A DNA stretch of 64,000 bases, taken from contig CAYJCZ010000002.1 of assembly GCA_964368835.1 (NCBI GenBank), forward strand, positions 83,893 through 147,892, written 5' to 3'. A model generated the notes under the pieces. The model had not been told where the DNA came from, ran no database searches, and worked only from the letters and a program-made list of their open reading frames with translations. Made by a program: the position numbers and the translations under genes. This document shows, one piece after another, positions 1 through 64,000 of the stretch (positions are counted from its first letter, which is position 1; each line of letters begins with the position of its first letter). The DNA is from an uncultured Candidatus Saccharibacteria bacterium (lineage in GTDB: Bacteria > Patescibacteriota > Minisyncoccia > Phycocordibacterales > UBA6065).

Positions 1-28
1 AATGCCATACATTAATAAGTAATACATT

Positions 29-403
29 ATGAATACTACAAATAACACTGGCTCGACACCGGAGGCATCAAACAATGCTTCAAACAGCCAGCCTACTTCG
101 GGCCCTGAGAAAAACACGTTGATGGCGATCCTTTCATATATAGGGCCCCTCTCGATTGTTGCTTTTCTTGTCGCAAAAGATGATCCTTTCGTTAAGTACC
201 ATGTAAAGCAGGGATTTGTCCTTCTTACTATTGAAATAGCGCTCTGGGCGCTCGGCATGGTTCTATGGATTCTCTGGCCACTCATCAATCTCGCTCAGCT
301 CGCAGTAGTTATCTTGTCAGTTGTTGGTATCGTCAATGTAGTTGGCGGCAAAGAAAAGGAACTTCCTCTTGTTGGTAAGTATGCTTCACACTTTAAGATC
401 TAG
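29..403 (+). CDS. DUF4870-family small membrane protein (N-terminal low-complexity region, C-terminal TM helices)
   Basis: ORF with the DUF4870-like motif ILSYIGPLSIVAFLVAKDDPFVKYHVKQG and two to three hydrophobic helices; a terminator follows. Confidence 0.7.
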   Translation: MNTTNNTGSTPEASNNASNSQPTSGPEKNTLMAILSYIGPLSIVAFLVAKDDPFVKYHVKQGFVLLTIEIALWALGMVLWILWPLINLAQLAVVILSVVGIVNVVGGKEKELPLVGKYASHFKI

Positions 404-424
404 TTTTAGAAACTTTTAAGGTAA

Positions 425-460
425 AAAGCCCGTAGATGACTAATCTACGGGCTTTTTATT
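425..460 (+). terminator. rho-independent terminator
   Basis: Hairpin AAGCCCGTAGAT-gactaa-TCTACGGGCTT followed by a TTTATT run. Confidence 0.75.
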
Positions 461-596
461 GCGTAACCCTTGTTGTTGGTTGACTTTTGTGTTGTTGCGA
501 GTAGTATTCGCCAAGGACAGAAATGCTCTTTGTAAGCCTTTGCAAAAGGTGTGTATGTCCGTTCACGTGAATGACTGAAACGCAGAAAAGGTAATC

Positions 597-1148
597 ATGA
601 AAAAACTGTATCGTATCATCGCGGTGTTCGCGCTTTGCGCAATGCCGCTGTTAGTACAGGCTGTTCCCATCACGGGTGTAGTCAATATGTCGGGCGGTGC
701 GGCCCTCAATGGCACGCTCGGCTCGGCGACGGGTGTCACGAGTTGGAGTAACGTCAAGGTGACGAGTGTCACTTCGGGCTCCGCTCTCGACACGACCATC
801 AACGTCAACGACAGTGTCGCCATGGCTGCGCCATGGATGTTCAATTCCGGGCAACTGGGAATGTGGACGGTTGGAGGTTTCACCCTAGATCTGACCACGT
901 CGGCAGTCGAATTCCAGAGCGGCTCATTTCTGAGCGTAAAGGGATTCGGCTATCTTTCCGGAAATTCATTCGACAGTACCTACGGAGAATGGTTTTTTTC
1001 CTCACAAGGCCAAGCGGCTGACGGGGAATTTTCGTTTTCTGCCACAACTGTTGGTGGAAATGTTCCCGATAACGGAACGACCGTTGCGATGCTCGGTGCC
1101 GCTCTCCTGGGCTTGGTTTTATTGCGCGATCGGCTCACCTTCGTCTGA
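597..1148 (+). CDS. secreted protein with C-terminal VPDSG/PEP-CTERM-like sorting signal
   Basis: Signal peptide MKKLYRIIAVFALCAMPLLVQA. The C-terminus reads NVPDNGTTVAMLGAALLGLVLLRDRLTFV, a VPDxG motif plus hydrophobic helix plus basic residues, as in the PEP-CTERM/VPDSG-CTERM class. Confidence 0.7.
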   Translation: MKKLYRIIAVFALCAMPLLVQAVPITGVVNMSGGAALNGTLGSATGVTSWSNVKVTSVTSGSALDTTINVNDSVAMAAPWMFNSGQLGMWTVGGFTLDLTTSAVEFQSGSFLSVKGFGYLSGNSFDSTYGEWFFSSQGQAADGEFSFSATTVGGNVPDNGTTVAMLGAALLGLVLLRDRLTFV

Positions 1149-1171
1149 AGGTAAACTTCTCGCTAGCAAGC

Positions 1172-1196
1172 TGCGACTCTGTCGCGGCTTTTTTAT
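1172..1196 (+). terminator. rho-independent terminator
   Basis: GCGAC-tct-GTCGC hairpin followed by GGCTTTTTTAT. Confidence 0.6.
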
Positions 1197-1233
1197 ATTC
1201 AAAAATCGCATGCAGGGTATGCATGCGATTTGG

Positions 1234-1551
1234 TTAGGGGAGTCTGTTGCAGTATTGAAGTCGGGCAATCAGAGCATGAACATTTTCTGGAACAATCCTG
1301 TCGGTGATAATTGTGCGCGGAAAATTCGGCTCGATATCAAGACGGACGCCATCTTCGGTTCCTGGCCAAATGAAGTCTTCAACAAAATCCATACCACCTC
1401 TCGCTTTCATCCATTTCCAATAGGGATCAGGATCAGTGGATTCGATGAGAATTTCTGCGTGGAGAAAACAGCTGCAGTAAAGCGTGAGGTCACGAAATGA
1501 AGAGAACCATGTCGGGGGAGTGACAAGTTGATCACGAATGATAAGCGGCAA
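1234..1551 (-). CDS. hypothetical protein
   Basis: 105-aa ORF with non-repetitive composition and no recognisable domain. The competing plus-strand ORF 1051-1500 overlaps the upstream gene and looks less protein-like. Confidence 0.3.
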   Translation of the reverse strand: MPLIIRDQLVTPPTWFSSFRDLTLYCSCFLHAEILIESTDPDPYWKWMKARGGMDFVEDFIWPGTEDGVRLDIEPNFPRTIITDRIVPENVHALIARLQYCNRLP

Positions 1552-1673
1552 AAGGAGCGGTTTATTCTTAATCGTACCTCTATATATATGGGGGTCAAGG
1601 ATGAGGTGCGGTATTTGACATTATGTAATAAATGTGATAAATTCCAGTATAGAACCCTCAACAAAAATACACT

Positions 1674-2045
1674 ATGGCTACATTGAAACGAGTACCTTCG
1701 GATGATCCCATCCGTATCTCACAAGCAGGTGATACGCTGGCTCAAAGCCTGTTACTGCTTTTTCAGGATGCTGACGAGAGGATGAATCTCGCAAAGCGAT
1801 TCCTAACCGAACATCCGGTTGCGTTTGCCCGACTCGCTTCACTTTGGAAGGAGAAGTGCAAGGAGGATCAGGACGACATGGCTGACTGGGAATTTCGAAT
1901 GACCCAAGTCCAGAGGAACAGACATGTGATGGAAGTTGAAATAGGTCGGTACCCCACGAGTACAGACTTTAAAAAGCTTTTTCAAGCTTTTGGCCACATT
2001 AATGCCCAAAGGGCCGCTATCGAGCTCACCCTCGGAGCAAGCTAA
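1674..2045 (+). CDS. hypothetical protein
   Basis: 123-aa ORF followed by a terminator-like hairpin plus T-run at about 2070-2100. Confidence 0.5.
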   Translation: MATLKRVPSDDPIRISQAGDTLAQSLLLLFQDADERMNLAKRFLTEHPVAFARLASLWKEKCKEDQDDMADWEFRMTQVQRNRHVMEVEIGRYPTSTDFKKLFQAFGHINAQRAAIELTLGAS

Positions 2046-2152
2046 AGTAGGCTCTACAAGATCCGTCACAAACCATGTGGCGGATTTTTTTCTTTATATC
2101 CGGATCGGTACCCTTTGATTTTTCGTAAAAATATGATAATTTGCTAACACAT

Positions 2153-2223
2153 TGCCGGATCGTCTAAAGGTAGGACGTCGCTCTCTGAAAGCGAAAATTT
2201 TGGTTCGATTCCAAGTCCGGCAA
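2153..2223 (+). tRNA. tRNA-Gln (anticodon CUG)
   Basis: Cloverleaf folded by hand. Acceptor TGCCGGA/TCCGGCA is 7 bp with the U1-A72 pair typical of bacterial tRNA-Gln. D-stem GTCT/GGAC. Anticodon stem TCGCT/AGCGA with loop CTCTGAA (anticodon CTG). T-arm TTTGG-TTCGATT-CCAAG. Discriminator A; CCA is not encoded. Confidence 0.8.
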
Positions 2224-2224
2224 C

Positions 2225-2959
2225 ATGGAGATAATAGGTCAGACAGGCTACATATTCCTTTGCTCTGATGGTACTGAAAATGAGTGTCTTAAACGAAAAC
2301 TCTTGGGTGGAGGTAAGTCGTATTTTAAGCATATAAAAGACCTTAAAATTGGCGACTCGGTATATCTATATAATTACAACAGCAAAAGACTGCACGGTCC
2401 TTTTGTTGCGAGCTCAGTTGCTACAAAGGACATCGTTTCTTCTGCCTGGGGAGGCGATTATCCATGGCAAGTTACTTTTTCAAGACCTCGCAAATACTTA
2501 CCTATATCGCGAGATCATTTTAATAGCATTCTAAAATTCAGTAAGAAGGGTCTTCCTTTAGCTAAGGTAAGTGAGGATCAGATGGCAGCTCTGCAGAATG
2601 CTTTTCAGTCAAAAAAAAGACATACACATTATGATGACAGCGCTTCGCTAGTAACCGTAGACGGACACAAGGTACGAAGTGAGCCTGAGCGAAGGATTGA
2701 TGATTGGCTTTTTGAGAATAAAATCGCGCACGCCTATGAATATCCTATTCCTGGGATGAAGCGATGTGATTTTTATATTCCTGAAAAAAACGGTAATGGA
2801 ATCTATATAGAGTATTGGGGTCTGGAAAGTGACGCGTATTTAAAAAACAAAGCAGAAAAGCTAAAGATATATGCAGAGAACGGGCTAAGGCTGATTGAAT
2901 TAACAAAAAAAGATTTGAAGGATCTTGATACTAAGCTTGGAGAAGTCTTAGGACTATAA
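2225..2959 (+). CDS. DCD (PUA-like, EVE/YTH-related) domain fused to PD-(D/E)xK-like nuclease domain
   Basis: The N-terminus GYIFLCSDGTENECLKRKLLGG...IGDSVYLYNYNSKRLHGPFVASS...AWGGDYPWQVTF matches the Development-and-Cell-Death domain consensus (GxIFxCN..T..EC...LFG, LFLYNy..r.L.GiFeA.S, AW...FPaQV). The C-terminus RCDFYIPEKNGNGIYIEYWGLE...Y..K resembles a Vsr/helicase-IV C-terminal-like PD-(D/E)xK nuclease core. The ATG lies 1 nt after the tRNA-Gln 3' end. Confidence 0.6.
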   Translation: MEIIGQTGYIFLCSDGTENECLKRKLLGGGKSYFKHIKDLKIGDSVYLYNYNSKRLHGPFVASSVATKDIVSSAWGGDYPWQVTFSRPRKYLPISRDHFNSILKFSKKGLPLAKVSEDQMAALQNAFQSKKRHTHYDDSASLVTVDGHKVRSEPERRIDDWLFENKIAHAYEYPIPGMKRCDFYIPEKNGNGIYIEYWGLESDAYLKNKAEKLKIYAENGLRLIELTKKDLKDLDTKLGEVLGL

Positions 2960-2991
2960 ACTCAATTTAGTACAGTCGGCCTAAACGGTTA

Positions 2992-3561
2992 CTATTTATT
3001 TCGAAAGAAAGAAATCGCTTTTTGGAAAAGAGTTTGCTTTGGTTCTGGTGGGGGAGTGACTACTATTTTTTCAACGGATATTTCTGGAACAACAACAGGT
3101 GCAGGTTTCTTTGTAGTTTTTACTCGTAACTGTTTTTTTAATTCAAGATTTTCTTTTTTGAGTGCTGTAACCAATTTACGTTGTGCTTGTAATTTTTTTT
3201 CTAATAATTTATCAGGATCAGTAGATACTAGATTGTCGATAGTTTCTATTTGTTTTTGAAAAGCGGTTTGAGGCGTGTGAGTGTTTAATTTATTCTTTTC
3301 AATTTTTTCATTCCAATCGGTGAGTGTTCCCAGATCTTTGATGCCAAACTTCTTTGCAAATGCGGTCTGGTTTTTTAGCATTGCAATTTTTATGACAAGG
3401 GGATCAGTAAAACCGTACGACTGAAGCATCTCTTTTTTCATTCCTCGAAAATGTGCGGGTAAAGATTTCCACAAAACATACGTTTCGAACTCTTTTTCTT
3501 TATATGTAATTTTTTTGGCATTCTTTGGCATTTGATAATGATTGTACCAGAAAATTGGCAT
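2992..3561 (-). CDS. hypothetical protein (Lys-rich, predicted coiled-coil C-terminal half)
   Basis: 189-aa ORF with no recognisable domain. Confidence 0.5.
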   Translation of the reverse strand: MPIFWYNHYQMPKNAKKITYKEKEFETYVLWKSLPAHFRGMKKEMLQSYGFTDPLVIKIAMLKNQTAFAKKFGIKDLGTLTDWNEKIEKNKLNTHTPQTAFQKQIETIDNLVSTDPDKLLEKKLQAQRKLVTALKKENLELKKQLRVKTTKKPAPVVVPEISVEKIVVTPPPEPKQTLFQKAISFFRNK

Positions 3562-3600
3562 ATTCTATCCCCAGTTTTATCTAAAAAACCGTTATTTTTA

Positions 3601-3610
3601 TTGGTATAAT
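3601..3610 (+). promoter_or_regulatory. candidate extended -10 promoter element (TGgTATAAT) 12 nt upstream of the giant gene ATG
   Basis: TTGGTATAAT at 3601-3610, with no Shine-Dalgarno sequence before the ATG at 3622. This would give a very short or leaderless transcript. Confidence 0.3.
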
Positions 3611-3621
3611 TAGAACTAATC

Positions 3622-6600
3622 ATGCACTTTTCGAGACACCTTAAAAGAATAATTTTCTTTCTGGGCACAATAATTATTTTGTGCGGTTTTTTTTCTACAG
3701 TTTCTGCCGAGGAAATTACACCTGCTGCTACTGAAGCTGCACCTTCTGTCTCAGAAGTGACTGTGCCTAGTACAGATACAGCACCTGTTATCGAAGCTGA
3801 TCCAGCACCTGTCCTTGAAAATATTACAGAACCAACTACCGATGAAATTGTTTCCGCAGAAGTTACGACTGAAGAAGTACAACCAGAAGAAGTTACACCT
3901 GAGACCACAACTCCAGACGTTCCAGTAGTGACTGAAGAAGAATCAAACGCGTCACCTGAATCTGAGAATGAGGCAAATCAAATCCCTGTTGAAGAGGTTT
4001 TGAGTACACAGGAATCAAACGCAACAAGCTCAGAGTCTCAACAGCTTCCAGCTACAACGACAACGCCAACAGGTGATGTTTCAAATTTACCTACTCCATC
4101 CGTCTCTGACATAGTCATCGAACCGGTTTCAGAAATCGTTGCAACTTCAACACCCACATCGACTCCTGAAGTTGTTGAGGTTGTTCCACAAACCTCAACA
4201 TCAACTGCTCCGACAATTACTGAAGAGTTTGCAAACAACATCAAGACTGTCACAGTATCTTCAACACCAGAGCAAGATTTAATTGCGCCGATGGTCAATG
4301 TTCCCGTCAAAACAAAAATTTCTGAAATATTTAAAGTTGGTCAGGAGGATCAAATAAAAATTAAATGGCAGAACAATGGATACGAAGAGATGTCTTTTGT
4401 TGCAACAGATGAAGACGGTAACGGGTACATAGATCATGTCGCATGGATAGTTCCACACCTTTCCACACAGACGTTTGAAATTATTTTAATATCGAATGCA
4501 CTGCGTCTTGATGAGAATAAAAATGTACTCGAGGATATTTTTTCTGGTGTAGGTACTCTCGATCAGACATATGTAAGCCTGCTTAACGGTCAGTATATTC
4601 GAGCAACTTTTGAAAGAAGCCTCACGAGTGCTAATGACATTACTATATATGCGCGACCAACAGATAGTAATACTCCTGCAACAATAGAGGTTTATACCCA
4701 GGATGGTACACTCGTTGCAACTTTTTCTTCCATAGATCACGACGGTAGGTATCGTATTTTGCTTTCAGGTCTCGCAACCACAACAGATGTTTTCGATTTG
4801 AAAATAATTGGTAATGTGGATGTTGATTATGTAACTGACCCGCCAGCAAATGCATATTGGGTTGGCGGTACAGGAAATTGGTCTGATGCTGCAAACCACT
4901 GGGCAATTACATCAAACGGTGCTCCGGGCGCAGGTAACTTGCCAGATGCTACAACAAACGTATTTTTTGATTCGTCTTCAGGAGCCGCTTCAACAATTGT
5001 CACTATTGATACAGCCGCAACCGTTGGTTCTTTCACTATAAGCGGCTACACAGGAACAATCTCCCAGAACGATGATCTTACTATTACAAATTCGGGAGGT
5101 CAGACTGGAAATTATTCTCAAACATCTGCAGCTACATTTACTGCAATAGATCCTGGAACAAACACACTCACAGTGACAGGAAGTTTTGCTGTTACAGCAG
5201 GAACATTTCGTCGCTATACAGGTATAGGTAACAGCGCAGATCCTTTTTTGGTTTTCGATGTATACGGTTTACAGGGAATGAAGACAAACCTGTCGAGCTC
5301 ATACAAACTCAATAATGATATTGATGCTTCGGTCACGTCGGGTTGGAGCTCGGGTGCAGGATTTGATCCAGTTGGAAACGTAACAACTACTTTCTCTGGT
5401 ATTTTCGACGGTAATAATTTTTCGATCAGCAATCTATATATAAGTACGACAACCTCAAGCTATGTCGGACTCTTTGGATATTCTACAAACCTTGTAAAGA
5501 ACGTGACTCTTTCTGGTGTCTCGATTACTGCAACAAGCACGGCTGGTACGGTGGGTAGCACAGGTGCTAATGGAACCGACGGTGCTGCAACTTCTAACGG
5601 TGTTGCCGGCGGTGCAGGTACAGCAGGTAGCGCTCTATATTTAGGAGGCTTGGTTGGATACAACACGGGAACAATTACAAATGTAGCGGTCACGGGAAAT
5701 ATTCTTGGTACGGGTGGTGCTGGTGGAGCGGGTGGTAACGGAGGAAATGGTGGAAACATAACAACAGGTACAAACACTGGTGGTGCCGGTGGTGCGGCAG
5801 CAAGCAACGCAGCAGCAACTGGAGGTCTCGCGTATGTTGGTGGAGTCGTTGGATATTCTCAGCAAGGAAGCATAACAACTGCAACAAGTTCAGCTACGGT
5901 TACTGGTGTTGGAGGTGCTGGTGGTGCAAGTGGTAATGCTGGAAATGGAGGAAATGGATCTACCGCAGGAGTTGGTACGGGTATTGGAGGAGCGGGTGGA
6001 GCAGCTGGACTTCCAGGCGCAGGTAACATTGCATACGTTGGTGGTGTTGTGGGATGGCTTAACGCGGGAACAATCGATGTCTCTTATGCAACTGGAAATG
6101 TAACTGCAAGAGGTGGTGCGGGAGGTAATGCAGGAACATCTGGTACGGGCGGTAATGCAGGTGTTGGAGGAGGAGGTGCAAACATCGGTGGTATTGGTGG
6201 TGCTGGTGCTGCGGGTGGTGCGGCAGGTACAGCTTATGCTGGAGGTCTTGTTGGAAACAATTCAGGAACTATTGAAAATGGAAGTTACGCAACCGGAATA
6301 GTGCAATCAGCAGGAGGTGTTGCGGGCAATGCTTCTGCCGGAAGTGCAGGTGGTGCTTCTGCTGCTGCTTCTGTTGCGACTGCTGCATCGGGTGCAACGG
6401 CAACTGGTGGCGCGGGTGGAGCAGGTGCGATTGCATACGCTGGAGGATTGGTGGGTCAAAATAACACTCCTGGATTCATCGACGGTTCAATAGCAAACGT
6501 TTACTCAACTGGTGCTGTAACTGCTACCGGTTCTGCTGGAAAAAATGGAGCAGCTGGAGGTGCGGGAGGTAGCGCGTCACTTACAACGACTGGTACTGGT

Positions 6601-9600
6601 GGTGTTGGAGGTGCAGCGGGTGCTGGAGGTGCAGGTGGAGCTGCTTACAGCGGAGGATTGGTGGGAATAAATTTAGGATCAATTATCACAGCAAACTCTA
6701 CAGTCGGACTTGTGACAGTTGTCGGGGGTGATGCTGGAGTTGGTGGTACTGGTGGATCAGGAGGTACAAAGGGTTCTGCCGGAACATCTGGTGCGGGTGG
6801 TGCATCTGGTGCAGGTGGATCAGCTGCTGTTGTTGCTTCATACGCCGGAGGACTTATAGGAAGTAACGCCGGAACAGTTCGATATGCTTCATCAACAAAT
6901 GCAGTCACAGGTACAGCTGGCGCTGGTGGAGCTGGAGGTGCTGGTGTTGCTGCTCAAACTGGTCTTGCTGGTCTCGCCGGCGGAACTGGAGGTGCGGCGG
7001 GTATTCTATATATAGGAGGTGTCGCTGGTAATAACACTCTTGCTATTGTTGATAGCTATCACACAACTGGAAATATAACTGGTACTGCTGGTGTTGGCGG
7101 TGCAGCAGGTGCTGGTGGCGCGGGCGGTGCGTGGACTGGAGGTACTCAAGGTGCTGCGGGAACAGCGAACACTGGAGGCATTATTTATGCTGGTGGTGTT
7201 GTCGGTAACAACACAGGTACATCACTTCTTAATGTGTACTCGACAGTAGATGTAACGGGAACGTCAGGTGCAGGAGGCGCTGGTGCAAACGGTGGAAACG
7301 GATACACATTTACTACAGGTGTTGCTGGTGTTGTGGGAAGTGTTGGAGCAACTGGAGGTATCGCATATGTCGGTGGAGTTGTCGGATATGTAAACAACGG
7401 AGAAATTTCAAACTCATATTCAACCGGTGCTGTAACAGCAAACGGTGGTGTTGGAGGTGCAGGAGGTAATGGAGGAAATGGCGGAGCTGGAACTTCAAAC
7501 ACTGGAGGTGCCGGTGCAGCTGGTGCAGCCGGAGGTGCAGGTGGTGCCGCGTTTGGAGGAGGAGTTGCGGGGCAGATTATTTTAGGAACAGTAACAGGGA
7601 GCTACAACACTGGAGATATTATTGTTACCGCTGGTGCAGGTGGAGCTGCTGGAAATGGTGGAACCGGTGGAGTTGGCGGAACTAACTTTGCTGGTGGTGT
7701 AGGTGCGACTGCGGGTGCAGGAGGTGCAGGTGGTGTTGCGACTGCAGGTGGTGTTGCAGGACAAAGCGCCGGTGTAATTCAGTCGACATCATATTCAACA
7801 GGTGACGTTACAGCGACAGCTGGTACTGCGCAAGTTGGAGGTATAGGTGGAACCGGCGGAGCATCCGTTGGCACATTTGTTGGAGCTGCTGCGGTCGGTG
7901 GAGCTGGAGGTACCGGAGGAGCTGGTGCTATTGCATATGCGGCAGGTATTGTTGGTAACAATACGAACTCAATAATAAATTCCTATGCGAGTGGAACTAT
8001 TTTGGCGACGGCATCTGCTGGTGCTGCTGGTGGCGCTGCTGGACTTGGTGGTAGCAATGCATCAGGTGGAGCTTCGAGCACAGGTGCTGCGGGCGCAACT
8101 GGTGGAGCTGGAGGTGCGGGTGCCGTTGCTTATGCTGCTGGTATCGCGGGCTTAAATACAGCCTCACTAACTAATACATATATTGAGACAGGATCAGTTA
8201 CTTCTGTTGGTGGTAATGGAGGGGCAGGAATTATTGGAGGAGCTGCAGGTGTTGCGGGCACGGGAGCTCTCGGAGCAGCTGGTGGAACAGGAGGAGCCAG
8301 TGGTGTGGGTGCTATCGGATATGCCGGTGGTATCGTTGCGTTAAACTCTGCTGGAAACGTAAATGATTCACATGCGGATATTGCAGTTTCAGCAACTGGA
8401 GGATCTTCTGGTGCTGCTGGAGCTGGAGGTGCGGGTGGAGCGGGAGCAGCTGGTGGAGTTGGTGGAGCGGGTGTAGTTGGTGCTGCGGGATATGCGGGTG
8501 GACTCATTGGTATGAACACGGGTTCTATTCATGATTCGTATGCATCTGGTGATACTACCGCTATAGGTGGTGCTGCAGGTGCAAACGGCGGAGGTGGTAC
8601 TGGAGGTAACAGAGCAACTTCTGCCGGAGGTGCTGGAGGTGCTGCGGGTGCAACTGCAACAAACATCGGAGGTGTTGGTTATGCTGGAGGACTTGTTGGA
8701 TTTAATTCTACTAACGGAAACGTTCAGAATTCTTATGCAGTAGGAGATGTGTCTGCTACTGGTGGTGCTGGTACAAATGGTGCAGCAGGAGCAAACGGTG
8801 GAACTTCAACTGGAGCGTTTACTGGAGGTACTGGTATTGCCGGAGGTGTAGGAACAGCTGGTGGTGTTGCATCAGCGGGCGGTCTCATTGGTTTCAACAT
8901 TGGTGCCATAGCTTCTGATTCATATGCAAGCGGAAATGTTTCTGCTGTTGGTGGAGCTGGAGGACTCGGTGCTAATGGTGGAAATGGCGGTGCTTCTGGT
9001 GCCGGCATTGTTGGTGTTGCAGGTGTTACCGGAGGTACGGGTGGTGCTGGCGGTGCTTCTTATGCGGGAGGAGTTAATGGTAGCAACACTGCTATTGGTG
9101 TAACTATTACAATTCCAAATACAACAGGAACAGTCGCTTCAACTGGCGGTGCCGGAGGTAACGGTGGAACCGGAGGTAATGGTGGTGCTGGAGGAAGTAC
9201 AACTGGAGCAATTGGAGGTGCCGGAGGTGCTGCGGGTGCGGGAGGCGCTGGAGGATTGGCTGCAAGTGGTGGAGTTGCTGGACTAAGTAGCGCCGGAGTT
9301 ATTCGTGATCTTACCTATGCGATTACGACGGTAACTGCAACTGGTGGTGCTGCAGGAGTAGGTGGAGTTGGAGGTGATGCGGGCGCATCTGGAAATATTT
9401 CTGGAAGTGCGGGTGCAACTGCCGGAGCTGGAGGTAACGGCGGTGCTGGAGGTGCAGTTTATTTGGGTGGACTTGTGGGTGACAACACCGGTGTTATTGA
9501 AAATGTCATTGTGACTGGTAGCTTAAGTGCAACTGGAAGCAATGGTGGTGTCGGTAATGTTGGTGGTGTTGGTGGAAGTGGTTCGCTAGGCACTGGAGGC

Positions 9601-12600
9601 CACGCTGGTGGAATTGGCGGTGCTGGTGCAACTGGCGGTGCTGGTGGTGCGATGTATGTAGGAGGACTTGTTGGTCAAGGTAACGGAAATATTTCAAACT
9701 CTCGTGCAACGGGCGGTACTATCACAGTCACAGGAGCAAATGGTGCGGTTGGTGGCGCGGGATCTGCCGGAGGTGCAGGTGGATCTGGAAGTGGTAAAAA
9801 TGGTGTTGGAGGTGCAGGCGGAACAGGAGGCGCTATAGGTCCAGTCTATGCAGGAGGTGCAATTGGTTTTAATTCCGTCGCCTCTGTTCTTATTGATACT
9901 GTGTATTCAACAAATAATGTAACTGTTACAGCGGGTACAGCAGGTAATGGAGGTGCGGGTGTTGTAGGTGCTAATGGTGCTGCGGGAAGCATTGGTGGTG
10001 CTGGAGGCGCCGGAGGAGCGGTTGGTCTTGCCGTGTATGCTGGAGGACTTGAAGGTTACAATTCTGGAGCAGGTCATACGATTAAAGATTCTTACGCAAC
10101 AGGAAATATTACGGTCACAGGCGGTAATGGTGGAGTTGGTCAGGTTGGTGGCGCAGGAGCGAATGCAATAAGTGCAGTTGCTGGCGGTGCAGGAGCAACC
10201 GGAGGCGCTGGTGGCGCTGGTGGGTTTGCATATGGTGGAGGTCTTGCTGGATTTACCAACACCACTGTTTTAATTAGCGGTTCTCATGCTAATGGAAATG
10301 TAACTGTTACAGCAGGAAACGGAGGTAATGCCGGAAATGGTGGCGCGGGCGCAACCGGTGGAGCAGCTCAAGTGGGTGGTGCCGGTGGCGCGGGCGGTGC
10401 AGCTGGACTTGGAGGTGCATCATATGCCGGAGGTCTCGTAGGCTTAGTGAATTCAGGAAATATTTCACATGCATATTCAACAGGTGTAATTGCAGGAACT
10501 TCTGGTAACGGAGGAAATTCTGGTGCGGGTGGTGCTGGAGGTGCTGGAGGATCTGGTGTAGTGGGAACGATAGGAACAGTCGGAACTGTGGGTGCTTCAG
10601 GCGGAGTAAATTATACCGGTGGACTTGTTGGCGACAACACATCACATGTTTTAAATTCATATCACATTGTTGGTGCAGTAACTGCGACAAGTGGTAATGG
10701 TGGAATTGGAGGCGCTGGTGGTGCTGGTGGTGCATCTGGAACTATTACAAACGGTACAGCCGTTGCGGGAGCTGCGGGTGCTGCCGGCGGTGTCGGTGGT
10801 GCACTTTCTGTCGGAGGGTTGGTGGGAAGAAATGGTGTGACTGCACTTTCTGCCTCAATCACAAGTTCGTATGCAACGACAAGTGTTACAGCTATTGGTG
10901 GAAATGGAGGTGATGGTGGCGCCGGAGGTAATGCGGGAAATGGTGCTGCAGGTACAAATCATATTGGCGGAGCTGGAGGTGCTGCGGGTGCGGGAGGTGC
11001 AGCGGCAATTACTCTTGCTGCAGCAGTCCAAGCCGGAGGACTTGTTGGTCAAAATGTTTTGGGAACTATTTCTGCAAGCTATGCGGAAACTGGAACTGTA
11101 ACCGCTACCGGCGGAACAGGAGGAGCCGCTGCATCAGGTGGTACTGGTGGAGCAGGAACAGGTACTGCAATTTATGGAGTTGGCGGTGCAGGTGCAGCTG
11201 GTGGTGCAGGTGGTGCGGTGTATGCAGGAGGACTGGTTGGTTATACAACTGGCGTTGTTGAAGATGTATCGTATTCAAAGACAACACTTGATGTGACTGG
11301 TGGTAATGGTGCAAACGGCTCGGATGGATTAACTGCAGCAGCAAATAGTGGTGCTGCGGGAAGTGTTCCTGGTGCCGGTGGTGCTTCGGGAATTGTGTAC
11401 GCTGGAGGTCTTGCGGGTTATGCAACGGCTGATGTTATTTCTTCCTACGCTAGTTACGATGCTGGCTCAGGAAAAGGTAATATCACCGTAACAGGTGGAA
11501 CTCCGGGAAATGGTGGTAATGCTGGAAATGGCGGTTCTGGTTTGGCCGCTGGAGGCGCGGGTGGTGCAGGAGGAGTTGGTACACTTGGTATAGGTGGAGC
11601 GGCATCGGGTGCTTATGTTGGAGGACTTCTTGGATTTGGTTCAGGAGTTATTACTTCATCATATTCGACAACTCTAAGTATTTCAGGAAACGAGCATGCT
11701 GGTGGTACTGGTGGTACTGGTGGTGTGGGTGGAAGTGGCGGTACTGGTATTGGTGCATTCAACGGTGGAGTTGGTTCAGTGGGTGGCGCTGGTGGTGCTG
11801 GAGGTATTCGCGCTTACGGTGGACTCATTGGAGATTTCATATCAACAATCGGTACTATTCAGGGATTTTCATATTCAACAGTAAATATTTCTGTTACTGG
11901 TGGTAATGGTGGAAACGGCGGACAAGGAGGAGTTGGTGGAACATCAGGAGCAAGTCAATCATCGGGTACCGCGGCTGCAGCTGGTGTTGGAGGTGTGGGC
12001 GGCGCCGGTGCTCCAACGTATGGTGGCGGGTTGATAGGACGCATCACAGGAACTACACAGATCATGCGAGTTTCAAATTCAAGTGCAACTGGTGACGTGT
12101 CGGTCGTCGGTGGAAATGGCGGTAATGGTGGAGCAGGAGGTGTAGGTGGAAATGGTTCGACAGGAAGTGCTACTCATACTGGAGCTGCCGGAGGACTTGG
12201 TGGTGTTGCGGGAGTTGGCGGTGAAGCAGATGCTGGAGGACTTGTCGGTCTAAGCAACTTAACTTCTGGTTCGATTGATTACCTTTCTGTATTTACAACA
12301 GGAACTGTGAGCGCGACGGGTGGTAATGCGGGAACTGCAGGTACAGGTGGTGTTGGTGGAGCATCAGCAACAGGTGCAGCGGGTGGTGCTGGAGGCGGTG
12401 CCGTAGCATCTGCAGCGGGTGGTGCTGCTTACGCTGGTGGACTTATGGGAATTCATAGAGTTACTATCACTCCAGCAGGAAGCGGTATTATAAATTCTTA
12501 TGCAACCGGAGCGGTAAGTGCAACAGGTGGTATAGGATCAACAGGAAATACAGGTGGTGCTGCTGGAGTCGCTGGAACTATTGGTGGTGCCGGAGGTGCG

Positions 12601-15600
12601 GGTGGAGCATCGGGTATTGGAGGTGAAGCAGATGCTGGAGGACTCGTAGGTCTTACAAGCGTCACAACTGGATTTATTCATTACCTAAATAGCTATTCAA
12701 CAACAGGAAGCGTAACCGCGACTGGTGGTGCATCGGGTAATGGTGGTAACGCAGGCGCATCAACTGCAGGTGGAACTGGTGCTGGTGGTGCAACTGGTGC
12801 TTCGGGTGCAAGCTCTGCAGGTGGTGCCGCATATGCTGGAGGTTTGATCGCACAAACAAGTGCAACTGCAAGCAACAACTTATTAATCACAACAAGTTAT
12901 TCTACACGTGAGGTAAATGCAGTTGGTGGCGCATCGGGTAATGGTGCAAACGGTGTTGTCGGAGGTGCTGGTGGAACCTCTTCAATTGGTGGTGTCGGAG
13001 GTGCAGGAGGAGCTACGGGTGCGGGCGGTGCTGCATATGCTGGAGGACTCATCGGATCAAATGGAACAGCGGCTGGTGCCGGTGGAGGTACTATTGAAGA
13101 TAACTCATATGCATCTGGAATTGTAAATTCAACAAGTGGAAATGTTGGAACAGCTGGAACTGGTGCTGCTGCAGGTGCAAGCAATAGTGGTACTGGTACC
13201 ACTGCTGCAACTGGCGGCGTTGGAGGTGCTGCGGGTGCAGGCGGTGCAAGCTTTGCTGGTGGTTTGATTGCCAATAACGGAGCAACAGGAGTTGTTTTAA
13301 ATTCATACGCAACTGGTGCGGTTACATCTCTTGCAAGAAATGGTGGTGTGGGTGGACTCGGTGGTAACGGCGGAGACGCATCTGCTAGCACGGGTATTGG
13401 CGGTACGGGTGGCGCTGGAGGTGCTGCGGGTGCAGGTGGCGCAAGTTATTCAGGTGGACTTGTTGCGAACAACGTTAACGTTCTCAACACAATCACAACG
13501 AGCTATTCTACGAGCCCTACTGTAACAGGTACAAGCGGTAATGGTGGTGTGGGTGGCACGGGTGGTGATGGTGGAACACCTGGTACAGCTGTAGCTGGAG
13601 GTGCTGCTGGAGCTGGAGGTGCCGCGGGTGCCGGCGGAGTTTTATATACAGGTGGACTTATTGGTTTTAATAACGGTACGGTACAAACTTTCTCATACAC
13701 ACGGGCTAATGTGACTGGTACTGCGGGTGCCGGAGGTGCTGGAGGTATTGGTGGTAATGGTGCAAATGGAGCGGCGGGAACTTCTGGTGCTGGTGCAAAC
13801 GGAGGTGTTGGTGGAGCAGGAACAGCCGGAGGTGCTGGGGGTATTGGATATGGTGGCGGTTTTGTGGGTTGGCACAATACCTCACGAACAATTAGTGATT
13901 CATTTGCGACGGGAAGTCTTACTCTTTTAGGTGGAGCGGGAGGCGCTGGTGGTGTTGGCGGAAACGGTGGAAACGGTGGAGCTGGAGCATCAGCGGGAAC
14001 AGGAGGCATAGGAGGAGCAGCGGGTGCAAGCGGCGCAGGTACCGTTGGAGGTGTGAAGTATGGCGGAGGATTTGCTGGCTACAACTTGGGCACTATAAAT
14101 ACAGCGTACTCATTGGGATCAGTTTCTGTAACAGGAGCTTCTGGTGGTGTGGGAGGTAATGGAGGAAATGGTGGTGATGGTGGCAATGGCGGTCCAACTG
14201 GTGCCGGAGGTGCTGGAGGAGCGCAGGGTGCAACAGCGGCTGGTGGAGCTGGAGGTGCGCTTCATGCAGGAGGACTTGTCGGCTACAACTTCACAGCTGG
14301 AATTTTTTCAAATTCATGGACTGCAGGCACGGTGGTAACTGTTGGTGGAGCTGGTGGTAATGGTGGTGTGCGAGGTACATCCGGAACAGGAGGAAATGGT
14401 GGAACCGGAGCTGGCGGCGCAGGTGGAGCAGGTATTGCTGGTGGTGCTGGAGGCGCTGGAGGTGCAAGTAATGCCGGAGGTTTGGTTGGATCAAATATCA
14501 CGAGCGGTTCATTTAGTAATAGTTACGCATCGACGACGGTGACCATGACTGGTGGTGTTGGTGGAAATGGTGGCGTTGGAGGCAAAGGAGGTAATGGAGG
14601 TGTCGGTGGATCTGCTGGAAACGGCGGAGCTGGTAGCGTTGGATTGGTTGGTGGAGTTGGAGGTGTCGGTGGTGCTGTCACAGGAGGTGGTTTGGTAGGA
14701 GACAACACGGGAATAATCACAAATGCGTATTCACTTGGTAACGTAACTGCAACTGCGGGTACTTCAGGTACTGGTGGTACTGGTGGCGCTGGAGGAAATG
14801 GTGGTGCAGCAGGCGGAGCGAGTGCAGGTGCAAATGGTAACGGAGCAAACGGAGGCGCTGGAGGCGCTGGTGCGAACGCGTTTTCTGGAGGTCTTCTAGG
14901 AAGCCATGCTACTTCTCTAGTTTCAAATACATATTCAGTTGGTGTACCTGTAGCAACCAGAACATCTGGTGCGGCTGGAGGTGCTGCAGGTGCAGCTGGT
15001 ACAGGTGGCACGGGAGGAAGTGCTGGTAGCAGTGGTGCTGCCGGAGCTTCATCTGCTTTAGAGCGTGCCGGAGGTATAGTGGGAAATCCAGTGAGCGGTA
15101 CCTGGGCATCTAGCTATTGGGATAGGACAACATCAGGAAAAACTGATGGTGCTGGAAACGCAACTACACCAACTAATACGACAGGCAAACTAACATCAGA
15201 GATGAAAGAGCAGGCGACATTTACGAGCTGGGATTTTACCACTCTTCCTATTTGGAAAATTGCAGAAGCATCTACATATCCATATTTTAATTATCAAGTT
15301 GCCCCAGACGCTCCTACAAGCGTAGTTGCTGTTGCTGGAAACGGTGAAGCAACAATTACATTTATTCCACCAGCTAGTACTGGTGGAGGACCGATTTTGT
15401 CTTATACCGTTACATCAAGTCCTGGAGGATTTACGGCAATTGGAGGTTCATCTCCAATCACAATCACCGGACTCACTAACGGTGTTACATACACATTCAC
15501 TGTTACAGCTACAAATGCTTACGGGACAAGCATTTCGTCTGGAACAAGTAATTCTGTAACTCCTGCAACTGTTCCTGATGCGCCAACTATTGGCACTGCA

Positions 15601-18600
15601 ACCCGAGGAAACGGCGAGGCGACAATTACATTTACTCCACCTGTATCTAATGGTGGATCAGCAATTACGTACTACACAGTTTCATCAAACACTGGAGGAT
15701 TTGTCGCGTACGGCGGTTCATCTCCAATTACAATCACCGGATTAACAAACGGCCAGGCGTATACATTTACAGTTACTGCGACAAACGCTGTTGGAACGAG
15801 CACACTTTCTGCTACTACAAACTCTGTGACACCAGCTACTGTCCCTGATGCTCCAACTATTGGAACAGCAACAGGAGGTAATGGTCAGGCGACAATTACA
15901 TTTACTGCACCAGTATCAAACGGAGGTTCAGCTATAACCTATTACACTGTCACATCAAACACGGGAGGATTCACCACATATGGTGCTTCATCTCCACTTA
16001 TTGTGACAGGCCTTACAAATGGTCAGGCATACACGTTTACGGTCACCGCAACAAATGATGTTGGAACAAGCACTGTATCTAGTGCAACGAATTCTATAAC
16101 ACCAGCAACTGTTCCTGATGCGCCAACTATTGGTACTGCAACAGGAGGTAATGGTCAGGCAACAATTACATTCAGTGCACCAGTATCAAACGGCGGATCA
16201 GTAATCACGTACTATACAGTTTCATCAAACACCGGAGGATTCACCACATACGGTGCTTCATCTCCACTCGTCGTAACAGGTCTCACCAATGGTCAGGCAT
16301 ATACTTTCACCGTCACTGCAACAAACGCAGCTGGAACAAGTACTGCATCTGTTGCAACAAACTCTGTGACTCCAGCAACAGTCCCAGATGCACCTACAAC
16401 TGTTTCTGCTGTACGGGGAAATGGAGAGGCGACAATTACATTCAGCGCTCCATCTTCGAACGGAGGATCAGCGATCACATACTACACGGTCACATCTAAT
16501 GTTGGTGGATTAACTACATATGGTGCTTCATCTCCGCTTGTTGTAACAGGTCTTACAAACGGACAGGCATACACATTTACAGTCACCGCAACAAACGCAG
16601 TTGGAACAAGTACAGCATCAGTAGCAAGTAACTCAATTTCTCCAGCAACAGTTCCAGATGCACCAACCATCGGTACTGCTACAGCAGGAAATGGGGAGGC
16701 AACAATTACATTTACTCCGGGAGCGAGTGATGGATATTCATCAGTGTTGTATTACACCGTAAGTTCGAATGTTGGCGGGTTTGTTGTGTACGGTGGAGCT
16801 TCACCAATCATAGTTACAGGTCTTACAAATGGTAGTACATATAATTTCACCGTTACCGCCACAAACGCAGTTGGAACAAGCAGCGCATCAGTCGCAACAA
16901 ATTCTGTAACTCCTGTTACAAACCCAGGTGCACCGACTGGCGTTTCTGCAGTTAGTGGAAACGGTGAAGCAACAATTACATTTACAGCACCAGTATCAAA
17001 TGGTGGATCAGCAATTACGTACTACACCGTAAGTTCAAACGTTGGAGGATTCGTTGCGTACGGCGGTTCATCTCCGATTACACTTACAGGTCTCACTAAT
17101 GGCACGACGTATACGTTTACTGTCACTGCAACAAATGCCTTTGGGACAAGTACTGCTTCGGCTACAAGTAATTCCGTTGTTCCTGCGACGGTACCTAATG
17201 CACCAACTATTGGAACAGCAACAGGAGGTAATGGTCAGGCAACAATTACATTCAGCGCACCAGTATCAAACGGAGGTTCAGCAATTACGTACTACACCGT
17301 AAGTTCAAACACAGGAGGATTCGTTGCATACGGCGGTTCATCTCCGATTACACTCACGGGCCTTACAAACGGCCAGGCATACACATTTACTGTCACTGCA
17401 ACAAACGCAGCTGGAACAAGCACAGCTTCAAGCGCCACTAACTCTGTAACTCCTGCTACAGTTCCTGATGCTCCAACAAGTGTCTCTGCTGTGCGAGGAA
17501 ACGGCGAGGCGACAATTACATTCACCGCACCAGTATCAAATGGTGGTTCAACTATTACTAACTACGTTGTGACATCAAATACTGGTCTTACAGCAACAGG
17601 TGGTTCATCACCGATTACACTCACAGGCCTTACAAATGGCACAACATATACGTTTACTGTTGCTGCAGTGAATGCCGTTGGTACAAGTACTCCGTCAGCT
17701 ACTACAAACTCTATTACACCTGCAACAACTCCTGATGCGCCAACTATTGGCACAGCAACAGGAGGTAATGGTCAGGCAACAATTACATTCACTGCACCAG
17801 TATCAAACGGAGGTTCAGCAATTACGTACTACACAGTTTCATCAAACACTGGAGGATTCGTTGCGTACGGCGGCTCATCACCAATCACAATTACCGGTCT
17901 TACAAATGGCCAGGCATACACATTCACTGTCACCGCAACAAATGATGTTGGTACAAGCACTGCGTCTGTCGCAACGAACTCTATAACACCTGCGACAACT
18001 CCTGATGCGCCTACTATTGGTACAGCCACTGCTGGTAATGGACAAGCAACAATTACATTCAGTGCTCCAGTATCAAACGGCGGATCAGCAATTACGTACT
18101 ATGCGGTCACATCTAACACAGGTATAACTGCATACGGCGGAACATCACCAATCACAGTCACGGGACTTACCAACGGTGTTGCATATACATTCACTGTCAC
18201 AGCGACAAATGCTATTGGTACAAGCACTGCTTCAGTTGCAACAAACTCTGTAACTCCTGCAACTGTTCCAGATGCACCAACTAACGTCGCGGCTTCTATT
18301 GGAGACACAACTGCAGGTATCACATTCTCTGCTCCTGCAAATAACGGTTCTGCGATTACGTACTACACTGTGACTTCAAATACGGGCGGTCACTCAACAA
18401 CAACCTATTCAACGTCCGCAACGATGACCGGACTCACTAACGGTGTTACGTACACATTCACTGTTACCGCAACAAATGCTATCGGTACAAGTACTGCGTC
18501 TGGTACAAGCAACGGCATAACCCCGGCAACTGTCCCAGGAGTTCCTCTTAACCTTGCTGCTACTGTGGGAGACAGCAGTATTGATTTGTCGTGGTCAGCA

Positions 18601-19701
18601 CCAGTATCAAACGGAGGTTCAGCGCTTACAGATTATGTTATTGAATACAAGCTAACGAGCGGTGGTACATGGTCAGTATTCTCTGATGGTATCAGCACAA
18701 CGCCAGCAACAACTGTCACAAGTTTGTCGAATGACAATTCGTATGACTTCAGAATTTATGCAAAAAATATAATTGGAACAAGCACAGCTTCTACTGAGGT
18801 TAGTGCAACTCCTGGAGCACCGGCTCAGGTCTTGATCCAGAGCTTCTCTAATTTGCTCACTCCAACAATTGCAACTAATGTTCGAATAACAAACGAAGGT
18901 TCTACTGCTTACGAATATCAGTACACATGGTGTATCACTGACTCAGCAATAAATCTTTGCGGTGGTGGCGACGATGTGTTTAGTTCAACAGCTGCAAAAT
19001 TGATTCAGTCTGGTGAAGATTTTGACACCACACTCAATTCTACTGTTGCGCTTGCAGGAAATTATTATTTCCACATTAACGCGCTCTTCGGTTCAGATTC
19101 ATCAAGTGCAAATCAGTCATTTACCGCTGTTTCAAGTGGAGCAACTGAACCTGACGCACCAACAATTGGAACTGCAACTGCAGGTAATGGTGAGGCAACA
19201 ATTACATTCACCGCACCGGTATCTGATGGCGGATCAGTAATTACGTACTACACGGTTTCATCAAATACAGGAGGATTCATAGCATACGGAGCTTCTTCTC
19301 CAATCACAATCACCGGACTAACAAACGGCCAGGCATATACATTCACAGTGACCGCAACTAACGCGATCGGTACGAGTACGGTATCTAGCGCGACGAATTC
19401 AGTAACACCAACCGCATCAGTGACATCTGGAGGAGGCGGAGGTGGGGGCGGAGGCGGGGGTGGAGGAGGCGGATCTCCAGCGCCTGTGGTAACAAATAAT
19501 GAGTGTGTTGGAGCTGACTTCAACCATGACGGAAAAGTGAACTCAGTAGACTTCTCAATCATGCTTGCATTCTGGAAGTCATACGCGCCTGCAAAAAATG
19601 GGTGCGTGGATGCAAATAAAGACAAGCAGGTAAACTCAGTAGACTTCTCAATCTTGCTCTACCAGTGGGGCAAGAATCCTGCATTATTTAAAAGAGAATA
19701 A
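3622..19701 (+). CDS. giant secreted surface protein (5,359 aa): signal peptide, acidic T/P/E-rich region, about 50 Gly-rich GLUG-like repeats, 14 fibronectin type III domains, poly-Gly linker, C-terminal dockerin
   Basis: Single uninterrupted ORF. N-terminal signal/TM region RIIFFLGTIIILCGFFSTVSA. Repeating unit GG(L/V)VGxNxGxIxNSYxTGxVTxxGGxGG...GGAGGAG (GLUG-motif-like). 14 Fn3 repeats of about 92 aa (PATVPDAPTIGTATGGNGQATITF...LTGLTNGQAYTFTVTATN). A run of 16 Gly. C-terminal DFNHDGKVNSVDFSIML / DANKDKQVNSVDFSILL duplicated calcium-binding dockerin segments. Confidence 0.9.
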   Translation: MHFSRHLKRIIFFLGTIIILCGFFSTVSAEEITPAATEAAPSVSEVTVPSTDTAPVIEADPAPVLENITEPTTDEIVSAEVTTEEVQPEEVTPETTTPDVPVVTEEESNASPESENEANQIPVEEVLSTQESNATSSESQQLPATTTTPTGDVSNLPTPSVSDIVIEPVSEIVATSTPTSTPEVVEVVPQTSTSTAPTITEEFANNIKTVTVSSTPEQDLIAPMVNVPVKTKISEIFKVGQEDQIKIKWQNNGYEEMSFVATDEDGNGYIDHVAWIVPHLSTQTFEIILISNALRLDENKNVLEDIFSGVGTLDQTYVSLLNGQYIRATFERSLTSANDITIYARPTDSNTPATIEVYTQDGTLVATFSSIDHDGRYRILLSGLATTTDVFDLKIIGNVDVDYVTDPPANAYWVGGTGNWSDAANHWAITSNGAPGAGNLPDATTNVFFDSSSGAASTIVTIDTAATVGSFTISGYTGTISQNDDLTITNSGGQTGNYSQTSAATFTAIDPGTNTLTVTGSFAVTAGTFRRYTGIGNSADPFLVFDVYGLQGMKTNLSSSYKLNNDIDASVTSGWSSGAGFDPVGNVTTTFSGIFDGNNFSISNLYISTTTSSYVGLFGYSTNLVKNVTLSGVSITATSTAGTVGSTGANGTDGAATSNGVAGGAGTAGSALYLGGLVGYNTGTITNVAVTGNILGTGGAGGAGGNGGNGGNITTGTNTGGAGGAAASNAAATGGLAYVGGVVGYSQQGSITTATSSATVTGVGGAGGASGNAGNGGNGSTAGVGTGIGGAGGAAGLPGAGNIAYVGGVVGWLNAGTIDVSYATGNVTARGGAGGNAGTSGTGGNAGVGGGGANIGGIGGAGAAGGAAGTAYAGGLVGNNSGTIENGSYATGIVQSAGGVAGNASAGSAGGASAAASVATAASGATATGGAGGAGAIAYAGGLVGQNNTPGFIDGSIANVYSTGAVTATGSAGKNGAAGGAGGSASLTTTGTGGVGGAAGAGGAGGAAYSGGLVGINLGSIITANSTVGLVTVVGGDAGVGGTGGSGGTKGSAGTSGAGGASGAGGSAAVVASYAGGLIGSNAGTVRYASSTNAVTGTAGAGGAGGAGVAAQTGLAGLAGGTGGAAGILYIGGVAGNNTLAIVDSYHTTGNITGTAGVGGAAGAGGAGGAWTGGTQGAAGTANTGGIIYAGGVVGNNTGTSLLNVYSTVDVTGTSGAGGAGANGGNGYTFTTGVAGVVGSVGATGGIAYVGGVVGYVNNGEISNSYSTGAVTANGGVGGAGGNGGNGGAGTSNTGGAGAAGAAGGAGGAAFGGGVAGQIILGTVTGSYNTGDIIVTAGAGGAAGNGGTGGVGGTNFAGGVGATAGAGGAGGVATAGGVAGQSAGVIQSTSYSTGDVTATAGTAQVGGIGGTGGASVGTFVGAAAVGGAGGTGGAGAIAYAAGIVGNNTNSIINSYASGTILATASAGAAGGAAGLGGSNASGGASSTGAAGATGGAGGAGAVAYAAGIAGLNTASLTNTYIETGSVTSVGGNGGAGIIGGAAGVAGTGALGAAGGTGGASGVGAIGYAGGIVALNSAGNVNDSHADIAVSATGGSSGAAGAGGAGGAGAAGGVGGAGVVGAAGYAGGLIGMNTGSIHDSYASGDTTAIGGAAGANGGGGTGGNRATSAGGAGGAAGATATNIGGVGYAGGLVGFNSTNGNVQNSYAVGDVSATGGAGTNGAAGANGGTSTGAFTGGTGIAGGVGTAGGVASAGGLIGFNIGAIASDSYASGNVSAVGGAGGLGANGGNGGASGAGIVGVAGVTGGTGGAGGASYAGGVNGSNTAIGVTITIPNTTGTVASTGGAGGNGGTGGNGGAGGSTTGAIGGAGGAAGAGGAGGLAASGGVAGLSSAGVIRDLTYAITTVTATGGAAGVGGVGGDAGASGNISGSAGATAGAGGNGGAGGAVYLGGLVGDNTGVIENVIVTGSLSATGSNGGVGNVGGVGGSGSLGTGGHAGGIGGAGATGGAGGAMYVGGLVGQGNGNISNSRATGGTITVTGANGAVGGAGSAGGAGGSGSGKNGVGGAGGTGGAIGPVYAGGAIGFNSVASVLIDTVYSTNNVTVTAGTAGNGGAGVVGANGAAGSIGGAGGAGGAVGLAVYAGGLEGYNSGAGHTIKDSYATGNITVTGGNGGVGQVGGAGANAISAVAGGAGATGGAGGAGGFAYGGGLAGFTNTTVLISGSHANGNVTVTAGNGGNAGNGGAGATGGAAQVGGAGGAGGAAGLGGASYAGGLVGLVNSGNISHAYSTGVIAGTSGNGGNSGAGGAGGAGGSGVVGTIGTVGTVGASGGVNYTGGLVGDNTSHVLNSYHIVGAVTATSGNGGIGGAGGAGGASGTITNGTAVAGAAGAAGGVGGALSVGGLVGRNGVTALSASITSSYATTSVTAIGGNGGDGGAGGNAGNGAAGTNHIGGAGGAAGAGGAAAITLAAAVQAGGLVGQNVLGTISASYAETGTVTATGGTGGAAASGGTGGAGTGTAIYGVGGAGAAGGAGGAVYAGGLVGYTTGVVEDVSYSKTTLDVTGGNGANGSDGLTAAANSGAAGSVPGAGGASGIVYAGGLAGYATADVISSYASYDAGSGKGNITVTGGTPGNGGNAGNGGSGLAAGGAGGAGGVGTLGIGGAASGAYVGGLLGFGSGVITSSYSTTLSISGNEHAGGTGGTGGVGGSGGTGIGAFNGGVGSVGGAGGAGGIRAYGGLIGDFISTIGTIQGFSYSTVNISVTGGNGGNGGQGGVGGTSGASQSSGTAAAAGVGGVGGAGAPTYGGGLIGRITGTTQIMRVSNSSATGDVSVVGGNGGNGGAGGVGGNGSTGSATHTGAAGGLGGVAGVGGEADAGGLVGLSNLTSGSIDYLSVFTTGTVSATGGNAGTAGTGGVGGASATGAAGGAGGGAVASAAGGAAYAGGLMGIHRVTITPAGSGIINSYATGAVSATGGIGSTGNTGGAAGVAGTIGGAGGAGGASGIGGEADAGGLVGLTSVTTGFIHYLNSYSTTGSVTATGGASGNGGNAGASTAGGTGAGGATGASGASSAGGAAYAGGLIAQTSATASNNLLITTSYSTREVNAVGGASGNGANGVVGGAGGTSSIGGVGGAGGATGAGGAAYAGGLIGSNGTAAGAGGGTIEDNSYASGIVNSTSGNVGTAGTGAAAGASNSGTGTTAATGGVGGAAGAGGASFAGGLIANNGATGVVLNSYATGAVTSLARNGGVGGLGGNGGDASASTGIGGTGGAGGAAGAGGASYSGGLVANNVNVLNTITTSYSTSPTVTGTSGNGGVGGTGGDGGTPGTAVAGGAAGAGGAAGAGGVLYTGGLIGFNNGTVQTFSYTRANVTGTAGAGGAGGIGGNGANGAAGTSGAGANGGVGGAGTAGGAGGIGYGGGFVGWHNTSRTISDSFATGSLTLLGGAGGAGGVGGNGGNGGAGASAGTGGIGGAAGASGAGTVGGVKYGGGFAGYNLGTINTAYSLGSVSVTGASGGVGGNGGNGGDGGNGGPTGAGGAGGAQGATAAGGAGGALHAGGLVGYNFTAGIFSNSWTAGTVVTVGGAGGNGGVRGTSGTGGNGGTGAGGAGGAGIAGGAGGAGGASNAGGLVGSNITSGSFSNSYASTTVTMTGGVGGNGGVGGKGGNGGVGGSAGNGGAGSVGLVGGVGGVGGAVTGGGLVGDNTGIITNAYSLGNVTATAGTSGTGGTGGAGGNGGAAGGASAGANGNGANGGAGGAGANAFSGGLLGSHATSLVSNTYSVGVPVATRTSGAAGGAAGAAGTGGTGGSAGSSGAAGASSALERAGGIVGNPVSGTWASSYWDRTTSGKTDGAGNATTPTNTTGKLTSEMKEQATFTSWDFTTLPIWKIAEASTYPYFNYQVAPDAPTSVVAVAGNGEATITFIPPASTGGGPILSYTVTSSPGGFTAIGGSSPITITGLTNGVTYTFTVTATNAYGTSISSGTSNSVTPATVPDAPTIGTATRGNGEATITFTPPVSNGGSAITYYTVSSNTGGFVAYGGSSPITITGLTNGQAYTFTVTATNAVGTSTLSATTNSVTPATVPDAPTIGTATGGNGQATITFTAPVSNGGSAITYYTVTSNTGGFTTYGASSPLIVTGLTNGQAYTFTVTATNDVGTSTVSSATNSITPATVPDAPTIGTATGGNGQATITFSAPVSNGGSVITYYTVSSNTGGFTTYGASSPLVVTGLTNGQAYTFTVTATNAAGTSTASVATNSVTPATVPDAPTTVSAVRGNGEATITFSAPSSNGGSAITYYTVTSNVGGLTTYGASSPLVVTGLTNGQAYTFTVTATNAVGTSTASVASNSISPATVPDAPTIGTATAGNGEATITFTPGASDGYSSVLYYTVSSNVGGFVVYGGASPIIVTGLTNGSTYNFTVTATNAVGTSSASVATNSVTPVTNPGAPTGVSAVSGNGEATITFTAPVSNGGSAITYYTVSSNVGGFVAYGGSSPITLTGLTNGTTYTFTVTATNAFGTSTASATSNSVVPATVPNAPTIGTATGGNGQATITFSAPVSNGGSAITYYTVSSNTGGFVAYGGSSPITLTGLTNGQAYTFTVTATNAAGTSTASSATNSVTPATVPDAPTSVSAVRGNGEATITFTAPVSNGGSTITNYVVTSNTGLTATGGSSPITLTGLTNGTTYTFTVAAVNAVGTSTPSATTNSITPATTPDAPTIGTATGGNGQATITFTAPVSNGGSAITYYTVSSNTGGFVAYGGSSPITITGLTNGQAYTFTVTATNDVGTSTASVATNSITPATTPDAPTIGTATAGNGQATITFSAPVSNGGSAITYYAVTSNTGITAYGGTSPITVTGLTNGVAYTFTVTATNAIGTSTASVATNSVTPATVPDAPTNVAASIGDTTAGITFSAPANNGSAITYYTVTSNTGGHSTTTYSTSATMTGLTNGVTYTFTVTATNAIGTSTASGTSNGITPATVPGVPLNLAATVGDSSIDLSWSAPVSNGGSALTDYVIEYKLTSGGTWSVFSDGISTTPATTVTSLSNDNSYDFRIYAKNIIGTSTASTEVSATPGAPAQVLIQSFSNLLTPTIATNVRITNEGSTAYEYQYTWCITDSAINLCGGGDDVFSSTAAKLIQSGEDFDTTLNSTVALAGNYYFHINALFGSDSSSANQSFTAVSSGATEPDAPTIGTATAGNGEATITFTAPVSDGGSVITYYTVSSNTGGFIAYGASSPITITGLTNGQAYTFTVTATNAIGTSTVSSATNSVTPTASVTSGGGGGGGGGGGGGGGSPAPVVTNNECVGADFNHDGKVNSVDFSIMLAFWKSYAPAKNGCVDANKDKQVNSVDFSILLYQWGKNPALFKRE
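5540..15110 (+). repeat. tandem coding repeats (about 190 nt period) encoding Gly/Ala-rich GLUG-like modules
   Basis: About 50 successive, diverged copies of the GGLVGxNxG...GGAGGAGG module visible in the translation. The GGN-rich DNA generates many spurious antisense ORFs. Confidence 0.8.
15290..19420 (+). repeat. tandem 276-bp coding repeats encoding 14 Fn3 domains (array interrupted by a unique domain at about 18800-19140)
   Basis: Near-identical nucleotide repeats (for example ...ggtcttacaaacggccaggcatacacatttac...) that translate to Fn3-like 92-aa units. Confidence 0.85.
19428..19475 (+). repeat. (GGN)16 tract encoding a poly-Gly16 linker
   Basis: gga gga ggc gga ggt ggg ... ggc gga; the linker sits between the last Fn3 domain and the dockerin. 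Confidence 0.9.
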
Positions 19702-19703
19702 TT

Positions 19704-20312
19704 ATGACTAAAACAACAGTATCCTATTTTGCGGCAGCGATGTTACTCCTATTCATCCCAGGCCTTCCAAAGGGCTTGTTTGCAGCCGAATTGTCTTTTG
19801 AGCCAATTTTGAGTGCGGGTAGTAGTACACCTACGGTAATTGAGGTTCGAATTGATCCCCAGGCAAAGAGATTAAATGTTGTTGAGGGTGTAATACGATT
19901 TTCCGGCGAGCCATCAGATGATTTATTTGTCGAGGTAGAGAATGGTCAATCGATTTTGCCCATCTGGCCAACTCCACCGCAGTACAATAAAGACAAGAAA
20001 TCTATAAGTTTTACCGGTGGAATTCCTAATGGTTTTGATTCTCCCGGCTTACTTTTTAGAGTGCGTATTTCTTCGGCTGTTTCTGGCGATGTGACTGTTT
20101 CGTATAGTGATGGGAATGCGTACCTAAATGACGGAAAGGGAACGACGGAGGCTGTGGACTCTAAGCCGATCACAGTACATGTTGATAAGACGTTAGAAAA
20201 TGCTAAAACCAAGCCTTCATCTGGTTATGGTACATATGTTATAATTCTTCTATCAATTTTGGTCGTTCTTATAGTTATTTTCAAATATGGCTTTAAAAAA
20301 AATGACAAGTAG
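19704..20312 (+). CDS. membrane-anchored cohesin-like domain protein 1 (signal peptide, cohesin-like beta-sandwich, C-terminal TM anchor)
   Basis: Starts 3 nt after the giant gene stop. Signal peptide AAAMLLLFIPGLPKGLFAAE. The domain contains VRID...KRLNVVEGVIRFSGEPSDDLFVEVENGQSIL...SISFTGGIPNGF...LLFRVRISSAVSGDVTVSY, a cohesin-type pattern (F..D.L.V....G / GGIP / FkV.a..G...i.f). C-terminal helix YVIILLSILVVLIVIF followed by KYGFKKNDK. Confidence 0.65.
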   Translation: MTKTTVSYFAAAMLLLFIPGLPKGLFAAELSFEPILSAGSSTPTVIEVRIDPQAKRLNVVEGVIRFSGEPSDDLFVEVENGQSILPIWPTPPQYNKDKKSISFTGGIPNGFDSPGLLFRVRISSAVSGDVTVSYSDGNAYLNDGKGTTEAVDSKPITVHVDKTLENAKTKPSSGYGTYVIILLSILVVLIVIFKYGFKKNDK

Positions 20313-21771
20313 CAGGGCAGTACGGCGAATATTCCTATTCGCAGTCGTCATTTTCTTTCTAGCATCTCGTGGCGCTAGCGCAGCAACGTTGCAGATCAAT
20401 TCCGATTCGACAACACTATCGCCAGGAAGCATCACGATGCTATCTGTGATCCTAAACTCCGAAGGTGTTGCTATAAATAACGCCGAAGCAAAAATTATAT
20501 TTCCGAGAGACTTGTTGGAGGTAGTTTCGATAAATAAAAACGGTTCGATATTTTCATTGTGGGTAGAAGAACCAACATACTCAAACTCTACGGGTGTAAT
20601 TAACTTTAACGGAGGCATTCCAACACCTGGCTACACTGGTTCATTTGGCTCTGTAGTGACTATCGTGGTTAAGGCTAAAGCAGCAGGCAAGGCAGACCTT
20701 ATTTTTGCTGATGCAGCTGTTCGTGCCAATGATGGCTCAGGAACTGATGTGTTGACGAGCAAGCAGGGTAGGAGCCTCAGTGTGATTCAAAGCGAGCAGC
20801 CTGTTACTCCAACTGTTGTGCCGGTGAATTCAACTAATCTGGCGTTGCAAATAACGTCTCCAACTCACGGAAATCAAGATTTCTGGTATAAGGATACAGA
20901 TCCAATATTTCGATGGAATGTTCCAGCCGGCGCTGATGCTATTCAGACAACTATAGATAGTAATACCAAGGGCGTACCGCACGTCACTTATATTCCTACA
21001 ATCAAGGAGAAATCTGTGAAAGATTTGGAGGATGGAATCTGGTATTTCAAGGTGCGTGCTAGCCGTGGTGAAGAGTGGGGACCAATCGCTACGTATGTTA
21101 CTAGGATCGATAACACTATCCCAAAGATTAATAATGTCGCTTTCTCATATGATGACGACAAAAAGATACTCAACATCAAAGCAGACGTCATAGATGAAAC
21201 CTCTGGGCTAGATTACTATAATGTCTATGTAAACGATCTCTTGGTTAAGAAGGTTCTTGCTGCAGAATTTACTAACGGTAATTACGGTCTTGCTTTCAAT
21301 CGACCGGGTGACAATACCGTAAAATTGGTTGCAGTGGATCGTGCTGGCAACAGCGACGAAGCAACTGGTGCTTTCAAGGCATCTCCAATGTTAAACCAGG
21401 TATCTGAAGCATCAAAGGCACCAGCTAAAAGCGAATTATTAATTTCTATTGGCTCGTTTGCTATTCCAGCTCTGTATCTAGGAATAATAATTCTCTGTGG
21501 AATCTTTATTATATTTATTGGAGCGTTTAGGCTCGGGAATCATTACAGCAGGCTTCGTGGCAAATTGAAAACACGCACTGCTCTCGTACAGGGCGATAAT
21601 CTAAAGGTGCTTCTGTTATTAAAGAAGCGTCTTGAAAAGCATCTCGAGATACTGCAGCAGACACGACATAGCAGAGTTCTCTCAAAGGAAGAAAAAGATA
21701 TTAAGGAAGCAATTGAAGTGGATTTGGATGAAGTTGACCGAGCTATAGAGGAACAGAGTAGTTTGTCTTAG
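20287..21771 (+). CDS. membrane-anchored cohesin-like domain protein 2 (signal peptide, cohesin-like domain, Ig-like middle region, TM helix, cytoplasmic coiled-coil tail)
   Basis: Signal peptide RIFLFAVVIFFLASRGASA. The domain LQINSDSTTLSPGSITMLSVILNSEGVAINNAEAKIIFPRDLLEVVSINKNGSIF...VINFNGGIPTPGYTGSFGSVVTIVVKAKAAGKADLIF matches the cohesin pattern (YD..LEvvsi) and is paralogous to the upstream protein. TM helix LLISIGSFAIPALYLGIIILCGIFIIFIGAF, then a charged tail. The gene overlaps the upstream gene by 26 nt; the alternative start at 20302 lies in frame 15 nt downstream. Confidence 0.65.
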   Translation: MALKKMTSSRAVRRIFLFAVVIFFLASRGASAATLQINSDSTTLSPGSITMLSVILNSEGVAINNAEAKIIFPRDLLEVVSINKNGSIFSLWVEEPTYSNSTGVINFNGGIPTPGYTGSFGSVVTIVVKAKAAGKADLIFADAAVRANDGSGTDVLTSKQGRSLSVIQSEQPVTPTVVPVNSTNLALQITSPTHGNQDFWYKDTDPIFRWNVPAGADAIQTTIDSNTKGVPHVTYIPTIKEKSVKDLEDGIWYFKVRASRGEEWGPIATYVTRIDNTIPKINNVAFSYDDDKKILNIKADVIDETSGLDYYNVYVNDLLVKKVLAAEFTNGNYGLAFNRPGDNTVKLVAVDRAGNSDEATGAFKASPMLNQVSEASKAPAKSELLISIGSFAIPALYLGIIILCGIFIIFIGAFRLGNHYSRLRGKLKTRTALVQGDNLKVLLLLKKRLEKHLEILQQTRHSRVLSKEEKDIKEAIEVDLDEVDRAIEEQSSLS

Positions 21772-22185
21772 TCGATGAAATAAAAAACTGCCCCAAAAGA
21801 GGCAGTAAATAGGAGATAACGTAGGACCGCTGATCAGATATCTTGGGACAGTGGTATTACATATTGTGTCTCAACTTCGGTACCAAAGCATCATAGACTC
21901 CCACTTATTCTATAGAAACCAAGATCCAATCCAGTGCTTCCTGCAGACATGATTTACTATCTTCACTCTACAGATTAGGAAACAACTACCTTGTTCGACG
22001 AACAAAGAACGCAGCCAAATAAGGGTGACGAGCCCAAACTTCTCCGATACGATGGGAGCGTGCCATTACACCAATTTGTTTCTACGTTATCTGGGATGAC
22101 TTTACGCTTTAGAAAGTAAAAGTCAATTGTAAGCATAATCACTTGCGACATTTATAAAACTCGCTAAGCTGTATTTGGTGTCACG

Positions 22186-22410
22186 TGCTGAATGAGCTAC
22201 GGCTCAGTGCGAGTAATACACGGACAACATCTCTTGAACATATGGTTGTTTCAAGATGGTTCGTGTCCCATCAGCTAGTTGGCGGGGTAAATGCCCACCA
22301 AGGCAATGACGGGTAGCCGATTCATTGGATCGGCCGAGGTCAGCAATAATGTATACACCATGGTCCCATCAACACGCGCAACTCCCGGATTAGATACCCG
22401 AGAGCGTTGA
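22186..22410 (+). pseudogene. degenerate 16S rRNA-derived fragment (remnant or pseudogene)
   Basis: GGCTCAG..GTGCGAGTAATACACGG (compare GGGTGAGTAACACGTGG); CAGCTAGTTGGCGGGGTAAATGCCCACCAAGGCAATGACGGGTAGCCGA (compare TAGCTAGTTGGTGAGGTAACGGCTCACCAAGGCAACGATGCGTAGCCGA); CCCGGATTAGATACCCGAG (compare CAGGATTAGATACCCTGG). These align to 16S positions of about 20-300 and about 785 but are compressed into roughly 220 nt, so the gene is not intact. Confidence 0.55.
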
Positions 22411-22458
22411 TGGGACCTTTTATATTTAAGACATTCATTTATATATGCATCGTACAAT

Positions 22459-22893
22459 TTGATAGAATGTATTCCTATGGATATCTCCAAAACTACTATC
22501 ACAACACGAGAGCCCGTTGATTTGCGTAAAGCTTTAATGGCATCGCCCAAGGCACAGGCAGCATGGACGGGCCTTACATCTATTGCTCGTAGAGATTTTA
22601 TAACGTGGATAGAGAGCGCTAAACAAGCCGAGACTCATACTCGTCGAATTGAAAGAACATGTTCGATGCTTGTTAAAGGAAAGCGGCGACCGTGTTGCTA
22701 CGCGGTAGTACCAATGGATATTTATAAAGCGCTTTCAGGCAATGCAAAAGCTAAAGCTTTCTGGAAAACACTTTCACCAGACGAGCGTCGCGATTATGTT
22801 GCCTGGGTAGATGCGGGCACGAAGTCAGAGTCTCGCAAAAAGAGGGCGAGTGATGTTTGTGTAATGCTTGAGGCAAATAAGGCACATCCTTAA
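22459..22893 (+). CDS. YdeI/OmpD-associated (OmdA) family protein
   Basis: Two internal repeats, KAQAAWTGLTSIARRDFITWIESAKQAETHTRRIERTCSML and KAKAFWKTLSPDERRDYVAWVDAGTKSESRKKRASDVCVML, typical of the YdeI/OmdA domain. Confidence 0.6.
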   Translation: MIECIPMDISKTTITTREPVDLRKALMASPKAQAAWTGLTSIARRDFITWIESAKQAETHTRRIERTCSMLVKGKRRPCCYAVVPMDIYKALSGNAKAKAFWKTLSPDERRDYVAWVDAGTKSESRKKRASDVCVMLEANKAHP

Positions 22894-22919
22894 TTTTGAA
22901 AGCATACACATGCTAACGG

Positions 22920-25229
22920 TTGTATATCAAAAAAAATTCTCGTACACTTAACCTAATGATTACTCGAGAGCTCATTCAATATACAAAGGATCAGCTCGCT
23001 CTAGGCAAGACCAAAGGACAAATACGTCAGGATATACTTTCTACTAATGCTGGATGGTCTTCGTCGGATATAGATGATGCGTTTCGAGGTGGACCGAGTC
23101 ATTTTGGTCGTCATTTTGCACTCTTCCTTTTTTTGGCTGTACTTGTTTTTGGTATGTATGCTGTGATCAACAAAGAGGCTGTTCTGGCGCTTTTGTGGGG
23201 AGAGAAAAGTGATACTGGATTTCAGAACGAACCAGCTGAAAAAAAGAATCTTCCCAGGACATGGGTGAGAACAAATGTTCCTAATCAATCACCATCGCAG
23301 ACTTCGTACGAGGTTGTTTTTGATGCTCCTGCAACCGCACCAACAACCCCCAGTAATCAATCTCAAACTGGCGGTAATGTAAATGTATTTACTCCTTCCA
23401 ATGAAGTAGAAGTGCCCGCGGTAACAAATCCTACAGTGGTTGTACCGGAGACACCTATCACTCCTGTCACACCAGTCATCACCGTTGTTGATCCTACTGT
23501 TGTAATTGAGAATTTTGAGACTTCGAGTGCAAATGATTGGAAGTTTTATGGTGGAGCAGAATTCCCTGGCGCGAGCGGTAATTTTTCAGTTGTATCTGGT
23601 CGCAATGGAAAAGCTGGTCGGTTGTCGTTTTCCATGAGTGGCTCAGCGCACTATGTCCTCGCCTCAAAAGCACTTTCAGTATCTGCGAAAGCATCGACAG
23701 TGTCTTTGTGGCTCAAAGCGCCTCTCGGAGTCAATGTGTTTATTAAACTCGTAGATTCAACAGGGCAGAATTTACAATTCATGGTACCTCGAACACTCGA
23801 AGCTTTTTCTTCTCAACCCGTTTGGACGTATCACACAATAAAACGTGATTCACCAGTCAGTCGATGGGCGGGTGCTGCGGATGGCGTCATTCATTATCCA
23901 ATTACTTCAATCGAGGTAGGGGTTGAGCCTTCTCGATTCACAGTAAACGGGGCGCCTCGTCACTCTGTAGCATCCGGTTTGATTGAGTTTGATGATATTA
24001 GTTTTGATGCACCAGATGTTGCGGTTGACCCAAATAATTCACTGGTGTATCCACTTTCCGGATCGAATCTGCAACAAACATTTGGTTTTTCTATTCACGC
24101 TTCTGATTTTAATGACGTTGCATATGATCGACTTCGCCAATTGGGCGCTTCATTAGTGCGTACAGACTTGGCATGGAGTGAAGTTGAAAAAGAGCAGGGG
24201 GTATACGATTTTTCAAAGTACGACGAGTTAGTTTCAAAACTCAATGGAAGTGGCGTGCGGATTCTTTTCATATTAGATTACGGTAATTCTGTCTATGGTC
24301 TCTTGGGTAATACCGGTCCATCAACTGTCGATGAACGTACGTCTTTTGGTAATTTTGCAAAAGAGGCTGCACTGCATTACAAGAATAGTAACGTCATATT
24401 TGAAGTATGGAATGAACCTAATCTCGACTATTTTTGGGCTCCGAGCAGTAATCCTGCACAATACGCTGAGCTTTCTAAAGAAGTAATACAAAAAATTAAA
24501 GAAGGAAATCCATCGGCCCAAATTACTACTGGTGGAATTTCTGGCGCGGACATTGAATGGCTTTCAAGTATGCTTGCTTCAGGAGGAGCCAGTGGTGCAA
24601 GTGCAATCGGTTGGCATCCATATCAATCATTCGCACCTGAAGATGTTTTATATCCCCTTGTTCGAATGAAGCAGATTATTAGCTCTAATATCGGTGCTAA
24701 TGTGCCAATTTGGAATACAGAATGGGGGTATTCATCGGCATGGTATGGCAATGGTGGCGGTATCACCGGTCAAAGGGTTCAGGCAAAGCTTGCGGTGCGA
24801 CAAATAGTAACTAGCTTTGCGGCAGGTTTTCCTTTTAATACATATTACGATTTAGTCGACGACTCATCTGATACTTCAGCGTCAGAATATAACTTTGGTC
24901 TCTATAACAGATCAGGAGAAGAGAAGCTTGCAGGTAGAGCAATGAGGCTACTTCATGAACAAACGGCTGGGTGGAGAGTTTCAGGCTTTATTTCGACACA
25001 ATGGGGAATTATGCACTTGCTTAAGCTTGAGCGAGGCGCTGAAGTAAAAATTATTGCTTGGCTTGAGAGAAATCCGCAAAGCTCAAATGCTCCAATTTCA
25101 ATCGCGTTACCGCTAAACAAAAGACCTTCATCCGTGATGAATTTTCTAGGTGCAGCAATGACATATGATACCAAAGGGAATCTTTTTTCTGTGAATGTTA
25201 CCGACGAGCCTTTATATATTGAGTTTTAG
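22920..25229 (+). CDS. membrane-anchored glycoside hydrolase, clan GH-A (GH5-like) with beta-sandwich (CBM-like) module
   Basis: N-terminal cytoplasmic segment plus TM helix FALFLFLAVLVFGMYAVI, then a Thr/Pro/Val linker. The catalytic region contains LVRTDLAWSEVEKEQGVYDFS, VIFEVWNEPN (acid/base NEP) and PIWNTEWGYS (nucleophile Glu). Confidence 0.65.
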   Translation: MYIKKNSRTLNLMITRELIQYTKDQLALGKTKGQIRQDILSTNAGWSSSDIDDAFRGGPSHFGRHFALFLFLAVLVFGMYAVINKEAVLALLWGEKSDTGFQNEPAEKKNLPRTWVRTNVPNQSPSQTSYEVVFDAPATAPTTPSNQSQTGGNVNVFTPSNEVEVPAVTNPTVVVPETPITPVTPVITVVDPTVVIENFETSSANDWKFYGGAEFPGASGNFSVVSGRNGKAGRLSFSMSGSAHYVLASKALSVSAKASTVSLWLKAPLGVNVFIKLVDSTGQNLQFMVPRTLEAFSSQPVWTYHTIKRDSPVSRWAGAADGVIHYPITSIEVGVEPSRFTVNGAPRHSVASGLIEFDDISFDAPDVAVDPNNSLVYPLSGSNLQQTFGFSIHASDFNDVAYDRLRQLGASLVRTDLAWSEVEKEQGVYDFSKYDELVSKLNGSGVRILFILDYGNSVYGLLGNTGPSTVDERTSFGNFAKEAALHYKNSNVIFEVWNEPNLDYFWAPSSNPAQYAELSKEVIQKIKEGNPSAQITTGGISGADIEWLSSMLASGGASGASAIGWHPYQSFAPEDVLYPLVRMKQIISSNIGANVPIWNTEWGYSSAWYGNGGGITGQRVQAKLAVRQIVTSFAAGFPFNTYYDLVDDSSDTSASEYNFGLYNRSGEEKLAGRAMRLLHEQTAGWRVSGFISTQWGIMHLLKLERGAEVKIIAWLERNPQSSNAPISIALPLNKRPSSVMNFLGAAMTYDTKGNLFSVNVTDEPLYIEF

Positions 25230-25642
25230 AAAGAGAGGAGTGTTCCAACGAGAGCAAGATACACAAACCAATATCCGGAATTTATACAGAAAAGTTTCCA
25301 AGATTTTCCTTCCCATCCAACAAAGTTAAGTGCTGGCGGAACAATAAATCCAAGCCAGATATAGAACACTACCCAAAGTTCAGAAGCGATGCCTGATGTT
25401 CCAAGATAGGTGTTGCTGTGTGTGATTGAAAGAAGGAGAACGTAGCTTGCGAGAATTGAGCCAGCAAATGACAGAAGAATGGGTTTTAGCATCATTTTAA
25501 ATGATGGTTTCTCTGTGGGCACTGGAATTCCGGCAAGCTTCATCCATTGCTTACCAAAAAGTGGGCCGTACCATATAAATCCAAGTACGACTGATAAAAC
25601 GGGTGAAATAATAAGAGCGAGATAATTTACGGACGCTTCCAT
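25226..25642 (-). CDS. DUF1761-family membrane protein
   Basis: MEASVNYLALIISPVLSVVLGFIWYGPLFGKQWMKLAG matches the DUF1761 N-terminal signature; four TM helices. Confidence 0.65.
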   Translation of the reverse strand: MEASVNYLALIISPVLSVVLGFIWYGPLFGKQWMKLAGIPVPTEKPSFKMMLKPILLSFAGSILASYVLLLSITHSNTYLGTSGIASELWVVFYIWLGFIVPPALNFVGWEGKSWKLFCINSGYWFVYLALVGTLLSF

Positions 25643-25712
25643 AAAAGTTACATATTATTTAATAACCTAAATAGTATATATCGGTTTTACTTTATTTGGG
25701 CATGGTAGAATC

Positions 25713-27389
25713 TTGCTACGTATGACACAGAATCAGGCGCTCGAAATACTTAAAACCGGAAGAAATGTCTTTGTAACAGGGCCCGCAGGCTCAGGTAAGA
25801 CGCATCTTATAAATAAATACATCGCGTATTTGAGGGAGCATGACATTGATGCAGGTATTACAGCATCCACGGGAATTGCAGCTACTCATATGGGCGGAAT
25901 GACAATTCATTCATGGGCGGGTATTGGTATTGCCGCTTCACTTACACAAGGAGACCTCGAATCAATGTTTGAAAAAACGTACCTTACAAAAAGATTTAGT
26001 CGGGTAAAGGTGCTCATTATAGATGAGGTGTCGATGCTCCATCACTTTCGGTTTGATCTTGTAAATAAAGTTCTTCAAAACATGAAGGGTAATGCAAAAC
26101 CGTTTGGTGGAGTTCAGCTCGTACTGTGCGGAGATTTTTTCCAGCTGCCGCCTGTTTCCAGACAAGGTGAGCCTGAAACACATTTCATATATAGCTCTGA
26201 GTCATGGAAGGAAGCGAGATTTACCATTTGTTATCTTTCGGAACAATTTCGTCAGAAGGATGATTCGGTGCTTTCTATTTTGCATGAAATTCGTAAAGGG
26301 GATGTGTCGGAGGGTTCACGAGAGCTTTTGCAATCGAGATTTAACGTGCGAACGACTAATTTTGAACCTACGCGACTTTTTACGCATAATGCGGATGTCG
26401 ATACTCTCAATGAAAGCGAGCTCAACAGTCTCCAGAGCGATGAGGGAACTGTGTACTACATGGATACGAAGGGTAGAGACCCTTTGGTTGCCACACTTAA
26501 AAAATCTTGTCTTGCTCCTGAAGTGCTACGACTCAAAGTGGGTGCTCGTGTGATGTGTGTAAAGAATAATTTTGAGGAAGGATATGTGAACGGAACACTT
26601 GGTATCGTAATTTCATGTAAAGAAAATCAAGATCCAGTTATTCGTACTGCTTTGGGTAAGGTTATCAAGATTGAGCGTGCATCATGGAAGATTGAGGAGG
26701 AAGGAAAAGTGAAGGCGGAACTTTCACAGTATCCGCTTAGGCTCGCATGGGCTATTACGGTGCATAAAAGCCAGGGCATGTCCCTTGATGCAGTTGAGGT
26801 TGATCTTTCAAAGTCATTTGAGCCTGGAATGGGATATGTCGCCCTTTCTCGGGTAAGAACACTTGATGGGCTGACGATTTTGGGAATGAATGAAACGGCG
26901 CTTTCTGTTCATAACGAAGTGCTCGAGTTTGATGCGGAACTTCAAGCGCTCTCAGCTGAAGCTGAATCGGATCTGGAAGAAACAAAGCCAAAGGATCTCA
27001 AAAAGGAACAAGAGGACTTTCTTGATCTCAACCGGCCGCTTCCAAAGGAAAAGAAGTTATCGACATTCGATGAGACCTTGGAGCTACTCGAAGAAAAGAA
27101 AAGCGTTGAAGAAATAGCTAAAGAGAGGGGAATTACCCAGGAAACTGTTGTTGCTCATATTGAAAAGTTGCTTGAAATGAAAGTGCCGGTTGATATTTCA
27201 TACTTAAAATATGAAATAAGTGTCGCACACTGGAAAAAAATCGATAAAGCAATTAAGGAACTGACTCAGGATACTGACGAGGTGATGCTTTCGCCTATAA
27301 AGAGTAAGGTTGGTGCAAACGTCTCGTTTTTGCATATAAGGTTGGCGAGGGCGATCATGGGATTTGCGCCAGGAAAGAAAGAAAAGTAG
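25713..27389 (+). CDS. PIF1/RecD-like ATP-dependent DNA helicase with C-terminal HTH domain
   Basis: Walker A GPAGSGKT, IIDEVSM (motif II), LCGDFFQLPPV and AITVHKSQGMSLD (PIF1/RecD family motifs); C-terminal helix-turn-helix region. Confidence 0.85.
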   Translation: MLRMTQNQALEILKTGRNVFVTGPAGSGKTHLINKYIAYLREHDIDAGITASTGIAATHMGGMTIHSWAGIGIAASLTQGDLESMFEKTYLTKRFSRVKVLIIDEVSMLHHFRFDLVNKVLQNMKGNAKPFGGVQLVLCGDFFQLPPVSRQGEPETHFIYSSESWKEARFTICYLSEQFRQKDDSVLSILHEIRKGDVSEGSRELLQSRFNVRTTNFEPTRLFTHNADVDTLNESELNSLQSDEGTVYYMDTKGRDPLVATLKKSCLAPEVLRLKVGARVMCVKNNFEEGYVNGTLGIVISCKENQDPVIRTALGKVIKIERASWKIEEEGKVKAELSQYPLRLAWAITVHKSQGMSLDAVEVDLSKSFEPGMGYVALSRVRTLDGLTILGMNETALSVHNEVLEFDAELQALSAEAESDLEETKPKDLKKEQEDFLDLNRPLPKEKKLSTFDETLELLEEKKSVEEIAKERGITQETVVAHIEKLLEMKVPVDISYLKYEISVAHWKKIDKAIKELTQDTDEVMLSPIKSKVGANVSFLHIRLARAIMGFAPGKKEK

Positions 27390-27398
27390 AATCGCTTT

Positions 27399-28007
27399 GT
27401 GAAAAATAATATCTTATCTCGAATTTTTGCAGTACTTGTGCCGGTTCTAATACTTGTTGGTATTTTTTATTGGATAGCAAGTGGTGATGAGAATACTTTG
27501 GTGATAAAGGGAAGTAGCTGTGAAAACATGCTTTTGGAAAGGATGAAGACCTCGGGTGTATCATATGATGTTTTAGATGAAGAAGTTTACACAGGACAAG
27601 TTGCCGGGGTGCGTTTTGATGGGAATTTCCCAGAAGCTAAAATGTTTCAGACTAAAATCCGTGAGGCGGCTCAGCAGGGGCCTAATTTTGCAGGTCACTA
27701 TACTGTAGCAACCTGGGGGTGTGGTTCGGGATGTCAGCAGCACGCTGTCGTAGATGCTCAAAGCGGTGACGTTATTTCATTTGGGATCACAACCGAAATG
27801 GGACTCAAGTATTATCCTAATAGTAGGATTTTAATAACAAACCCCGCAGAAAACTTTCCGAAGATTTTAGAGGGAGGTATGACCAAAAGCGAAATTGAGA
27901 CGACCTGGTCAAAGCTTCCGCGAGAGTATTATGTGCTTACAGAAAACGCTGACACTCCTTATCTTGAGAAAATTTGCACAGAGAATCCTTTTGAACAAGG
28001 AGTATAG
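27399..28007 (+). CDS. hypothetical membrane-anchored/secreted protein
   Basis: N-terminal TM helix IFAVLVPVLILVGIFYWI, several Cys residues, and a strong terminator downstream. Confidence 0.55.
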   Translation: MKNNILSRIFAVLVPVLILVGIFYWIASGDENTLVIKGSSCENMLLERMKTSGVSYDVLDEEVYTGQVAGVRFDGNFPEAKMFQTKIREAAQQGPNFAGHYTVATWGCGSGCQQHAVVDAQSGDVISFGITTEMGLKYYPNSRILITNPAENFPKILEGGMTKSEIETTWSKLPREYYVLTENADTPYLEKICTENPFEQGV

Positions 28008-28022
28008 AAATTGACTCATGTA

Positions 28023-28055
28023 AAGCACCGTTCTCAAACGGTGTTTTTTATTTTT
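28023..28055 (+). terminator. rho-independent terminator
   Basis: CACCGTT-ctca-AACGGTG hairpin followed by TTTTTTATTTTTT. Confidence 0.8.
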
Positions 28056-28163
28056 TCTTCAGAATTTCTTTCATATTTCTTGAGCTCTATTTTCTATTGT
28101 TGATGCGGACAGGCAATTCCGCCTCGTTCTTTCAAAACAAAATACAAACTACCTCGTACTCCA

Positions 28164-29312
28164 ATGAACATTGGATCTCTCGGGCTTTTCACAGCCCTTT
28201 TAGTGTCAGTGGTGCGGCTTTCAGCTGCAACACTTGTGTATCAACCAAGTCCGTACAAGGGTAAGGATATTTGGATCTCAAGTTATTACAGCTATAACGA
28301 CGATTATGGTGTGAATGATGGTCGTCTGCGTGTTGGTGGGTGGGGTGATTGGTACAATTCAGCACTTAAGTTTGATCTTGAAGGATTACCCAAAAATCCT
28401 ACTCAAGTTGTGCTGGCGCTCTATCCATTTCCCGCAAATGATGGATCAACAACTGTTTCATCAAATGTTTGGCGGCTTACGAACAACTGGGATGAAAATT
28501 CTGGTTGGCGTAACACTCAATGGACTGGGTATCAGTTGGGGACGATTCCAGCGCCGACAAATCATATGTGGCAAGGCATGATCATTACTTCTACATATAA
28601 TCTGTGGAAGTCAGATCCTTCGATAAATCATGGGATTATGCTTGCGCCGACAGCCAATAATAATCGTCTGAATAATTACTTGAGCTCCGATTATGAGACA
28701 AAGGGTTACCGGCCATACTTGCATATTACTTACGATGAGACAGTGACACCTCCTAACTTTAAGCTGCCGTTACCAGGCGGAAGAAGGTGGGTTGTGACAA
28801 CAGAAATCGGAAGTGGGGATGCGAAGAGTCCGAGTTCTGTTCTCGACTCACATATTGGGAGTAATTATTTTTCTCTCGATTTCGGCACAGGAAGTATTCC
28901 AGCATATTCAGGACCTATTCCTATCTATGCATCTGCGGCTGGAAAAGTAATTGTAGCTACGTATAACCAATTCAACGGAAATCACGTCGTGATTGATCAT
29001 GATTATGATGGGAGAGAAGATACCGGTTTCACAAGCAGGTATCTTCACTTCAGCAATTGGCCGTCAGTGTATGTTGGGCAGAATGTGACGCAGGGACAGC
29101 TCCTTGGATATATGGGGAATACTGGTGATGTAATTAATGGAGGCGTGCATCTGCATTTCGGGATTAGATATAACGGCTCAGGCGCTTCTTCAGTTAACGA
29201 ACTATCGTTTGTGAAGCTCGAAGGATGGCATATGAAGCAGTTTCAAACTGAAGTGGATGGAACGGGGAATAGGAATATAAATTCGTATTACACATCGACG
29301 AACACTCCTTGA
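28164..29312 (+). CDS. secreted M23-family (LytM-like) metallopeptidase with N-terminal DNRLRE-like domain
   Basis: Signal peptide. C-terminal region contains GNHVVIDHDYDG...YLHFS...GQLLGYMGNTG...GVHLHFGIR (the HxxxD and HxH M23 motifs). N-terminus contains NDGRLRVGGWGDWYNSALKFDL (DNRLRE-type). Confidence 0.75.
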   Translation: MNIGSLGLFTALLVSVVRLSAATLVYQPSPYKGKDIWISSYYSYNDDYGVNDGRLRVGGWGDWYNSALKFDLEGLPKNPTQVVLALYPFPANDGSTTVSSNVWRLTNNWDENSGWRNTQWTGYQLGTIPAPTNHMWQGMIITSTYNLWKSDPSINHGIMLAPTANNNRLNNYLSSDYETKGYRPYLHITYDETVTPPNFKLPLPGGRRWVVTTEIGSGDAKSPSSVLDSHIGSNYFSLDFGTGSIPAYSGPIPIYASAAGKVIVATYNQFNGNHVVIDHDYDGREDTGFTSRYLHFSNWPSVYVGQNVTQGQLLGYMGNTGDVINGGVHLHFGIRYNGSGASSVNELSFVKLEGWHMKQFQTEVDGTGNRNINSYYTSTNTP

Positions 29313-29320
29313 TATCTAAC

Positions 29321-29353
29321 AAGTCATTCTCAAAAGAATGACTTTTTTATTTA
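29321..29353. terminator. bidirectional rho-independent terminator
   Basis: AAGTCATTCT-caaa-AGAATGACTT hairpin flanked by A and T runs, lying between convergent genes. Confidence 0.75.
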
Positions 29354-29874
29354 TCCCAGATGTCTACAAATGAAGCACAGGGTGGAGCATCTTTAGCTTC
29401 CTGTATTTTATGCGACATGATTACCGTGGTTTGGTTCTGTGGTGTGGAGGATTTAATTTTTTCTATGAGTTCGGCACGTATATCTTTAAAATTTAGATGT
29501 ATTCTCAAATTTCCGTCGGGCAGTATTGAATTTACAGTGTTTCCAATTCTGACTGTATTAATTAAGTCCTCTATGAGCGGATTGTCATTTTTGGTCACAA
29601 CAAACGCGTCGCAAGATGTTGTTCCGTAATAGAATCCATCGGCAACGCGAATTTTCTCATATTGCATATAATACCCAGTCACAACATATGGAGTTGAGGT
29701 CGCTTGCGCCTTTGGTATGACAGAAATTTCATCGACATTTGTCTGAGCTGGGGTAATTTTCACTCCAGGATTTAATATTGTCGGCTTTTTCGCTAGTGGA
29801 TCAAGCACAAATGAAAGACCTAGCACAACCAACACCACACCAGTCCAAACGAGAGTCTTACCAAAATTTGTCAT
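29347..29874 (-). CDS. hypothetical membrane-anchored protein
   Basis: 175-aa ORF with N-terminal TM helix LVWTGVVLVVLGLSFVL; terminates at the bidirectional terminator. Confidence 0.55.
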   Translation of the reverse strand: MTNFGKTLVWTGVVLVVLGLSFVLDPLAKKPTILNPGVKITPAQTNVDEISVIPKAQATSTPYVVTGYYMQYEKIRVADGFYYGTTSCDAFVVTKNDNPLIEDLINTVRIGNTVNSILPDGNLRIHLNFKDIRAELIEKIKSSTPQNQTTVIMSHKIQEAKDAPPCASFVDIWDK

Positions 29875-30056
29875 GACACTAGGATATCAGACCCAAGATA
29901 AAGAAAAATTAAACCAGCTGTGAGCAAGGTGTGATTGACAGACCATACAAAACCTGCTATTATCATCCTACAACCTTAATTCTCCTCATTATTAGGAGAA
30001 AAAGTGCTCTGAATCTTGTCATGTAAGTGACCTAAAGACTCGGGTCACACCAATAT

Positions 30057-31550
30057 ATGACATCAATAAAAATAGCTGAAGCAGCTTCTCCGGAAGCAGT
30101 TTCTTTTAAAAGTTTACACGTAAGCGATAAAGTTCTTGCAGTTTTGGAAAAGAACGGTTTCGTCACGCCAACACCTATCCAAGCAAAGGTGGTACCTATC
30201 GGTATAGAAGGCAAAGACATCATCGGTATTGCTCAGACAGGAACAGGAAAGACTCTCGGGTTCGGTATTCCTATGATAGAGCGCTTGCTCGCCAACAAAG
30301 AGAAACGAGGTCTCGTACTTTTGCCTACGCGAGAACTCGCACTACAGGTAGATGAAACACTTCGAAAAATCGGTACTCCACTTGGCATACAAACAACAGT
30401 GCTTATTGGAGGTGACTCAATGGGACGACAGGTTCGCGATCTTCGCTACGGTCCAGACATCGTAATTGCAACTCCTGGCCGACTTATCGACCATCTTAAA
30501 CAGGGAAATATCAAATTCGATCGAGTTGGAATTCTCGTCCTCGACGAAGCAGACCACATGTTTGATATCGGATTTGCTCCTCAAATTAAAGAAATCGTAA
30601 AGAAAGTTCCAAAGGACCGACAGACGATGCTTTTCTCAGCTACTATGCCGGAGCCTATTGCTCGACTCGCAACAGAGCACATGCAGTTGCCACTTCGTAT
30701 CGAAGTTGCACCAGCAGGAACTGCTAACAAAAACGTTGAACAAGAAATTATCATTGTTGAACGAAAATCTAAATTTAATCTTCTCGTAAAGCTTATTGGC
30801 GAACATCCAGCTTCACCGGTTCTTGTATTTACTCGAACAAAGCATGGTGCAAAAGAAATTGCAGAAGATCTAAGACGAATTGGTACGACTGCAGCAGAGA
30901 TTCACTCTAACCGATCGCTTGGCCAGAGACGCGAAGCTCTCGATGGATTTAAGAAACATAAGTATCAGGTTCTTGTGGCGACTGATATCGCAGCACGAGG
31001 TATTGATGTGAAAGACATTAGCCTTGTTGTTAACTACGACCTCCCAGAGCAGTCAGAAGACTATGTACACCGAATCGGCCGAACTGGTCGTGCTGGAAAG
31101 GAAGGTAAGGCGGTATCATTTGCGACACCTGATCAGAAGCGAGACATTATGGACATTGAGCGACTCATTAAGAAGTCGATTCCAACAAAGAGCCATGAAG
31201 GTGCAGCTATGAGCTCATATTCAGCTCCACGACCGTTTTACGGCGGTTCAAGGGGTGGATATAGAGGCGGAGCTTCATCACGAGGCCCACGACGATTTGG
31301 ACCACCTGGCGCATTCAAGGTTCACACTAATCAGCCATACAAGGGCGGCGCACCACGATCATCATCAAGCACATCAGCACCACAAAGCGATCGACCATCA
31401 TACGGCGGATCACGCGGCGGTGGATTTGGTCCACGAAAGCCATTTGCAGCACGAGGCAGCAAATTTGCTCGACCACTCAAGACTGACGCATCAAAGTCAA
31501 AGACTTTGGGTGATGGTTACCGAAGAGTTTTCAGAAAAGGAGTACGATAA
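30057..31550 (+). CDS. DEAD-box ATP-dependent RNA helicase with C-terminal Arg/Gly-rich tail
   Basis: Q-motif region, AQTGTGKT, PTRELALQ, DEAD, SAT and HRIGRTGRAG motifs; C-terminal RGG/SRGG low-complexity tail. Confidence 0.9.
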   Translation: MTSIKIAEAASPEAVSFKSLHVSDKVLAVLEKNGFVTPTPIQAKVVPIGIEGKDIIGIAQTGTGKTLGFGIPMIERLLANKEKRGLVLLPTRELALQVDETLRKIGTPLGIQTTVLIGGDSMGRQVRDLRYGPDIVIATPGRLIDHLKQGNIKFDRVGILVLDEADHMFDIGFAPQIKEIVKKVPKDRQTMLFSATMPEPIARLATEHMQLPLRIEVAPAGTANKNVEQEIIIVERKSKFNLLVKLIGEHPASPVLVFTRTKHGAKEIAEDLRRIGTTAAEIHSNRSLGQRREALDGFKKHKYQVLVATDIAARGIDVKDISLVVNYDLPEQSEDYVHRIGRTGRAGKEGKAVSFATPDQKRDIMDIERLIKKSIPTKSHEGAAMSSYSAPRPFYGGSRGGYRGGASSRGPRRFGPPGAFKVHTNQPYKGGAPRSSSSTSAPQSDRPSYGGSRGGGFGPRKPFAARGSKFARPLKTDASKSKTLGDGYRRVFRKGVR

Positions 31551-31581
31551 AAAAAGCCCCCGGAATTACGGGGGCTTTTGC
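31551..31581 (+). terminator. rho-independent terminator
   Basis: GCCCCCG-gaatta-CGGGGGC hairpin followed by TTTTGC. Confidence 0.75.
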
Positions 31582-31582
31582 A

Positions 31583-32143
31583 TTATGATGCAACCCTCAT
31601 GGGCTGATCAACAAACTTTTCGGTCCAACCATTCGCTTCTGCCTTTGCCTTCCGTTCCTTTGCCACGGTGAGCGCGTATTCAAAGGATTGAATCGGTATC
31701 CTGTGACACGGACCAAGGGGCCTCGTTTTGCGCAAAGACGGCTTGGTATTATCGTGAATAAAGAAAATGGGTTTGGTGTGGAAAGAGCTTCCAACAGGAC
31801 CCGGTACGGTCTTTCTGATTTCGATTGTTGCGGAACTTACAACGTCCGGGTGTCGTAACGTGGCGAAAACAAATGCACAACTGCATACATCTGTCGCGAA
31901 GTTTTTTGGAGGATTCATGTATGGAACAAGGGTTGATCTGTGAAGTAGACTACAACTACTATCGCCAGAAGTCAAGTAACGATTCCTTTTATTATCAGGC
32001 TTTTTAAGGTACTCTAGTGTTCTTATGGCTTCTACTGACGTAGTGCTTAGATTCGATGATGTGTCATTTGAATATGGACACAACAAGCCCATCCTTGATG
32101 AGGTGGATTTTTCTGTGCGTCGAGGGTCAAAAATTACGATCAT
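31583..32143 (-). CDS. hypothetical protein (uncertain)
   Basis: 186-aa ORF with no recognisable domain that fills the 440-bp gap between convergent and divergent neighbours. Its N-terminal 40 codons overlap the ABC-F gene start. Confidence 0.3.
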   Translation of the reverse strand: MIVIFDPRRTEKSTSSRMGLLCPYSNDTSSNLSTTSVEAIRTLEYLKKPDNKRNRYLTSGDSSCSLLHRSTLVPYMNPPKNFATDVCSCAFVFATLRHPDVVSSATIEIRKTVPGPVGSSFHTKPIFFIHDNTKPSLRKTRPLGPCHRIPIQSFEYALTVAKERKAKAEANGWTEKFVDQPMRVAS

Positions 32144-33476
32144 GGGTCAAAACGGTGCAGGTAAGTCCACAATATTTCAGCTCATAACAAAGCATTTAAA
32201 GCCTGAGTCTGGGTCAATAAATATTACCAATGGTCAGACAATCGCTATTTCAAGACAGGTTATTCCTCGTCCAGAGCTCGAGCTCAACGTTCGAGATTTT
32301 TTTCAGAAATGTTTTAAAGAAAAGATTTACGATATTGATCCGCGTATTGATGCTGTTTTGGAAGCAGTAAACTTTCACGCACCTAAGGATAGAATCGTAA
32401 AATCATTCTCAGGAGGACAGCAGGCACGACTTCTGCTTGCGTCCGCTCTTATTCAAGATCCAGACATCCTACTTTTGGATGAGCCGACAAACAATCTCGA
32501 TAAAGCTGGTATCGAGCACCTTACGCACTTTCTCAAGAACTATAAAAAGACGGTTATTGTGATCTCGCACGACGCAGAATTTTTGAATTCATTCTCTGAC
32601 GGAGTTTTGTACCTTGATGTTCATACTCGAAAAGTTGAACAGTATGTTGGCGACTATCTTGATGTGCTCAAAGACATCACAGCACGAGTAGAAAAAGAAA
32701 ATCGAGCAAATGCGCTTTTGGCTAAGGAAATTCAGGCAAAGAAGGATCAGGCAAACATGTTTGCTAATAAAGGAGGGCAGATGCGACTTGTGGCAAAGCG
32801 TATGCGAGAAAAAGCAGAAGAGCTCGAAGAGGACATTGTCGAGGTTCGAAAGGAAGATAAGACCATTCGACCGTTTACAATTCCTTCTCAGCCAGATTTT
32901 ACAGGTGTGATACTTAACATTACGTCGTATAAAGTTATAAAAAATCATAAGGCAATTAGACGAACTGCAAGCGTTAAGCTCAAGCGAAAGCAGCATCTCT
33001 TGCTTCGTGGTCCAAACGGTATCGGCAAATCAACTCTTCTTGAAGAGCTTGCTTCAGGTAAATCAGAAGGTGCAGTTATCTCAGAAGGTATTCGTGTGGG
33101 TTATTATCGACAAGATTTTTCTACACTTAATTTTGAGGATACCGTGTATGAATCACTCCTTTCTGCATCTGCAACTCATATTGAACAAAATATTCGCGCA
33201 ACCGCTGCAGGCTTTCTCATTCATGCAGACATGCTTGATACAAAAATTGGCGCTTTGTCAGAAGGGCAGAAGGGTCTTGTAGCATTTGCACGACTTGTAC
33301 TTCAAAAGCCTGGTCTACTTATCCTCGACGAGCCAACAAACCATATAAACTTCCGCCATATCCCAATTATTGCAAAGGCTCTTGATGAATATGAGGGTGC
33401 GATGATTCTTGTTTCTCACGTTCCTGAATTCGTCTCTCAGATTCGCATCGACGAAACTCTTGATCTCGAGAAGTAG
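32025..33476 (+). CDS. ABC-F family ATPase (two tandem ABC domains, no TMD)
   Basis: Two Walker A motifs (GQNGAGKST, GPNGIGKST), two ABC signatures (LSGGQQARL, LSEGQKGLV) and two Walker B motifs (LLLDEPTN, LILDEPTN), with a linker between them. Confidence 0.8.
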   Translation: MASTDVVLRFDDVSFEYGHNKPILDEVDFSVRRGSKITIMGQNGAGKSTIFQLITKHLKPESGSINITNGQTIAISRQVIPRPELELNVRDFFQKCFKEKIYDIDPRIDAVLEAVNFHAPKDRIVKSFSGGQQARLLLASALIQDPDILLLDEPTNNLDKAGIEHLTHFLKNYKKTVIVISHDAEFLNSFSDGVLYLDVHTRKVEQYVGDYLDVLKDITARVEKENRANALLAKEIQAKKDQANMFANKGGQMRLVAKRMREKAEELEEDIVEVRKEDKTIRPFTIPSQPDFTGVILNITSYKVIKNHKAIRRTASVKLKRKQHLLLRGPNGIGKSTLLEELASGKSEGAVISEGIRVGYYRQDFSTLNFEDTVYESLLSASATHIEQNIRATAAGFLIHADMLDTKIGALSEGQKGLVAFARLVLQKPGLLILDEPTNHINFRHIPIIAKALDEYEGAMILVSHVPEFVSQIRIDETLDLEK

Positions 33477-33501
33477 GCTTTTGTGAGATAATCTAACTCT
33501 A

Positions 33502-34539
33502 ATGAAACATCGTATATTTACGACGTCTGAAAGAGCCTGGGATGCAATGCAGGTGGCTATTGCTGGGGCAAATAAAAGCGTCTATTTACAGATGTATATT
33601 GTGGGAGATGATCCAGAAGGACGCGAGTTCTTGGGGGAGCTTGAAAACGCTGCAAAGCGAGGAGTTCGTGTGATAGCGCTTCTTGATACGGTAGGAAGCT
33701 TTACGCTCGACAATGATTTTGTTACCCAACTAAGAACCGCTGGGGTAGAAGTTGTCTTTAGTAGTTTCTTTTTTCAGCGCATGCATCGGAAAGTTTTGAT
33801 AATTGATGAAACTGTTGCGTTTATTGGAGGTGTGAATGTGGGTAAAAGTTATGCTCGTTGGAAAGATCTTCAGGTTGAAGTGAAAGGGAGCGTTGTTCAT
33901 ACTGTTTTACGGTCTTTTGTTCGTATGTATAAAAGGTGTGGTGGTAAGGAAGAATTTGATACTACTATACCGCTCGTGGGTCCTATGAAGAAGGCAAAGC
34001 TCTGGTTTATAGATCACGGCATTGGTAAAAGGAGCGGATTGTTCCGTGAATACTACGAAAAGAGGTTAAGGCAAGCGCGCTCATCGATCGTGCTTGTAAC
34101 TCCGTATCTTTTGCCGCCAAGATGGTTTATTGCAGAGCTTCATCAGGCTATTATTCGTGGGGTAAGTGTGGAAGTTATTTTGCCTGAGTACACTGATTAT
34201 CGAATGATAAACGGAGTTAATCGTTCCTTTGCATCTTTTTTAAATTCAATTGGCGCGAGATGTTATTTTATGCGAGGAATGAATCATGCAAAGGCGATGA
34301 TTGTAGATAATAGAGAAGCGGTAATTGGCTCACTCAATCTCGATCGACTTTCTTTTAATTGGAACATTGAGGCGGGAATATTTTTTAGTGAACCAGATAT
34401 GATTCGGGATCTTTTGGTAATTGTGGATGAATGGAAAAAAGATTCGCGCGTGGTGGAAAAAGGCGAAGCGAAATTTAGGTGGTATGACTTTCCAGTGGCT
34501 TCTTTATTGCGTTTATTTGGATTTTTGCCTCTTTTCTAG
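33502..34539 (+). CDS. phospholipase D-like (cardiolipin synthase family) protein
   Basis: Two HKD motifs: HRKVLIIDETVAFIGGVNVG and HAKAMIVDNREAVIGSLNLD. Confidence 0.8.
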   Translation: MKHRIFTTSERAWDAMQVAIAGANKSVYLQMYIVGDDPEGREFLGELENAAKRGVRVIALLDTVGSFTLDNDFVTQLRTAGVEVVFSSFFFQRMHRKVLIIDETVAFIGGVNVGKSYARWKDLQVEVKGSVVHTVLRSFVRMYKRCGGKEEFDTTIPLVGPMKKAKLWFIDHGIGKRSGLFREYYEKRLRQARSSIVLVTPYLLPPRWFIAELHQAIIRGVSVEVILPEYTDYRMINGVNRSFASFLNSIGARCYFMRGMNHAKAMIVDNREAVIGSLNLDRLSFNWNIEAGIFFSEPDMIRDLLVIVDEWKKDSRVVEKGEAKFRWYDFPVASLLRLFGFLPLF

Positions 34540-34575
34540 ATTGGTTGACAAAAGTAGGTTGGTGGGTTAGTTTGC

Positions 34576-34917
34576 ATGTATAACCCTGCAATTCTGAAGC
34601 CCTTTATGAATATCTTTATAGTGGTAGCTGTACCAAACATGCTGCCTTTCGACGAGCCGATTCCGGTCATCGCAAGGGAATATGATCCTCGTCTTGCGTA
34701 TCTAGCCGCACACGCATGCATGATCGATCGGCATTCAATTTACATCAGAGTTTCCATCTATGAAGTCCCCCACGACTATGACATCGAAAAAATCAAAAAC
34801 CGCCAGCCTGAAATCCCGAAACCAGTTTTTACCGCGTATGAGGATCTCGGGTACAAATGGCGGCAAGAAGTCGACCCGCGTTTCGAGGACAGTGCGTCCG
34901 TAGCAATCGTGGCGTAG
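34576..34917 (+). CDS. hypothetical protein
   Basis: 113-aa ORF followed by a strong terminator. Confidence 0.5.
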   Translation: MYNPAILKPFMNIFIVVAVPNMLPFDEPIPVIAREYDPRLAYLAAHACMIDRHSIYIRVSIYEVPHDYDIEKIKNRQPEIPKPVFTAYEDLGYKWRQEVDPRFEDSASVAIVA

Positions 34918-34940
34918 TGGCACATTTAGTCAGTGTCTCT

Positions 34941-34967
34941 GCCGGATCAAAGGATCCGGTTTTTTTA
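34941..34967 (+). terminator. rho-independent terminator
   Basis: GCCGGATC-aaa-GGATCCGG hairpin followed by TTTTTTTATT. Confidence 0.8.
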
Positions 34968-35014
34968 TTGATTAAAGCTATGTGTAGTAAAATGGATATT
35001 AATAAACTTAATAC

Positions 35015-35734
35015 ATGAAAATAATACAAAAAGGGGTTTCTTATAGCTCGAACAGACTTAAGCAACTATTTTGGACTTCGTTGATTATTTTTAATTCAGT
35101 TGCAATTGGATATGCTTGCTGGTCTGCTGTACAAAAGAACCCAGATTTTTCCAATCAAACCAAACTCTTTTTATTACTTATCGCATATGGTGGGCTGGGT
35201 ATGTTTTTCTATTTTATTAGACATAGATTTATTGACCTCATTATTAATAATATTTTAGGAAAAAGAGGGGAAGATTCGATTGCGAATGTGCTTTCCGAGA
35301 GTCTTGATGATCGTTATACATATATTCGTAATTACAAGATGTCTTTTTGGGGTGATATTGATGGTATTTTGGTAGGTCCTTCAGGTGTAACTATTCTTGA
35401 GGTTAAGTATTATTCCCCGAAGAGTTTTGAAATATTAAATGGAGTTTTTTATCGAGTCGATAAAAATAAATTTAAAAGAATTGGCCGTAAGCCGTTTTGG
35501 CAGATAGACCAGCAAAAAAGATATTTGGTGCGTGTATTTAATGAGCAAAACATTAATCAACCCTATATTCGCACTTTGATTGTTTTAGCGCATGGTCATT
35601 TGATTAAAATTTTTGGGAAAACTCATACCTATGTCGTAGAAAAGGATAAGCTTCTGGAGCAGCTGGGTCGGGATATTAATGATAGGTTTTCAAAGGAATA
35701 TGTAGAGAGAGTAGTTAGTATCCTCAATAAATAA
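35015..35734 (+). CDS. membrane-anchored NERD (nuclease-related domain) protein
   Basis: Two N-terminal TM helices, then GKRGEDSIANVLSESLDDRYTYIRNYKMSFWGDIDGILVGPSGVTILEVKYYS, matching the NERD signature. Confidence 0.7.
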   Translation: MKIIQKGVSYSSNRLKQLFWTSLIIFNSVAIGYACWSAVQKNPDFSNQTKLFLLLIAYGGLGMFFYFIRHRFIDLIINNILGKRGEDSIANVLSESLDDRYTYIRNYKMSFWGDIDGILVGPSGVTILEVKYYSPKSFEILNGVFYRVDKNKFKRIGRKPFWQIDQQKRYLVRVFNEQNINQPYIRTLIVLAHGHLIKIFGKTHTYVVEKDKLLEQLGRDINDRFSKEYVERVVSILNK

Positions 35735-35809
35735 TGCCCCCTAGTAAGACACGTATTTACTGATGTGTGGATATATCAAAATACAACCCCTGTGTGATAA
35801 AATCTCTGG

Positions 35810-36502
35810 ATGAAACGAATATTTTTACCATTAGTGTGTGCGTTGCTTGTTGTCGGAATTTTTTATTGGGTAAGTTCAGATAAGAAGGAATCAGGCGATA
35901 CGTCAAAACTTTCAGACAAATACATGCTCGACTATGCGCTCGACGGAGAAGAGCCGGTGGTTGAAACGCCAAAGGCACCAACAGCAGGTACAGCGCTTCC
36001 AAATACTACAAACGATAACAATAAAATCATGACAGCTACACTTAAGACAAATTACGGTGACATTGTAATTGAATTTAATCCAAGCACACCAAAGACCGTT
36101 GAGAACTTTGTAAAACTCGCACAAGCAGGTTTTTATGACGGCACCAAATTCCACAGAATCATTAAAGACTTTATGAACCAAGGAGGCGATCCTTTGACCA
36201 AGGACGATTCAAAGAAAGCTTACTGGGGCACAGGTGGTCCTGGATATAAGTTTGCTGATGAAATAGGTGCAGATAATTATAATCTTCCAGGCACTATTTC
36301 GATGGCGAATGCTGGTCCAAATACCAACGGAAGTCAGTTCTTCATCAACGTAGGTGATAATAGTTTTCTTGATACCAAGCACACCGTATTCGGCAAGGTA
36401 ACAAAGGGTCTTGAAGTTGTGATGACAATCAACTCAGTCAAAACAGGTGAAGCAGACAGGCCTCTTGAGCCCGTCACACTCCTCAAGGTTGAAGTAAAAT
36501 AA
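35810..36502 (+). CDS. cyclophilin-type peptidyl-prolyl cis-trans isomerase, membrane-anchored/secreted
   Basis: N-terminal TM helix. [42 protein letters not shown] and HTVFGKV cyclophilin motifs. Confidence 0.9.
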
Positions 36503-36509
36503 ATCACGT

Positions 36510-36890
36510 ATGCCGTTTCGGTTCTTCATACGACGGAGACGATCGACGCGATCGAAGACCGAATACATAAAGCACAAGGAAGCTGCGCGGGAACTTGTTC
36601 TGCGCAGACTTTCGTATTTCAATCAATTCTATGGGTATAAGGTAGGAAAGGTGGCGATTAGAAATCAAAAATCTCGCTGGGGATCTTGTTCTACAAAAGG
36701 AAATTTAAATTTCAACTATAAACTTGCCATTATTCCGTCTCATCTTGCTGATTATGTGATTGTCCATGAGCTATGCCATTTGGGTGAGTTTAATCATTCA
36801 CAAAAATTTTGGGATTTAGTTGCAAAGACAATGCCGGGGTATAAAGAAATGAGGAACGAGTTAAAACACATTGCAATGTCATGTATATAA
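36510..36890 (+). CDS. YgjP-like (DUF45, M48-related) metal-dependent hydrolase
   Basis: WGSCSTKGNLNFNYKLAIIP...YVIVHELCHL..NHS..FW motif block. Confidence 0.75.
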   Translation: MPFRFFIRRRRSTRSKTEYIKHKEAARELVLRRLSYFNQFYGYKVGKVAIRNQKSRWGSCSTKGNLNFNYKLAIIPSHLADYVIVHELCHLGEFNHSQKFWDLVAKTMPGYKEMRNELKHIAMSCI

Positions 36891-37111
36891 AAGTAACCGC
36901 AAAAGCAGGTTCAAAGAAGGATGCTGTATCAGAAAAGAACGGTCGATATATTGTTGAGACGCGCGCAAAAGCAAAAGAAGGTGAGGCAAACGATGCTGTG
37001 CTTATTCTGCTCGCACGTCATCTAGGCGTAGCAACAAAACAGTTGTCGCTTGTTCGAGGTTCTGACAGGCCATCAAAGCTCTACATCTTTATGACTGAAA
37101 AGCATCTGTAA
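36881..37111 (+). CDS. DUF167 (YggU/UPF0235) family protein
   Basis: IKVTAKAGSKKDAV...YIVETRAKAKEGEANDAVLILLARHLGV...LVRGSDRPSK matches DUF167. Overlaps the upstream gene by 10 nt. Confidence 0.7.
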   Translation: MYIKVTAKAGSKKDAVSEKNGRYIVETRAKAKEGEANDAVLILLARHLGVATKQLSLVRGSDRPSKLYIFMTEKHL

Positions 37112-37122
37112 TTTATAATTTC

Positions 37123-37374
37123 GTGCCTTATTTTCTTTACATACTCAAATGTTCTGACGGCACGTTGTATACAGGAATAACAACTGATCTTGAAAGGAGG
37201 GTGCGAGAACATAATATGGGCAAAACTGGTGCAAAATACACTCGAATACGCAGACCTGTCGCTTTGGTGTATTCGAAACAATTCAAAGACAGGTCAAAAG
37301 CATCGATCGCAGAAGCTCACATGAAAAAGCTCCCTCGTTCAGAAAAACTAGCACTCGTGGATGCAAGCTGTTAG
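37123..37374 (+). CDS. GIY-YIG nuclease family protein (UPF0213-like)
   Basis: YFLYILKCSDGTLYTGITTDLERRVREHNMGKTGAKYT is a GIY-YIG core. Confidence 0.85.
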   Translation: MPYFLYILKCSDGTLYTGITTDLERRVREHNMGKTGAKYTRIRRPVALVYSKQFKDRSKASIAEAHMKKLPRSEKLALVDASC

Positions 37375-37377
37375 GCT

Positions 37378-37647
37378 GTGCTTATGAATGAAATACATAC
37401 AGATGAACAAGAGGGCTTTCCAATGAGAATAAACAAGTATCTTGCTATACAGGGCAGGGGTTCTCGGCGTGAAATGGATAAACTCGTAGAAGAGGGAAAG
37501 GTGCTTGTAAACGGTAAAGTTGCTGTTTTGGGTACGAAAATAAATCAAAGCGACAAAGTAGAAGTGCGCTTTCACGGTACAAAAGAAAAACAGAGAGGGA
37601 ACCAAATGGCTTTAGACAGGCGCTCAAGAAAATTCCACAGAAAGTAG
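37378..37647 (+). CDS. S4-domain RNA-binding protein (likely start at 37423, MRINKYL)
   Basis: MRINKYLAIQGRGSRREMDKLVEEGKVLVNGKVAV is an S4 fold; the first 15 codons of the ORF are probably 5' extension. Confidence 0.7.
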   Translation: MLMNEIHTDEQEGFPMRINKYLAIQGRGSRREMDKLVEEGKVLVNGKVAVLGTKINQSDKVEVRFHGTKEKQRGNQMALDRRSRKFHRK

Positions 37648-37707
37648 ACTTGCGCTCAGTCATAATTTTGATGGGTAATTTAAGTTATTCACAGCTAATC
37701 TCTTGCA

Positions 37708-37725
37708 GGTGAACTCTGGTTCACC
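37708..37725. promoter_or_regulatory. candidate LexA operator (Cheo-type SOS box, GAAC-N4-GTTC) upstream of small ORF plus lexA
   Basis: Perfect 18-bp palindrome GGTGAAC-TCTG-GTTCACC, 40 nt upstream of the 37766 ATG. Confidence 0.6.
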
Positions 37726-37765
37726 TATACTAACTACATAAGATTAACGGCTTAAACAAACGATT

Positions 37766-37975
37766 ATGACAAAACACGCAACAATAAAGGCACTTGAATA
37801 CGAGCTTGATATAATTAACAGGCAGATTGATATGAAGATAATTACAGGCAGGGCATACAAGAAGGATGCACTTCGTCACAAGTCACTCCTAGCCCAGCTT
37901 CGCAACCTTAAGGCTCAGGAAAGCTTTAGCTGGTTTAATCGATTCTCACATACGTTTGCGACGTTTATGTTCTAA
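37766..37975 (+). CDS. small hypothetical protein (69 aa), apparently co-transcribed with lexA
   Basis: ORF ends 2 nt before lexA; the SOS box lies upstream. Confidence 0.45.
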   Translation: MTKHATIKALEYELDIINRQIDMKIITGRAYKKDALRHKSLLAQLRNLKAQESFSWFNRFSHTFATFMF

Positions 37976-37977
37976 AT

Positions 37978-38550
37978 TTGATGATAGATACTTACAAGCA
38001 AAAAATCATAGCGTTCTACGAAAAGCATAAAAGGATGCCTGGCTATAAAGAGCTTATGACTCTTACTGGTTTCAAATCTAAAAATGCCGTCTTTAAGCTG
38101 ATTTCAAAACTCGTAGATATGGGGATCCTCTCCAAGGATTCTTCTGGACGAATCACGCTTGTCCGCAATGCTGATGAAATTCCTATGCTTGGATTGGTTG
38201 AAGCCGGCATCCCTACGATCGCCGAAGAGTCTGTTCTCGACACGCTCAATATCAATGCGTATCTAGTAGAAGACAGAGAGAGTTCATACCTGCTCGAGGT
38301 CAAGGGTGACTCTATGATCGAAGAAGGAATTCGAGAAGGTGACCTCGTGGTTGCGGAAAAGCGCTCTCATGCAAAAGAAGGTGAAATTGTCATCGCCGAG
38401 GTTGATGGTGGTTGGACAATGAAGTTTTACAGAAAAACTAAAAGCGGCCAAATTTATCTCGAGCCTGCTAACAAAAAGTATAAGCCAATCTACCCTGAAT
38501 ACGATTTAAAGATTGCTGCGGTTGTAAAAGGAGTCATAAGAAAGTATTAA
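37978..38550 (+). CDS. lexA: LexA repressor (S24 peptidase)
   Basis: N-terminal winged HTH. Ala-Gly cleavage site in LVEAGIPT, Ser in KGDSM, Lys in TMKFYRK, and the C-terminal beta-strand signature. Confidence 0.85.
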   Translation: MMIDTYKQKIIAFYEKHKRMPGYKELMTLTGFKSKNAVFKLISKLVDMGILSKDSSGRITLVRNADEIPMLGLVEAGIPTIAEESVLDTLNINAYLVEDRESSYLLEVKGDSMIEEGIREGDLVVAEKRSHAKEGEIVIAEVDGGWTMKFYRKTKSGQIYLEPANKKYKPIYPEYDLKIAAVVKGVIRKY

Positions 38551-38551
38551 A

Positions 38552-38575
38552 AAACCCGGACCTGTGTCCGGGTTT
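38552..38575. terminator. bidirectional terminator hairpin
   Basis: ACCCGGAC-ctgt-GTCCGGGT; A-run on one side and T-rich sequence on the other. Confidence 0.65.
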
Positions 38576-38586
38576 ACGATGCTGCT

Positions 38587-39267
38587 CTACTGTGAGAGTG
38601 GAAGGTAGCGATAACCTCCGCTTCCGTCGATTATTGCCTCAAGGCTTTTACCGCTTTTTTCATGGCCAATAAGGGTGCATTTTTTGATAGAGGAGTTATG
38701 GCTGCTGCCATATTTGAGTCCTGTATCGTGGAGTATGCATGTAACCCGCTTGATCCCACCTTCAGAGGCGGCAATGACATTCTTTGCCCATCCCATTGGG
38801 ACATGGATAAAGTGAGGATCCGCAGGAGGGTGTACAGGTCTTTCTCCGTTAATTACGAGAGAGTTACCGATAGATGTAATGGCTGCCCAGGTATGCAATG
38901 GTTTTCCATCCTTGTGACCATTGAGCAATCCATAGCGACCAAAGATATCATCTTTCATATCAACGCCTAGTCCAAAATCCCGTAATTCACCCACGCCGTG
39001 CTGAGCAAAATGTACACGGACTATATCTGCTACCTTAAGAAGCGGGGTCCATCCCCACGACGAGGCTGCACTATCATTAGATCCACCAAAACCCTTGAAG
39101 GTGGCTTTGACGATCTGCGGGAGCACGGTTCTTACGTCTGTAATCGATGACATGTTTTTCCTTGTTGCCTTAAGGCAACTGCATGAGGAACAATGGATAA
39201 CCGGACTGCGATAGCAGGCCAATAAAGTTTCCGCTCTACATACTGCCATCGAAATTATGAGTGTCAA
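38587..39267 (-). CDS. hypothetical protein (His-rich; possible hydrolase)
   Basis: 226-aa ORF with no confidently recognisable domain. Cys-rich first 30 codons may be extension; alternative start at MSSITD. Confidence 0.5.
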   Translation of the reverse strand: MTLIISMAVCRAETLLACYRSPVIHCSSCSCLKATRKNMSSITDVRTVLPQIVKATFKGFGGSNDSAASSWGWTPLLKVADIVRVHFAQHGVGELRDFGLGVDMKDDIFGRYGLLNGHKDGKPLHTWAAITSIGNSLVINGERPVHPPADPHFIHVPMGWAKNVIAASEGGIKRVTCILHDTGLKYGSSHNSSIKKCTLIGHEKSGKSLEAIIDGSGGYRYLPLSQ

Positions 39268-39285
39268 CTATGGTAAGATTTTCAC

Positions 39286-39897
39286 ATGAATAAAATATTT
39301 CTCATTATCGCTTTGATCCTCGTGGTAATTTCACTTGTCATATTTTTACCGAGGAATGAAAAAATAAAAAACTATCCTCCAAAGGATGGTCCAATTGTTG
39401 CATTTGGAGATAGTCTGGTTGCAGGTAACGGTTCGACCCCGGGAAATGATTTTGTTTCGTTGCTTTCAACTAAAATCGGCGAACCTATCATTAATTTGGG
39501 TATTCCTGGGGATACAACAGCCGGGGGACTAGCTCGCATCGATAGTCTGTTTGATGAAAATCCTCGCGTCGTGATTCTTCTTTTGGGTGGAAATGATTTC
39601 ATAAGAAAAGTTGCTCGTGAAGAAACATTTTCAAATCTTCGAGCGATTATCAATAAAATTCAGGCCAGTGGATCGGTCGTGGTGCTTTTGGGGGTACGAG
39701 GAGGACTTCTGGCTGATAGTGCAGACGGTTTGTTTAAAGATCTTGCAAAGGAGACGGGTTCAGCATACGTGCCCAATGTACTTAGCGGACTTTTTGCAGA
39801 CTCTCGCTATATGTCCGATGCGATACATCCAAACGATGCGGGATATATTCGAGTCGCAGATAAAGTATATGAAGTCTTGAAGGATGTAATAAAATAG
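39286..39897 (+). CDS. SGNH/GDSL hydrolase (arylesterase/TesA-like)
   Basis: N-terminal TM helix; VAFGDSLVAGNG block I, LLGGNDF block III, DAIHPNDAGY block V. Confidence 0.85.
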   Translation: MNKIFLIIALILVVISLVIFLPRNEKIKNYPPKDGPIVAFGDSLVAGNGSTPGNDFVSLLSTKIGEPIINLGIPGDTTAGGLARIDSLFDENPRVVILLLGGNDFIRKVAREETFSNLRAIINKIQASGSVVVLLGVRGGLLADSADGLFKDLAKETGSAYVPNVLSGLFADSRYMSDAIHPNDAGYIRVADKVYEVLKDVIK

Positions 39898-39898
39898 A

Positions 39899-40291
39899 AT
39901 GGAAGAGATCCAAAGAAAAGAATTCGAAATAACCGTAGCAAAAGCTTTTGATCGCTTGCCTGACTGGATAAAATCAAAAGTTACCAATGTTGCTATAACA
40001 ACAGAAGATTTTGTTGATACAGAAACAGTTGCCGATATGAACCTTGATTCATATATGGATCTTTTGGGTTTGTATAAAGGTGTACCACAAACAGAAAGGG
40101 AACATGGCACAGGTTTTGCGTATCCTGATACAATTACCATCTATCGTATGCCTGTTATTGAAGAATCACTCGTATCGGGAAAAACTGTAGAAGAAGTGGT
40201 GTTTGAGACACTGTGGCATGAAATCGCACATCATTTTGGTCTTAGTGAGGCCGATGTAGAACGACGAGAGAAAGAAGAATTTGGAAATTAG
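39899..40291 (+). CDS. metallopeptidase-family protein (DUF1025, minimal zincin-like)
   Basis: ETLWHEIAHHFGLSE zinc-binding motif near the C-terminus. Confidence 0.7.
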   Translation: MEEIQRKEFEITVAKAFDRLPDWIKSKVTNVAITTEDFVDTETVADMNLDSYMDLLGLYKGVPQTEREHGTGFAYPDTITIYRMPVIEESLVSGKTVEEVVFETLWHEIAHHFGLSEADVERREKEEFGN

Positions 40292-40796
40292 TATGAAAAC
40301 TATACACGTAAAAGATAAAATGCAGGATGGGTATGAGTACACGCTCACGGCGCCCATGGGGAAAGAATTTGATCCAGAGTTTAAGCCGGACCTGACTCCC
40401 AAAGAGATGCTTGAACTCGGGTCATTTGGCGGTAAGTACATGACGGACTGCACGCATGAATTTCCTGCTGATTGGTTTGAAAAGGCAAAGCTCTGTCCAG
40501 AGAAACATGACGCAAAACTTAATTTTTTTAAAGTGAATGCATCACAACCGCTTTCTGTATGGAAAGAGAAGGGTTGGATTTATAAAGATGATCCACGTGG
40601 TTGGTTTCAATGGTACTGCAGATACTTTATGGGACGACGAATCCCTGACGAAGATGCGCGCCAGATAAAGCGCTGGAAGGCAATGCGAAGGCATATCGCT
40701 CAAGTTGCCCATAAATGCAGAAAAGGTGATTTTTCGTGTAATACCAGGCAAAGACAGGCGCTCCTGCACTGGGCCTACGATTCGAGGAAACTCTAG
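40281..40796 (+). CDS. hypothetical protein
   Basis: 171-aa ORF overlapping the upstream stop by 11 nt; Trp/Cys-containing; no recognisable domain. Confidence 0.5.
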   Translation: MEISMKTIHVKDKMQDGYEYTLTAPMGKEFDPEFKPDLTPKEMLELGSFGGKYMTDCTHEFPADWFEKAKLCPEKHDAKLNFFKVNASQPLSVWKEKGWIYKDDPRGWFQWYCRYFMGRRIPDEDARQIKRWKAMRRHIAQVAHKCRKGDFSCNTRQRQALLHWAYDSRKL

Positions 40797-40836
40797 GATA
40801 ATGGTATTTAATGGCTACGTTGAGCCGTTTAATCGC

Positions 40837-40866
40837 TTGACTTTTGTATTGATATTGTGCTATAAT
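40837..40866 (+). promoter_or_regulatory. sigma70-like promoter (TTGACT-18nt-TATAAT)
   Basis: Consensus -35 and -10 hexamers at 40837-40842 and 40861-40866. Confidence 0.55.
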
Positions 40867-40918
40867 ACATAAGTAAAAGTTCATTGAAGTTGAGTCTGGA
40901 AAGAGAGAAACGATCGAC

Positions 40919-41290
40919 TTGCTGGCACCATGCCATGCGGATCTTAGCTTTCAACCAGACTTAACAATGGCCAATCTAATCGTAAACGACTGCCCTGTAA
41001 TCAAGCAGCTCAATCATATACTCGACGGTCTGAGTACTGTTGAGCATATGGGGCTCGCTACGTTAATTCAAAGTCTAAGGGTAAGGGGATTTGGGAATCT
41101 TCACCTTGTGGACGCAATTCTTGCAGGTAAGATCTGGGAAACAGATTTTACAGTGAGCCTACCATTTAAAAAGGAGGTTCTCATGGCAAAACTGCGCTTC
41201 ATTGCTACATACGATTCCTGTCTCATCGGAAATGAGTTGAGAGTAGATGATATCCACGAAAATTTCCACAACCGAGGAGTTGTAGTGTAG
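40919..41290 (+). CDS. hypothetical protein. Alternative: only the SD-preceded 35-aa micro-ORF 41183-41290 is translated
   Basis: 123-aa ORF without SD. An internal in-frame ATG at 41183 is preceded by AAGGAGG at 7-nt spacing (MAKLRFIATYDSCLIGNELRVDDIHENFHNRGVVV). Confidence 0.35.
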   Translation: MLAPCHADLSFQPDLTMANLIVNDCPVIKQLNHILDGLSTVEHMGLATLIQSLRVRGFGNLHLVDAILAGKIWETDFTVSLPFKKEVLMAKLRFIATYDSCLIGNELRVDDIHENFHNRGVVV

Positions 41291-41309
41291 ACGATTCGTC
41301 TAGACTCTC

Positions 41310-41338
41310 AAGCCGCACTGAAAAGTGCGGCTTTTTTT
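41310..41338 (+). terminator. rho-independent terminator
   Basis: AAGCCGCACT-gaaa-AGTGCGGCTT hairpin followed by TTTTTTTAT. Confidence 0.8.
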
Positions 41339-42605
41339 ATTTCTTTTTCCCAGAGTCAGTACCTGCAACCCAGCCCGTAGTCCAGCAGAGCTGAAGACTA
41401 TATCCACCAGACGGCCGATCAATATCAAGCACATCGCCAATCAAATAGAGATTTGGAAACAAACGTGACTGCATAGTCTTGAAATCAACTTCTTCAAGCT
41501 TTACACCACCTGATGCAACAATTGCTTTTTCCTTGCCCAAGAATCCAACTGGAGTCATTCTCATGTCTTTCAAAAGCTTTACTAGGGTAAGTCGTTCTTC
41601 TCGAGAAACTATATTGACCTCTTTTTCTGGATCGAGTTTTGTGAGATCAAAAATGGTTGAACAGAGCGCCGGTGTCACGAGATCTTTGAGCGCATTCTTA
41701 AGTTTCTTATTCTGATTTACTTTAAATACCTCTTGAACCTTTAGATCAAGTTTTGCATTATCAAAATCCGGCATGATATCGAGAGAAAGTTCGATTTTGT
41801 CTCCCGGCTGTGCGTATTCGATTGCTTCGCGTATTTCTTTTGAAAAGTTTAGAACGAGTGGGCCGCTGATGCCGAAGTGTGCAAACACCATTCGACCAAC
41901 GCGTGAAAGTGTTCGCTTGTCGTTCTCAAGAATTGTGATTTTTGCGTTCTGATGAGAAACACCTGAAAGGTCTCGTACCCACTTTTCTTTTATTTTTACG
42001 GGAACAAGTGCTGCATCTGGTGCAACAACGGTATGGCCGATTTTTGAAAGCCAGCTGAATCCTTCACCAGTAGAACCGGTTTCCGGATGAGATGTACCTC
42101 CGGTCGCGAGGATGTATGACTTTGCAACAATTGTTTCCTTTTCAGTGTTGAGGCCTACAATGACGCCGTCTCGAGCGTGGAAACCTTTTGCGGGGAAACC
42201 TGTAATTACTTCCACTTTGTTATCTTTCATGTACTTTACGAGCACATCATAAACCGAACGTGCTGTGTTTGAAGCGGGGAATACACGCCCTTCGTTTTCT
42301 ACTTTAGTATCCATTCCTCGAGAATTGAAGAAATCCAAAGATTCTTTGACTGCGTGTTGAGCAAATGTAGAAAAAAGAAATTTACCCTTACTGAGTTTTG
42401 AGAGAAATTGTCGTACGTCAGGCGTATCATTTGTCACATTGCATCGTCCTCCACCGGTGATAAGAAGTTTTTTACCCAACCCTTCATTCTTTTCTAGGAG
42501 TATGACAGAAGCGCCAAGCTCTGCGGCTCTTCCTGCGGCCATCATACCTGCTGGCCCGCCGCCAATAACGGCTACATCATAGGTTTCCTTCCTTGGGTGT
42601 CTCAT
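41337..42605 (-). CDS. NAD(P)/FAD-dependent oxidoreductase, HI0933/BaiN-like flavoprotein
   Basis: YDVAVIGGGPAGMMAAGRAAELGASVILLEKN Rossmann motif, GGGRCNVTN, and the C-terminal HI0933-family region. Confidence 0.85.
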   Translation of the reverse strand: MRHPRKETYDVAVIGGGPAGMMAAGRAAELGASVILLEKNEGLGKKLLITGGGRCNVTNDTPDVRQFLSKLSKGKFLFSTFAQHAVKESLDFFNSRGMDTKVENEGRVFPASNTARSVYDVLVKYMKDNKVEVITGFPAKGFHARDGVIVGLNTEKETIVAKSYILATGGTSHPETGSTGEGFSWLSKIGHTVVAPDAALVPVKIKEKWVRDLSGVSHQNAKITILENDKRTLSRVGRMVFAHFGISGPLVLNFSKEIREAIEYAQPGDKIELSLDIMPDFDNAKLDLKVQEVFKVNQNKKLKNALKDLVTPALCSTIFDLTKLDPEKEVNIVSREERLTLVKLLKDMRMTPVGFLGKEKAIVASGGVKLEEVDFKTMQSRLFPNLYLIGDVLDIDRPSGGYSLQLCWTTGWVAGTDSGKKK

Positions 42606-42685
42606 GTGTGATTCAGGCTATCACGATGGGTCACATAAACAAAATCAAAGTTTATTTCGTACTATACTGTGACTACCTAACCATT

Positions 42686-43297
42686 ATGGACAAACAGAAA
42701 ATTACCCTCGTCATTATTCTCGCTATCTTCGTTACGAGTATCATGTGGATTGCCTTTAGTGACCAGCCAGACAAAGATGCGGCAAGTATTCCTGATGTTG
42801 TAGAAGTTCGGGATGGTATTAGCTATACAAATACTGACCTGGGATTCGAAATTGAACTGCCTCAGGGCTTTACCTACAATGAAGCATACATAAACCAGAC
42901 TCTTGGTCCGGGCCGAGAGATACATGGTGTTGAGTTCCGTATTCCAGCATCGCTCTCGACTGGCACAAATCTTTCTTCAGATTCACATATGGCAGTAGAA
43001 AGACTTTCAAATTCAACATGTAAACCAGAGACTTTTTTACTTGATCCACGTAATACTGAAACAATAAAATTGGGTGAGAATACGTTTGTATTCGCACAAT
43101 CATCGGATGCAGGCGCAAGTAATTACTACGAAGACATGGTGTACATCACCTCAAAAGGTGAATATTGTTATGCGCTTAGATATTTTATACACTCAACAAG
43201 TATAGGTGTGTATGATCCGGGTACTGTGCTTGAGTTTGATAGGACAGGACTTATCGCCACCTTTAATAAGATCGCCACAACCTTTAAGATACGATAA
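42686..43297 (+). CDS. hypothetical membrane-anchored extracytoplasmic protein
   Basis: N-terminal TM helix ITLVIILAIFVTSIMWIAF; the ORF upstream of 42686 is probably extension. Confidence 0.5.
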   Translation: MDKQKITLVIILAIFVTSIMWIAFSDQPDKDAASIPDVVEVRDGISYTNTDLGFEIELPQGFTYNEAYINQTLGPGREIHGVEFRIPASLSTGTNLSSDSHMAVERLSNSTCKPETFLLDPRNTETIKLGENTFVFAQSSDAGASNYYEDMVYITSKGEYCYALRYFIHSTSIGVYDPGTVLEFDRTGLIATFNKIATTFKIR

Positions 43298-43311
43298 TTC
43301 TTTACGTACCC

Positions 43312-43881
43312 ATGAAAAAAGTAGCTTCAGTTTTATTTGCTCTGTTGGTCGTAAGTGCAATTATATATTTTGCATTAGATAGAAAGGTGCTTGTGCCGAG
43401 TGGCGGAGATGTAGATGTGCAGCAATACACATCATCAGATTACGGTGTTTCGTTTAACTACCCATCTAATTATTTTCTTGAAGAAAAAAACGTCGAAAGC
43501 ACAAGCGGTAATCACCAGATCGTTGTGCTTACTGAGGATACAGAAGAGAACAAAGACATACGTGAAGGCAATAGTCCGGGTAGAGAAGGTCCTACATCAA
43601 TCATGCTCAGTGTCTATACAAACCCTGACAGTAAGCCGTTAGACGCCTTTATTAAGGATTCAGCAGATCTGAGTTATCAATTTGCCGATAGAAAAGTATC
43701 TACTACAAGCATTTCTGCACTCGAAACATACGAATCAACATGGTCAGGATTGTATGAAGGTAAGTCGTACTTAGTGTCTCGTGGCCAATTTGTATATACA
43801 GTCTCTGTAACATGGCTTGATCCAAGCGATAAGATTCTTACAGATTTTGCAGACATGGTTCGTACGCTAGTAATACAATAA
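43312..43881 (+). CDS. hypothetical membrane-anchored extracytoplasmic protein (same architecture as the upstream gene)
   Basis: N-terminal TM helix VASVLFALLVVSAIIYFAL; FNYPSNYF-type motif comparable to the upstream GFTYNEAY motif. Confidence 0.5.
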   Translation: MKKVASVLFALLVVSAIIYFALDRKVLVPSGGDVDVQQYTSSDYGVSFNYPSNYFLEEKNVESTSGNHQIVVLTEDTEENKDIREGNSPGREGPTSIMLSVYTNPDSKPLDAFIKDSADLSYQFADRKVSTTSISALETYESTWSGLYEGKSYLVSRGQFVYTVSVTWLDPSDKILTDFADMVRTLVIQ

Positions 43882-43932
43882 TATTTAAGCAAAAGTAGAG
43901 CTCATCGGATCTCATTTGATATACTTGATTAT

Positions 43933-45309
43933 ATGGAGAGAAACAGATCACCCTGGATACATCAACTTAATCAAGAAAGAAAGATACAAACTTTGCAGGA
44001 AGACATTGTAACGGATGTCGTGGTTGTAGGCGCAGGTATTGCTGGTATTTCTACGGCATACTTTATTCTTAAAAATACCAATAAGAATGTTGTAGTAGTT
44101 GAGCGTGGCAAACTCGCTCACGGTGCAACGGGTCATAACGCCGGACAGATCGCGAGCTATTTCGAACGGCCATTTTACGAGCTTGTCGACGAGTTTGGGC
44201 TTGAAGCGGCCGCAGATGCTCAGCGATCAATCGAAAGTGCGTGGGAGCTTTTGGATCTAATGTATACAGAGGCAGGACTTACCGTGCCACTTTCTCGATT
44301 TATTGGGCAGGCTGGTTTCTCTACGTACGATCAGGTCGTCCGACATTTAAAAGATAATGTATGTCGAAAGAAGGCAGGATTGAGGACAGAGGGATTTAAG
44401 ATTGCAGAGACTGCACCCTTCATTGAGACAATACCAGCGGAATATAAGGATTTTTATGAGGTTGTGCCGCACATAGAAGTGCTTGAGGCTCTTCAAACAT
44501 CTAATACCGGGTACTTTGCAGCACTTTCATATCAAAAGGGCTGTTTGAACTCAGCTCTCTTTTCTCAGGAGATTGTTGAATATCTTTCAAAAGCATATAG
44601 CAAGAGATTTTCACTATATGAGCACACGCCAATAAAAAGAGTATCAATGCACGATAAAAAGGCGATACTTGATGCAGATAGGCATACGATTACCGCTTCA
44701 AGAGTAGTTTTGTGCACAAATGGCTTTGAAGGTATGAAAATTATAAATGAAGGAGGGCTTGAGATTGATACCAAATTTCATCACCTCATACGAGGAATGG
44801 TGGGGTATATGTCTGCGTATATTGAGCCTATGAATAAGCCGCCAACTGCGATTAGCTATTTTCAGGCTGCGAATACAAGTGCGAGCGATCCGTTTGCAGA
44901 AGATCCGTATTTTTATTTAACCCGCAGACAATTTGATTCAGAGCAGGCTCCAAATTCGAACCTTATTTCAGTAGGAGGTCCGGAGTTTTCTCTTGAAGAC
45001 AGAACAAAGTATGACGCAGATCTTGATTATCCTGAGGAAGAAAAACAGAGCATCGATGCATTTGTGAAATCAACGTACGATCCCGATCCAAACAAAAAAA
45101 TTGATTACCAATTCACGTGGCACGGACTTATGGGCTATACGCCATCAGGAGTCAGAGTTGTGGGGGAAGAACCTAAAAATAGGATTCTCATGTACAACCT
45201 AGGCTGTAATGGGGTCGGGATTTTGCCTTCTATTTATGGAGCAAAGAGAATTTCTCAGATAATTGCCGGGGAAAAGGTATTAGCATCAATCTTTGATCCT
45301 AAATCTTAA
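43933..45309 (+). CDS. FAD-dependent oxidoreductase (DAO family)
   Basis: VVVVGAGIAGISTAYFIL...VVVVERGKLAHGATGHNAGQI dinucleotide-binding motif. Confidence 0.8.
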   Translation: MERNRSPWIHQLNQERKIQTLQEDIVTDVVVVGAGIAGISTAYFILKNTNKNVVVVERGKLAHGATGHNAGQIASYFERPFYELVDEFGLEAAADAQRSIESAWELLDLMYTEAGLTVPLSRFIGQAGFSTYDQVVRHLKDNVCRKKAGLRTEGFKIAETAPFIETIPAEYKDFYEVVPHIEVLEALQTSNTGYFAALSYQKGCLNSALFSQEIVEYLSKAYSKRFSLYEHTPIKRVSMHDKKAILDADRHTITASRVVLCTNGFEGMKIINEGGLEIDTKFHHLIRGMVGYMSAYIEPMNKPPTAISYFQAANTSASDPFAEDPYFYLTRRQFDSEQAPNSNLISVGGPEFSLEDRTKYDADLDYPEEEKQSIDAFVKSTYDPDPNKKIDYQFTWHGLMGYTPSGVRVVGEEPKNRILMYNLGCNGVGILPSIYGAKRISQIIAGEKVLASIFDPKS

Positions 45310-45311
45310 AT

Positions 45312-45911
45312 ATGATTATAAACGAAGGCTTTAAACCGAAACGAAAGGCCGATACAAGACTTCCTCCGGGACAGTACGAGGAAAAGGGCTTTCCTGTGCT
45401 TTCACTCGGTCCTACGCCCACTGTAGAGCCAGAAAAGTGGAAGATTACGGTAGATGGACTGGTAAAGAATAAGCTTGCTTTCAATTGGCAGGAGTTTAGG
45501 GCATTGCCTAATGAGGTCGTGACAAAGGATATTCATTGCGTCACCAAGTGGTCAAAGTTCGATACCGTTTGGCAGGGAGTGTCGCTTGATCAAATATTAG
45601 CGCTTGCAGAAGTGTCTCCTGACGCCACCCATCTTATTGCACATTCATATGATGGATATACAACGAATCTTCCTCTTGAAGATATTCGAGCAGGCAAGGC
45701 TTGGGTGATGTACATGTTTGACGGCAAACAGTTAGAGGCTGAACATGGTGGTCCGGCACGACTTTTTGTACCGCATCTTTATTTTTGGAAGAGTGCAAAG
45801 TGGGTAAATAGGTTGGAGTTCGTAAAGGGTGACGAGCCTGGTTTTTGGGAGGTGCGCGGATATCACAATTATGGAGATCCTTGGAAGGAACAACGATATA
45901 CAAATGATTAA
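45312..45911 (+). CDS. sulfite-oxidase-family molybdopterin-binding oxidoreductase (MsrP/YedY-like catalytic domain)
   Basis: DIHCVTKWSKFDTVWQGVSL, HSYDGYTTNLPLED and GGPARLFVPHLYFWKSAKW blocks typical of the Oxidored_molyb domain. Confidence 0.75.
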   Translation: MIINEGFKPKRKADTRLPPGQYEEKGFPVLSLGPTPTVEPEKWKITVDGLVKNKLAFNWQEFRALPNEVVTKDIHCVTKWSKFDTVWQGVSLDQILALAEVSPDATHLIAHSYDGYTTNLPLEDIRAGKAWVMYMFDGKQLEAEHGGPARLFVPHLYFWKSAKWVNRLEFVKGDEPGFWEVRGYHNYGDPWKEQRYTND

Positions 45912-46650
45912 TAAAACGAACAGCGCTGGTTCTTGGGTGAAATCTACTCTTGTCGATTCTGAGAAAGCAGCTTCGAATGTCATGAAGCTTCGGTACCATG
46001 TGCCAAACTGGCTGGGACACCTTGCAGGTCAACATGTAGATGTGAGACTTACCTCGTCAGACGGCTATATAGCTGAGCGTAGCTACTCAATTGCAAATCC
46101 GCCCGGATCAGGTGATGTCATTGAGCTTGGCGTGGAGCTCTTGGACGATGGAGAAGTTTCGCCATATTTGTGGACTCAGAAGCCTGGAGATACGATTGAG
46201 ATCCGAGGTCCTATTGGCGGGCACTTTGTTTGGAAAGGTGAATCTTCTGCACCTCTAGTTCTCATTGCTGGTGGTGCTGGTATGGTTCCTCTCATGAGCA
46301 TGCTGAGACATGAGGTGAGAAATGAAAATAAAGAGAGGACAATTGTTTTTATAATAAGCCTGCGAACACTCGATCGGCTTTTGTACGAAAAGGAACTTGA
46401 ATTGATTAAGGCGGAGTATTCGAATGTGAAGATAGCTGTAACGCTTACGGAATCGGTGCCAGATGGTTGGACGGGATATTCAAGAAGGATCGACCATGAA
46501 ATGTTTGAGACTGAGCTGGAAGGTGTGAAAAATCTACATCCTGAGATTTTTGTGTGTGGTCCCACAAAGTTTGTTGAAGCGGCAGCTAAAATTCTTATTG
46601 AGGAATTGTTTGATCGCGATTTGATTAAAACTGAGCGTTTTGGGGGTTAA
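45904..46650 (+). CDS. ferredoxin-NADP reductase-like FAD/NAD(P)-binding oxidoreductase
   Basis: RSYSIAN (RxYS FAD-binding), GPIGG, and the LIAGGAGMVPLMSM NAD-binding motif. ATGA start/stop overlap with the upstream molybdoenzyme gene. Confidence 0.75.
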   Translation: MINKTNSAGSWVKSTLVDSEKAASNVMKLRYHVPNWLGHLAGQHVDVRLTSSDGYIAERSYSIANPPGSGDVIELGVELLDDGEVSPYLWTQKPGDTIEIRGPIGGHFVWKGESSAPLVLIAGGAGMVPLMSMLRHEVRNENKERTIVFIISLRTLDRLLYEKELELIKAEYSNVKIAVTLTESVPDGWTGYSRRIDHEMFETELEGVKNLHPEIFVCGPTKFVEAAAKILIEELFDRDLIKTERFGG

Positions 46651-46684
46651 AGAAGGGAAGTGAGAGGAAGGGATAAAGAAAAAA

Positions 46685-46713
46685 GGCCCCGGTGCGCAGA
46701 GCGCACCGGGGCC
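46685..46713. terminator. bidirectional rho-independent terminator
   Basis: GGCCCCGGTGCGC-aga-GCGCACCGGGGCC hairpin with A-run upstream and T-rich sequence downstream. Confidence 0.85.
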
Positions 46714-46718
46714 TTAAA

Positions 46719-47018
46719 TTAAACTGCGATTCGAACCGCAGGCTTCGAAATCAAATCCTTAATAGGACATCTTCTATCTTTCCTAATGATGAGACGCCGT
46801 GCGATATTTACTCTAAGTGTATTTCCACTAGAGTCTTGAATCGTGCCATGGTCACTACCAATGAGCGCGATAAGCCAAAATTCTTTCTCTTGAAAATTAA
46901 ACACTTTGATACGCTTCTTGAAGGCCTTCTTAAAGCGCTTAGACTTAAATACAACACTATACGCAAAAGGAAAAGTCTGGATCATATAATGTGTTAAACC
47001 TGGGTTTGCAAAGAACAA
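46719..47018 (-). CDS. hypothetical protein
   Basis: 99-aa basic ORF ending precisely at the bidirectional terminator. Confidence 0.45.
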   Translation of the reverse strand: MFFANPGLTHYMIQTFPFAYSVVFKSKRFKKAFKKRIKVFNFQEKEFWLIALIGSDHGTIQDSSGNTLRVNIARRLIIRKDRRCPIKDLISKPAVRIAV

Positions 47019-47388
47019 TCTGGAGGCTCTATTCTTATCTTTTTTACAAATTTGGTCAATTGTGGAAAAGGGGGATTAGGCGGGGGAATTGAGTATTTTT
47101 CTCAAATGATCACTATTGACGTTTATTAAGGTTTGTATTCTAGTAATTTAGCCAATTTTAGAGTGTGGGAGGGGTGTGGATAACTTTTTAAGCACTCTGT
47201 CCTTTAGGCCTTGTCAAACTCCAAAAAACATCGAACTCTCATAAAGGACAAAATTTCACTCGCGTCAGTCGTACGTGTCCTTTATGTGTCCTTTATAGCA
47301 TTTAATAAACCAATCGCAGATAGGTCTCACCTTTTCTTTGACTTCGGAACGTATTTGCATAAGGTTGATATATAACCAGCTGTACGAA

Positions 47389-50300
47389 ATGAACCCTATT
47401 CGACTGAATTTCGGAATCTCAATTAAGAAAGCCTTTGCCGGGGCTCTCCTTTTGGCGTACGTACTGCAACCTTTTTCTGTATTCGCTGACGAAGGTGGTT
47501 TTAACTTCGCACCAAGCAATCCCTCAGTATCTGGACCATCGACAGGCCAGCCTAATACGGCTTATACGTTCACTGCTTCAGCAAACGATCCTGAGGGCGA
47601 TCAGGTCTCATACGGCTTCGATTGGGACAATGACGGAACTGTGGATAACTATTCAGGCTATGTTGATTCAGGCAGCTCAGCTTCGGCGTCATATACATGG
47701 TCAGGACCAGGCACTTACACTATTTCAGTAGTCGCTCGCGATGTTTGGGGACAATACTCTGGCTTCTCATCATTGATGATTTCTGTTGCTTCTTCAAATC
47801 CTAATCCAAATCCGAACCCTAATCCAACTCCTAATACTGCCCCTTCAAATCCATCTCTCACTGCCCCATCAACAGTACAAACAAATACACCTGCAACTTT
47901 TACCGCAACGGCATCTGACGCGCAGGGTGACAGCATTGTGTACGGTTTTGATTGGAACAATGATGGTACAAGTGATCAATTCACAGGCGCTGTATCTTCT
48001 GGTTCATCGGCAAGCGCTTCACATGAGTGGTCTTCTGCGGGGACATATACAGTTTCTGTTGTTGCTCGAGATATGTCAGGTGCTACTTCTGGATCATCAC
48101 AATTTACAATTACAGTAACTACACCATCGAATCCTCCTGTAAATCCTCCTGCACCTGTTAATGTTGCTCCGGGTGCTCCACTACTTTCTTTCAATGGCAC
48201 AGCTGTTAATTCTGATATTACTTTTACCGCAACAGCAAGCGACACCAACGGAGATCAAATTAATTATGGTTTCGACTGGAATGATGACGGTGTTATTGAT
48301 GGTTACACAGGTTATGTTGCTTCGGGTGTTTCAGCGCAGCTTTCGCACTCATGGAGCGAGGTTGGTACATATACAGTAAAAGCGTACGCTCGCGATATTT
48401 GGGGCAATTTTTCAAGCGCATCTCAGATACAGGTCAATGTTACAAGCACTGGTCCAGTTGTAGTAAATACAGCACCGAATACCCCATTTGTTGGTGGTTC
48501 ACAGAATACAACGGTAAATGTTTCAGAAGGTTTTACGGTAACAGCTTCAGATCCTCAGGGCGATAGCGTCACCTATGGTTTTGACTGGGATAACAATGGT
48601 GTTGTTGATGAGTACACTGATTTTATGCCATCAGGCACCTCAGCAAGTGTGAGCCATTCATGGGCATCTGCTGGCAACTATACATTTAAGGTATACGCTA
48701 AAGACACATGGAGCGCAGTTTCTAATGCCACTTCATTTACAATATCGGTCACAGGCACAACAAATCCCCCTGTACAGCAAAATCGTGCTCCAAACGCTCC
48801 GACGGTTACCTCGAATGGAACTGCTATAAATTCAAATATTACCTTTACTGCTTCTGCAACTGATCCAGATGGAGATCAGCTTAATTACGGTTTTGATTGG
48901 GACGATGATGGCGTTATTGATGACTATACTGGCTTTGTACCATCAGGTGTATCTGCCCAGCTTTCACATTCATGGCCATCAGCCGGAACTTACATTGTTG
49001 CTGGGCACGCTCGAGATATCTGGGGTAATTTTTCAGAAGGAACCTCACTTGTTATAACGGTTACGTCATCTGGTCCAGTGACTGTAAACACCGCACCGAA
49101 TCTACCTGTTGTTGGCGGAAACACTGCTGGTGTGGTTGGTGTTTCAGAAAGCTTTACTGTAACAGCTTCAGATCCACAGGGTGATGATCTTGTGTACGGT
49201 TTTGACTGGGATAACAATGGTGTTGTTGATGAGTACACAGCAACGGTACATTCGGGCATATCTCAGGCTCTCTCTCATACATGGAATGAACCAGGCACGT
49301 ATTCATTTAAGGTGTATGCACGAGATGTGTGGAGCGCAGTATCAACTCCAGCAGTCTTTACAATCACCATCTCGTCTCCTGTTGTTAATCTTCCTCCAAC
49401 CAATCCTTCGGTTATGGTTGCTGGTTCTACTATAAACAGCCCAATCACATTTACAGCACTTTCTACTGATCCTGAAGGTGATCAAATTTCATACGGCTTT
49501 GATTGGGATAACGATGGTGTTATTGATGAATATTCTGGCCTTACAAGCTCTGGTGTTTCTGCTGCCGCATCTCATGTGTGGACTACCAGCGGAACCTATA
49601 CTGTAAAGGTGTATGCAAAAGATGCCTTCGGTCATTTTTCTGGAGCAACAACGGTTGAAGTAACAGTAAACGGAGTTGTGGTGATCGTAAATACAGCCCC
49701 AAGTGCACCTACAGTAGCTGGACCTACAACTGGTTATGTAAACGAGACATACACGTTCGTGTTTACAGCGACTGATCCACAAAATGATGAAGTAAAGTAC
49801 AGTGTTGATTGGAACAATGACGGCACGGTAGATGAATATTCTGCTTTTGTACCATCTGGCACTTCAGCTTCACTTTCTCATAGTTTTAGTGCAGAAGGAG
49901 TATATACATTCAAGGCGTTTGCTCAGGATAATCGCGATGCGGTTTCAAATCCAAGCACGTTCACTATTTCAATCTCAAATCGAACAACAGTCGTGAATCA
50001 GGCACCGCTCGTTGAGCTTTTGGATAGCCCAGCTCAAGGAATAGTTAATACTTCTTATTCATTCACCGCTCGTGCTACCGACCCTGAAAATAACCCAGTA
50101 TCCTATGCGTTTGATTGGGATAATGATGGATCTATAGGAACTGTTTCTGGCGAAGAATGGTCATCTGAGGTCACATCAGGAACTTCAATCACTCGATCTA
50201 ATTCGTGGTCAACATCTGGAACCAAAACATATCGTGTTTTTGCTCGTGATTCACTCGGCGCACAGTCTTCAGCTTCTGCTCAGATTGCCATAACCGGAGG

Positions 50301-52488
50301 TCCAACATCTGAAAATATTAACTTTACCGTCTCTCCAGCAAGTGGTCTCTCAACAAGCGAAGCTGGTGCAACTGCCGCATTTACTGTCGTTTTGGACTCA
50401 GCACCGCTCGCTCCTGTTGAATTGAAGGTGCAAAGCAATGATTTGACTGAAGGTACTACTGCGCCCCTATCGGTGCTTACATTTAGCCCTTCTAACTGGA
50501 ATGTAACCCAAACTGTGGTTGTTACGGGTGTAGATGACTCTCAAGATGACGGTGATGTTACTTATAGTGTCCAAATCGGACCAGTTGTCAGCCAGGATAT
50601 AAATTGGAGCGGTCTAGGTGCAAAGGCTGTTTCGCTTGTAAATATCGATAATGATGGTGGTAATGGCGGCGGCGGTACAAATCAACCGGGTTCAGTGTCT
50701 TCGTTTAGTGCTAATCCAAGCACCGTACTAAGTGGTGAAAGCTCGCTTTTGAGCTGGAATTCATCAAATGCAACTGCCTGCCTCGCTTCTGGCGCATGGT
50801 CAGGATATAAGTCGGTTTCAGGTTCTGAGTCTGTGGGTCCGCTTACAACTACCGCGACAACAGTACTTACCTATAGCTTGAGCTGTGGAAACGTGTACGG
50901 AACCTCTACACAAGATGTGACGGTAACAGTAAATCCTAACGGTGGTGGCGGAAACAACAATCAGGCTGCAATCACATCATTTACCATAGACCCAAACACA
51001 ATAACGAGCGGCGGCTCAGCGACTCTTGCGTGGACATCTTCAAACGCTAACCTCTGCGTGGCTTCAGACTCTTGGACCGGTAGCAAAAATACCTCTGGAT
51101 CAGAGTCAGTCGGTCCATTTACGACTGATTCGGCTATAACCAAGACTTTTAGCCTAGCCTGCGGCAATGCTACGGGTACATCTACGAGCTCAGTGACATT
51201 GACGGTGAACCCTACTACGGGTGGTGGCGGCGGCGATCCAGTGCCAGATTTTATACTTGCACCTATATCAGGCCTTGTTACAAGTGAAGGTGGTCTAGCG
51301 GCTGTCTTTACTATCCGACTCTCTCGAGCGCCGGGAGCAAACGTCATGTTGCCTATAACAAGCTCTGATTTTTCAGAAGGTACGACATCGACTTCAACCA
51401 TTCTCTTTACACCTTCAAACTGGGGTACAGAGCAGACAGTAATTGTGACTGGTATTGATGATTCTGATAAAGATGGGGATATTGCATATGCAGTAGTGAT
51501 CGGAAACTCTACAAGCACTGATTCTGTGTGGAATAACCTTGCTTCTAAGACGGTTTCGGTTACAAATACAGATAATGATGGAACTAGCGGTGGTGGAGGA
51601 GGTTCATCAGGAGGCGGCGGAGGTGGCGGTGGAGGAGGCGGAGGCAATAACTCTGGCCCATGTTACGGCTTCAACTGCCCTGCAACCACTACCCCTACTA
51701 CAACAGGACCTGGAGGTGTAATTACATTCCCTACGGGGGGTGGTTCTGTTGCTGGAGCAACAACTGGTCCGGAATATGTATGCCCTGCTGGAAACTATAT
51801 AACAGTGTTTATGAGGATCGGGGCTGACAACATTCCTGCTGAAGTGCGAAAGCTTCAGATATTCCTTAATACAGAAGAAGGAGCTGGACTCATTGTCAGT
51901 GGTGAATTTGATGCAGCTACTGAAGCAGCGGTAAAGAATCTTCAGTCAAAGTATTCGGAAGAGATTCTTGCACCATGGGGAGTTACTGAACCTACCGGCA
52001 TTGTGTATTTGACTACTACACGTCATATCAACACGGTCATGTGCGAAGGTGGTCCAAAGGACACTGTCCTTTATCCTTCGGCTACTACAACGGACGGCCT
52101 CATTGGGGAGGCTACATCTACTACAAGCCTTGAAAACCTAGCTCTTTTGGGCATGTTAAAGGGAATACATTGGTACGCGATCCTCATAATCCTGCTCATT
52201 ATACTGGGTTCTGGCCTCATAATTTCGGCAATAATAAGAAAAGACCGTCTCATAGACGAAACATACACGACCTTTATAAAGGGCGCTGCAGTCCTCGCGA
52301 TAGGAACTGTCCTTAATGTCCTTAATAGCTTGTCCTTTATACTTAACCCTCAGTGGTTTACTCAGAAGACTGGACTTACGCTTACATGGCTTATTGGACT
52401 CGATATATTTAACCTTGCTGCCCTCATCGTCGTTTGTCTTGTAGGTATCATTAATCTCTATACCCGAAGCACTGATTCGAATCAGTAA
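47389..52488 (+). CDS. giant surface protein (about 1,700 aa): signal peptide, 9 PKD domains, 2 Calx-beta-like domains flanking 2 Cys-containing Ig-like repeats, poly-Gly linker, PG_binding_1-like domain, C-terminal 3-TM anchor
   Basis: Signal peptide ALLLAYVLQPFSVFA. Nine repeats of the PKD signature (DPEGDQVSYGFDWDNDGTVD...TWSxxGTYTVxVxARD). Two modules with NW..TQTVvVTGvDDS.DDGDv.Y (Calx-beta/cadherin-like). (G)12 tract. VRKLQIFLNTEEGAGLIVSGEFDAATEAAVKNLQSKYS is a PG-binding domain. Three C-terminal hydrophobic helices. The ORF begins at 47338, but MNPIRL (47389) gives a proper signal peptide. Confidence 0.85.
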   Translation: MNPIRLNFGISIKKAFAGALLLAYVLQPFSVFADEGGFNFAPSNPSVSGPSTGQPNTAYTFTASANDPEGDQVSYGFDWDNDGTVDNYSGYVDSGSSASASYTWSGPGTYTISVVARDVWGQYSGFSSLMISVASSNPNPNPNPNPTPNTAPSNPSLTAPSTVQTNTPATFTATASDAQGDSIVYGFDWNNDGTSDQFTGAVSSGSSASASHEWSSAGTYTVSVVARDMSGATSGSSQFTITVTTPSNPPVNPPAPVNVAPGAPLLSFNGTAVNSDITFTATASDTNGDQINYGFDWNDDGVIDGYTGYVASGVSAQLSHSWSEVGTYTVKAYARDIWGNFSSASQIQVNVTSTGPVVVNTAPNTPFVGGSQNTTVNVSEGFTVTASDPQGDSVTYGFDWDNNGVVDEYTDFMPSGTSASVSHSWASAGNYTFKVYAKDTWSAVSNATSFTISVTGTTNPPVQQNRAPNAPTVTSNGTAINSNITFTASATDPDGDQLNYGFDWDDDGVIDDYTGFVPSGVSAQLSHSWPSAGTYIVAGHARDIWGNFSEGTSLVITVTSSGPVTVNTAPNLPVVGGNTAGVVGVSESFTVTASDPQGDDLVYGFDWDNNGVVDEYTATVHSGISQALSHTWNEPGTYSFKVYARDVWSAVSTPAVFTITISSPVVNLPPTNPSVMVAGSTINSPITFTALSTDPEGDQISYGFDWDNDGVIDEYSGLTSSGVSAAASHVWTTSGTYTVKVYAKDAFGHFSGATTVEVTVNGVVVIVNTAPSAPTVAGPTTGYVNETYTFVFTATDPQNDEVKYSVDWNNDGTVDEYSAFVPSGTSASLSHSFSAEGVYTFKAFAQDNRDAVSNPSTFTISISNRTTVVNQAPLVELLDSPAQGIVNTSYSFTARATDPENNPVSYAFDWDNDGSIGTVSGEEWSSEVTSGTSITRSNSWSTSGTKTYRVFARDSLGAQSSASAQIAITGGPTSENINFTVSPASGLSTSEAGATAAFTVVLDSAPLAPVELKVQSNDLTEGTTAPLSVLTFSPSNWNVTQTVVVTGVDDSQDDGDVTYSVQIGPVVSQDINWSGLGAKAVSLVNIDNDGGNGGGGTNQPGSVSSFSANPSTVLSGESSLLSWNSSNATACLASGAWSGYKSVSGSESVGPLTTTATTVLTYSLSCGNVYGTSTQDVTVTVNPNGGGGNNNQAAITSFTIDPNTITSGGSATLAWTSSNANLCVASDSWTGSKNTSGSESVGPFTTDSAITKTFSLACGNATGTSTSSVTLTVNPTTGGGGGDPVPDFILAPISGLVTSEGGLAAVFTIRLSRAPGANVMLPITSSDFSEGTTSTSTILFTPSNWGTEQTVIVTGIDDSDKDGDIAYAVVIGNSTSTDSVWNNLASKTVSVTNTDNDGTSGGGGGSSGGGGGGGGGGGGNNSGPCYGFNCPATTTPTTTGPGGVITFPTGGGSVAGATTGPEYVCPAGNYITVFMRIGADNIPAEVRKLQIFLNTEEGAGLIVSGEFDAATEAAVKNLQSKYSEEILAPWGVTEPTGIVYLTTTRHINTVMCEGGPKDTVLYPSATTTDGLIGEATSTTSLENLALLGMLKGIHWYAILIILLIILGSGLIISAIIRKDRLIDETYTTFIKGAAVLAIGTVLNVLNSLSFILNPQWFTQKTGLTLTWLIGLDIFNLAALIVVCLVGIINLYTRSTDSNQ
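51590..51646 (+). repeat. (GGN)n tracts encoding G5-SS-G12 linker
   Basis: ggt ggt gga gga ggt tca tca gga ggc ggc gga ggt ggc ggt gga gga ggc gga ggc. Confidence 0.9.
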
Positions 52489-52500
52489 ACAAGCCAAGAA

Positions 52501-52535
52501 AGGCGGTCGCCTGTCTACAGGCGACCGCCTTTCTA
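52501..52535 (+). terminator. rho-independent terminator
   Basis: AGGCGGTCGCCTG-tcta-CAGGCGACCGCCT hairpin followed by TTCTATTT. Confidence 0.85.
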
Positions 52536-52553
52536 TTTGGTATACTCAATCAC

Positions 52554-52928
52554 ATGAAAACGAATACATCGAATATTGTTATTGGTCTTGCAGTCGTATT
52601 TATCATAGGAGGTATGATCTGGTATTCCCAGATGCCTGGTAAGTATGATGGCTTTGCAGGCTGTATTAAGGATAGTGGTGCAACATTTTACGGCGCATTC
52701 TGGTGCCCACATTGCCAAGAGCAAAAGAAGTTGTTTGGTAAATCAGCAAGCAATCTTCCATATGTCGAATGTTCAACAGTTGATGGCCAGGGTCAGCTTC
52801 CAGTCTGTAAAGATGCAAAAGTTGAAACATACCCAACATGGGAATTTAAAGGTGGTACACGACAGACGGGTACCCTTTCACTTACTGAACTCGCATCTTC
52901 GACTAACTGTGAACTTGTAACTGACTAA
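52554..52928 (+). CDS. membrane-anchored thioredoxin-fold thiol-disulfide oxidoreductase (CPHC active site)
   Basis: N-terminal TM helix; FYGAFWCPHCQEQK active-site motif. Confidence 0.75.
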   Translation: MKTNTSNIVIGLAVVFIIGGMIWYSQMPGKYDGFAGCIKDSGATFYGAFWCPHCQEQKKLFGKSASNLPYVECSTVDGQGQLPVCKDAKVETYPTWEFKGGTRQTGTLSLTELASSTNCELVTD

Positions 52929-52932
52929 AGCA

Positions 52933-53499
52933 ATGCAAGCACTCGCAACGAGCATGAATAATTTGTGGAGCGTTCTCGCAATCGTTGCGCAAATAATCTC
53001 GATTGTGATTATTGGGATTATCCTTACCCGGAAGACTCCAGCGTTTCTTTCCACGATAGTTTTAAAAATTTCAAACAATGCCGTGCTTGTGGTTTTTGTT
53101 GTCTCGCTTCTTGCAACATTAGGTAGTCTTATATATTCAGACGTAATTGGATATGAGCCGTGCAAATTGTGCTGGTTCCAAAGGATATTCATGTATCCTT
53201 TAGTAATACTTTCAGCACTTGCACTCTGGAAAAAAGATTCAAAGATTCGCATATATGCTCTCACACTCTCGATCGTCGGAGGTTTAGTCGCACTGTTTCA
53301 CTACGTAGGACAGCTTGGATTTAACCCTTTTGGACTTGAGTGTCTTGCGATTGGTTATTCTGCTTCATGCGCAAAAAACTTCGTACTTGAATTTGGTTAT
53401 ATCACTATCCCTGTTATGGCGTTTTCTGCCTTTCTTCTTATTTCGACGACACTGTGGCTCTCGCTTCGAGATTCTAAAGCGGCGGAGGATACATATTAA
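52933..53499 (+). CDS. disulfide bond formation protein B (DsbB/BdbC-like)
   Basis: Four TM helices; EPCKLCWFQRIFMYP (CxxC) and a second Cys pair in the periplasmic loop (CLAIGYSASC). Confidence 0.75.
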   Translation: MQALATSMNNLWSVLAIVAQIISIVIIGIILTRKTPAFLSTIVLKISNNAVLVVFVVSLLATLGSLIYSDVIGYEPCKLCWFQRIFMYPLVILSALALWKKDSKIRIYALTLSIVGGLVALFHYVGQLGFNPFGLECLAIGYSASCAKNFVLEFGYITIPVMAFSAFLLISTTLWLSLRDSKAAEDTY

Positions 53500-53510
53500 T
53501 TAGAAAATTT

Positions 53511-54005
53511 ATGGAACTATTTGTAAGCTCAGTAACAATTACGACAACCTTGGTGCTTATGGTGCTTGGGGTAGCTATGGCGATCATACCTATGCTTCCG
53601 GCGCTGGCGTACATGTTTGTCATCGCGCTCGTGTTCGCTATTGTGGATGGCTTTACGCTCCTTTCATCCAATGATCTCCTTATACTCTTCGGTTTCGTCG
53701 CAATATCATTTGTCGTTGATCATGGAGCAGGACTTCTTGGTGCAAAGTACGGCGGTGCTCATACAAAATCCCTTGTTTGGGGAATTGCAGGTTCAATAGT
53801 AGGCACACTCACGTTCCCTCCACTGGGTACATTTATAGGGCTTTTCTTGGCAATATTTTTTGCCGAAATTTACTATAAAAAGCCACATGATAAAGCTTTA
53901 AAAGCGGCCGGAGGAGCACTTCTTGGAACCGCGTTTGGGGTAGTGGCAAACGTAATACTTGCCATCGCATTCGTTGGGTTTTTCTGCCTCTTTATCTTTC
54001 TTTAG
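53511..54005 (+). CDS. DUF456-family membrane protein
   Basis: GAGLLGAKYGGAHTKSLVWGIAGSIVGTLTFPPLGTFIGLFLAIFFAE matches the DUF456 core. Confidence 0.65.
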   Translation: MELFVSSVTITTTLVLMVLGVAMAIIPMLPALAYMFVIALVFAIVDGFTLLSSNDLLILFGFVAISFVVDHGAGLLGAKYGGAHTKSLVWGIAGSIVGTLTFPPLGTFIGLFLAIFFAEIYYKKPHDKALKAAGGALLGTAFGVVANVILAIAFVGFFCLFIFL

Positions 54006-54058
54006 AATACGTAATGCGTTTTCGATCGTACTAAAGAGGGAGATGTTATACTGAATTC

Positions 54059-54793
54059 ATGTTAACCAAACCAAGACTCGTAATAGGTATCGTTGTTCTA
54101 GCGCTTCTTGTGTATGCGGCTTTGGCTTTTGATGTTCCATATAGGGACAAGGTAGACGATTTTGTTACCTGCGCAGCGATGGGTAATCCTGTGATGGAAT
54201 CATATCCACGACAGTGTAGGGATAAAAAAGGGAACTTGTATGTAGAGGTAATCGCAACCACCACAACAAGTGATTTAATCCGCGTCACAAGTCCATTATC
54301 AGGAGCGCTTGTTTCCTCTCCAGTTTCGATAAAAGGAGAGGCAAGAGGAACCTGGTTTTTTGAGGCATCGTTTCCTATTACAATTCTTGCAAAAGACGGA
54401 ACCATCCTCAAGGAAAGTTTTGCTCAGGCAGAAGGTGAGTGGATGACAGAATCATTTGTCCCCTTCTCTACTTCGATTACGTTTGACGCAAAAGGAAATA
54501 CCGAAGGAATAATCAGGTTCAAGAAAGACAATCCTTCGGGCGATCCTGAGAGGGATTTGTCTGTAGACATTCCCGTGTTGTTTGGATCTACAACAACTGG
54601 TACAACCACAACCAAAGCATGTGTCATCACTGGTTGCAGCTCTCAGATTTGCTCGGACGAAGATATGGCATCAACGTGCGAGTATCGAGAAGAGTATGCA
54701 TGCTACAAGACCGCCACATGCAAACGGCAGGCTGACGGAAAGTGCGGTTGGACCCAAACAGCGGAACTTAGTTCTTGTCTTATGAATTCATAA
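54059..54793 (+). CDS. membrane-anchored protein with Gmad2 Ig-like domain and Cys-rich C-terminal module
   Basis: N-terminal TM helix. VTSPLSGALVSSPVSIKGEARGTWFFEASFPITI...WMTESFVPFSTSITF is Gmad2-like. C-terminal 50 aa carry 9 Cys. Confidence 0.55.
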   Translation: MLTKPRLVIGIVVLALLVYAALAFDVPYRDKVDDFVTCAAMGNPVMESYPRQCRDKKGNLYVEVIATTTTSDLIRVTSPLSGALVSSPVSIKGEARGTWFFEASFPITILAKDGTILKESFAQAEGEWMTESFVPFSTSITFDAKGNTEGIIRFKKDNPSGDPERDLSVDIPVLFGSTTTGTTTTKACVITGCSSQICSDEDMASTCEYREEYACYKTATCKRQADGKCGWTQTAELSSCLMNS

Positions 54794-54797
54794 ACAT

Positions 54798-55109
54798 ATG
54801 CCCAACGAAACACTTATCCATGCAGACATTTTCTTCTTTATCACTACTATTGCTCTGGTAGTTATATCAATAGGTTTATCGATTTCTTTGTTCTATATCA
54901 TAAAGATACTTCGCAACATTCGCGATATATCTGATAAGGCAAATAAGGAAAGCGATGAAATTGTTGCTGATATACAGAGATTGCGGAGGGCTGTACGGGA
55001 TGAAGGTGTAAAATGGAAAGCAGTTTCAGATTTGATTCGCCTCTTCTTTTCAAGAAAGGCAAAAAAGGTGAAGGAGGTTACCGATACGTTTAAAACTAAC
55101 CATAAATAA
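54798..55109 (+). CDS. DUF948-like small membrane protein
   Basis: N-terminal TM helix followed by a charged coiled region (LRNIRDISDKANKESDEIVADIQRLRRAV). Confidence 0.5.
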   Translation: MPNETLIHADIFFFITTIALVVISIGLSISLFYIIKILRNIRDISDKANKESDEIVADIQRLRRAVRDEGVKWKAVSDLIRLFFSRKAKKVKEVTDTFKTNHK

Positions 55110-55112
55110 TCC

Positions 55113-55490
55113 ATGACGCAAAAGAAAACAACAAATAAGGCAGGAGCGGTTGTAATGAGCATCGCAGGACTTACGGCAGCAGCGGTAGGTGCGTATTATT
55201 TGTACGGACATAAGGATGCAGCAAAGAACCGAGCGAAGATAAAAGGATGGATGCTAAAAGCTAAGGGTGAAGTCCTCGAAGAGCTTGAAAAGGCAAAGGA
55301 TGTAACCGAATCAGCATACATGGGCGCTGTAGACACTGTTGTAAAGAAATACAATGAGCTTAAGACTATCGATCCAGGAGAGCTCGGTGAATTTATGACA
55401 GAAATGAAAGATCACTGGAGTGGTATTCAGAAGACCCTTGGTAAGGCACCAATAACAAAGAAAGCAGCTCCTAAGAAGGCAAAGAAGTAG
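55113..55490 (+). CDS. hypothetical protein (YtxH-like, TM helix plus Lys-rich tail)
   Basis: 125-aa ORF with an N-terminal hydrophobic segment. Confidence 0.5.
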   Translation: MTQKKTTNKAGAVVMSIAGLTAAAVGAYYLYGHKDAAKNRAKIKGWMLKAKGEVLEELEKAKDVTESAYMGAVDTVVKKYNELKTIDPGELGEFMTEMKDHWSGIQKTLGKAPITKKAAPKKAKK

Positions 55491-55496
55491 TCATAT

Positions 55497-56243
55497 ATGA
55501 AAACTTCGTGGGGAAACGTTGCGGGCTGGTATGACGAGGTTGTAAATGATCCTGACTCATATCAGGTTCAGGTTATACTGCCGAACGTTGTACGTATCAC
55601 TGCACCCAAGAAGGATGACAGGGTGTTAGATCTTGCCTGCGGACAGGGATTTTTTTCCCACGCTTTGGCTGCACAAGGGGCGACGGTGACGGGTATAGAT
55701 ATATCTCCGGAACTTGTCTCAATAGCGAAAAAACACGCGGGTCACACCGAGGAATTTTTCGTTTCATCAGCAGATAACTTGTCGAAATTTAAAGATAAGA
55801 GTTTCGATTCTGTTGTCTGTGTCCTTGCGATTCAGAATATTGAGCGTATGAACGAGACGTTTCGTGAGGTTGGTAGAATCCTAAAGAATGGTGGAAAATT
55901 TGTCTTGGTTATCAATCATCCCGCATTTAGGATTCCTGGTAGGACAGCGTGGGGCTTTGATGAGAAGGCGAATGTTCAATATCGTAGGGTAGACGGCTAT
56001 ATGGCAGAATCCCGTACACAAATAGACATGCATCCGGGCAAGGAGGTTAAAGAGACGACGTATTCGTTCCATCACCCACTTCAGACGTATTCAAAAATGC
56101 TCGCCAACTCAGCTTTTGTCATACGACGAATCGAAGAATGGATGTCACACAAGGAAAGCGAAAAGGGTCCCCGAAAATCTGCAGAGGACAAAGCGCGAAA
56201 TGAAATTCCCCTCTTTATGTGTCTTGAGTGTATAAAGATATAA
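55497..56243 (+). CDS. class I SAM-dependent methyltransferase
   Basis: VLDLACGQGFFSHALAAQGATVTGIDIS (motif I) and the downstream motif II/III. Confidence 0.8.
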   Translation: MKTSWGNVAGWYDEVVNDPDSYQVQVILPNVVRITAPKKDDRVLDLACGQGFFSHALAAQGATVTGIDISPELVSIAKKHAGHTEEFFVSSADNLSKFKDKSFDSVVCVLAIQNIERMNETFREVGRILKNGGKFVLVINHPAFRIPGRTAWGFDEKANVQYRRVDGYMAESRTQIDMHPGKEVKETTYSFHHPLQTYSKMLANSAFVIRRIEEWMSHKESEKGPRKSAEDKARNEIPLFMCLECIKI

Positions 56244-56245
56244 CT

Positions 56246-57409
56246 TTACGCTACATCTGTGATAGCTCTTGTGTATCTAAGACCGTAGAACATAAGTAGT
56301 CCGAGGAATACGAACAATCCTTTAATATCAAATACTGTAAAGAGAAGTGTTGCGACGATAGGCGAAAGAATATAGGCAAACGGCCTCATCATACGCGAGA
56401 AGCTTATGATGTTTGTTCGTGTTACATCTACTTTCTTAAAGAAGTATGTTTCAGCCATGACTTCGATTGCCGCAGCTCCAACTCGGGTAAAGAAGAGCAC
56501 AATAGTCCAAATGACAGGGTTATGGTCATTTATAAATGCCATACAGATAGTGCTTATAGCAATAATCATAAATCCCATTGAGAGGATCTTTTTTTCGCCG
56601 TTTCTATCTGCCAATCTGCCAAGAGGAGCTTCCAGGAAGGTAAAGGGAAGAAGCATTATGGTAAATATGACGCCGATTGTAGACCAAGCAAAACCGGCGG
56701 TATTGTGGAGGTAAATCGGTGTATAGATAATCATCCATGCATAGAAGAATTGCAGAAGGAACTGTATAAGAAGGATTGCTTTGATATTTCGATCAGCCCA
56801 AACTTCCCCAAAACTTTTCCAAAACGGCAATCGGCTGTATGTGGGTTCCTTTGTGTTGCCAAGACCAAAAAATACGAGGGCAATGACCGGTAAAAGGAGA
56901 ATTCCGCTGGTTGCATAAATGTTACTGAAAACATTATCACCAAGAATGTGGGAGGCGAGAATTGGTGAAGAAAGCCACGCGAGGTTGAGAATGGTGAGAT
57001 ACGTGCCTCGGATGCTGCCTGTTTTCGTATTCGACGAGAAACCTTCGAGAAATACATCAAGGGTAAAGTTTATGAGAGAAATCGAGACGAAGTTAAGCAT
57101 GAAAGCCGAAATAATGGCGAGAGTTTGTCCGCCAACAGTGAGTCCTGCAAGTGAAAAGAGCTGGAGAAAAAGAAGGGCGAGTGTTGTTTTAAAATTTCCA
57201 AAACGCCTGAGGAAACCAGGCATTTCTATAAACATAGCAATTGCTAGGATTGAGCTTGCGGTATAGATAATACCTACAAGCTTCTCGCTCGTGAATTCAG
57301 CGAGGAAGGTGGAATTAACATAGGTTGGAATTGCGTAGCTAAGGTTATATACGCACCCAATGACGTACATAAGCACGCGTTTCCTTGAAAGGGACTTTTC
57401 TTCAGACAT
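56246..57409 (-). CDS. MFS transporter
   Basis: About 12 predicted TM helices with MFS-like organisation. Start chosen at MSEEKS (57409) because the longer ORF (to 57475) would run through a terminator hairpin. Confidence 0.75.
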   Translation of the reverse strand: MSEEKSLSRKRVLMYVIGCVYNLSYAIPTYVNSTFLAEFTSEKLVGIIYTASSILAIAMFIEMPGFLRRFGNFKTTLALLFLQLFSLAGLTVGGQTLAIISAFMLNFVSISLINFTLDVFLEGFSSNTKTGSIRGTYLTILNLAWLSSPILASHILGDNVFSNIYATSGILLLPVIALVFFGLGNTKEPTYSRLPFWKSFGEVWADRNIKAILLIQFLLQFFYAWMIIYTPIYLHNTAGFAWSTIGVIFTIMLLPFTFLEAPLGRLADRNGEKKILSMGFMIIAISTICMAFINDHNPVIWTIVLFFTRVGAAAIEVMAETYFFKKVDVTRTNIISFSRMMRPFAYILSPIVATLLFTVFDIKGLFVFLGLLMFYGLRYTRAITDVA

Positions 57410-57442
57410 ACAAAGAATTATATCAAATTTAGAAATAAAAAA

Positions 57443-57462
57443 GTGCCGCGTACTCGCGGCAC
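57443..57462 (-). terminator. rho-independent terminator (minus strand)
   Basis: GTGCCGCG-tact-CGCGGCAC hairpin with U-run on the minus strand (A-run 57435-57442). Confidence 0.65.
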
Positions 57463-57467
57463 CTGGC

Positions 57468-57659
57468 TCAAACATAGTGACTCCTTCTTTTTTTCAAAGT
57501 TCGCACCTCCTGAGCGATTTTAAGTCGATCTTGTGGAAGCGCATTTACTTTCAATCGCTCCAATCGGACGATTTCGGCATCGATTTCGGCAACATAGGTG
57601 TCCGCCTTTTTTGATGAGTTAAGGATGGCTGCAATGAAGTCAGAGATAAACGTAAGCAT
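57468..57659 (-). CDS. small hypothetical protein (63 aa)
   Basis: ORF ends immediately upstream of a minus-strand terminator; charged, helical composition. Confidence 0.4.
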   Translation of the reverse strand: MLTFISDFIAAILNSSKKADTYVAEIDAEIVRLERLKVNALPQDRLKIAQEVRTLKKRRSHYV

Positions 57660-57707
57660 GGGAAGAACAACAGTACATAGCCTATAGGATTCCCTTATTT
57701 AGTCAAA

Positions 57708-57732
57708 CAAAAACCGCCCGGAGGCGGCTTTT
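57708..57732 (-). terminator. rho-independent terminator for rnj (minus strand)
   Basis: CCGCC-tccg-GGCGG hairpin followed by UUUUUGUUUG on the minus strand. Confidence 0.7.
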
Positions 57733-57735
57733 GCT

Positions 57736-59712
57736 TTATATTGTGAGAAGTACTGGGATGACGACTGGTCGTTTCGCAGTTTCCTGGAAGAGATGTCGTG
57801 ATACCGAGTCCGTGACGTTTGCCTTGATCATTTCAACGTTGAGTGGGTTCATACCTCGTGCAGAATCCTCGATTGTATCCTTGATGATATTACGAGTGTC
57901 TCTCAAAAGGTCCTGCGACTCACGAAGATATACGAATCCTCGAGAAATAATATCAGGTGATTTTCGAAGTCGTCCTGTCTGAGCATCAAGAATTGCAAAG
58001 ACAATAAACATACCGTCTTGTGCGAGCATCTGTCGATCTCGGATAACAACCTCCTGGACATCACCCACAGCAAATCCGTCTACAAGCACGAGATTTGATG
58101 GAGCCTTTTCCTTAAGTACGCGGATAGACTTTCCTCCATCGTAAATTTCTACGATAGAACCGTTGTCTGGAACAATAACGTTCTCCTTTGGCACACCAAT
58201 AGACTGAGCGAGCTCTGAGTGCTGGCGGAGCATGTAATGCTGGCCGTGAAGTGGCATAAAGAATCGATACTTGATTTGCTCGTGAATCCACTTGAGCTCA
58301 TCTCGGTTTCCGTGACCCGATGCGTGGATGTCAGAGTCAAGATATGTGATAACCCGCGCCTCTGATCGGTAAAGGTTATCCTTGAGCTTTATAACCGCAT
58401 TGTAGTTGGTAGGGATGATAGATGAAGAAAGAAGTACGGTATCAGTCTTTCGGAGCTGTACGTGCTTGTGCTGCTTTGTTGCCATACGCATAAGCGCAGC
58501 AAACTCTTCACCTTGAGCACCTGTTACAAGCATAACGATTCGATCTGGCGGATAGTTATCGATCTCTTCAGCCAAAATAATATTTTTTACATCAAGAAGC
58601 TTCAAGTGTTTGATGATCTCGATGTTAGTCTTCATGCTTCGGCCTTCAACAACAACTTTCTTGCCGTACTTTTCTGCGGCTCGAATAATCGCGATGATTC
58701 GCTCTACCTGAGAGGCAAAGGTTCCGATGATGAGACGTCCTGATGTTGCCTTAATGAATTTTTCGATGTTTTCAATAACAACAGTTTCAGAAAGAGAAAA
58801 TCCTGGTTTCTCAATAGAGGTTGAGTCCATGGTGAGAAGGAGAACTTCTTTGCCGGCAAACTGCTTGTACTGTTCAACTTCTTCTTCTGTAGGAACGCCT
58901 TTAACATTGTCTACTCGCACATCCTCGATAAACACAATGTCTCCGAGAGGAGTCGTGATTACAAGTCCCATTGAGTCAGGAATTGTGTGAGAGATAGGGA
59001 ACGTCCTTACTTTCATAGTTCCACAGTTAATTGTTTCGTTACCTGTGATTACTTTGATATCGAGAGGCTCAAGATGAGGAAATTCCTCCTGGCGCTTCTG
59101 GATCATGATTGCTCCGAACTGTCGTGTATAGACCGTAGGATATCCGATTCGATCAATAACGTATGGAATACCACCGATGTGGTCGAGGTGTCCGTGAGTA
59201 ATAAAGAGAGCCTTGATACGATCTTTTCGCTCTTCAAGGTACTTGGTGTTAGGCAAGATATAGTCGATACCTGGAGTTGCTTCGTCCTTGAACTGGAAAC
59301 CAGCGTCGATAACGATGATGTCGTTTCCAACTTCAATCGCTGTCATGTTCTTGCCGATTTCTTCTACACCTCCAAGTGGGATGATTCGTACTGCGTCACC
59401 GATAGGTGGAATAGGCACTGATACTGATTTATCAGCAGGTGCGCCATTAGGGCGAGTTCCTCCTGCGCCGAATCGGCGAGGTGGACGCTTGTTTCGCATC
59501 ATACGCTTTAGATTGCCGCGTGACATTGGCGGTCGTGAGCCTGTGTGACCTGTCGTATGTCCTGGTGTATGTCCTGTGTGTCCACCTGGTCCACTGCGAT
59601 GTCCTCGATTAAAAGGTCGGCGATTACCACCTCCTTGCCTCATAGGTCCTCGTGGAGCACTCGATGCTTCAGCAGGCTGGCTTTCCGTCTTTGGTTGATT
59701 CTGTTCGTCCAT
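57736..59712 (-). CDS. rnj: ribonuclease J (MBL/beta-CASP) with N-terminal Arg/Gly/His-rich extension
   Basis: FITHGHLDHIGGIPY (HxHxDH), beta-CASP region and C-terminal domain. About 95 aa of N-terminal low complexity including GHTGHTPGHTTGHTG. Confidence 0.9.
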   Translation of the reverse strand: MDEQNQPKTESQPAEASSAPRGPMRQGGGNRRPFNRGHRSGPGGHTGHTPGHTTGHTGSRPPMSRGNLKRMMRNKRPPRRFGAGGTRPNGAPADKSVSVPIPPIGDAVRIIPLGGVEEIGKNMTAIEVGNDIIVIDAGFQFKDEATPGIDYILPNTKYLEERKDRIKALFITHGHLDHIGGIPYVIDRIGYPTVYTRQFGAIMIQKRQEEFPHLEPLDIKVITGNETINCGTMKVRTFPISHTIPDSMGLVITTPLGDIVFIEDVRVDNVKGVPTEEEVEQYKQFAGKEVLLLTMDSTSIEKPGFSLSETVVIENIEKFIKATSGRLIIGTFASQVERIIAIIRAAEKYGKKVVVEGRSMKTNIEIIKHLKLLDVKNIILAEEIDNYPPDRIVMLVTGAQGEEFAALMRMATKQHKHVQLRKTDTVLLSSSIIPTNYNAVIKLKDNLYRSEARVITYLDSDIHASGHGNRDELKWIHEQIKYRFFMPLHGQHYMLRQHSELAQSIGVPKENVIVPDNGSIVEIYDGGKSIRVLKEKAPSNLVLVDGFAVGDVQEVVIRDRQMLAQDGMFIVFAILDAQTGRLRKSPDIISRGFVYLRESQDLLRDTRNIIKDTIEDSARGMNPLNVEMIKANVTDSVSRHLFQETAKRPVVIPVLLTI

Positions 59713-59799
59713 TATATTTATGTATTAATTCCGGTAGTAGTTTTTGACATCGATGGTCTGTGCAAGACTCAATGACAAAAAACACCACCGGTTTTTTGA

Positions 59800-61572
59800 T
59801 TATTTATTAATTATTTCATCTTCATCATCAAGAAAGATATTCCAGACATGGTCTGTCTTTACATACCAATCGTTTACTCCAATGAATCGATCTGAAGGTG
59901 TCGTGATTTCGCCAAGTTTAACTCCCTGTAGTTTTGTAGGTACAGCATAAATGAAATCTGGGCTCCAGAGAAATGCTGCAGGAGTATCCGTGTCGATTTC
60001 TTTCTTAAGAAGAGTGTACTGAGTCGCAATGGCTTCAGTAGAGGTAGCGATACGCATTCGTTCAAGCACTTTATCAGCCGTTGTGTTGGTATACATTGAG
60101 ATGTTAAGTCCTGGATCATTTCTTTGAGATGAGTGCCAGAAAGGGTATAGGTCTGCATTTTTACCTGTAACAATGCCGAAAAGGAGAGCTTCATACTTTC
60201 GGGGACGAATTACGCCCTGATTTAGATCAGCTGGTTCAAATACTTGAACATCTACTGTGACTCCAAGACTTTTCCAATCTTCTTCAATCTTTTTTGCACT
60301 CTCAACAAGCTCAGGAATGTTTGCTGTTGATAGAGTAATAGAAATAGTCGAAGAAGAAGTTTTTCCCTTGAGCTCGACGAGACCTGTTGCTGGATTCTTC
60401 TTCCATTTTGCTGCTGTAAGCACATCGAGCGCCTGCGCTTTTGAAGAAGATGCAGTAGATGTACCGATTATTGTACTTGATACGGTTGGAGGGAGAGGTC
60501 CGTCAGCTTGGCTTCCATAACCAAACAGTACACTTTCAATGATGTTTTCTTTATTAATAGAAAGTGAAAGCGCCTTACGAACCTCCTTGTGAGCGAGGAT
60601 TTCATTCTCGTTTTGATTAAAGAATACTCCGAATACTCGTGTAAGCGGTGCTGACAAGAGGTTTGTTCTGCTTTCAACTATTTTTGCAGAGTTTGGTGTG
60701 AGGTTTGATGCGCTATCAACATCGCCGCTTTCAAGTGCGTTTACAAGATTGCTCTCATTTGAATAAAACCGCAGAGTAATTTTTGAAATGTAAGGCTCGC
60801 CCAACGCGTAGCTTGTATTTGCTTTGAGTGTGAATTCTGTTGGAATTCCATCTTTTGAGCGCTCAATAGAATCGATTTTGTATGGACCTGATCCAATTGC
60901 ACTTAGGTTTTTGTCGCTAAAAGGAATTTGATCGCTTTCAAGATTCTGCCATACGTGTTTTGGCAAAATACCAGAGGTAAGGCTTCCAATAAATGGAGCG
61001 TAAGGTTGCTTGAGTGAAAACACAATCGTGTTCGCATCTGTTTTTTCAACAGTAACACCTTCCCAGTTCACTCGACGAGGACTTTTTAGGGCGCTGTCCT
61101 GAGCTTTTTCGACGGTAAATTTCACATCATCCGCTGTGACTGCAACTCCGTCATGGAATTTTGCATCTTTGCGAATCGTGAATGTGTAGACAAGTCCATC
61201 TGGTGAGATTGTGTATTTTTCTGCCAAATCAGGAATATATGCGCCGTTTGCTGTTGCTTTAAGTAATCCAGAATATACAAGGGTTGTAAGATCTCGATCA
61301 GCATCTGATGCTGCAAGAAGGGGATTAACAAAGCGAGGGGTTCCAACAATACCTTCTACAAGCTCTCCGCCAGTGCTTGGTACTTCAGAGCCGAAGCTAT
61401 AACTTACTTTAGCTGTAAGTGAAAGCACTGCGCCAATAAGGAGCGCTGCGCAAATAAGAAAAAGAGTCTTTTCAGTGATAGAAAATGATGCGATTACGTC
61501 TTGGATTTTTGCGAGGAAAGAGACGTGTCGCTCGCGGGCGAGAGATCGCCATAAGGGAGAATTCTGTTCCAT
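59800..61572 (-). CDS. ABC transporter substrate-binding protein, family 5 (oligopeptide/nickel type), membrane-anchored
   Basis: N-terminal TM helix; SBP_bac_5-type blocks (LLKATANGAYIPDLAEKYTISPDGLVYTFTIRKDAKFHDG, VFFNQNENEILAHKEVRKALSLSIN). Confidence 0.8.
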   Translation of the reverse strand: MEQNSPLWRSLARERHVSFLAKIQDVIASFSITEKTLFLICAALLIGAVLSLTAKVSYSFGSEVPSTGGELVEGIVGTPRFVNPLLAASDADRDLTTLVYSGLLKATANGAYIPDLAEKYTISPDGLVYTFTIRKDAKFHDGVAVTADDVKFTVEKAQDSALKSPRRVNWEGVTVEKTDANTIVFSLKQPYAPFIGSLTSGILPKHVWQNLESDQIPFSDKNLSAIGSGPYKIDSIERSKDGIPTEFTLKANTSYALGEPYISKITLRFYSNESNLVNALESGDVDSASNLTPNSAKIVESRTNLLSAPLTRVFGVFFNQNENEILAHKEVRKALSLSINKENIIESVLFGYGSQADGPLPPTVSSTIIGTSTASSSKAQALDVLTAAKWKKNPATGLVELKGKTSSSTISITLSTANIPELVESAKKIEEDWKSLGVTVDVQVFEPADLNQGVIRPRKYEALLFGIVTGKNADLYPFWHSSQRNDPGLNISMYTNTTADKVLERMRIATSTEAIATQYTLLKKEIDTDTPAAFLWSPDFIYAVPTKLQGVKLGEITTPSDRFIGVNDWYVKTDHVWNIFLDDEDEIINK

Positions 61573-61632
61573 GTATGAAGCTGCCGTAAAGCAGTATTAA
61601 TGTAAGGATTAAGGAATCTAAGTCGAAGTACC

Positions 61633-61866
61633 TTAGCGCAAGAGCGAAAGAATAGAAGTGAGCGCAAAAAGTACGCCAAGCACGATGGTTGCTATAAAGA
61701 GACCTTTTTCAAGGCCGCGTCTTGTATGGAATACCGAGCTCATATTGTCGGAACCTCCGAGTGCACCTCCATTCTGCGCACCTGTGTGCTGAAGAAGGAC
61801 GGCGAGTATAAGGAGTGCCGAAATAACTATCTGGATATACGGTAATACGCTAGAAATCGTACTCAT
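61633..61866 (-). CDS. secG: preprotein translocase subunit SecG
   Basis: 77 aa with two TM helices; LLILAVLLQHTGAQNGGALGGS matches the SecG signature. Confidence 0.8.
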   Translation of the reverse strand: MSTISSVLPYIQIVISALLILAVLLQHTGAQNGGALGGSDNMSSVFHTRRGLEKGLFIATIVLGVLFALTSILSLLR

Positions 61867-61998
61867 GCATGACAGGTTAGCACGGATAAATTACATGCGC
61901 AAATTGATCCCTGCAGGGCATTTTCTTAACACCAGATTTGCAAAAAAGTGTCAAATACTGTAACTTTTAAATTAGGTAGGTCCTAAAACTTCAACCCC

Positions 61999-62133
61999 AT
62001 GCCAACCATAGCCGAAACTATCTTCGTTCTTTTGGCGGTTGCCCTCATCGTTACTGTGTGGCGGGGAATTCGATACAAGAACCCCGCTTGTGATGACATC
62101 GCAGAGGAAAGTCGAAATCCAGATCCGTTCTAA
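61999..62133 (+). CDS. small membrane protein (44 aa), absent from the ORF track
   Basis: MPTIAETIFVLLAVALIVTVWRGIRYKNPACDDIAEESRNPDPF has one TM helix, is followed by a strong terminator, and a TTGCAA -35-like element lies upstream. Confidence 0.4.
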   Translation: MPTIAETIFVLLAVALIVTVWRGIRYKNPACDDIAEESRNPDPF

Positions 62134-62141
62134 AGTCTCAG

Positions 62142-62173
62142 GCCCCGCGCATTCGCGCGGGGCTTTTTTCTTT
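62142..62173 (+). terminator. rho-independent terminator
   Basis: GCCCCGCGC-attc-GCGCGGGGC hairpin followed by TTTTTTCTTT. Confidence 0.85.
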
Positions 62174-62204
62174 GATACCATTTAATCCTCACTGACTTTT
62201 ACCT

Positions 62205-62843
62205 ATGCCAGAGCAGAACAATACAATACTTACATTTCTCGACCGTCTCCTCGATGTTCCAGAAGCAAAGGTTACGTACCTTACTCGAGTTACTTTTATT
62301 GACCGCGTTATACGAGTGTTGTTCCTTCGTTTTCTGCCTGAAAGCGTCACTCCAAACCAGATTACAAAATTTAGACTCCTTTTGATTCCTTTCATCGCAC
62401 TTTTTCTTATTCTGGATATTTATACAATTGCAACGGTGCTTTTCTTGTTTGCCGCCTTCTCTGATGCACTCGACGGCGCCTTGGCTCGAACAAAAAGAAA
62501 AATAACCACATGGGGAACGCTCTATGACCCAATCGCCGACAAACTTCTTATCGGACTTGTTTCTGTAATCATCGTTTCAAAATACATCAGCATATACCTT
62601 GCAGTCTGGATCGTAATTATAGAAATACTGCTCGTTTCGCTCGCCTATCACAGATATAAGGGAAGAGTGGTGCCTGCAAAGATGATGGGAAAGCTCAAAA
62701 TGATACTTCAGTGTGTGGGAATTATCATTCTTTTGCTTGGCGTTGTTCTTGAAGCGCCAATTCTTATAACAATTGCCGCCTACACCCTGTATGTGGCTTT
62801 GTTCTTTGGACTACTGTCACTCCTTGTATTCCGCTCTATATAA
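62205..62843 (+). CDS. CDP-alcohol phosphatidyltransferase
   Basis: DALDGALAR...G...DPIADKLL matches the D-G-x2-A-R...G...D...D signature; multiple TM helices. Confidence 0.8.
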   Translation: MPEQNNTILTFLDRLLDVPEAKVTYLTRVTFIDRVIRVLFLRFLPESVTPNQITKFRLLLIPFIALFLILDIYTIATVLFLFAAFSDALDGALARTKRKITTWGTLYDPIADKLLIGLVSVIIVSKYISIYLAVWIVIIEILLVSLAYHRYKGRVVPAKMMGKLKMILQCVGIIILLLGVVLEAPILITIAAYTLYVALFFGLLSLLVFRSI

Positions 62844-62857
62844 GAGATAATAGGGGT

Positions 62858-63412
62858 ATGAAGAAAACAATCATAATAATTGTAGTAGTTTTGGTCATCA
62901 TTGCTGCGTATTGGGGAACGACCTATAACAAGCTCGTAACCGCAAACACTAGCGCTGATGCTCAGTGGGCTAATGTAGAGACTCAGTATCAGAGACGTTT
63001 TGACCTTATTCCAGGCTTGGTTGAAGCAGCTAAAGCTGTAATGACACAGGAGCAGGCAGTGTTCGGCGCTATCGCAGAAGCACGTACTCGATATGCTGGC
63101 GCAGGTACTCCTAATGAAAAAGCGGCAGCTGCGACCGAAGTTGAGTCAGCTTTCGCACGACTTCTTGTTGTTATGGAAAATTATCCGCAACTCCAGTCGT
63201 CACAAAACGTCTTAGGATTTCAGTCACAGCTAGAAGGAACGGAAAATCGTATTTCAGTTGAAAGATCTCGATATAATGATGAGGTTCGAAGCTACAATCT
63301 TGTAGTAAATCGATTTCCTACATCTTTGATCGCTAATATGTCTGGTTTTGATAGCCGAGTATATTTTGAGGCTGCTGCGGGAACAGAAACTGCTCCAGCT
63401 ATAGATTTCTAA
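62858..63412 (+). CDS. LemA family protein
   Basis: N-terminal TM helix plus the LemA core (YNKLVTANTSADAQWANVETQYQRRFDLIPGLVEAAKA...NYPQLQSSQNVLGFQSQLEGTENRISVERSRYNDEVRSYN). Confidence 0.85.
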   Translation: MKKTIIIIVVVLVIIAAYWGTTYNKLVTANTSADAQWANVETQYQRRFDLIPGLVEAAKAVMTQEQAVFGAIAEARTRYAGAGTPNEKAAAATEVESAFARLLVVMENYPQLQSSQNVLGFQSQLEGTENRISVERSRYNDEVRSYNLVVNRFPTSLIANMSGFDSRVYFEAAAGTETAPAIDF

Positions 63413-63417
63413 ATATA

Positions 63418-64000
63418 TGAAGAGGGTTTTTCTCAAAGCTCTCATTGTTGTGGCGGCGTTCACGGTGGGCGTGAACGCCGCTTCGGCATATGTAAGCCCG
63501 GGAAAACCTACTGGATTTGTTAATGACTTTGCTCAGATTCTCACAGCCGATCAGAAAAGCAGTCTTGAACTTAAAATCAAAGAGTATCAGCGACCAGCTG
63601 GCGTTGAAATCGCCGTGGTAACAATCCCAACACTTGATGGGGATACGATAGAAAACTACGCGGTAAAACTTTTTGAAGAATGGGGAATTGGAAATGAGCT
63701 TGATGATAACGGGCTCTTACTATTAATAGCACCCAACGAGCGCGAGGTCCGCATTGAAGTGGGATATGGGCTTGAGCCAACAATAACTGATATTGCATCA
63801 TCAGTAATCATTCAATCAATAATCATTCCTGCGTTTAGAGACGGAAATTACTTTACGGGCATAGACGAAGCAACCACAAAAATAATGGGGCTTATTGACG
63901 CAGATCCAGAAACACAGAGATTTATATCAGATAACACTGAGAATTCATCTTCACCTGATTTTTCTTCACTTTTCGGAATCGCGTTTCTGTTTCTGTTTCA
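63418..64000 (+). CDS. TPM-domain protein (YgcG/TLP18.3 family), 3' end beyond window
   Basis: Signal peptide; FVNDFAQILTADQKSSLELKIKEYQRPAGVEIAVVTIPTLDG...LLLIAPNEREVRIEVGYGLE is a TPM domain. This gene classically pairs with LemA. Confidence 0.8.

Follow-up and report, generated by a model that had tools for sequence, protein, structure and literature searches.

A tRNA-abutting DCD-nuclease gene of a Patescibacteria-type clade as a candidate modification-dependent restriction endonuclease

The window, by which we mean the whole 64-kb stretch of DNA analysed here, harbors directly behind a tRNA-Gln gene an open reading frame for a 244-aa protein that joins a DCD domain to a nuclease domain of the restriction-endonuclease fold. 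We hold with moderate confidence that the product of this gene is a modification-dependent (type IV-like) restriction endonuclease that consists of two domains and acts on its own; our confidence goes no further because the facts on both domains are firm, while ligand and activity are argued from analogy and from the context of relatives. The advance is incremental, as both the architecture and this interpretation of it were published as an in silico prediction in 2020 and the nuclease module is already known as a PADLOC candidate. The present analysis adds to the family a bacterial clade of the Patescibacteria type, defines a candidate active site, shows that the nuclease module is shared with PDC-S69 and PDC-S68, and describes a gene start fused to a tRNA through a 1.35-kb indel.

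The gene and its reading frame

ARAGORN finds a sole tRNA in the window, a tRNA-Gln(CTG) at 2153-2224, and the Rfam tRNA model RF00005 matches positions 2153-2223 with 60.5 bits (E 8e-12). As the preliminary description of this DNA had stated, the DCD-nuclease gene directly abuts the tRNA: its ATG at 2225 follows the tRNA end called by ARAGORN at 2224, and C2224 is the sole base between the discriminator A2223 and the ATG, so that the open reading frame starts 2 nt past the discriminator. Since homologues begin 5-8 residues ahead of the invariant GYIFLC block, ATG 2225 is the only plausible start, and no other start keeps the invariant N-terminal residues. Between the tRNA and this ATG there is space for neither a Shine-Dalgarno site nor a promoter. 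The coordinates of all features are collected in Table 1.

Table 1. Features of the tRNA-Gln and DCD-nuclease locus, in window positions
Feature	Position	Strand	Remarks
Terminator-like hairpin closing the upstream 123-aa ORF	2058..2088	+	sets that gene apart from the tRNA and DCD unit
tRNA-Gln, anticodon CTG	2153..2224	+	CCA not encoded; discriminator A2223; ARAGORN and Rfam RF00005
Indel junction CAACA	2221..2225	+	sister strain L092 has 1350 bp here (alignment, blastn)
ORF for the 244-aa DCD-nuclease protein	2225..2959	+	start ATG 2225, stop codon 2957-2959
DCD domain (aa 8-128), predicted modified-base reader	2246..2608	+	EVE/YTH-like PUA fold; Pfam match aa 8-107
Interdomain linker (aa 129-140)	2609..2644	+	low pLDDT; contains the A8 run 2611-2618
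C-terminal nuclease domain (aa 141-244)	2645..2956	+	PD-(D/E)xK fold, nearest the Vsr / I-Bth0305I / Bax1 type
E155 codon, predicted catalytic Glu on the first helix	2687..2689	+	invariant; aligns with I-Bth0305I E170 / Vsr E25
D182 codon, predicted metal-binding Asp	2768..2770	+	family-invariant; aligns with Bax1 D305, I-Bth0305I D196 (= Vsr D51)
E196 codon, predicted third acidic residue, IEYWG strand	2810..2812	+	module-invariant; aligns with Bax1 E318
K212 codon, candidate relocated catalytic Lys on the following helix	2858..2860	+	invariant; catalytic role inferred

The DCD domain

The Pfam model Dev_Cell_Death (PF10539) matches aa 8-107 with 76.2 bits (E 2.5e-21; profile positions 2-106 of 126), the curated gathering threshold of this model being 27.8 bits, and the three sequence blocks from which the preliminary description had recognized a DCD domain are all present. 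Every full-length homologue contains PF10539 as well. An AlphaFold2 model built from 28 family members (mean pLDDT 91) consists of two domains and a low-confidence linker at aa 129-140, with a pLDDT of 57 for the block of aa 131-140. According to this model, the N-terminal half is a PUA beta-barrel fold of the EVE/YTH type, and the profile of the family matches the EVE protein MJECL36 with E 2e-4, in agreement with the kinship to PUA-like domains that had been proposed at the outset. The conserved aromatic and polar residues F11, Y33, Y49, N50, W75, Q82 and R96 are candidates for the lining of an aromatic-cage pocket that would accommodate a flipped modified base. In the literature, neither a member of the DCD-nuclease family nor any DCD domain is reported to bind modified nucleic acid. 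Plant DCD proteins (NRP and others) have the same Pfam domain and conserved blocks as the window protein; they act in stress and cell-death signalling and carry no nuclease fusion.

The nuclease domain and its candidate active site

The C-terminal half of the protein is covered by no Pfam or NCBIfam model; the Pfam models Vsr and DUF559 do not match the protein even at E<=10, and a PDB sequence search with the single protein returned nothing significant. The PADLOC model PDC-S69 matches aa 127-241 with E 2.3e-29 over profile positions 164-280 of 289, i.e. not over its full length, and further PADLOC matches to this half are HEAT_CxxC_PD-DEXK (E 1e-9) and PDC-S68 (E 2e-9). Structurally, this half models as a restriction-endonuclease-fold nuclease that resembles Vsr, I-Bth0305I and Bax1. 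Its best matches are the DNA-acting proteins I-Bth0305I, Vsr, NGO0050, Bax1 and TnsA, the top structural match being the homing-endonuclease catalytic domain 3r3p, and homing endonucleases are also included among its viral matches.

Conservation was read from three alignments comprising 28 full-length relatives, 29 nuclease-domain sequences and 148 diverse carriers of the module. Taken together they identify D146-G-H148, S152, E155, H169, Y171-E172, D182-F, E196, W198-G199, Y205 and K212 as invariant or near-invariant. Strictly invariant across the 148 module carriers are only E155, E196 and K212, and D182 is retained in at least 90% of them. In weak but consistent profile alignments, D182 and E196 correspond to D305 and E318 of Bax1, and E155 and D182 correspond to E170 and D196 of I-Bth0305I (equivalent to E25 and D51 of Vsr). 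The position of the canonical (D/E)xK lysine, two residues after E196 in the motif E196-Y-W198, is occupied by W198, and the missing lysine function is presumably taken over by K212, which lies on the helix that follows. By hand register (IEYWG against IEVNG) K212 falls approximately at D222 of I-Bth0305I, although the weak HMMER alignment differs in this respect. No conserved histidine follows the IEYWG strand at the place of Vsr H69 or I-Bth0305I H213, and the second aspartate (Vsr D97, I-Bth0305I D222) is not conserved in the module.

The preliminary description had assigned this half to a Vsr-type PD-(D/E)xK core, which is borne out by the fold and by the conserved E155, D182 and E196 but not by the canonical lysine, replaced by W198, nor by the Vsr histidine and second aspartate. 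The fold and the acidic triad are common to the window nuclease and the Bax1 NUS, VRR-Nuc, I-Bth0305I and Vsr domains, and the window nuclease also possesses the Bax1-type local motif DF..(V/I)YIE..G...YL.K..EK. Unlike Bax1, however, it has no XPB partner, as no XPB-like gene lies adjacent to the window gene, and its score of 13.5 bits is far below the cut-off of 500 of the NCBIfam Bax1 (DUF790) model. Unlike Vsr and the EDxHD nucleases, the module has no conserved histidine and second aspartate. Since the canonical lysine is W198 and the histidine and second aspartate of Vsr/EDxHD enzymes are not conserved, the domain is a restriction-endonuclease fold with a conserved E-D-E-K set, outside the strict Vsr, EDxHD and Bax1 families.

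Spread of the family and partners of the module

A word-indexed search for homologues of the isolated C-terminal domain gave zero matches. A profile of the nuclease domain, searched exhaustively, retrieved 8020 cluster representatives at E<=1e-3, of which 2168 reached E<=1e-10, and in nearly all of them the module forms the C-terminus. At the N-terminus of the 148 best carriers, Pfam recognises DCD (20 carriers), KilAC/ANT (14) and ankyrin repeats (3) as partners, and in individual carriers uracil-DNA glycosylase, zinc ribbons, HEAT or TPR. With partners as varied as these, the module is a portable effector mounted on different binding domains. PDC-S69 matches all 148 sampled carriers through the nuclease. 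The C-terminal module is what the window protein has in common with PDC-S69, PDC-S68 and HEAT_CxxC_PD-DEXK; the N-terminus of PDC-S69 differs from the DCD domain of the window protein, and P0043, a near-full-length match of PDC-S69, has no Pfam hit. PADLOC's 'PDC' models, among them PDC-S69 and PDC-S68, derive from a 'guilt-by-embedding' screen (bioRxiv 10.1101/2024.01.29.577857), in which genes were nominated as candidates for lying inside BREX, DISARM and type I R-M loci. A literature search for PDC-S69 yielded no papers.

The full-length family profile recovers the DCD-nuclease architecture in at least 110 protein clusters with identities from 76% down to about 30%. Named members come only from a Thermoplasmata archaeon and from Parcubacteria bacterium C7867-002. 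When 185,579 species-representative genomes were scanned for a sequence pattern, a procedure that undercounts, only three loci were confirmed, one of them on a Saccharibacteria chromosome and the other two in MAGs, one of Parcubacteria and one labelled Gammaproteobacteria. This indicates a patchy distribution of the gene. Prokaryotic fusions of DCD with PD(D/E)XK nucleases were described by Bell, Wolf & Koonin 2020 (BMC Biol 18:159; PMC7641849) as predicted restriction modules for modified DNA, and prokaryotic DCD was there associated with type I R-M loci and called rare and mostly archaeal or hyperthermophilic. Given this earlier report and the number of clusters found, a bacterial fusion of this kind can no longer be called unusual, as had initially been done. 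The window protein has the architecture and the proposed role of the fusions in that study, an EVE-like DCD reader joined to a restriction-fold nuclease.

Genomic neighbourhoods

For an analysis of neighbours, ORFs were called in 53 loci and the neighbouring proteins were clustered. In the archaeal-type branch, whose members are about 32% identical to the window protein and include a Thermoplasmata protein, 34 of 40 loci contain a defence-type gene within 4.5 kb, usually co-oriented and directly upstream of the DCD-nuclease gene, which reproduces the published R-M context. These neighbours fall into type I, IIG or III R-M, DndB and PLD genes, and by Pfam they are N6_Mtase/Eco57I-type methylases, HsdS, HsdR, N6_N4 methylases, a DndB-like protein and a PLD/NgoFVII-like nuclease. 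Unlike the published fusions, the window gene belongs to a bacterial branch mostly without R-M neighbours (its best named relative is from Parcubacteria, another from Saccharibacteria), in which the gene stands mostly alone amid small accessory, ordinary or uncharacterised genes, the ordinary ones including IF3, an RNase J-like gene and MsrA. The exception in this branch is a 77%-identical homologue (L001/L093) of the closest relative at species level, with a Pif1 helicase that shares 90% identity with that of the window. This homologue lies directly after a block of about 9.5 kb comprising a large serine recombinase, an N6/N4 methylase, an S24/LexA-like repressor and a CBASS pair (CD-NTase and Cap15).

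In the window itself, defence models applied to the flanking ORFs scanned gave only generic helicase matches at the distant Pif1 gene, no DNA methyltransferase is encoded among the flanking ORFs scanned at 29-3558 and 19704-29309 (the giant ORF at 3622-19701 being excluded), and the flanking ORFs scanned contain no integrase. The suggestion of a modification-sensing restriction or defence gene draws support from the R-M and CBASS contexts of relatives but not from the scanned neighbours in the window, which are ordinary or uncharacterised.

Origin of the tRNA junction

A sister-strain contig (L092) has about 96-97% DNA identity to the window on both sides of the junction. It shares with the window the upstream 123-aa ORF and the tRNA-Gln, then continues with 1350 bp that the window does not have, consisting of an isochorismatase gene, a bPH_2 gene and a leader of about 95 nt that ends in the Shine-Dalgarno sequence GAGGAGG, and these are followed by the same DCD gene and the same 189/190-aa gene as in the window. 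The leader is also conserved upstream of the 77%-identical homologue (L001) and for this reason is ancestral to the DCD gene. In the simplest history, the 1.35-kb difference would be a deletion in the lineage of the window, between CAAC^A and CAAT^A, and the ATG lies 2 nt after the tRNA-Gln discriminator because this indel took away the leader of the gene together with its Shine-Dalgarno site. The tRNA-abutting arrangement of the window is also found in a further sister-strain contig (L012, 96% identical, i.e. about 4% nucleotide divergence).

The preliminary description had pointed to tRNA genes as integration hotspots and considered that the gene might be an insertion, a view that does not hold up: the gene lies on the conserved side, the abutment is the product of the 1.35-kb indel, the flanking ORFs scanned lack an integrase, and no tRNA-derived repeat of at least 16 nt (attR) occurs elsewhere in the 64-kb window. 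The synteny of the flank, which had been proposed as a check for an insertion, did prove variable, but the gene itself is kept near the same Pif1-M23-helicase block in a related species. Since the DCD gene holds its place relative to this block and all of the DNA in between differs, the flank is plastic and the gene is not demonstrably cargo.

Adjacency to a tRNA recurs once independently, in the Saccharibacteria chromosome, where a homologue with 41% identity has its ATG 5 nt past a tRNA-Ser(GGA). As about 90 other loci have no adjacent tRNA, we rejected tRNA adjacency as a trait of the family. We also considered whether the leader of L001 and L092 derives from a tRNA that has decayed or is what remains of an attR. 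In an alignment fixed at the ATG, it matches the 3' end of tRNA-Gln at 16 of 24 positions, but a local alignment was insignificant, with 143 and 325 of 500 shuffles scoring equal or higher in the two comparisons, and neither ARAGORN nor Rfam detects a tRNA in the leader; on these grounds the resemblance, which was noticed post hoc, was taken as unproven and set aside.

As a Shine-Dalgarno site does not fit in front of the ATG, the window gene would have to be expressed by read-through from the tRNA promoter, in which case the processed tRNA trailer (5'-CAUG...) would be translated as an mRNA with almost no leader. The gene may be poorly expressed here, its Shine-Dalgarno site being lost. One could also suppose that the tRNA-abutting starts, at 1-5 nt in two independent lineages (tRNA-Gln and tRNA-Ser), constitute a functional 'tRNA punctuation', with the nuclease transcribed only as a tRNA trailer and freed by tRNA 3' processing as a leaderless mRNA; we regard this as very improbable. 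If it were true, expression of the nuclease would be coupled to the transcription and processing of tRNA. Conceivably, the tRNA-abutting starts would then even point to modified tRNA or other RNA, instead of DNA, as what the DCD reader senses.

Interpretation and alternatives

As a type IV-like restriction enzyme, the protein would bind a modified base in invading DNA through its DCD domain, for which modified cytosine is our guess by analogy with EVE and SRA readers. The bound DCD domain would tether the nuclease, and the E-D-E metal site together with K212 would cut nearby, probably as a dimer. A partner methyltransferase would not be needed. In favour of this reading we counted the Pfam DCD match, the AlphaFold2 model, the MJECL36 match, the conserved E155, D182, E196 and K212, the re-use of the module, its membership in PDC-S69 and PDC-S68, the R-M and CBASS contexts of relatives, dN/dS, the published prediction and the scanned flanking window ORFs being free of a DNA methyltransferase. 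Counted against it were the ordinary or uncharacterised neighbours in the window and at most bacterial-branch loci, W198 in place of the canonical lysine, the lost Shine-Dalgarno site, and the substitutions D146H and E155G in L012.

Enzymes that combine a reader with a nuclease are familiar from type IV systems. The 5hmC-dependent restriction enzymes of the PvuRts1I/AbaSI family carry the nuclease N-terminally and an SRA-like reader, so that the window protein differs from them by a reversed domain order, another reader, different active-site residues and the absence of family-level sequence homology. PUA-like readers are joined to nucleases in, for example, the EVE/PUA-HNH enzyme VcaM4I and EVE- or YTH-McrB; these employ an HNH nuclease or the McrBC GTPase-nuclease as effector, as opposed to the Vsr/Bax1-like domain of the window protein.

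The target could instead be RNA, with the DCD domain reading a modified base in tRNA, rRNA or phage RNA and the Vsr/RAP-like domain cleaving or binding that RNA as a toxin, an abortive-infection factor or an RNA-processing factor. For the DCD domains of eukaryotes, RNA binding is predicted (PMC7641849), the structure resembles YTH and RAP, and in two independent lineages the gene begins 1-5 nt past a tRNA; we nevertheless think this unlikely, for the best matches of the nuclease act on DNA, the partner genes of relatives are DNA methylases and R-M subunits, the sister architectures bear DNA-binding N-termini (KilAC, UDG, zinc ribbons), and the loci without tRNA adjacency number about 90. A role in DNA repair or housekeeping, in which the DCD domain would detect a base that is damaged or naturally modified in the DNA of the cell itself, with the nuclease nicking beside it in the manner of Vsr or Bax1, has on its side the likeness in fold and motif to these two repair nucleases, the single module carrier fused to a uracil-DNA-glycosylase domain, the ordinary bacterial-branch neighbours (IF3, the RNase J-like gene and MsrA), and the conserved position of the gene between two related species. 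It fits poorly with a spread as patchy as three loci in 185,579 genomes (the pattern scan undercounting), with the strong R-M association of the archaeal-type branch, with the match of the module to PADLOC defence-candidate models and with contexts that vary among relatives, and we judge it distinctly improbable.

To the same slight degree we entertain a selfish, homing-endonuclease-like mobile gene whose DCD domain merely binds DNA, or, for this strain, an unexpressed remnant nearing loss. The structural match to 3r3p and the viral matches to homing endonucleases would suit such a gene, as would its occurrence in many unrelated contexts, the disappearance of its own leader and Shine-Dalgarno site in the window and the E155G exchange in the L012 copy; yet presence/absence polymorphism of the gene was seen at no locus, no intron or intein context was found, the window copy keeps all invariant residues with dN/dS at about 0.22, and the tRNA-abutting arrangement persists in L012 in spite of its divergence.

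If the prediction of a modification-dependent restriction endonuclease is true, the protein would provide the first DCD domain for which a nucleic-acid ligand is defined by experiment, and this ligand would bear on what the plant DCD cell-death proteins recognise. It would also be a compact (244 aa) modification-dependent nuclease of potential use for mapping base modifications, and small-genome Patescibacteria would be carriers of stand-alone type IV-like enzymes.

Strain variation and the A8 tract

The run of eight A residues noted in the preliminary description does lie in the interdomain linker, but at 2611-2618 and not at 2609-2616. Three independent assemblies of the window's strain agree in the length of this tract, which is absent from the sister strain L092 (TCAGAGATAAGA). 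Because the tract is constant in these assemblies and specific to the strain, phase variation through it is unsupported and was rejected on present data. The dN/dS ratio among the window, L092 and L012 amounts to 0.21-0.24, indicating purifying selection, and every invariant residue is intact in the window copy. The L012 copy carries both D146H and E155G, which would probably disable its nuclease and hint at a relaxed constraint in some strains.

Gene starts, leaders and alleles of DCD-nuclease homologues

On the Saccharibacteria chromosome OZ246395.1 (locus L011), the 3′ end of a tRNA-Ser(GGA) gene with encoded CCA lies 5 nt ahead of the ATG start codon of a DCD-nuclease homologue with 41% identity, and a Shine-Dalgarno site is absent ahead of this ATG. 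The junction is an independent instance of the odd tRNA/gene-start arrangement seen in the window. The tRNA-abutting layout of the window is also present in sister strain L012, whose DCD-nuclease copy carries the substitutions D146H and E155G at invariant nuclease residues and, judged from these replacements, may be a naturally inactivated allele.

A leader of ~95 nt is kept upstream of the DCD-nuclease genes of sister strain L092 and the related species L001, the genes themselves being only 76% identical. It contains a Shine-Dalgarno site, ends at its 3′ side in TGGTTCTACCCCGAGGAGGCCAA and matches no Rfam family. Its final 24 nt agree with the 3′ end of tRNA-Gln at 16 of 24 positions, a resemblance that was not significant in a shuffle test.

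Partners and neighbours of the nuclease

Among the 148 carriers of the nuclease module (P0043-P0190), one has it fused to a domain of the uracil-DNA-glycosylase superfamily and three have it joined to long ankyrin-repeat arrays, which are unusual sensor-effector pairings. Downstream of archaeal-type DCD-nuclease genes (L031, L034 and L050), a protein of ~312 aa (cluster c10) recurs that has no match in Pfam and whose N-terminus, on visual inspection, resembles a further EVE/ASCH-type domain.

A Pif1-like helicase carrying an HTH_40 domain at its C-terminus is found near DCD-nuclease genes at three loci, at a distance of 22.7 kb in the window and of 4.8 kb in both L093 and L014. In PADLOC PDC-S68, a Pif1/RecD-like helicase is fused to the nuclease module common to DCD-nuclease. 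The recurrence of the Pif1-like helicase could reflect a functional link or merely be retained synteny.

In L093, the closest species-level homologue is immediately preceded by a block of ~9.5 kb encoding a large serine recombinase, bPH_2, an N6/N4 methylase, an S24/LexA-like repressor, DUF2188 and a CD-NTase with Cap15 (CBASS), which is likely a mobile defence island.

Positions of the features described in the window and at the homologous loci
Feature	Sequence	Position	Strand
tRNA-Ser(GGA)/DCD-nuclease junction	L011	7899-7994	
DCD-nuclease copy (D146H, E155G)	L012	928-1467	
Leader	L092	2150-2245	
Leader	L001	5935-6030	
Cluster c10 representative	L031	10210-11148	
Pif1-like/HTH_40 helicase	window	25713-27389	
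Pif1-like/HTH_40 helicase	L093	15545-17212	
Pif1-like/HTH_40 helicase	L014	2-1192	
Putative defence island	L093	425-9889	
DUF4870 membrane protein	window	29-403	
Protein with VPDSG-CTERM sorting motif	window	597-1148	
5359-aa ORF	window	3622-19701	+

Further features of the window

The first 2 kb of the window (1-2000), which encode a DUF4870 membrane protein and a second protein bearing the VPDSG-CTERM sorting motif, have a GC content of 0.47 versus 0.38 at 2-4 kb. The giant ORF of 5359 aa contains a long repetitive stretch rich in Gly, Ala and Thr and, toward its C-terminus, many tandem modules of ~90 aa (‘PDAPT...TVTATNAVGTS’); its product looks like a surface protein. The GC content of the underlying DNA is 0.52-0.53, and its GC skew is very strong, with values of 0.33-0.38 at 6-14 kb.

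Follow-up and report, generated by a model that had tools for sequence, protein, structure and literature searches.

The locus described here raises the question of what a CPR (Patescibacteria) bacterium encodes in a single open reading frame (ORF) of 16 kb, and whether such a gene is real at all. CPR bacteria are ultra-small, mostly uncultured and assumed to live attached to the cells of a host, and in their small genomes, a gene of this size would take up a considerable part. To our knowledge, the means of host contact in members of the Parcubacteria group are largely unknown. The giant ORF lies on the forward strand (3622..19701) of the analyzed 64-kb stretch of DNA, referred to as the window, and encodes 5,359 amino acids (AA) without an internal stop. 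As argued below, its product is probably a long surface fibre exported by the Sec pathway and anchored by a cohesin-dockerin pair, i.e. a fibrillar adhesin or a spacer.

The ORF is real and uninterrupted. At its 3' end, the region 18704-21312 is matched with 100 % identity by contigs of three separate sequencing runs. An assembly artefact, either a chimera or a collapsed repeat, might be suspected from the repetitive, Gly-rich sequence of the ORF, from the break of short-read contigs at its (GGN)15 tract, and from database fragments of its head region that sit on short contigs. A reading of the sequence alone, termed the sequence-only reading here, had likewise warned of near-identical DNA repeats prone to collapse and copy-number variation. 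However, the repeats are diverged, with a DNA identity of 60-80 % and a protein identity of ~40 % between paralogous repeats. The longest exact DNA repeat is just 44 nt in the whole gene and 23 nt inside the repeat array. Furthermore, the same array is found end to end and in register in eight independently assembled MAGs. Given this shared array, the 44-nt limit on exact repeats and the full identity of the run-level contigs, the artefact explanation was rejected as hardly credible. The single open frame and the array common to these MAG assemblies in register also speak against an interrupted or chimeric ORF.

In total, 11 related CPR/Patescibacteria MAG loci were found, each covered for up to 10 kb upstream, and nine of them have a frame that is open over all sequence covered. 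In the eight of these nine that were aligned, the 3,229-AA array is matched in register over its entire length with 59-85 % identity, compared to ~40 % out of register, with 6-85 gaps over ~3,230 columns and array lengths of 3,205-3,232 AA. Because of this in-register match across eight relatives, the sequences indicate that the array is ancient and length-conserved and not a recombining or collapsed repeat. Orthologues vary solely in the number of Fn3 domains (11-17) and in the length of a poly-Gly tract (0-16). The earlier doubt about the true repeat numbers is thus not supported for the array, which the eight relatives share, and the variation concerns the Fn3 domains and the poly-Gly tract only. 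A more distant relative, L001, has ~61 modules, and its 2.6-kb blastn offset reflects a genuinely longer array, as seen with an HMM in three forward frames. Ten of the 11 CPR loci have a module period of 64-73 AA, with a value of 90 for the truncated locus L010, whereas the other GLUG loci with a module count mostly have a period of 26-35 AA. As the aligned relatives show, evolution can keep a long repeat array frozen instead of recombining. No description of this giant-protein family was found in the literature on GLUG proteins, CPR giant proteins or dockerin proteins.

The array belongs to a GLUG cassette that is complete at both ends. It starts with a leader (AA 421-655; 4882..5586, + strand) detected by BLASTP, which includes a first degenerate coil, carries the motifs WxGGxGxW..NW, TGTIsQN, DVYGLQ, DIDAS, FDGNxxxIsnL and YVGLFG, and is 39-46 % identical to the leaders ahead of each GLUG block in the protein P0127 (E-value 2e-37). 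This is followed by 49 tandem modules of 56-72 AA (AA 656-3855; 5587..15186, + strand), delineated with a self-trained HMM that finds 49-50 consecutive modules from AA 607/656 to 3855 at a median spacing of ~65 AA. Each module consists of the GLUG core Y-A-G-G-L-V-G-x-N..G-x-I-x-N-S-Y-A-T-G-x-V-T-x-T and a spacer of ~37 AA, composed of [GG(A/N/T)]x5, ~5 variable residues and [GGA]x4. The autocorrelation of Gly has one maximum at a lag of 3 (r = 0.35, with an sd of 0.018 after shuffling) and another at a lag of 66. The cassette is closed by a C-terminal cap (SSYWD..TSG..GKLTSEMKEQATFTSWDF..IWK..STYPYF; 15097..15303, + strand), which tblastn recovered in 67 loci, in GLUG proteins of dozens of bacterial and archaeal phyla.

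The Pfam models support this assignment, with 34 bits for PF07581 and 336 bits for PF00041 in the giant ORF, as the proposed GLUG and Fn3 domains had led one to expect. PF07581 exceeds its gathering cut-off of 20.5 bits on AA 601-1800 and matches 15 of 48 single modules (best E-value 3.1e-6), with no match for the pieces AA 1801-3000 and AA 3001-4000 at E<=0.01. Membership in the GLUG family is supported by this HMM score and by the leader and cap, but not by the period, which is 56-72 AA instead of the canonical 26-35 AA. The proposed number of about 50 Gly-rich, GLUG-like modules was confirmed by the HMM count of 49-50, the Pfam matches and a predicted fold like that of GLUG beta-helices. 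The overall Gly content of roughly 35-40 % was overestimated, as Gly makes up 25 % of the whole protein and reaches 30-43 % solely within AA ~750-3750. A profile search with a 63-position module yielded 20,076 matches, mainly canonical GLUG arrays at profile positions 1-30/37, and a few spaced modules were seen in P0225 and P0165 alone. CPR orthologues were absent among the best 150 of these matches, possibly due to bias filters or fragmented ORFs, and the search is therefore silent on how common the family is. A homologue search with five modules was dominated by low-complexity words; it returned six fragmentary orthologues and led to L001 and the junction protein P0004.

The predicted fold of the modules matches GLUG beta-helices, i.e. 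the right-handed beta-helix of solved GLUG-bearing domains. In the AlphaFold model, whose MSA consisted of the internal repeats of the giant protein alone, the DSSP strands are confined to the GLUG cores, and the GGA/GGN spacers receive, at high confidence, an ordered conformation that is neither strand nor helix. A Foldseek search of the rod against the PDB gave no significant match. The spacers had been described as beta-roll- or collagen-like, and both folds were rejected. The array of ~3,200 AA contains no GGxGxD calcium motif of RTX beta-rolls and only 38 Asp, and a collagen-like triple helix is at odds with its 14 Pro and with Gly at two of every three positions of the spacer logo GG(A/N). 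Instead, the GGA/GGN triplets resemble PGRS or polyglycine-II sequences, and the modelled spacers possibly adopt a polyglycine-II-like fold. The array does not classify as PE_PGRS, since PGRS (PF21526) matches 3 of 48 modules at an E-value of ~0.58 and Pfam scans of the whole protein found no PE domain.

Most coils carry a Thr ladder (V-T-x-T), which together with the Gly-rich sheets could form a surface binding an ice or mineral lattice, as in beta-solenoid, polyproline-II-bundle antifreeze or ice-adhesin proteins. The Foldseek match to polyproline-II-bundle antifreeze proteins is not significant (E-value 1.8e-3, probability ~0.4, TM 0.1-0.25) and may reflect composition alone. Such antifreeze-type matches are of a generic solenoid or compositional kind and fall far below the GLUG matches, and the record titles of the relatives contain no pointer to icy habitats. 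Lattice binding is therefore considered very unlikely.

C-terminal of the GLUG rod, Pfam and repeat alignment revealed a stalk of Fn3 domains, with domains 1-13 at AA 3895-5061 (15304..18804, + strand; period 89-90 AA) and domain 14, found with Pfam, at AA 5177-5266 (19150..19419, + strand). PF00041 scores 335.8 bits over 14 stretches of the expected unit length of ~90 AA. Ten in-register units share an ungapped DNA identity of 64-85 % and a protein identity of up to 91 %; the remaining units score lower, in part due to 1-AA shifts and in part due to real divergence (unit 13), and TRF reports 74 % matches. Of the 14 near-identical 276-bp units proposed earlier, the number stands, but the units are not near-identical at this DNA identity and measure 267-270 nt. 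The Fn3 run is interrupted by a conserved 115-AA domain with two Cys (AA 5062-5176), which had been expected as a unique Cys-containing domain at about 18800-19140 and was located by orthologue comparison at 18805..19149 on the + strand. It is 73-92 % identical in all 11 orthologues, with no match in Pfam or NCBIfam. Domain 14 is followed by a (GGN)15 tract (19429..19473, + strand) encoding Gly15, a putative flexible hinge and the breakpoint of short-read assemblies, as Logan contigs begin within it at 19465 and 19468. A poly-Gly linker had thus been recognized correctly, with a length of 15 instead of 16 residues.

The protein ends with a type-I-like dockerin (19516..19656, + strand), as proposed from the sequence. 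With 28.4 bits, Dockerin_1 (PF00404) exceeds its cut-off of 22.9, and the two canonical calcium loops DFNHDGKVNSVD and DANKDKQVNSVD follow the pattern D-x-[ND]-x-[DN]-x-x-x-[ND]-x-x-D. This dockerin is kept in all orthologues and is the only one in the 64-kb window. Two paralogous genes for membrane-anchored cohesin proteins lie directly 3' of the giant ORF, an arrangement shared by all 11 orthologous loci, and each protein has a signal peptide, one cohesin and, according to hydropathy, a C-terminal transmembrane (TM) helix of its own. The first gene (19704..20312, + strand) encodes 202 AA with the cohesin at AA ~28-165 and the TM helix at AA 171-199. The second (20287..21771, + strand) encodes 494 AA with the cohesin at AA ~29-183, a DUF7743-like region, the TM helix at AA 383-419 and a charged C-terminal tail that is predicted to be cytoplasmic.

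The cohesin assignment is based on predicted structures, in which both proteins adopt the nine-stranded jelly-roll fold of cohesins. Neither protein was matched by PF00963, even at E<=10, NCBIfam returned nothing for them, and a cohesin profile against PDB sequences was not significant (E-values 0.1-0.2). Among 40 homologous family members, six were matched by PF00963 (best E-value 3.6e-9), and four listed homologues bear a precomputed PF00963 annotation. Divergent cohesins missed by Pfam can thus be recovered via structure prediction. Based on domain identity, adjacency and conserved synteny, the dockerin probably binds the cohesin of one or both of these type-I membrane proteins and would thereby hold the C-terminus of the giant protein at the cell surface.

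An alternative explanation for this gene neighborhood is a cellulosome-like system, with the cohesin proteins as scaffoldins of several dockerin-bearing enzymes and the giant protein as one cargo involved in polysaccharide capture. A GH5-like gene lies 2.6 kb downstream. However, this gene has no dockerin, and the synteny with the relatives does not extend to it. Each cohesin protein has just one cohesin and carries a TM anchor of its own, and neither Pfam nor NCBIfam finds a catalytic or CBM domain in the giant protein. In addition, the sole dockerin in the window is that of the giant protein, and the cellulosome-like reading was rejected as improbable.

At the opposite end, the giant protein begins with a Sec-type signal peptide (AA 1-30, ...FFSTVSA|EE; 3622..3711, + strand) with a putative cleavage site. 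According to a hydropathy scan, this is its sole hydrophobic segment. The adjacent low-complexity segment (AA 31-225; 3712..4296, + strand) is acidic and rich in Thr, Glu, Val, Pro and Ser, with a net charge of -36 and no Pfam match, and is a putative flexible distal tip. It is followed by a family-specific head region (AA 226-420; 4297..4881, + strand) without known homologues outside the family. No match to the head was found in Pfam, NCBIfam or PDB sequences, and its only 11 database homologues are short fragments resembling the N-termini of orthologues. Because no homology to a binding domain was detected in the head, the term adhesin rests on the architecture.

Taken together, these features suggest a three-gene cassette of a CPR bacterium, presumably of the Parcubacteria group, that would build a long cell-surface fibre. 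The giant protein would be exported by Sec, presumably with cleavage of its signal peptide and without a membrane anchor of its own, and would be held by its dockerin beyond the Gly15 hinge. From this anchor outward, the likely order is the 115-AA domain, the 14-Fn3 stalk, the GLUG rod, the head and, at the distal N-terminus, the acidic Thr/Pro/Glu-rich tip. The rod is predicted to be one uninterrupted, rigid, right-handed GLUG-type beta-helix of ~50 coils, with GGA/GGN spacers that may pack as polyglycine-II-like hairpins on its flank, thickening and stiffening it. We estimate a fibre length of ~75 nm if each module forms one 4.8-A coil, and of ~120 nm if the spacers also coil. Most likely, it acts as a fibrillar adhesin or spacer with which these epibiotic bacteria make or gauge contact with the host cell or substrate they depend on. 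The sequence-only reading had guessed at a fibrillar spacer or adhesin, which is the best-supported reading and is strengthened by the adjacent cohesin anchors.

With the same architecture and anchoring, the protein could instead be a structural coat or spacer and not an adhesin. It might, for example, form a palisade or an S-layer-associated fibre and set the envelope thickness, exclude phages or predators, or fix the host distance. With 3,205-3,232 AA in eight aligned species whose sequences diverge by as much as 41 %, the array length fits a ruler or spacer better than a tether. The surface of the array carries almost no charge, at 78 charged residues in 3,200 AA, and the head has no recognizable binding domain. 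Nevertheless, the total fibre length is not fixed, since the stalk comprises 11-17 Fn3 domains, and the more distant relative has ~61 modules. In addition, a stalk with a distal unique domain and a proximal anchor is typical of fibrillar adhesins. A coat function is thus the less probable choice, with a real but minor chance of being correct. About as tentative is a more specific structural proposal, in which the ~50 modules would join their GGA/GGN inserts to form one continuous polyglycine-II sheet with two layers and ~100 left-handed helices, spaced 4.8 A apart by the rise of the templating beta-helix. In such a hybrid beta-solenoid/polyglycine-II fibre, the frozen module number would act as a molecular ruler for the distance between CPR epibiont and host, held by a dedicated cohesin-dockerin socket. 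If true, this would be a repeat-protein architecture without a solved example.

GLUG (PF07581) beta-helix cassettes are known from large surface proteins of bacteria and archaea, for example as the N-terminal beta-helix of the M26 IgA1 proteases of streptococci and Gemella (PDB 7jgj, 6xjb, 7uvk) and in BACOVA_03286 (3n6z). In a solved IgA1 protease, GLUG motifs recur every 32-34 residues within the beta-helix (PMC7695701). Canonical cassettes have repeats of 26-35 AA, 13-24 % Gly and usually 5-15 coils, whereas the giant protein and its CPR relatives have ~37 AA of GGX triplets per coil, a period of 64-73 AA and 28-36 % Gly, and the giant protein places ~50 coils in one uninterrupted cassette. 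Unlike the M26 proteases, it has no protease or other catalytic domain.

The PGRS domains of mycobacterial PE_PGRS proteins have been proposed to form polyglycine-II sandwiches (PMC9436101). Similar to these and to polyproline-II-bundle antifreeze proteins (2pne, 7jjv), the giant protein contains GGA/GGN runs of 3-5 triplets that AlphaFold predicts to be ordered but neither strand nor helix. Since the echoes are weak (Foldseek E-value 1.8e-3 for 7jjv; PGRS E-value 0.58 in 3 of 48 modules) and no sequence or structure match is significant, this resemblance is an analogy and not a membership. In contrast to PE_PGRS proteins, there is no PE domain, and the GGX runs are short and interleaved with GLUG coils instead of forming a free-standing sandwich. 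A structure of this regular natural GLUG-plus-GGX repeat could reveal the way in which segments of polyglycine-II type are integrated with a beta-solenoid.

Cohesin-dockerin anchoring is known for both cellulosomal and non-cellulosomal proteins, with cases that include the type-I cohesins OlpA and OlpC of C. thermocellum (3ul4, 4dh2) and a cohesin of A. fulgidus (2xdh). Compared to these, the cohesin proteins in the window are too divergent for Pfam and are anchored by a C-terminal TM helix, not by SLH domains or sortase. Moreover, the putative cargo is a 5,359-AA non-enzymatic fibre, and two paralogous single-cohesin anchors adjoin a single cargo gene in a CPR host. Judging from domains and synteny, the use of cohesin-dockerin pairs would thereby extend to anchoring a giant non-enzymatic fibre.

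Fibrillar adhesins combine a stalk of repeated domains with a distal adhesive region and a proximal cell anchor. The giant protein resembles them in its long Fn3 and beta-helix stalk, its unique distal N-terminus and its proximal C-terminal anchoring module. It differs in that its distal region matches no known adhesive domain and that its anchor is a putative non-covalent dockerin-cohesin pair instead of an LPXTG/sortase system or an outer-membrane barrel. Due to its size, its conservation module for module in at least nine species and its own pair of membrane cohesin sockets, this gene is a concrete candidate for an attachment or spacing apparatus.

The giant open reading frame at 3622..19701 (+) is a single uninterrupted frame encoding 5359 aa, and the domain types named in the sequence-only reading were recovered with Pfam. 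Glug scored 34 bits (cut-off 20.5) over aa 601-1800, fn3 336 bits in 14 stretches, the number claimed, and Dockerin_1 28.4 bits (cut-off 22.9). An HMM trained on the giant protein itself found an unbroken series of 49-50 modules between aa 607/656 and 3855 at a spacing of 56-72 aa; as isolated sequences, 15/48 modules matched Pfam Glug (best E 3.1e-6). Glycine autocorrelation revealed a strong triplet periodicity (0.35 at lag 3, shuffle sd 0.018), along with a peak for the modules themselves at lag 66. Each module combines a GLUG core (G-a-a-Y-A-G-G-L-V-G-x-N..T-G-T-I-x-N-S-Y-A-T-G-x-V-T-a-T) with a spacer of the form [GG(A/N/T)]x5, about 5 variable residues, [GGA]x4. With 51 D/E and 27 K/R in 3,200 aa, the array carries almost no charge; it contains only 14 prolines and lacks cysteine.

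A Sec-type signal peptide (aa 1-30) is the sole hydrophobic segment of the protein, which has no anchor of its own. It is followed by an acidic low-complexity region rich in Thr, Glu, Val and Pro (aa 31-225, net charge -36) and a family-specific head (aa 226-420), which has only 11 homologues, all fragmentary, and no match in Pfam, NCBIfam or PDB sequences. The canonical GLUG-cassette leader at aa 421-655 shares 39-46% identity with the leaders of an unrelated giant protein, in which one precedes every GLUG block. The array proper (49 modules, aa 656-3855) ends in a canonical GLUG cap, SSYWD..TSG..EMK..WDF (aa ~3826-3894), which tblastn also found in GLUG proteins of dozens of bacterial and archaeal phyla. 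Fn3 domains 1-13 lie between this cap and a 115-aa Cys-containing insert (aa 5062-5176, window 18805-19149), which, like the head, has no detectable homologue outside the giant-protein family. Fn3 domain 14, Gly15 and a C-terminal dockerin with two canonical calcium loops complete the protein.

Several repeat details had to be revised. At the DNA level, the Fn3 units repeat every 267-270 nt instead of every 276 nt. Described as near-identical, they share 64-85% DNA identity when in register and less when more diverged (74% matches in TRF). The poly-Gly run comprises 15 residues (nt 19429-19473), not 16, and the glycine content is 25% overall, not 35-40%, reaching 30-43% only within the array. 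Exact DNA repeats reach at most 44 nt in the gene as a whole and 23 nt among the GLUG modules.

Scanning the cap-Fn3 junction against 185,579 species genomes yielded 11 close loci (64-87% identity), each from a Patescibacteria/CPR MAG with the label Saccharibacteria, Parcubacteria, Wolfebacteria or Paceibacteria; 9/11 maintain an open frame over the 10 kb upstream and 4-5 kb downstream examined. The 3,229-aa window array matched those of eight relatives end-to-end and in register at 59-85% identity with 6-85 gap positions; out of register, identity was about 40%. Judged from these alignments, the in-register match and the constant module count indicate that the array is old and that each module has its own orthologue, with no sign of concerted evolution or of the collapse and copy-number variation that had been anticipated. 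Variation among these loci applies to the Fn3 domains (11-17) and poly-Gly (0-16), but not to the modules, which number 48-50 in each of them with a full array. No other part of the protein is as well conserved as the 115-aa insert, which is 73-92% identical in the 11 orthologues and always adjoins the anchor end. In a more distant relative, a 98-kb contig (GCA_037975565.1, JBBCBH010003404.1, locus L001, 4818-16986) carries an array of about 12.2 kb with ~61 modules, compared to 49-50 in the close clade. Frameshifts, probably long-read errors, break this gene up into small ORFs by the dozen.

Three run-level contigs (ERR4405439-41) were 100% identical to window 18704-21312. Two of them, the Logan short-read contigs L081 and L082, have their first base within the (GGN)15 tract, at 19465 and 19468; this tract therefore represents a recurrent assembly breakpoint. 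This may explain the frequent fragmentation of orthologues in databases.

Outside the CPR clade, cap-sharing loci mostly have a canonical GLUG period of 26-35 aa and 13-24% Gly; within it, the period is 64-73 aa and Gly 28-36%. Searches seeded with low-complexity sequence, including the exhaustive module-profile search, were uninformative; the matches listed by the latter nevertheless agreed with this contrast, with thousands of canonical GLUG arrays and a few spaced modules only in sporadic proteins (P0225, 1848 aa; P0165, 2098 aa). In these otherwise unrelated large proteins, a small number of GLUG modules have GGX-rich spacers behind them, and by eye the N-terminus of one resembles haemagglutinin/two-partner-secretion proteins. 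The spaced variant may have had multiple origins.

A beta-helix, one of the two folds named as candidates for the GLUG segment, was predicted in an AlphaFold2 model of five modules (aa 3325-3669; pLDDT 83.4, pTM 0.77), for which the alignment consisted of 45 stretches of five modules each from the giant protein itself. DSSP assigned four short strands to each GLUG core and none to the 40-residue spacers, despite a spacer pLDDT of 80-93. In the solved pneumococcal IgA1 protease, GLUG motifs recur every 32-34 residues within a domain described by its authors as a beta-helix (PMC7695701). Since strands need DSSP-strand partners, strands occur only in the cores, and the 147 aligned residues correspond to about 5 x 29, we infer from the model that the GLUG coils stack directly, with the GGX segments as lateral excursions. 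The spacers, composed of GGA/GGN triplets, are predicted to be ordered but neither strand nor helix. Their only Foldseek echoes were polyproline-II-bundle antifreeze proteins (7jjv, E 1.8e-3; 2pne), which were not significant at TM 0.1-0.25. As modelled, they would resemble the polyglycine-II sandwiches proposed for PGRS domains (PMC9436101).

Two genes directly downstream, at 19704-20312 (202 aa) and 20287-21771 (494 aa), each encode a signal peptide and a C-terminal TM helix, and follow the giant ORF in unchanged order in 11/11 loci. Their products share an N-terminal domain of ~150 aa with 26-30% identity to each other. Taken to be a highly divergent cohesin, this domain was not recognized by Pfam in the window's own two proteins; Pfam Cohesin matched 6/40 family members (best E 3.6e-9), and a profile search against PDB sequences ranked two Ruminococcus cohesins first, with E only 0.1-0.2. 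Within the 64-kb window, the giant protein alone has a dockerin-like calcium-loop pair. In this dockerin, a Cys pair flanks the first calcium loop (window 19495-19620, aa 5292-5328; C-[VI]-G-A-D-[FL]-N ... C-[VA]-D-x-N). The pair is conserved in 8/12 proteins, namely the window protein and those of loci L002, L003, L005-L007, L011 and L056, and both Cys are absent in the other 4; this pattern suggests a disulfide-stapled dockerin.

Other genes of the window include a second large surface protein (47338-52488, 1716 aa, 4-5 PKD domains), which is probably no client of the cohesin anchors because it lacks a dockerin motif. The 769-aa protein encoded at 22920-25229, whose N-terminus by eye contains a hydrophobic segment and which has a weak match to a GH5 cellulase-like domain (36 bits), also has no dockerin, and related loci show no synteny between its gene and the giant one. 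Upstream are a secreted 183-aa protein with a C-terminal VPDSG-CTERM sorting signal (597-1148; PF18205, 28.5 bits) and a 244-aa DCD (Development and Cell Death) protein (2153-2959; PF10539, 76 bits), whose ORF starts directly after tRNA-Gln(CTG) (2153-2224). The run of nucleic-acid and cell-wall genes at 25713-35734 (Pif1-like helicase, M23 peptidase with CBM96, DEAD-box helicase, double ABC ATPase, PLD-family and NERD nuclease-like proteins) might be a defence or mobile region.

The analysis establishes the domain identities, the lack of any anchor in the giant protein, the topology signals in the two cohesin proteins, the conserved order of the three genes and the beta-helix prediction. In the proposed arrangement, the giant protein would be exported and its C-terminal dockerin held by the membrane-anchored cohesins. 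The proximal fibre would consist of the Gly15 hinge, the conserved insert and the Fn3 stalk, followed outwards by the 50-coil GLUG rod and, distally, the head and acidic tip. With textbook values of 4.8 Å per beta-helix coil and ~3.5 nm per Fn3 domain, the fibre would measure ~75 nm if each module forms one coil, or ~120 nm if spacers add coils. CPR bacteria are host-dependent epibionts, and for this reason host or substrate contact is the most likely role; the layout also matches the logic of fibrillar adhesins. The main alternative is that the fibre acts purely as a spacer or coat.

The components, i.e., GLUG beta-helix, Fn3, dockerin and cohesin, are already known; a description of this family was not found in the searchable literature. 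The defining features of PE_PGRS, RTX and collagen proteins were checked and are absent. Its motif, leader, cap and predicted fold place the giant protein among the GLUG-cassette proteins. It differs from other members in a doubling of the period by the regular ~37-aa GGX insert behind each coil, in its single cassette of ~50 coils conserved position by position, and in its dedicated adjacent pair of highly divergent TM-anchored cohesins.
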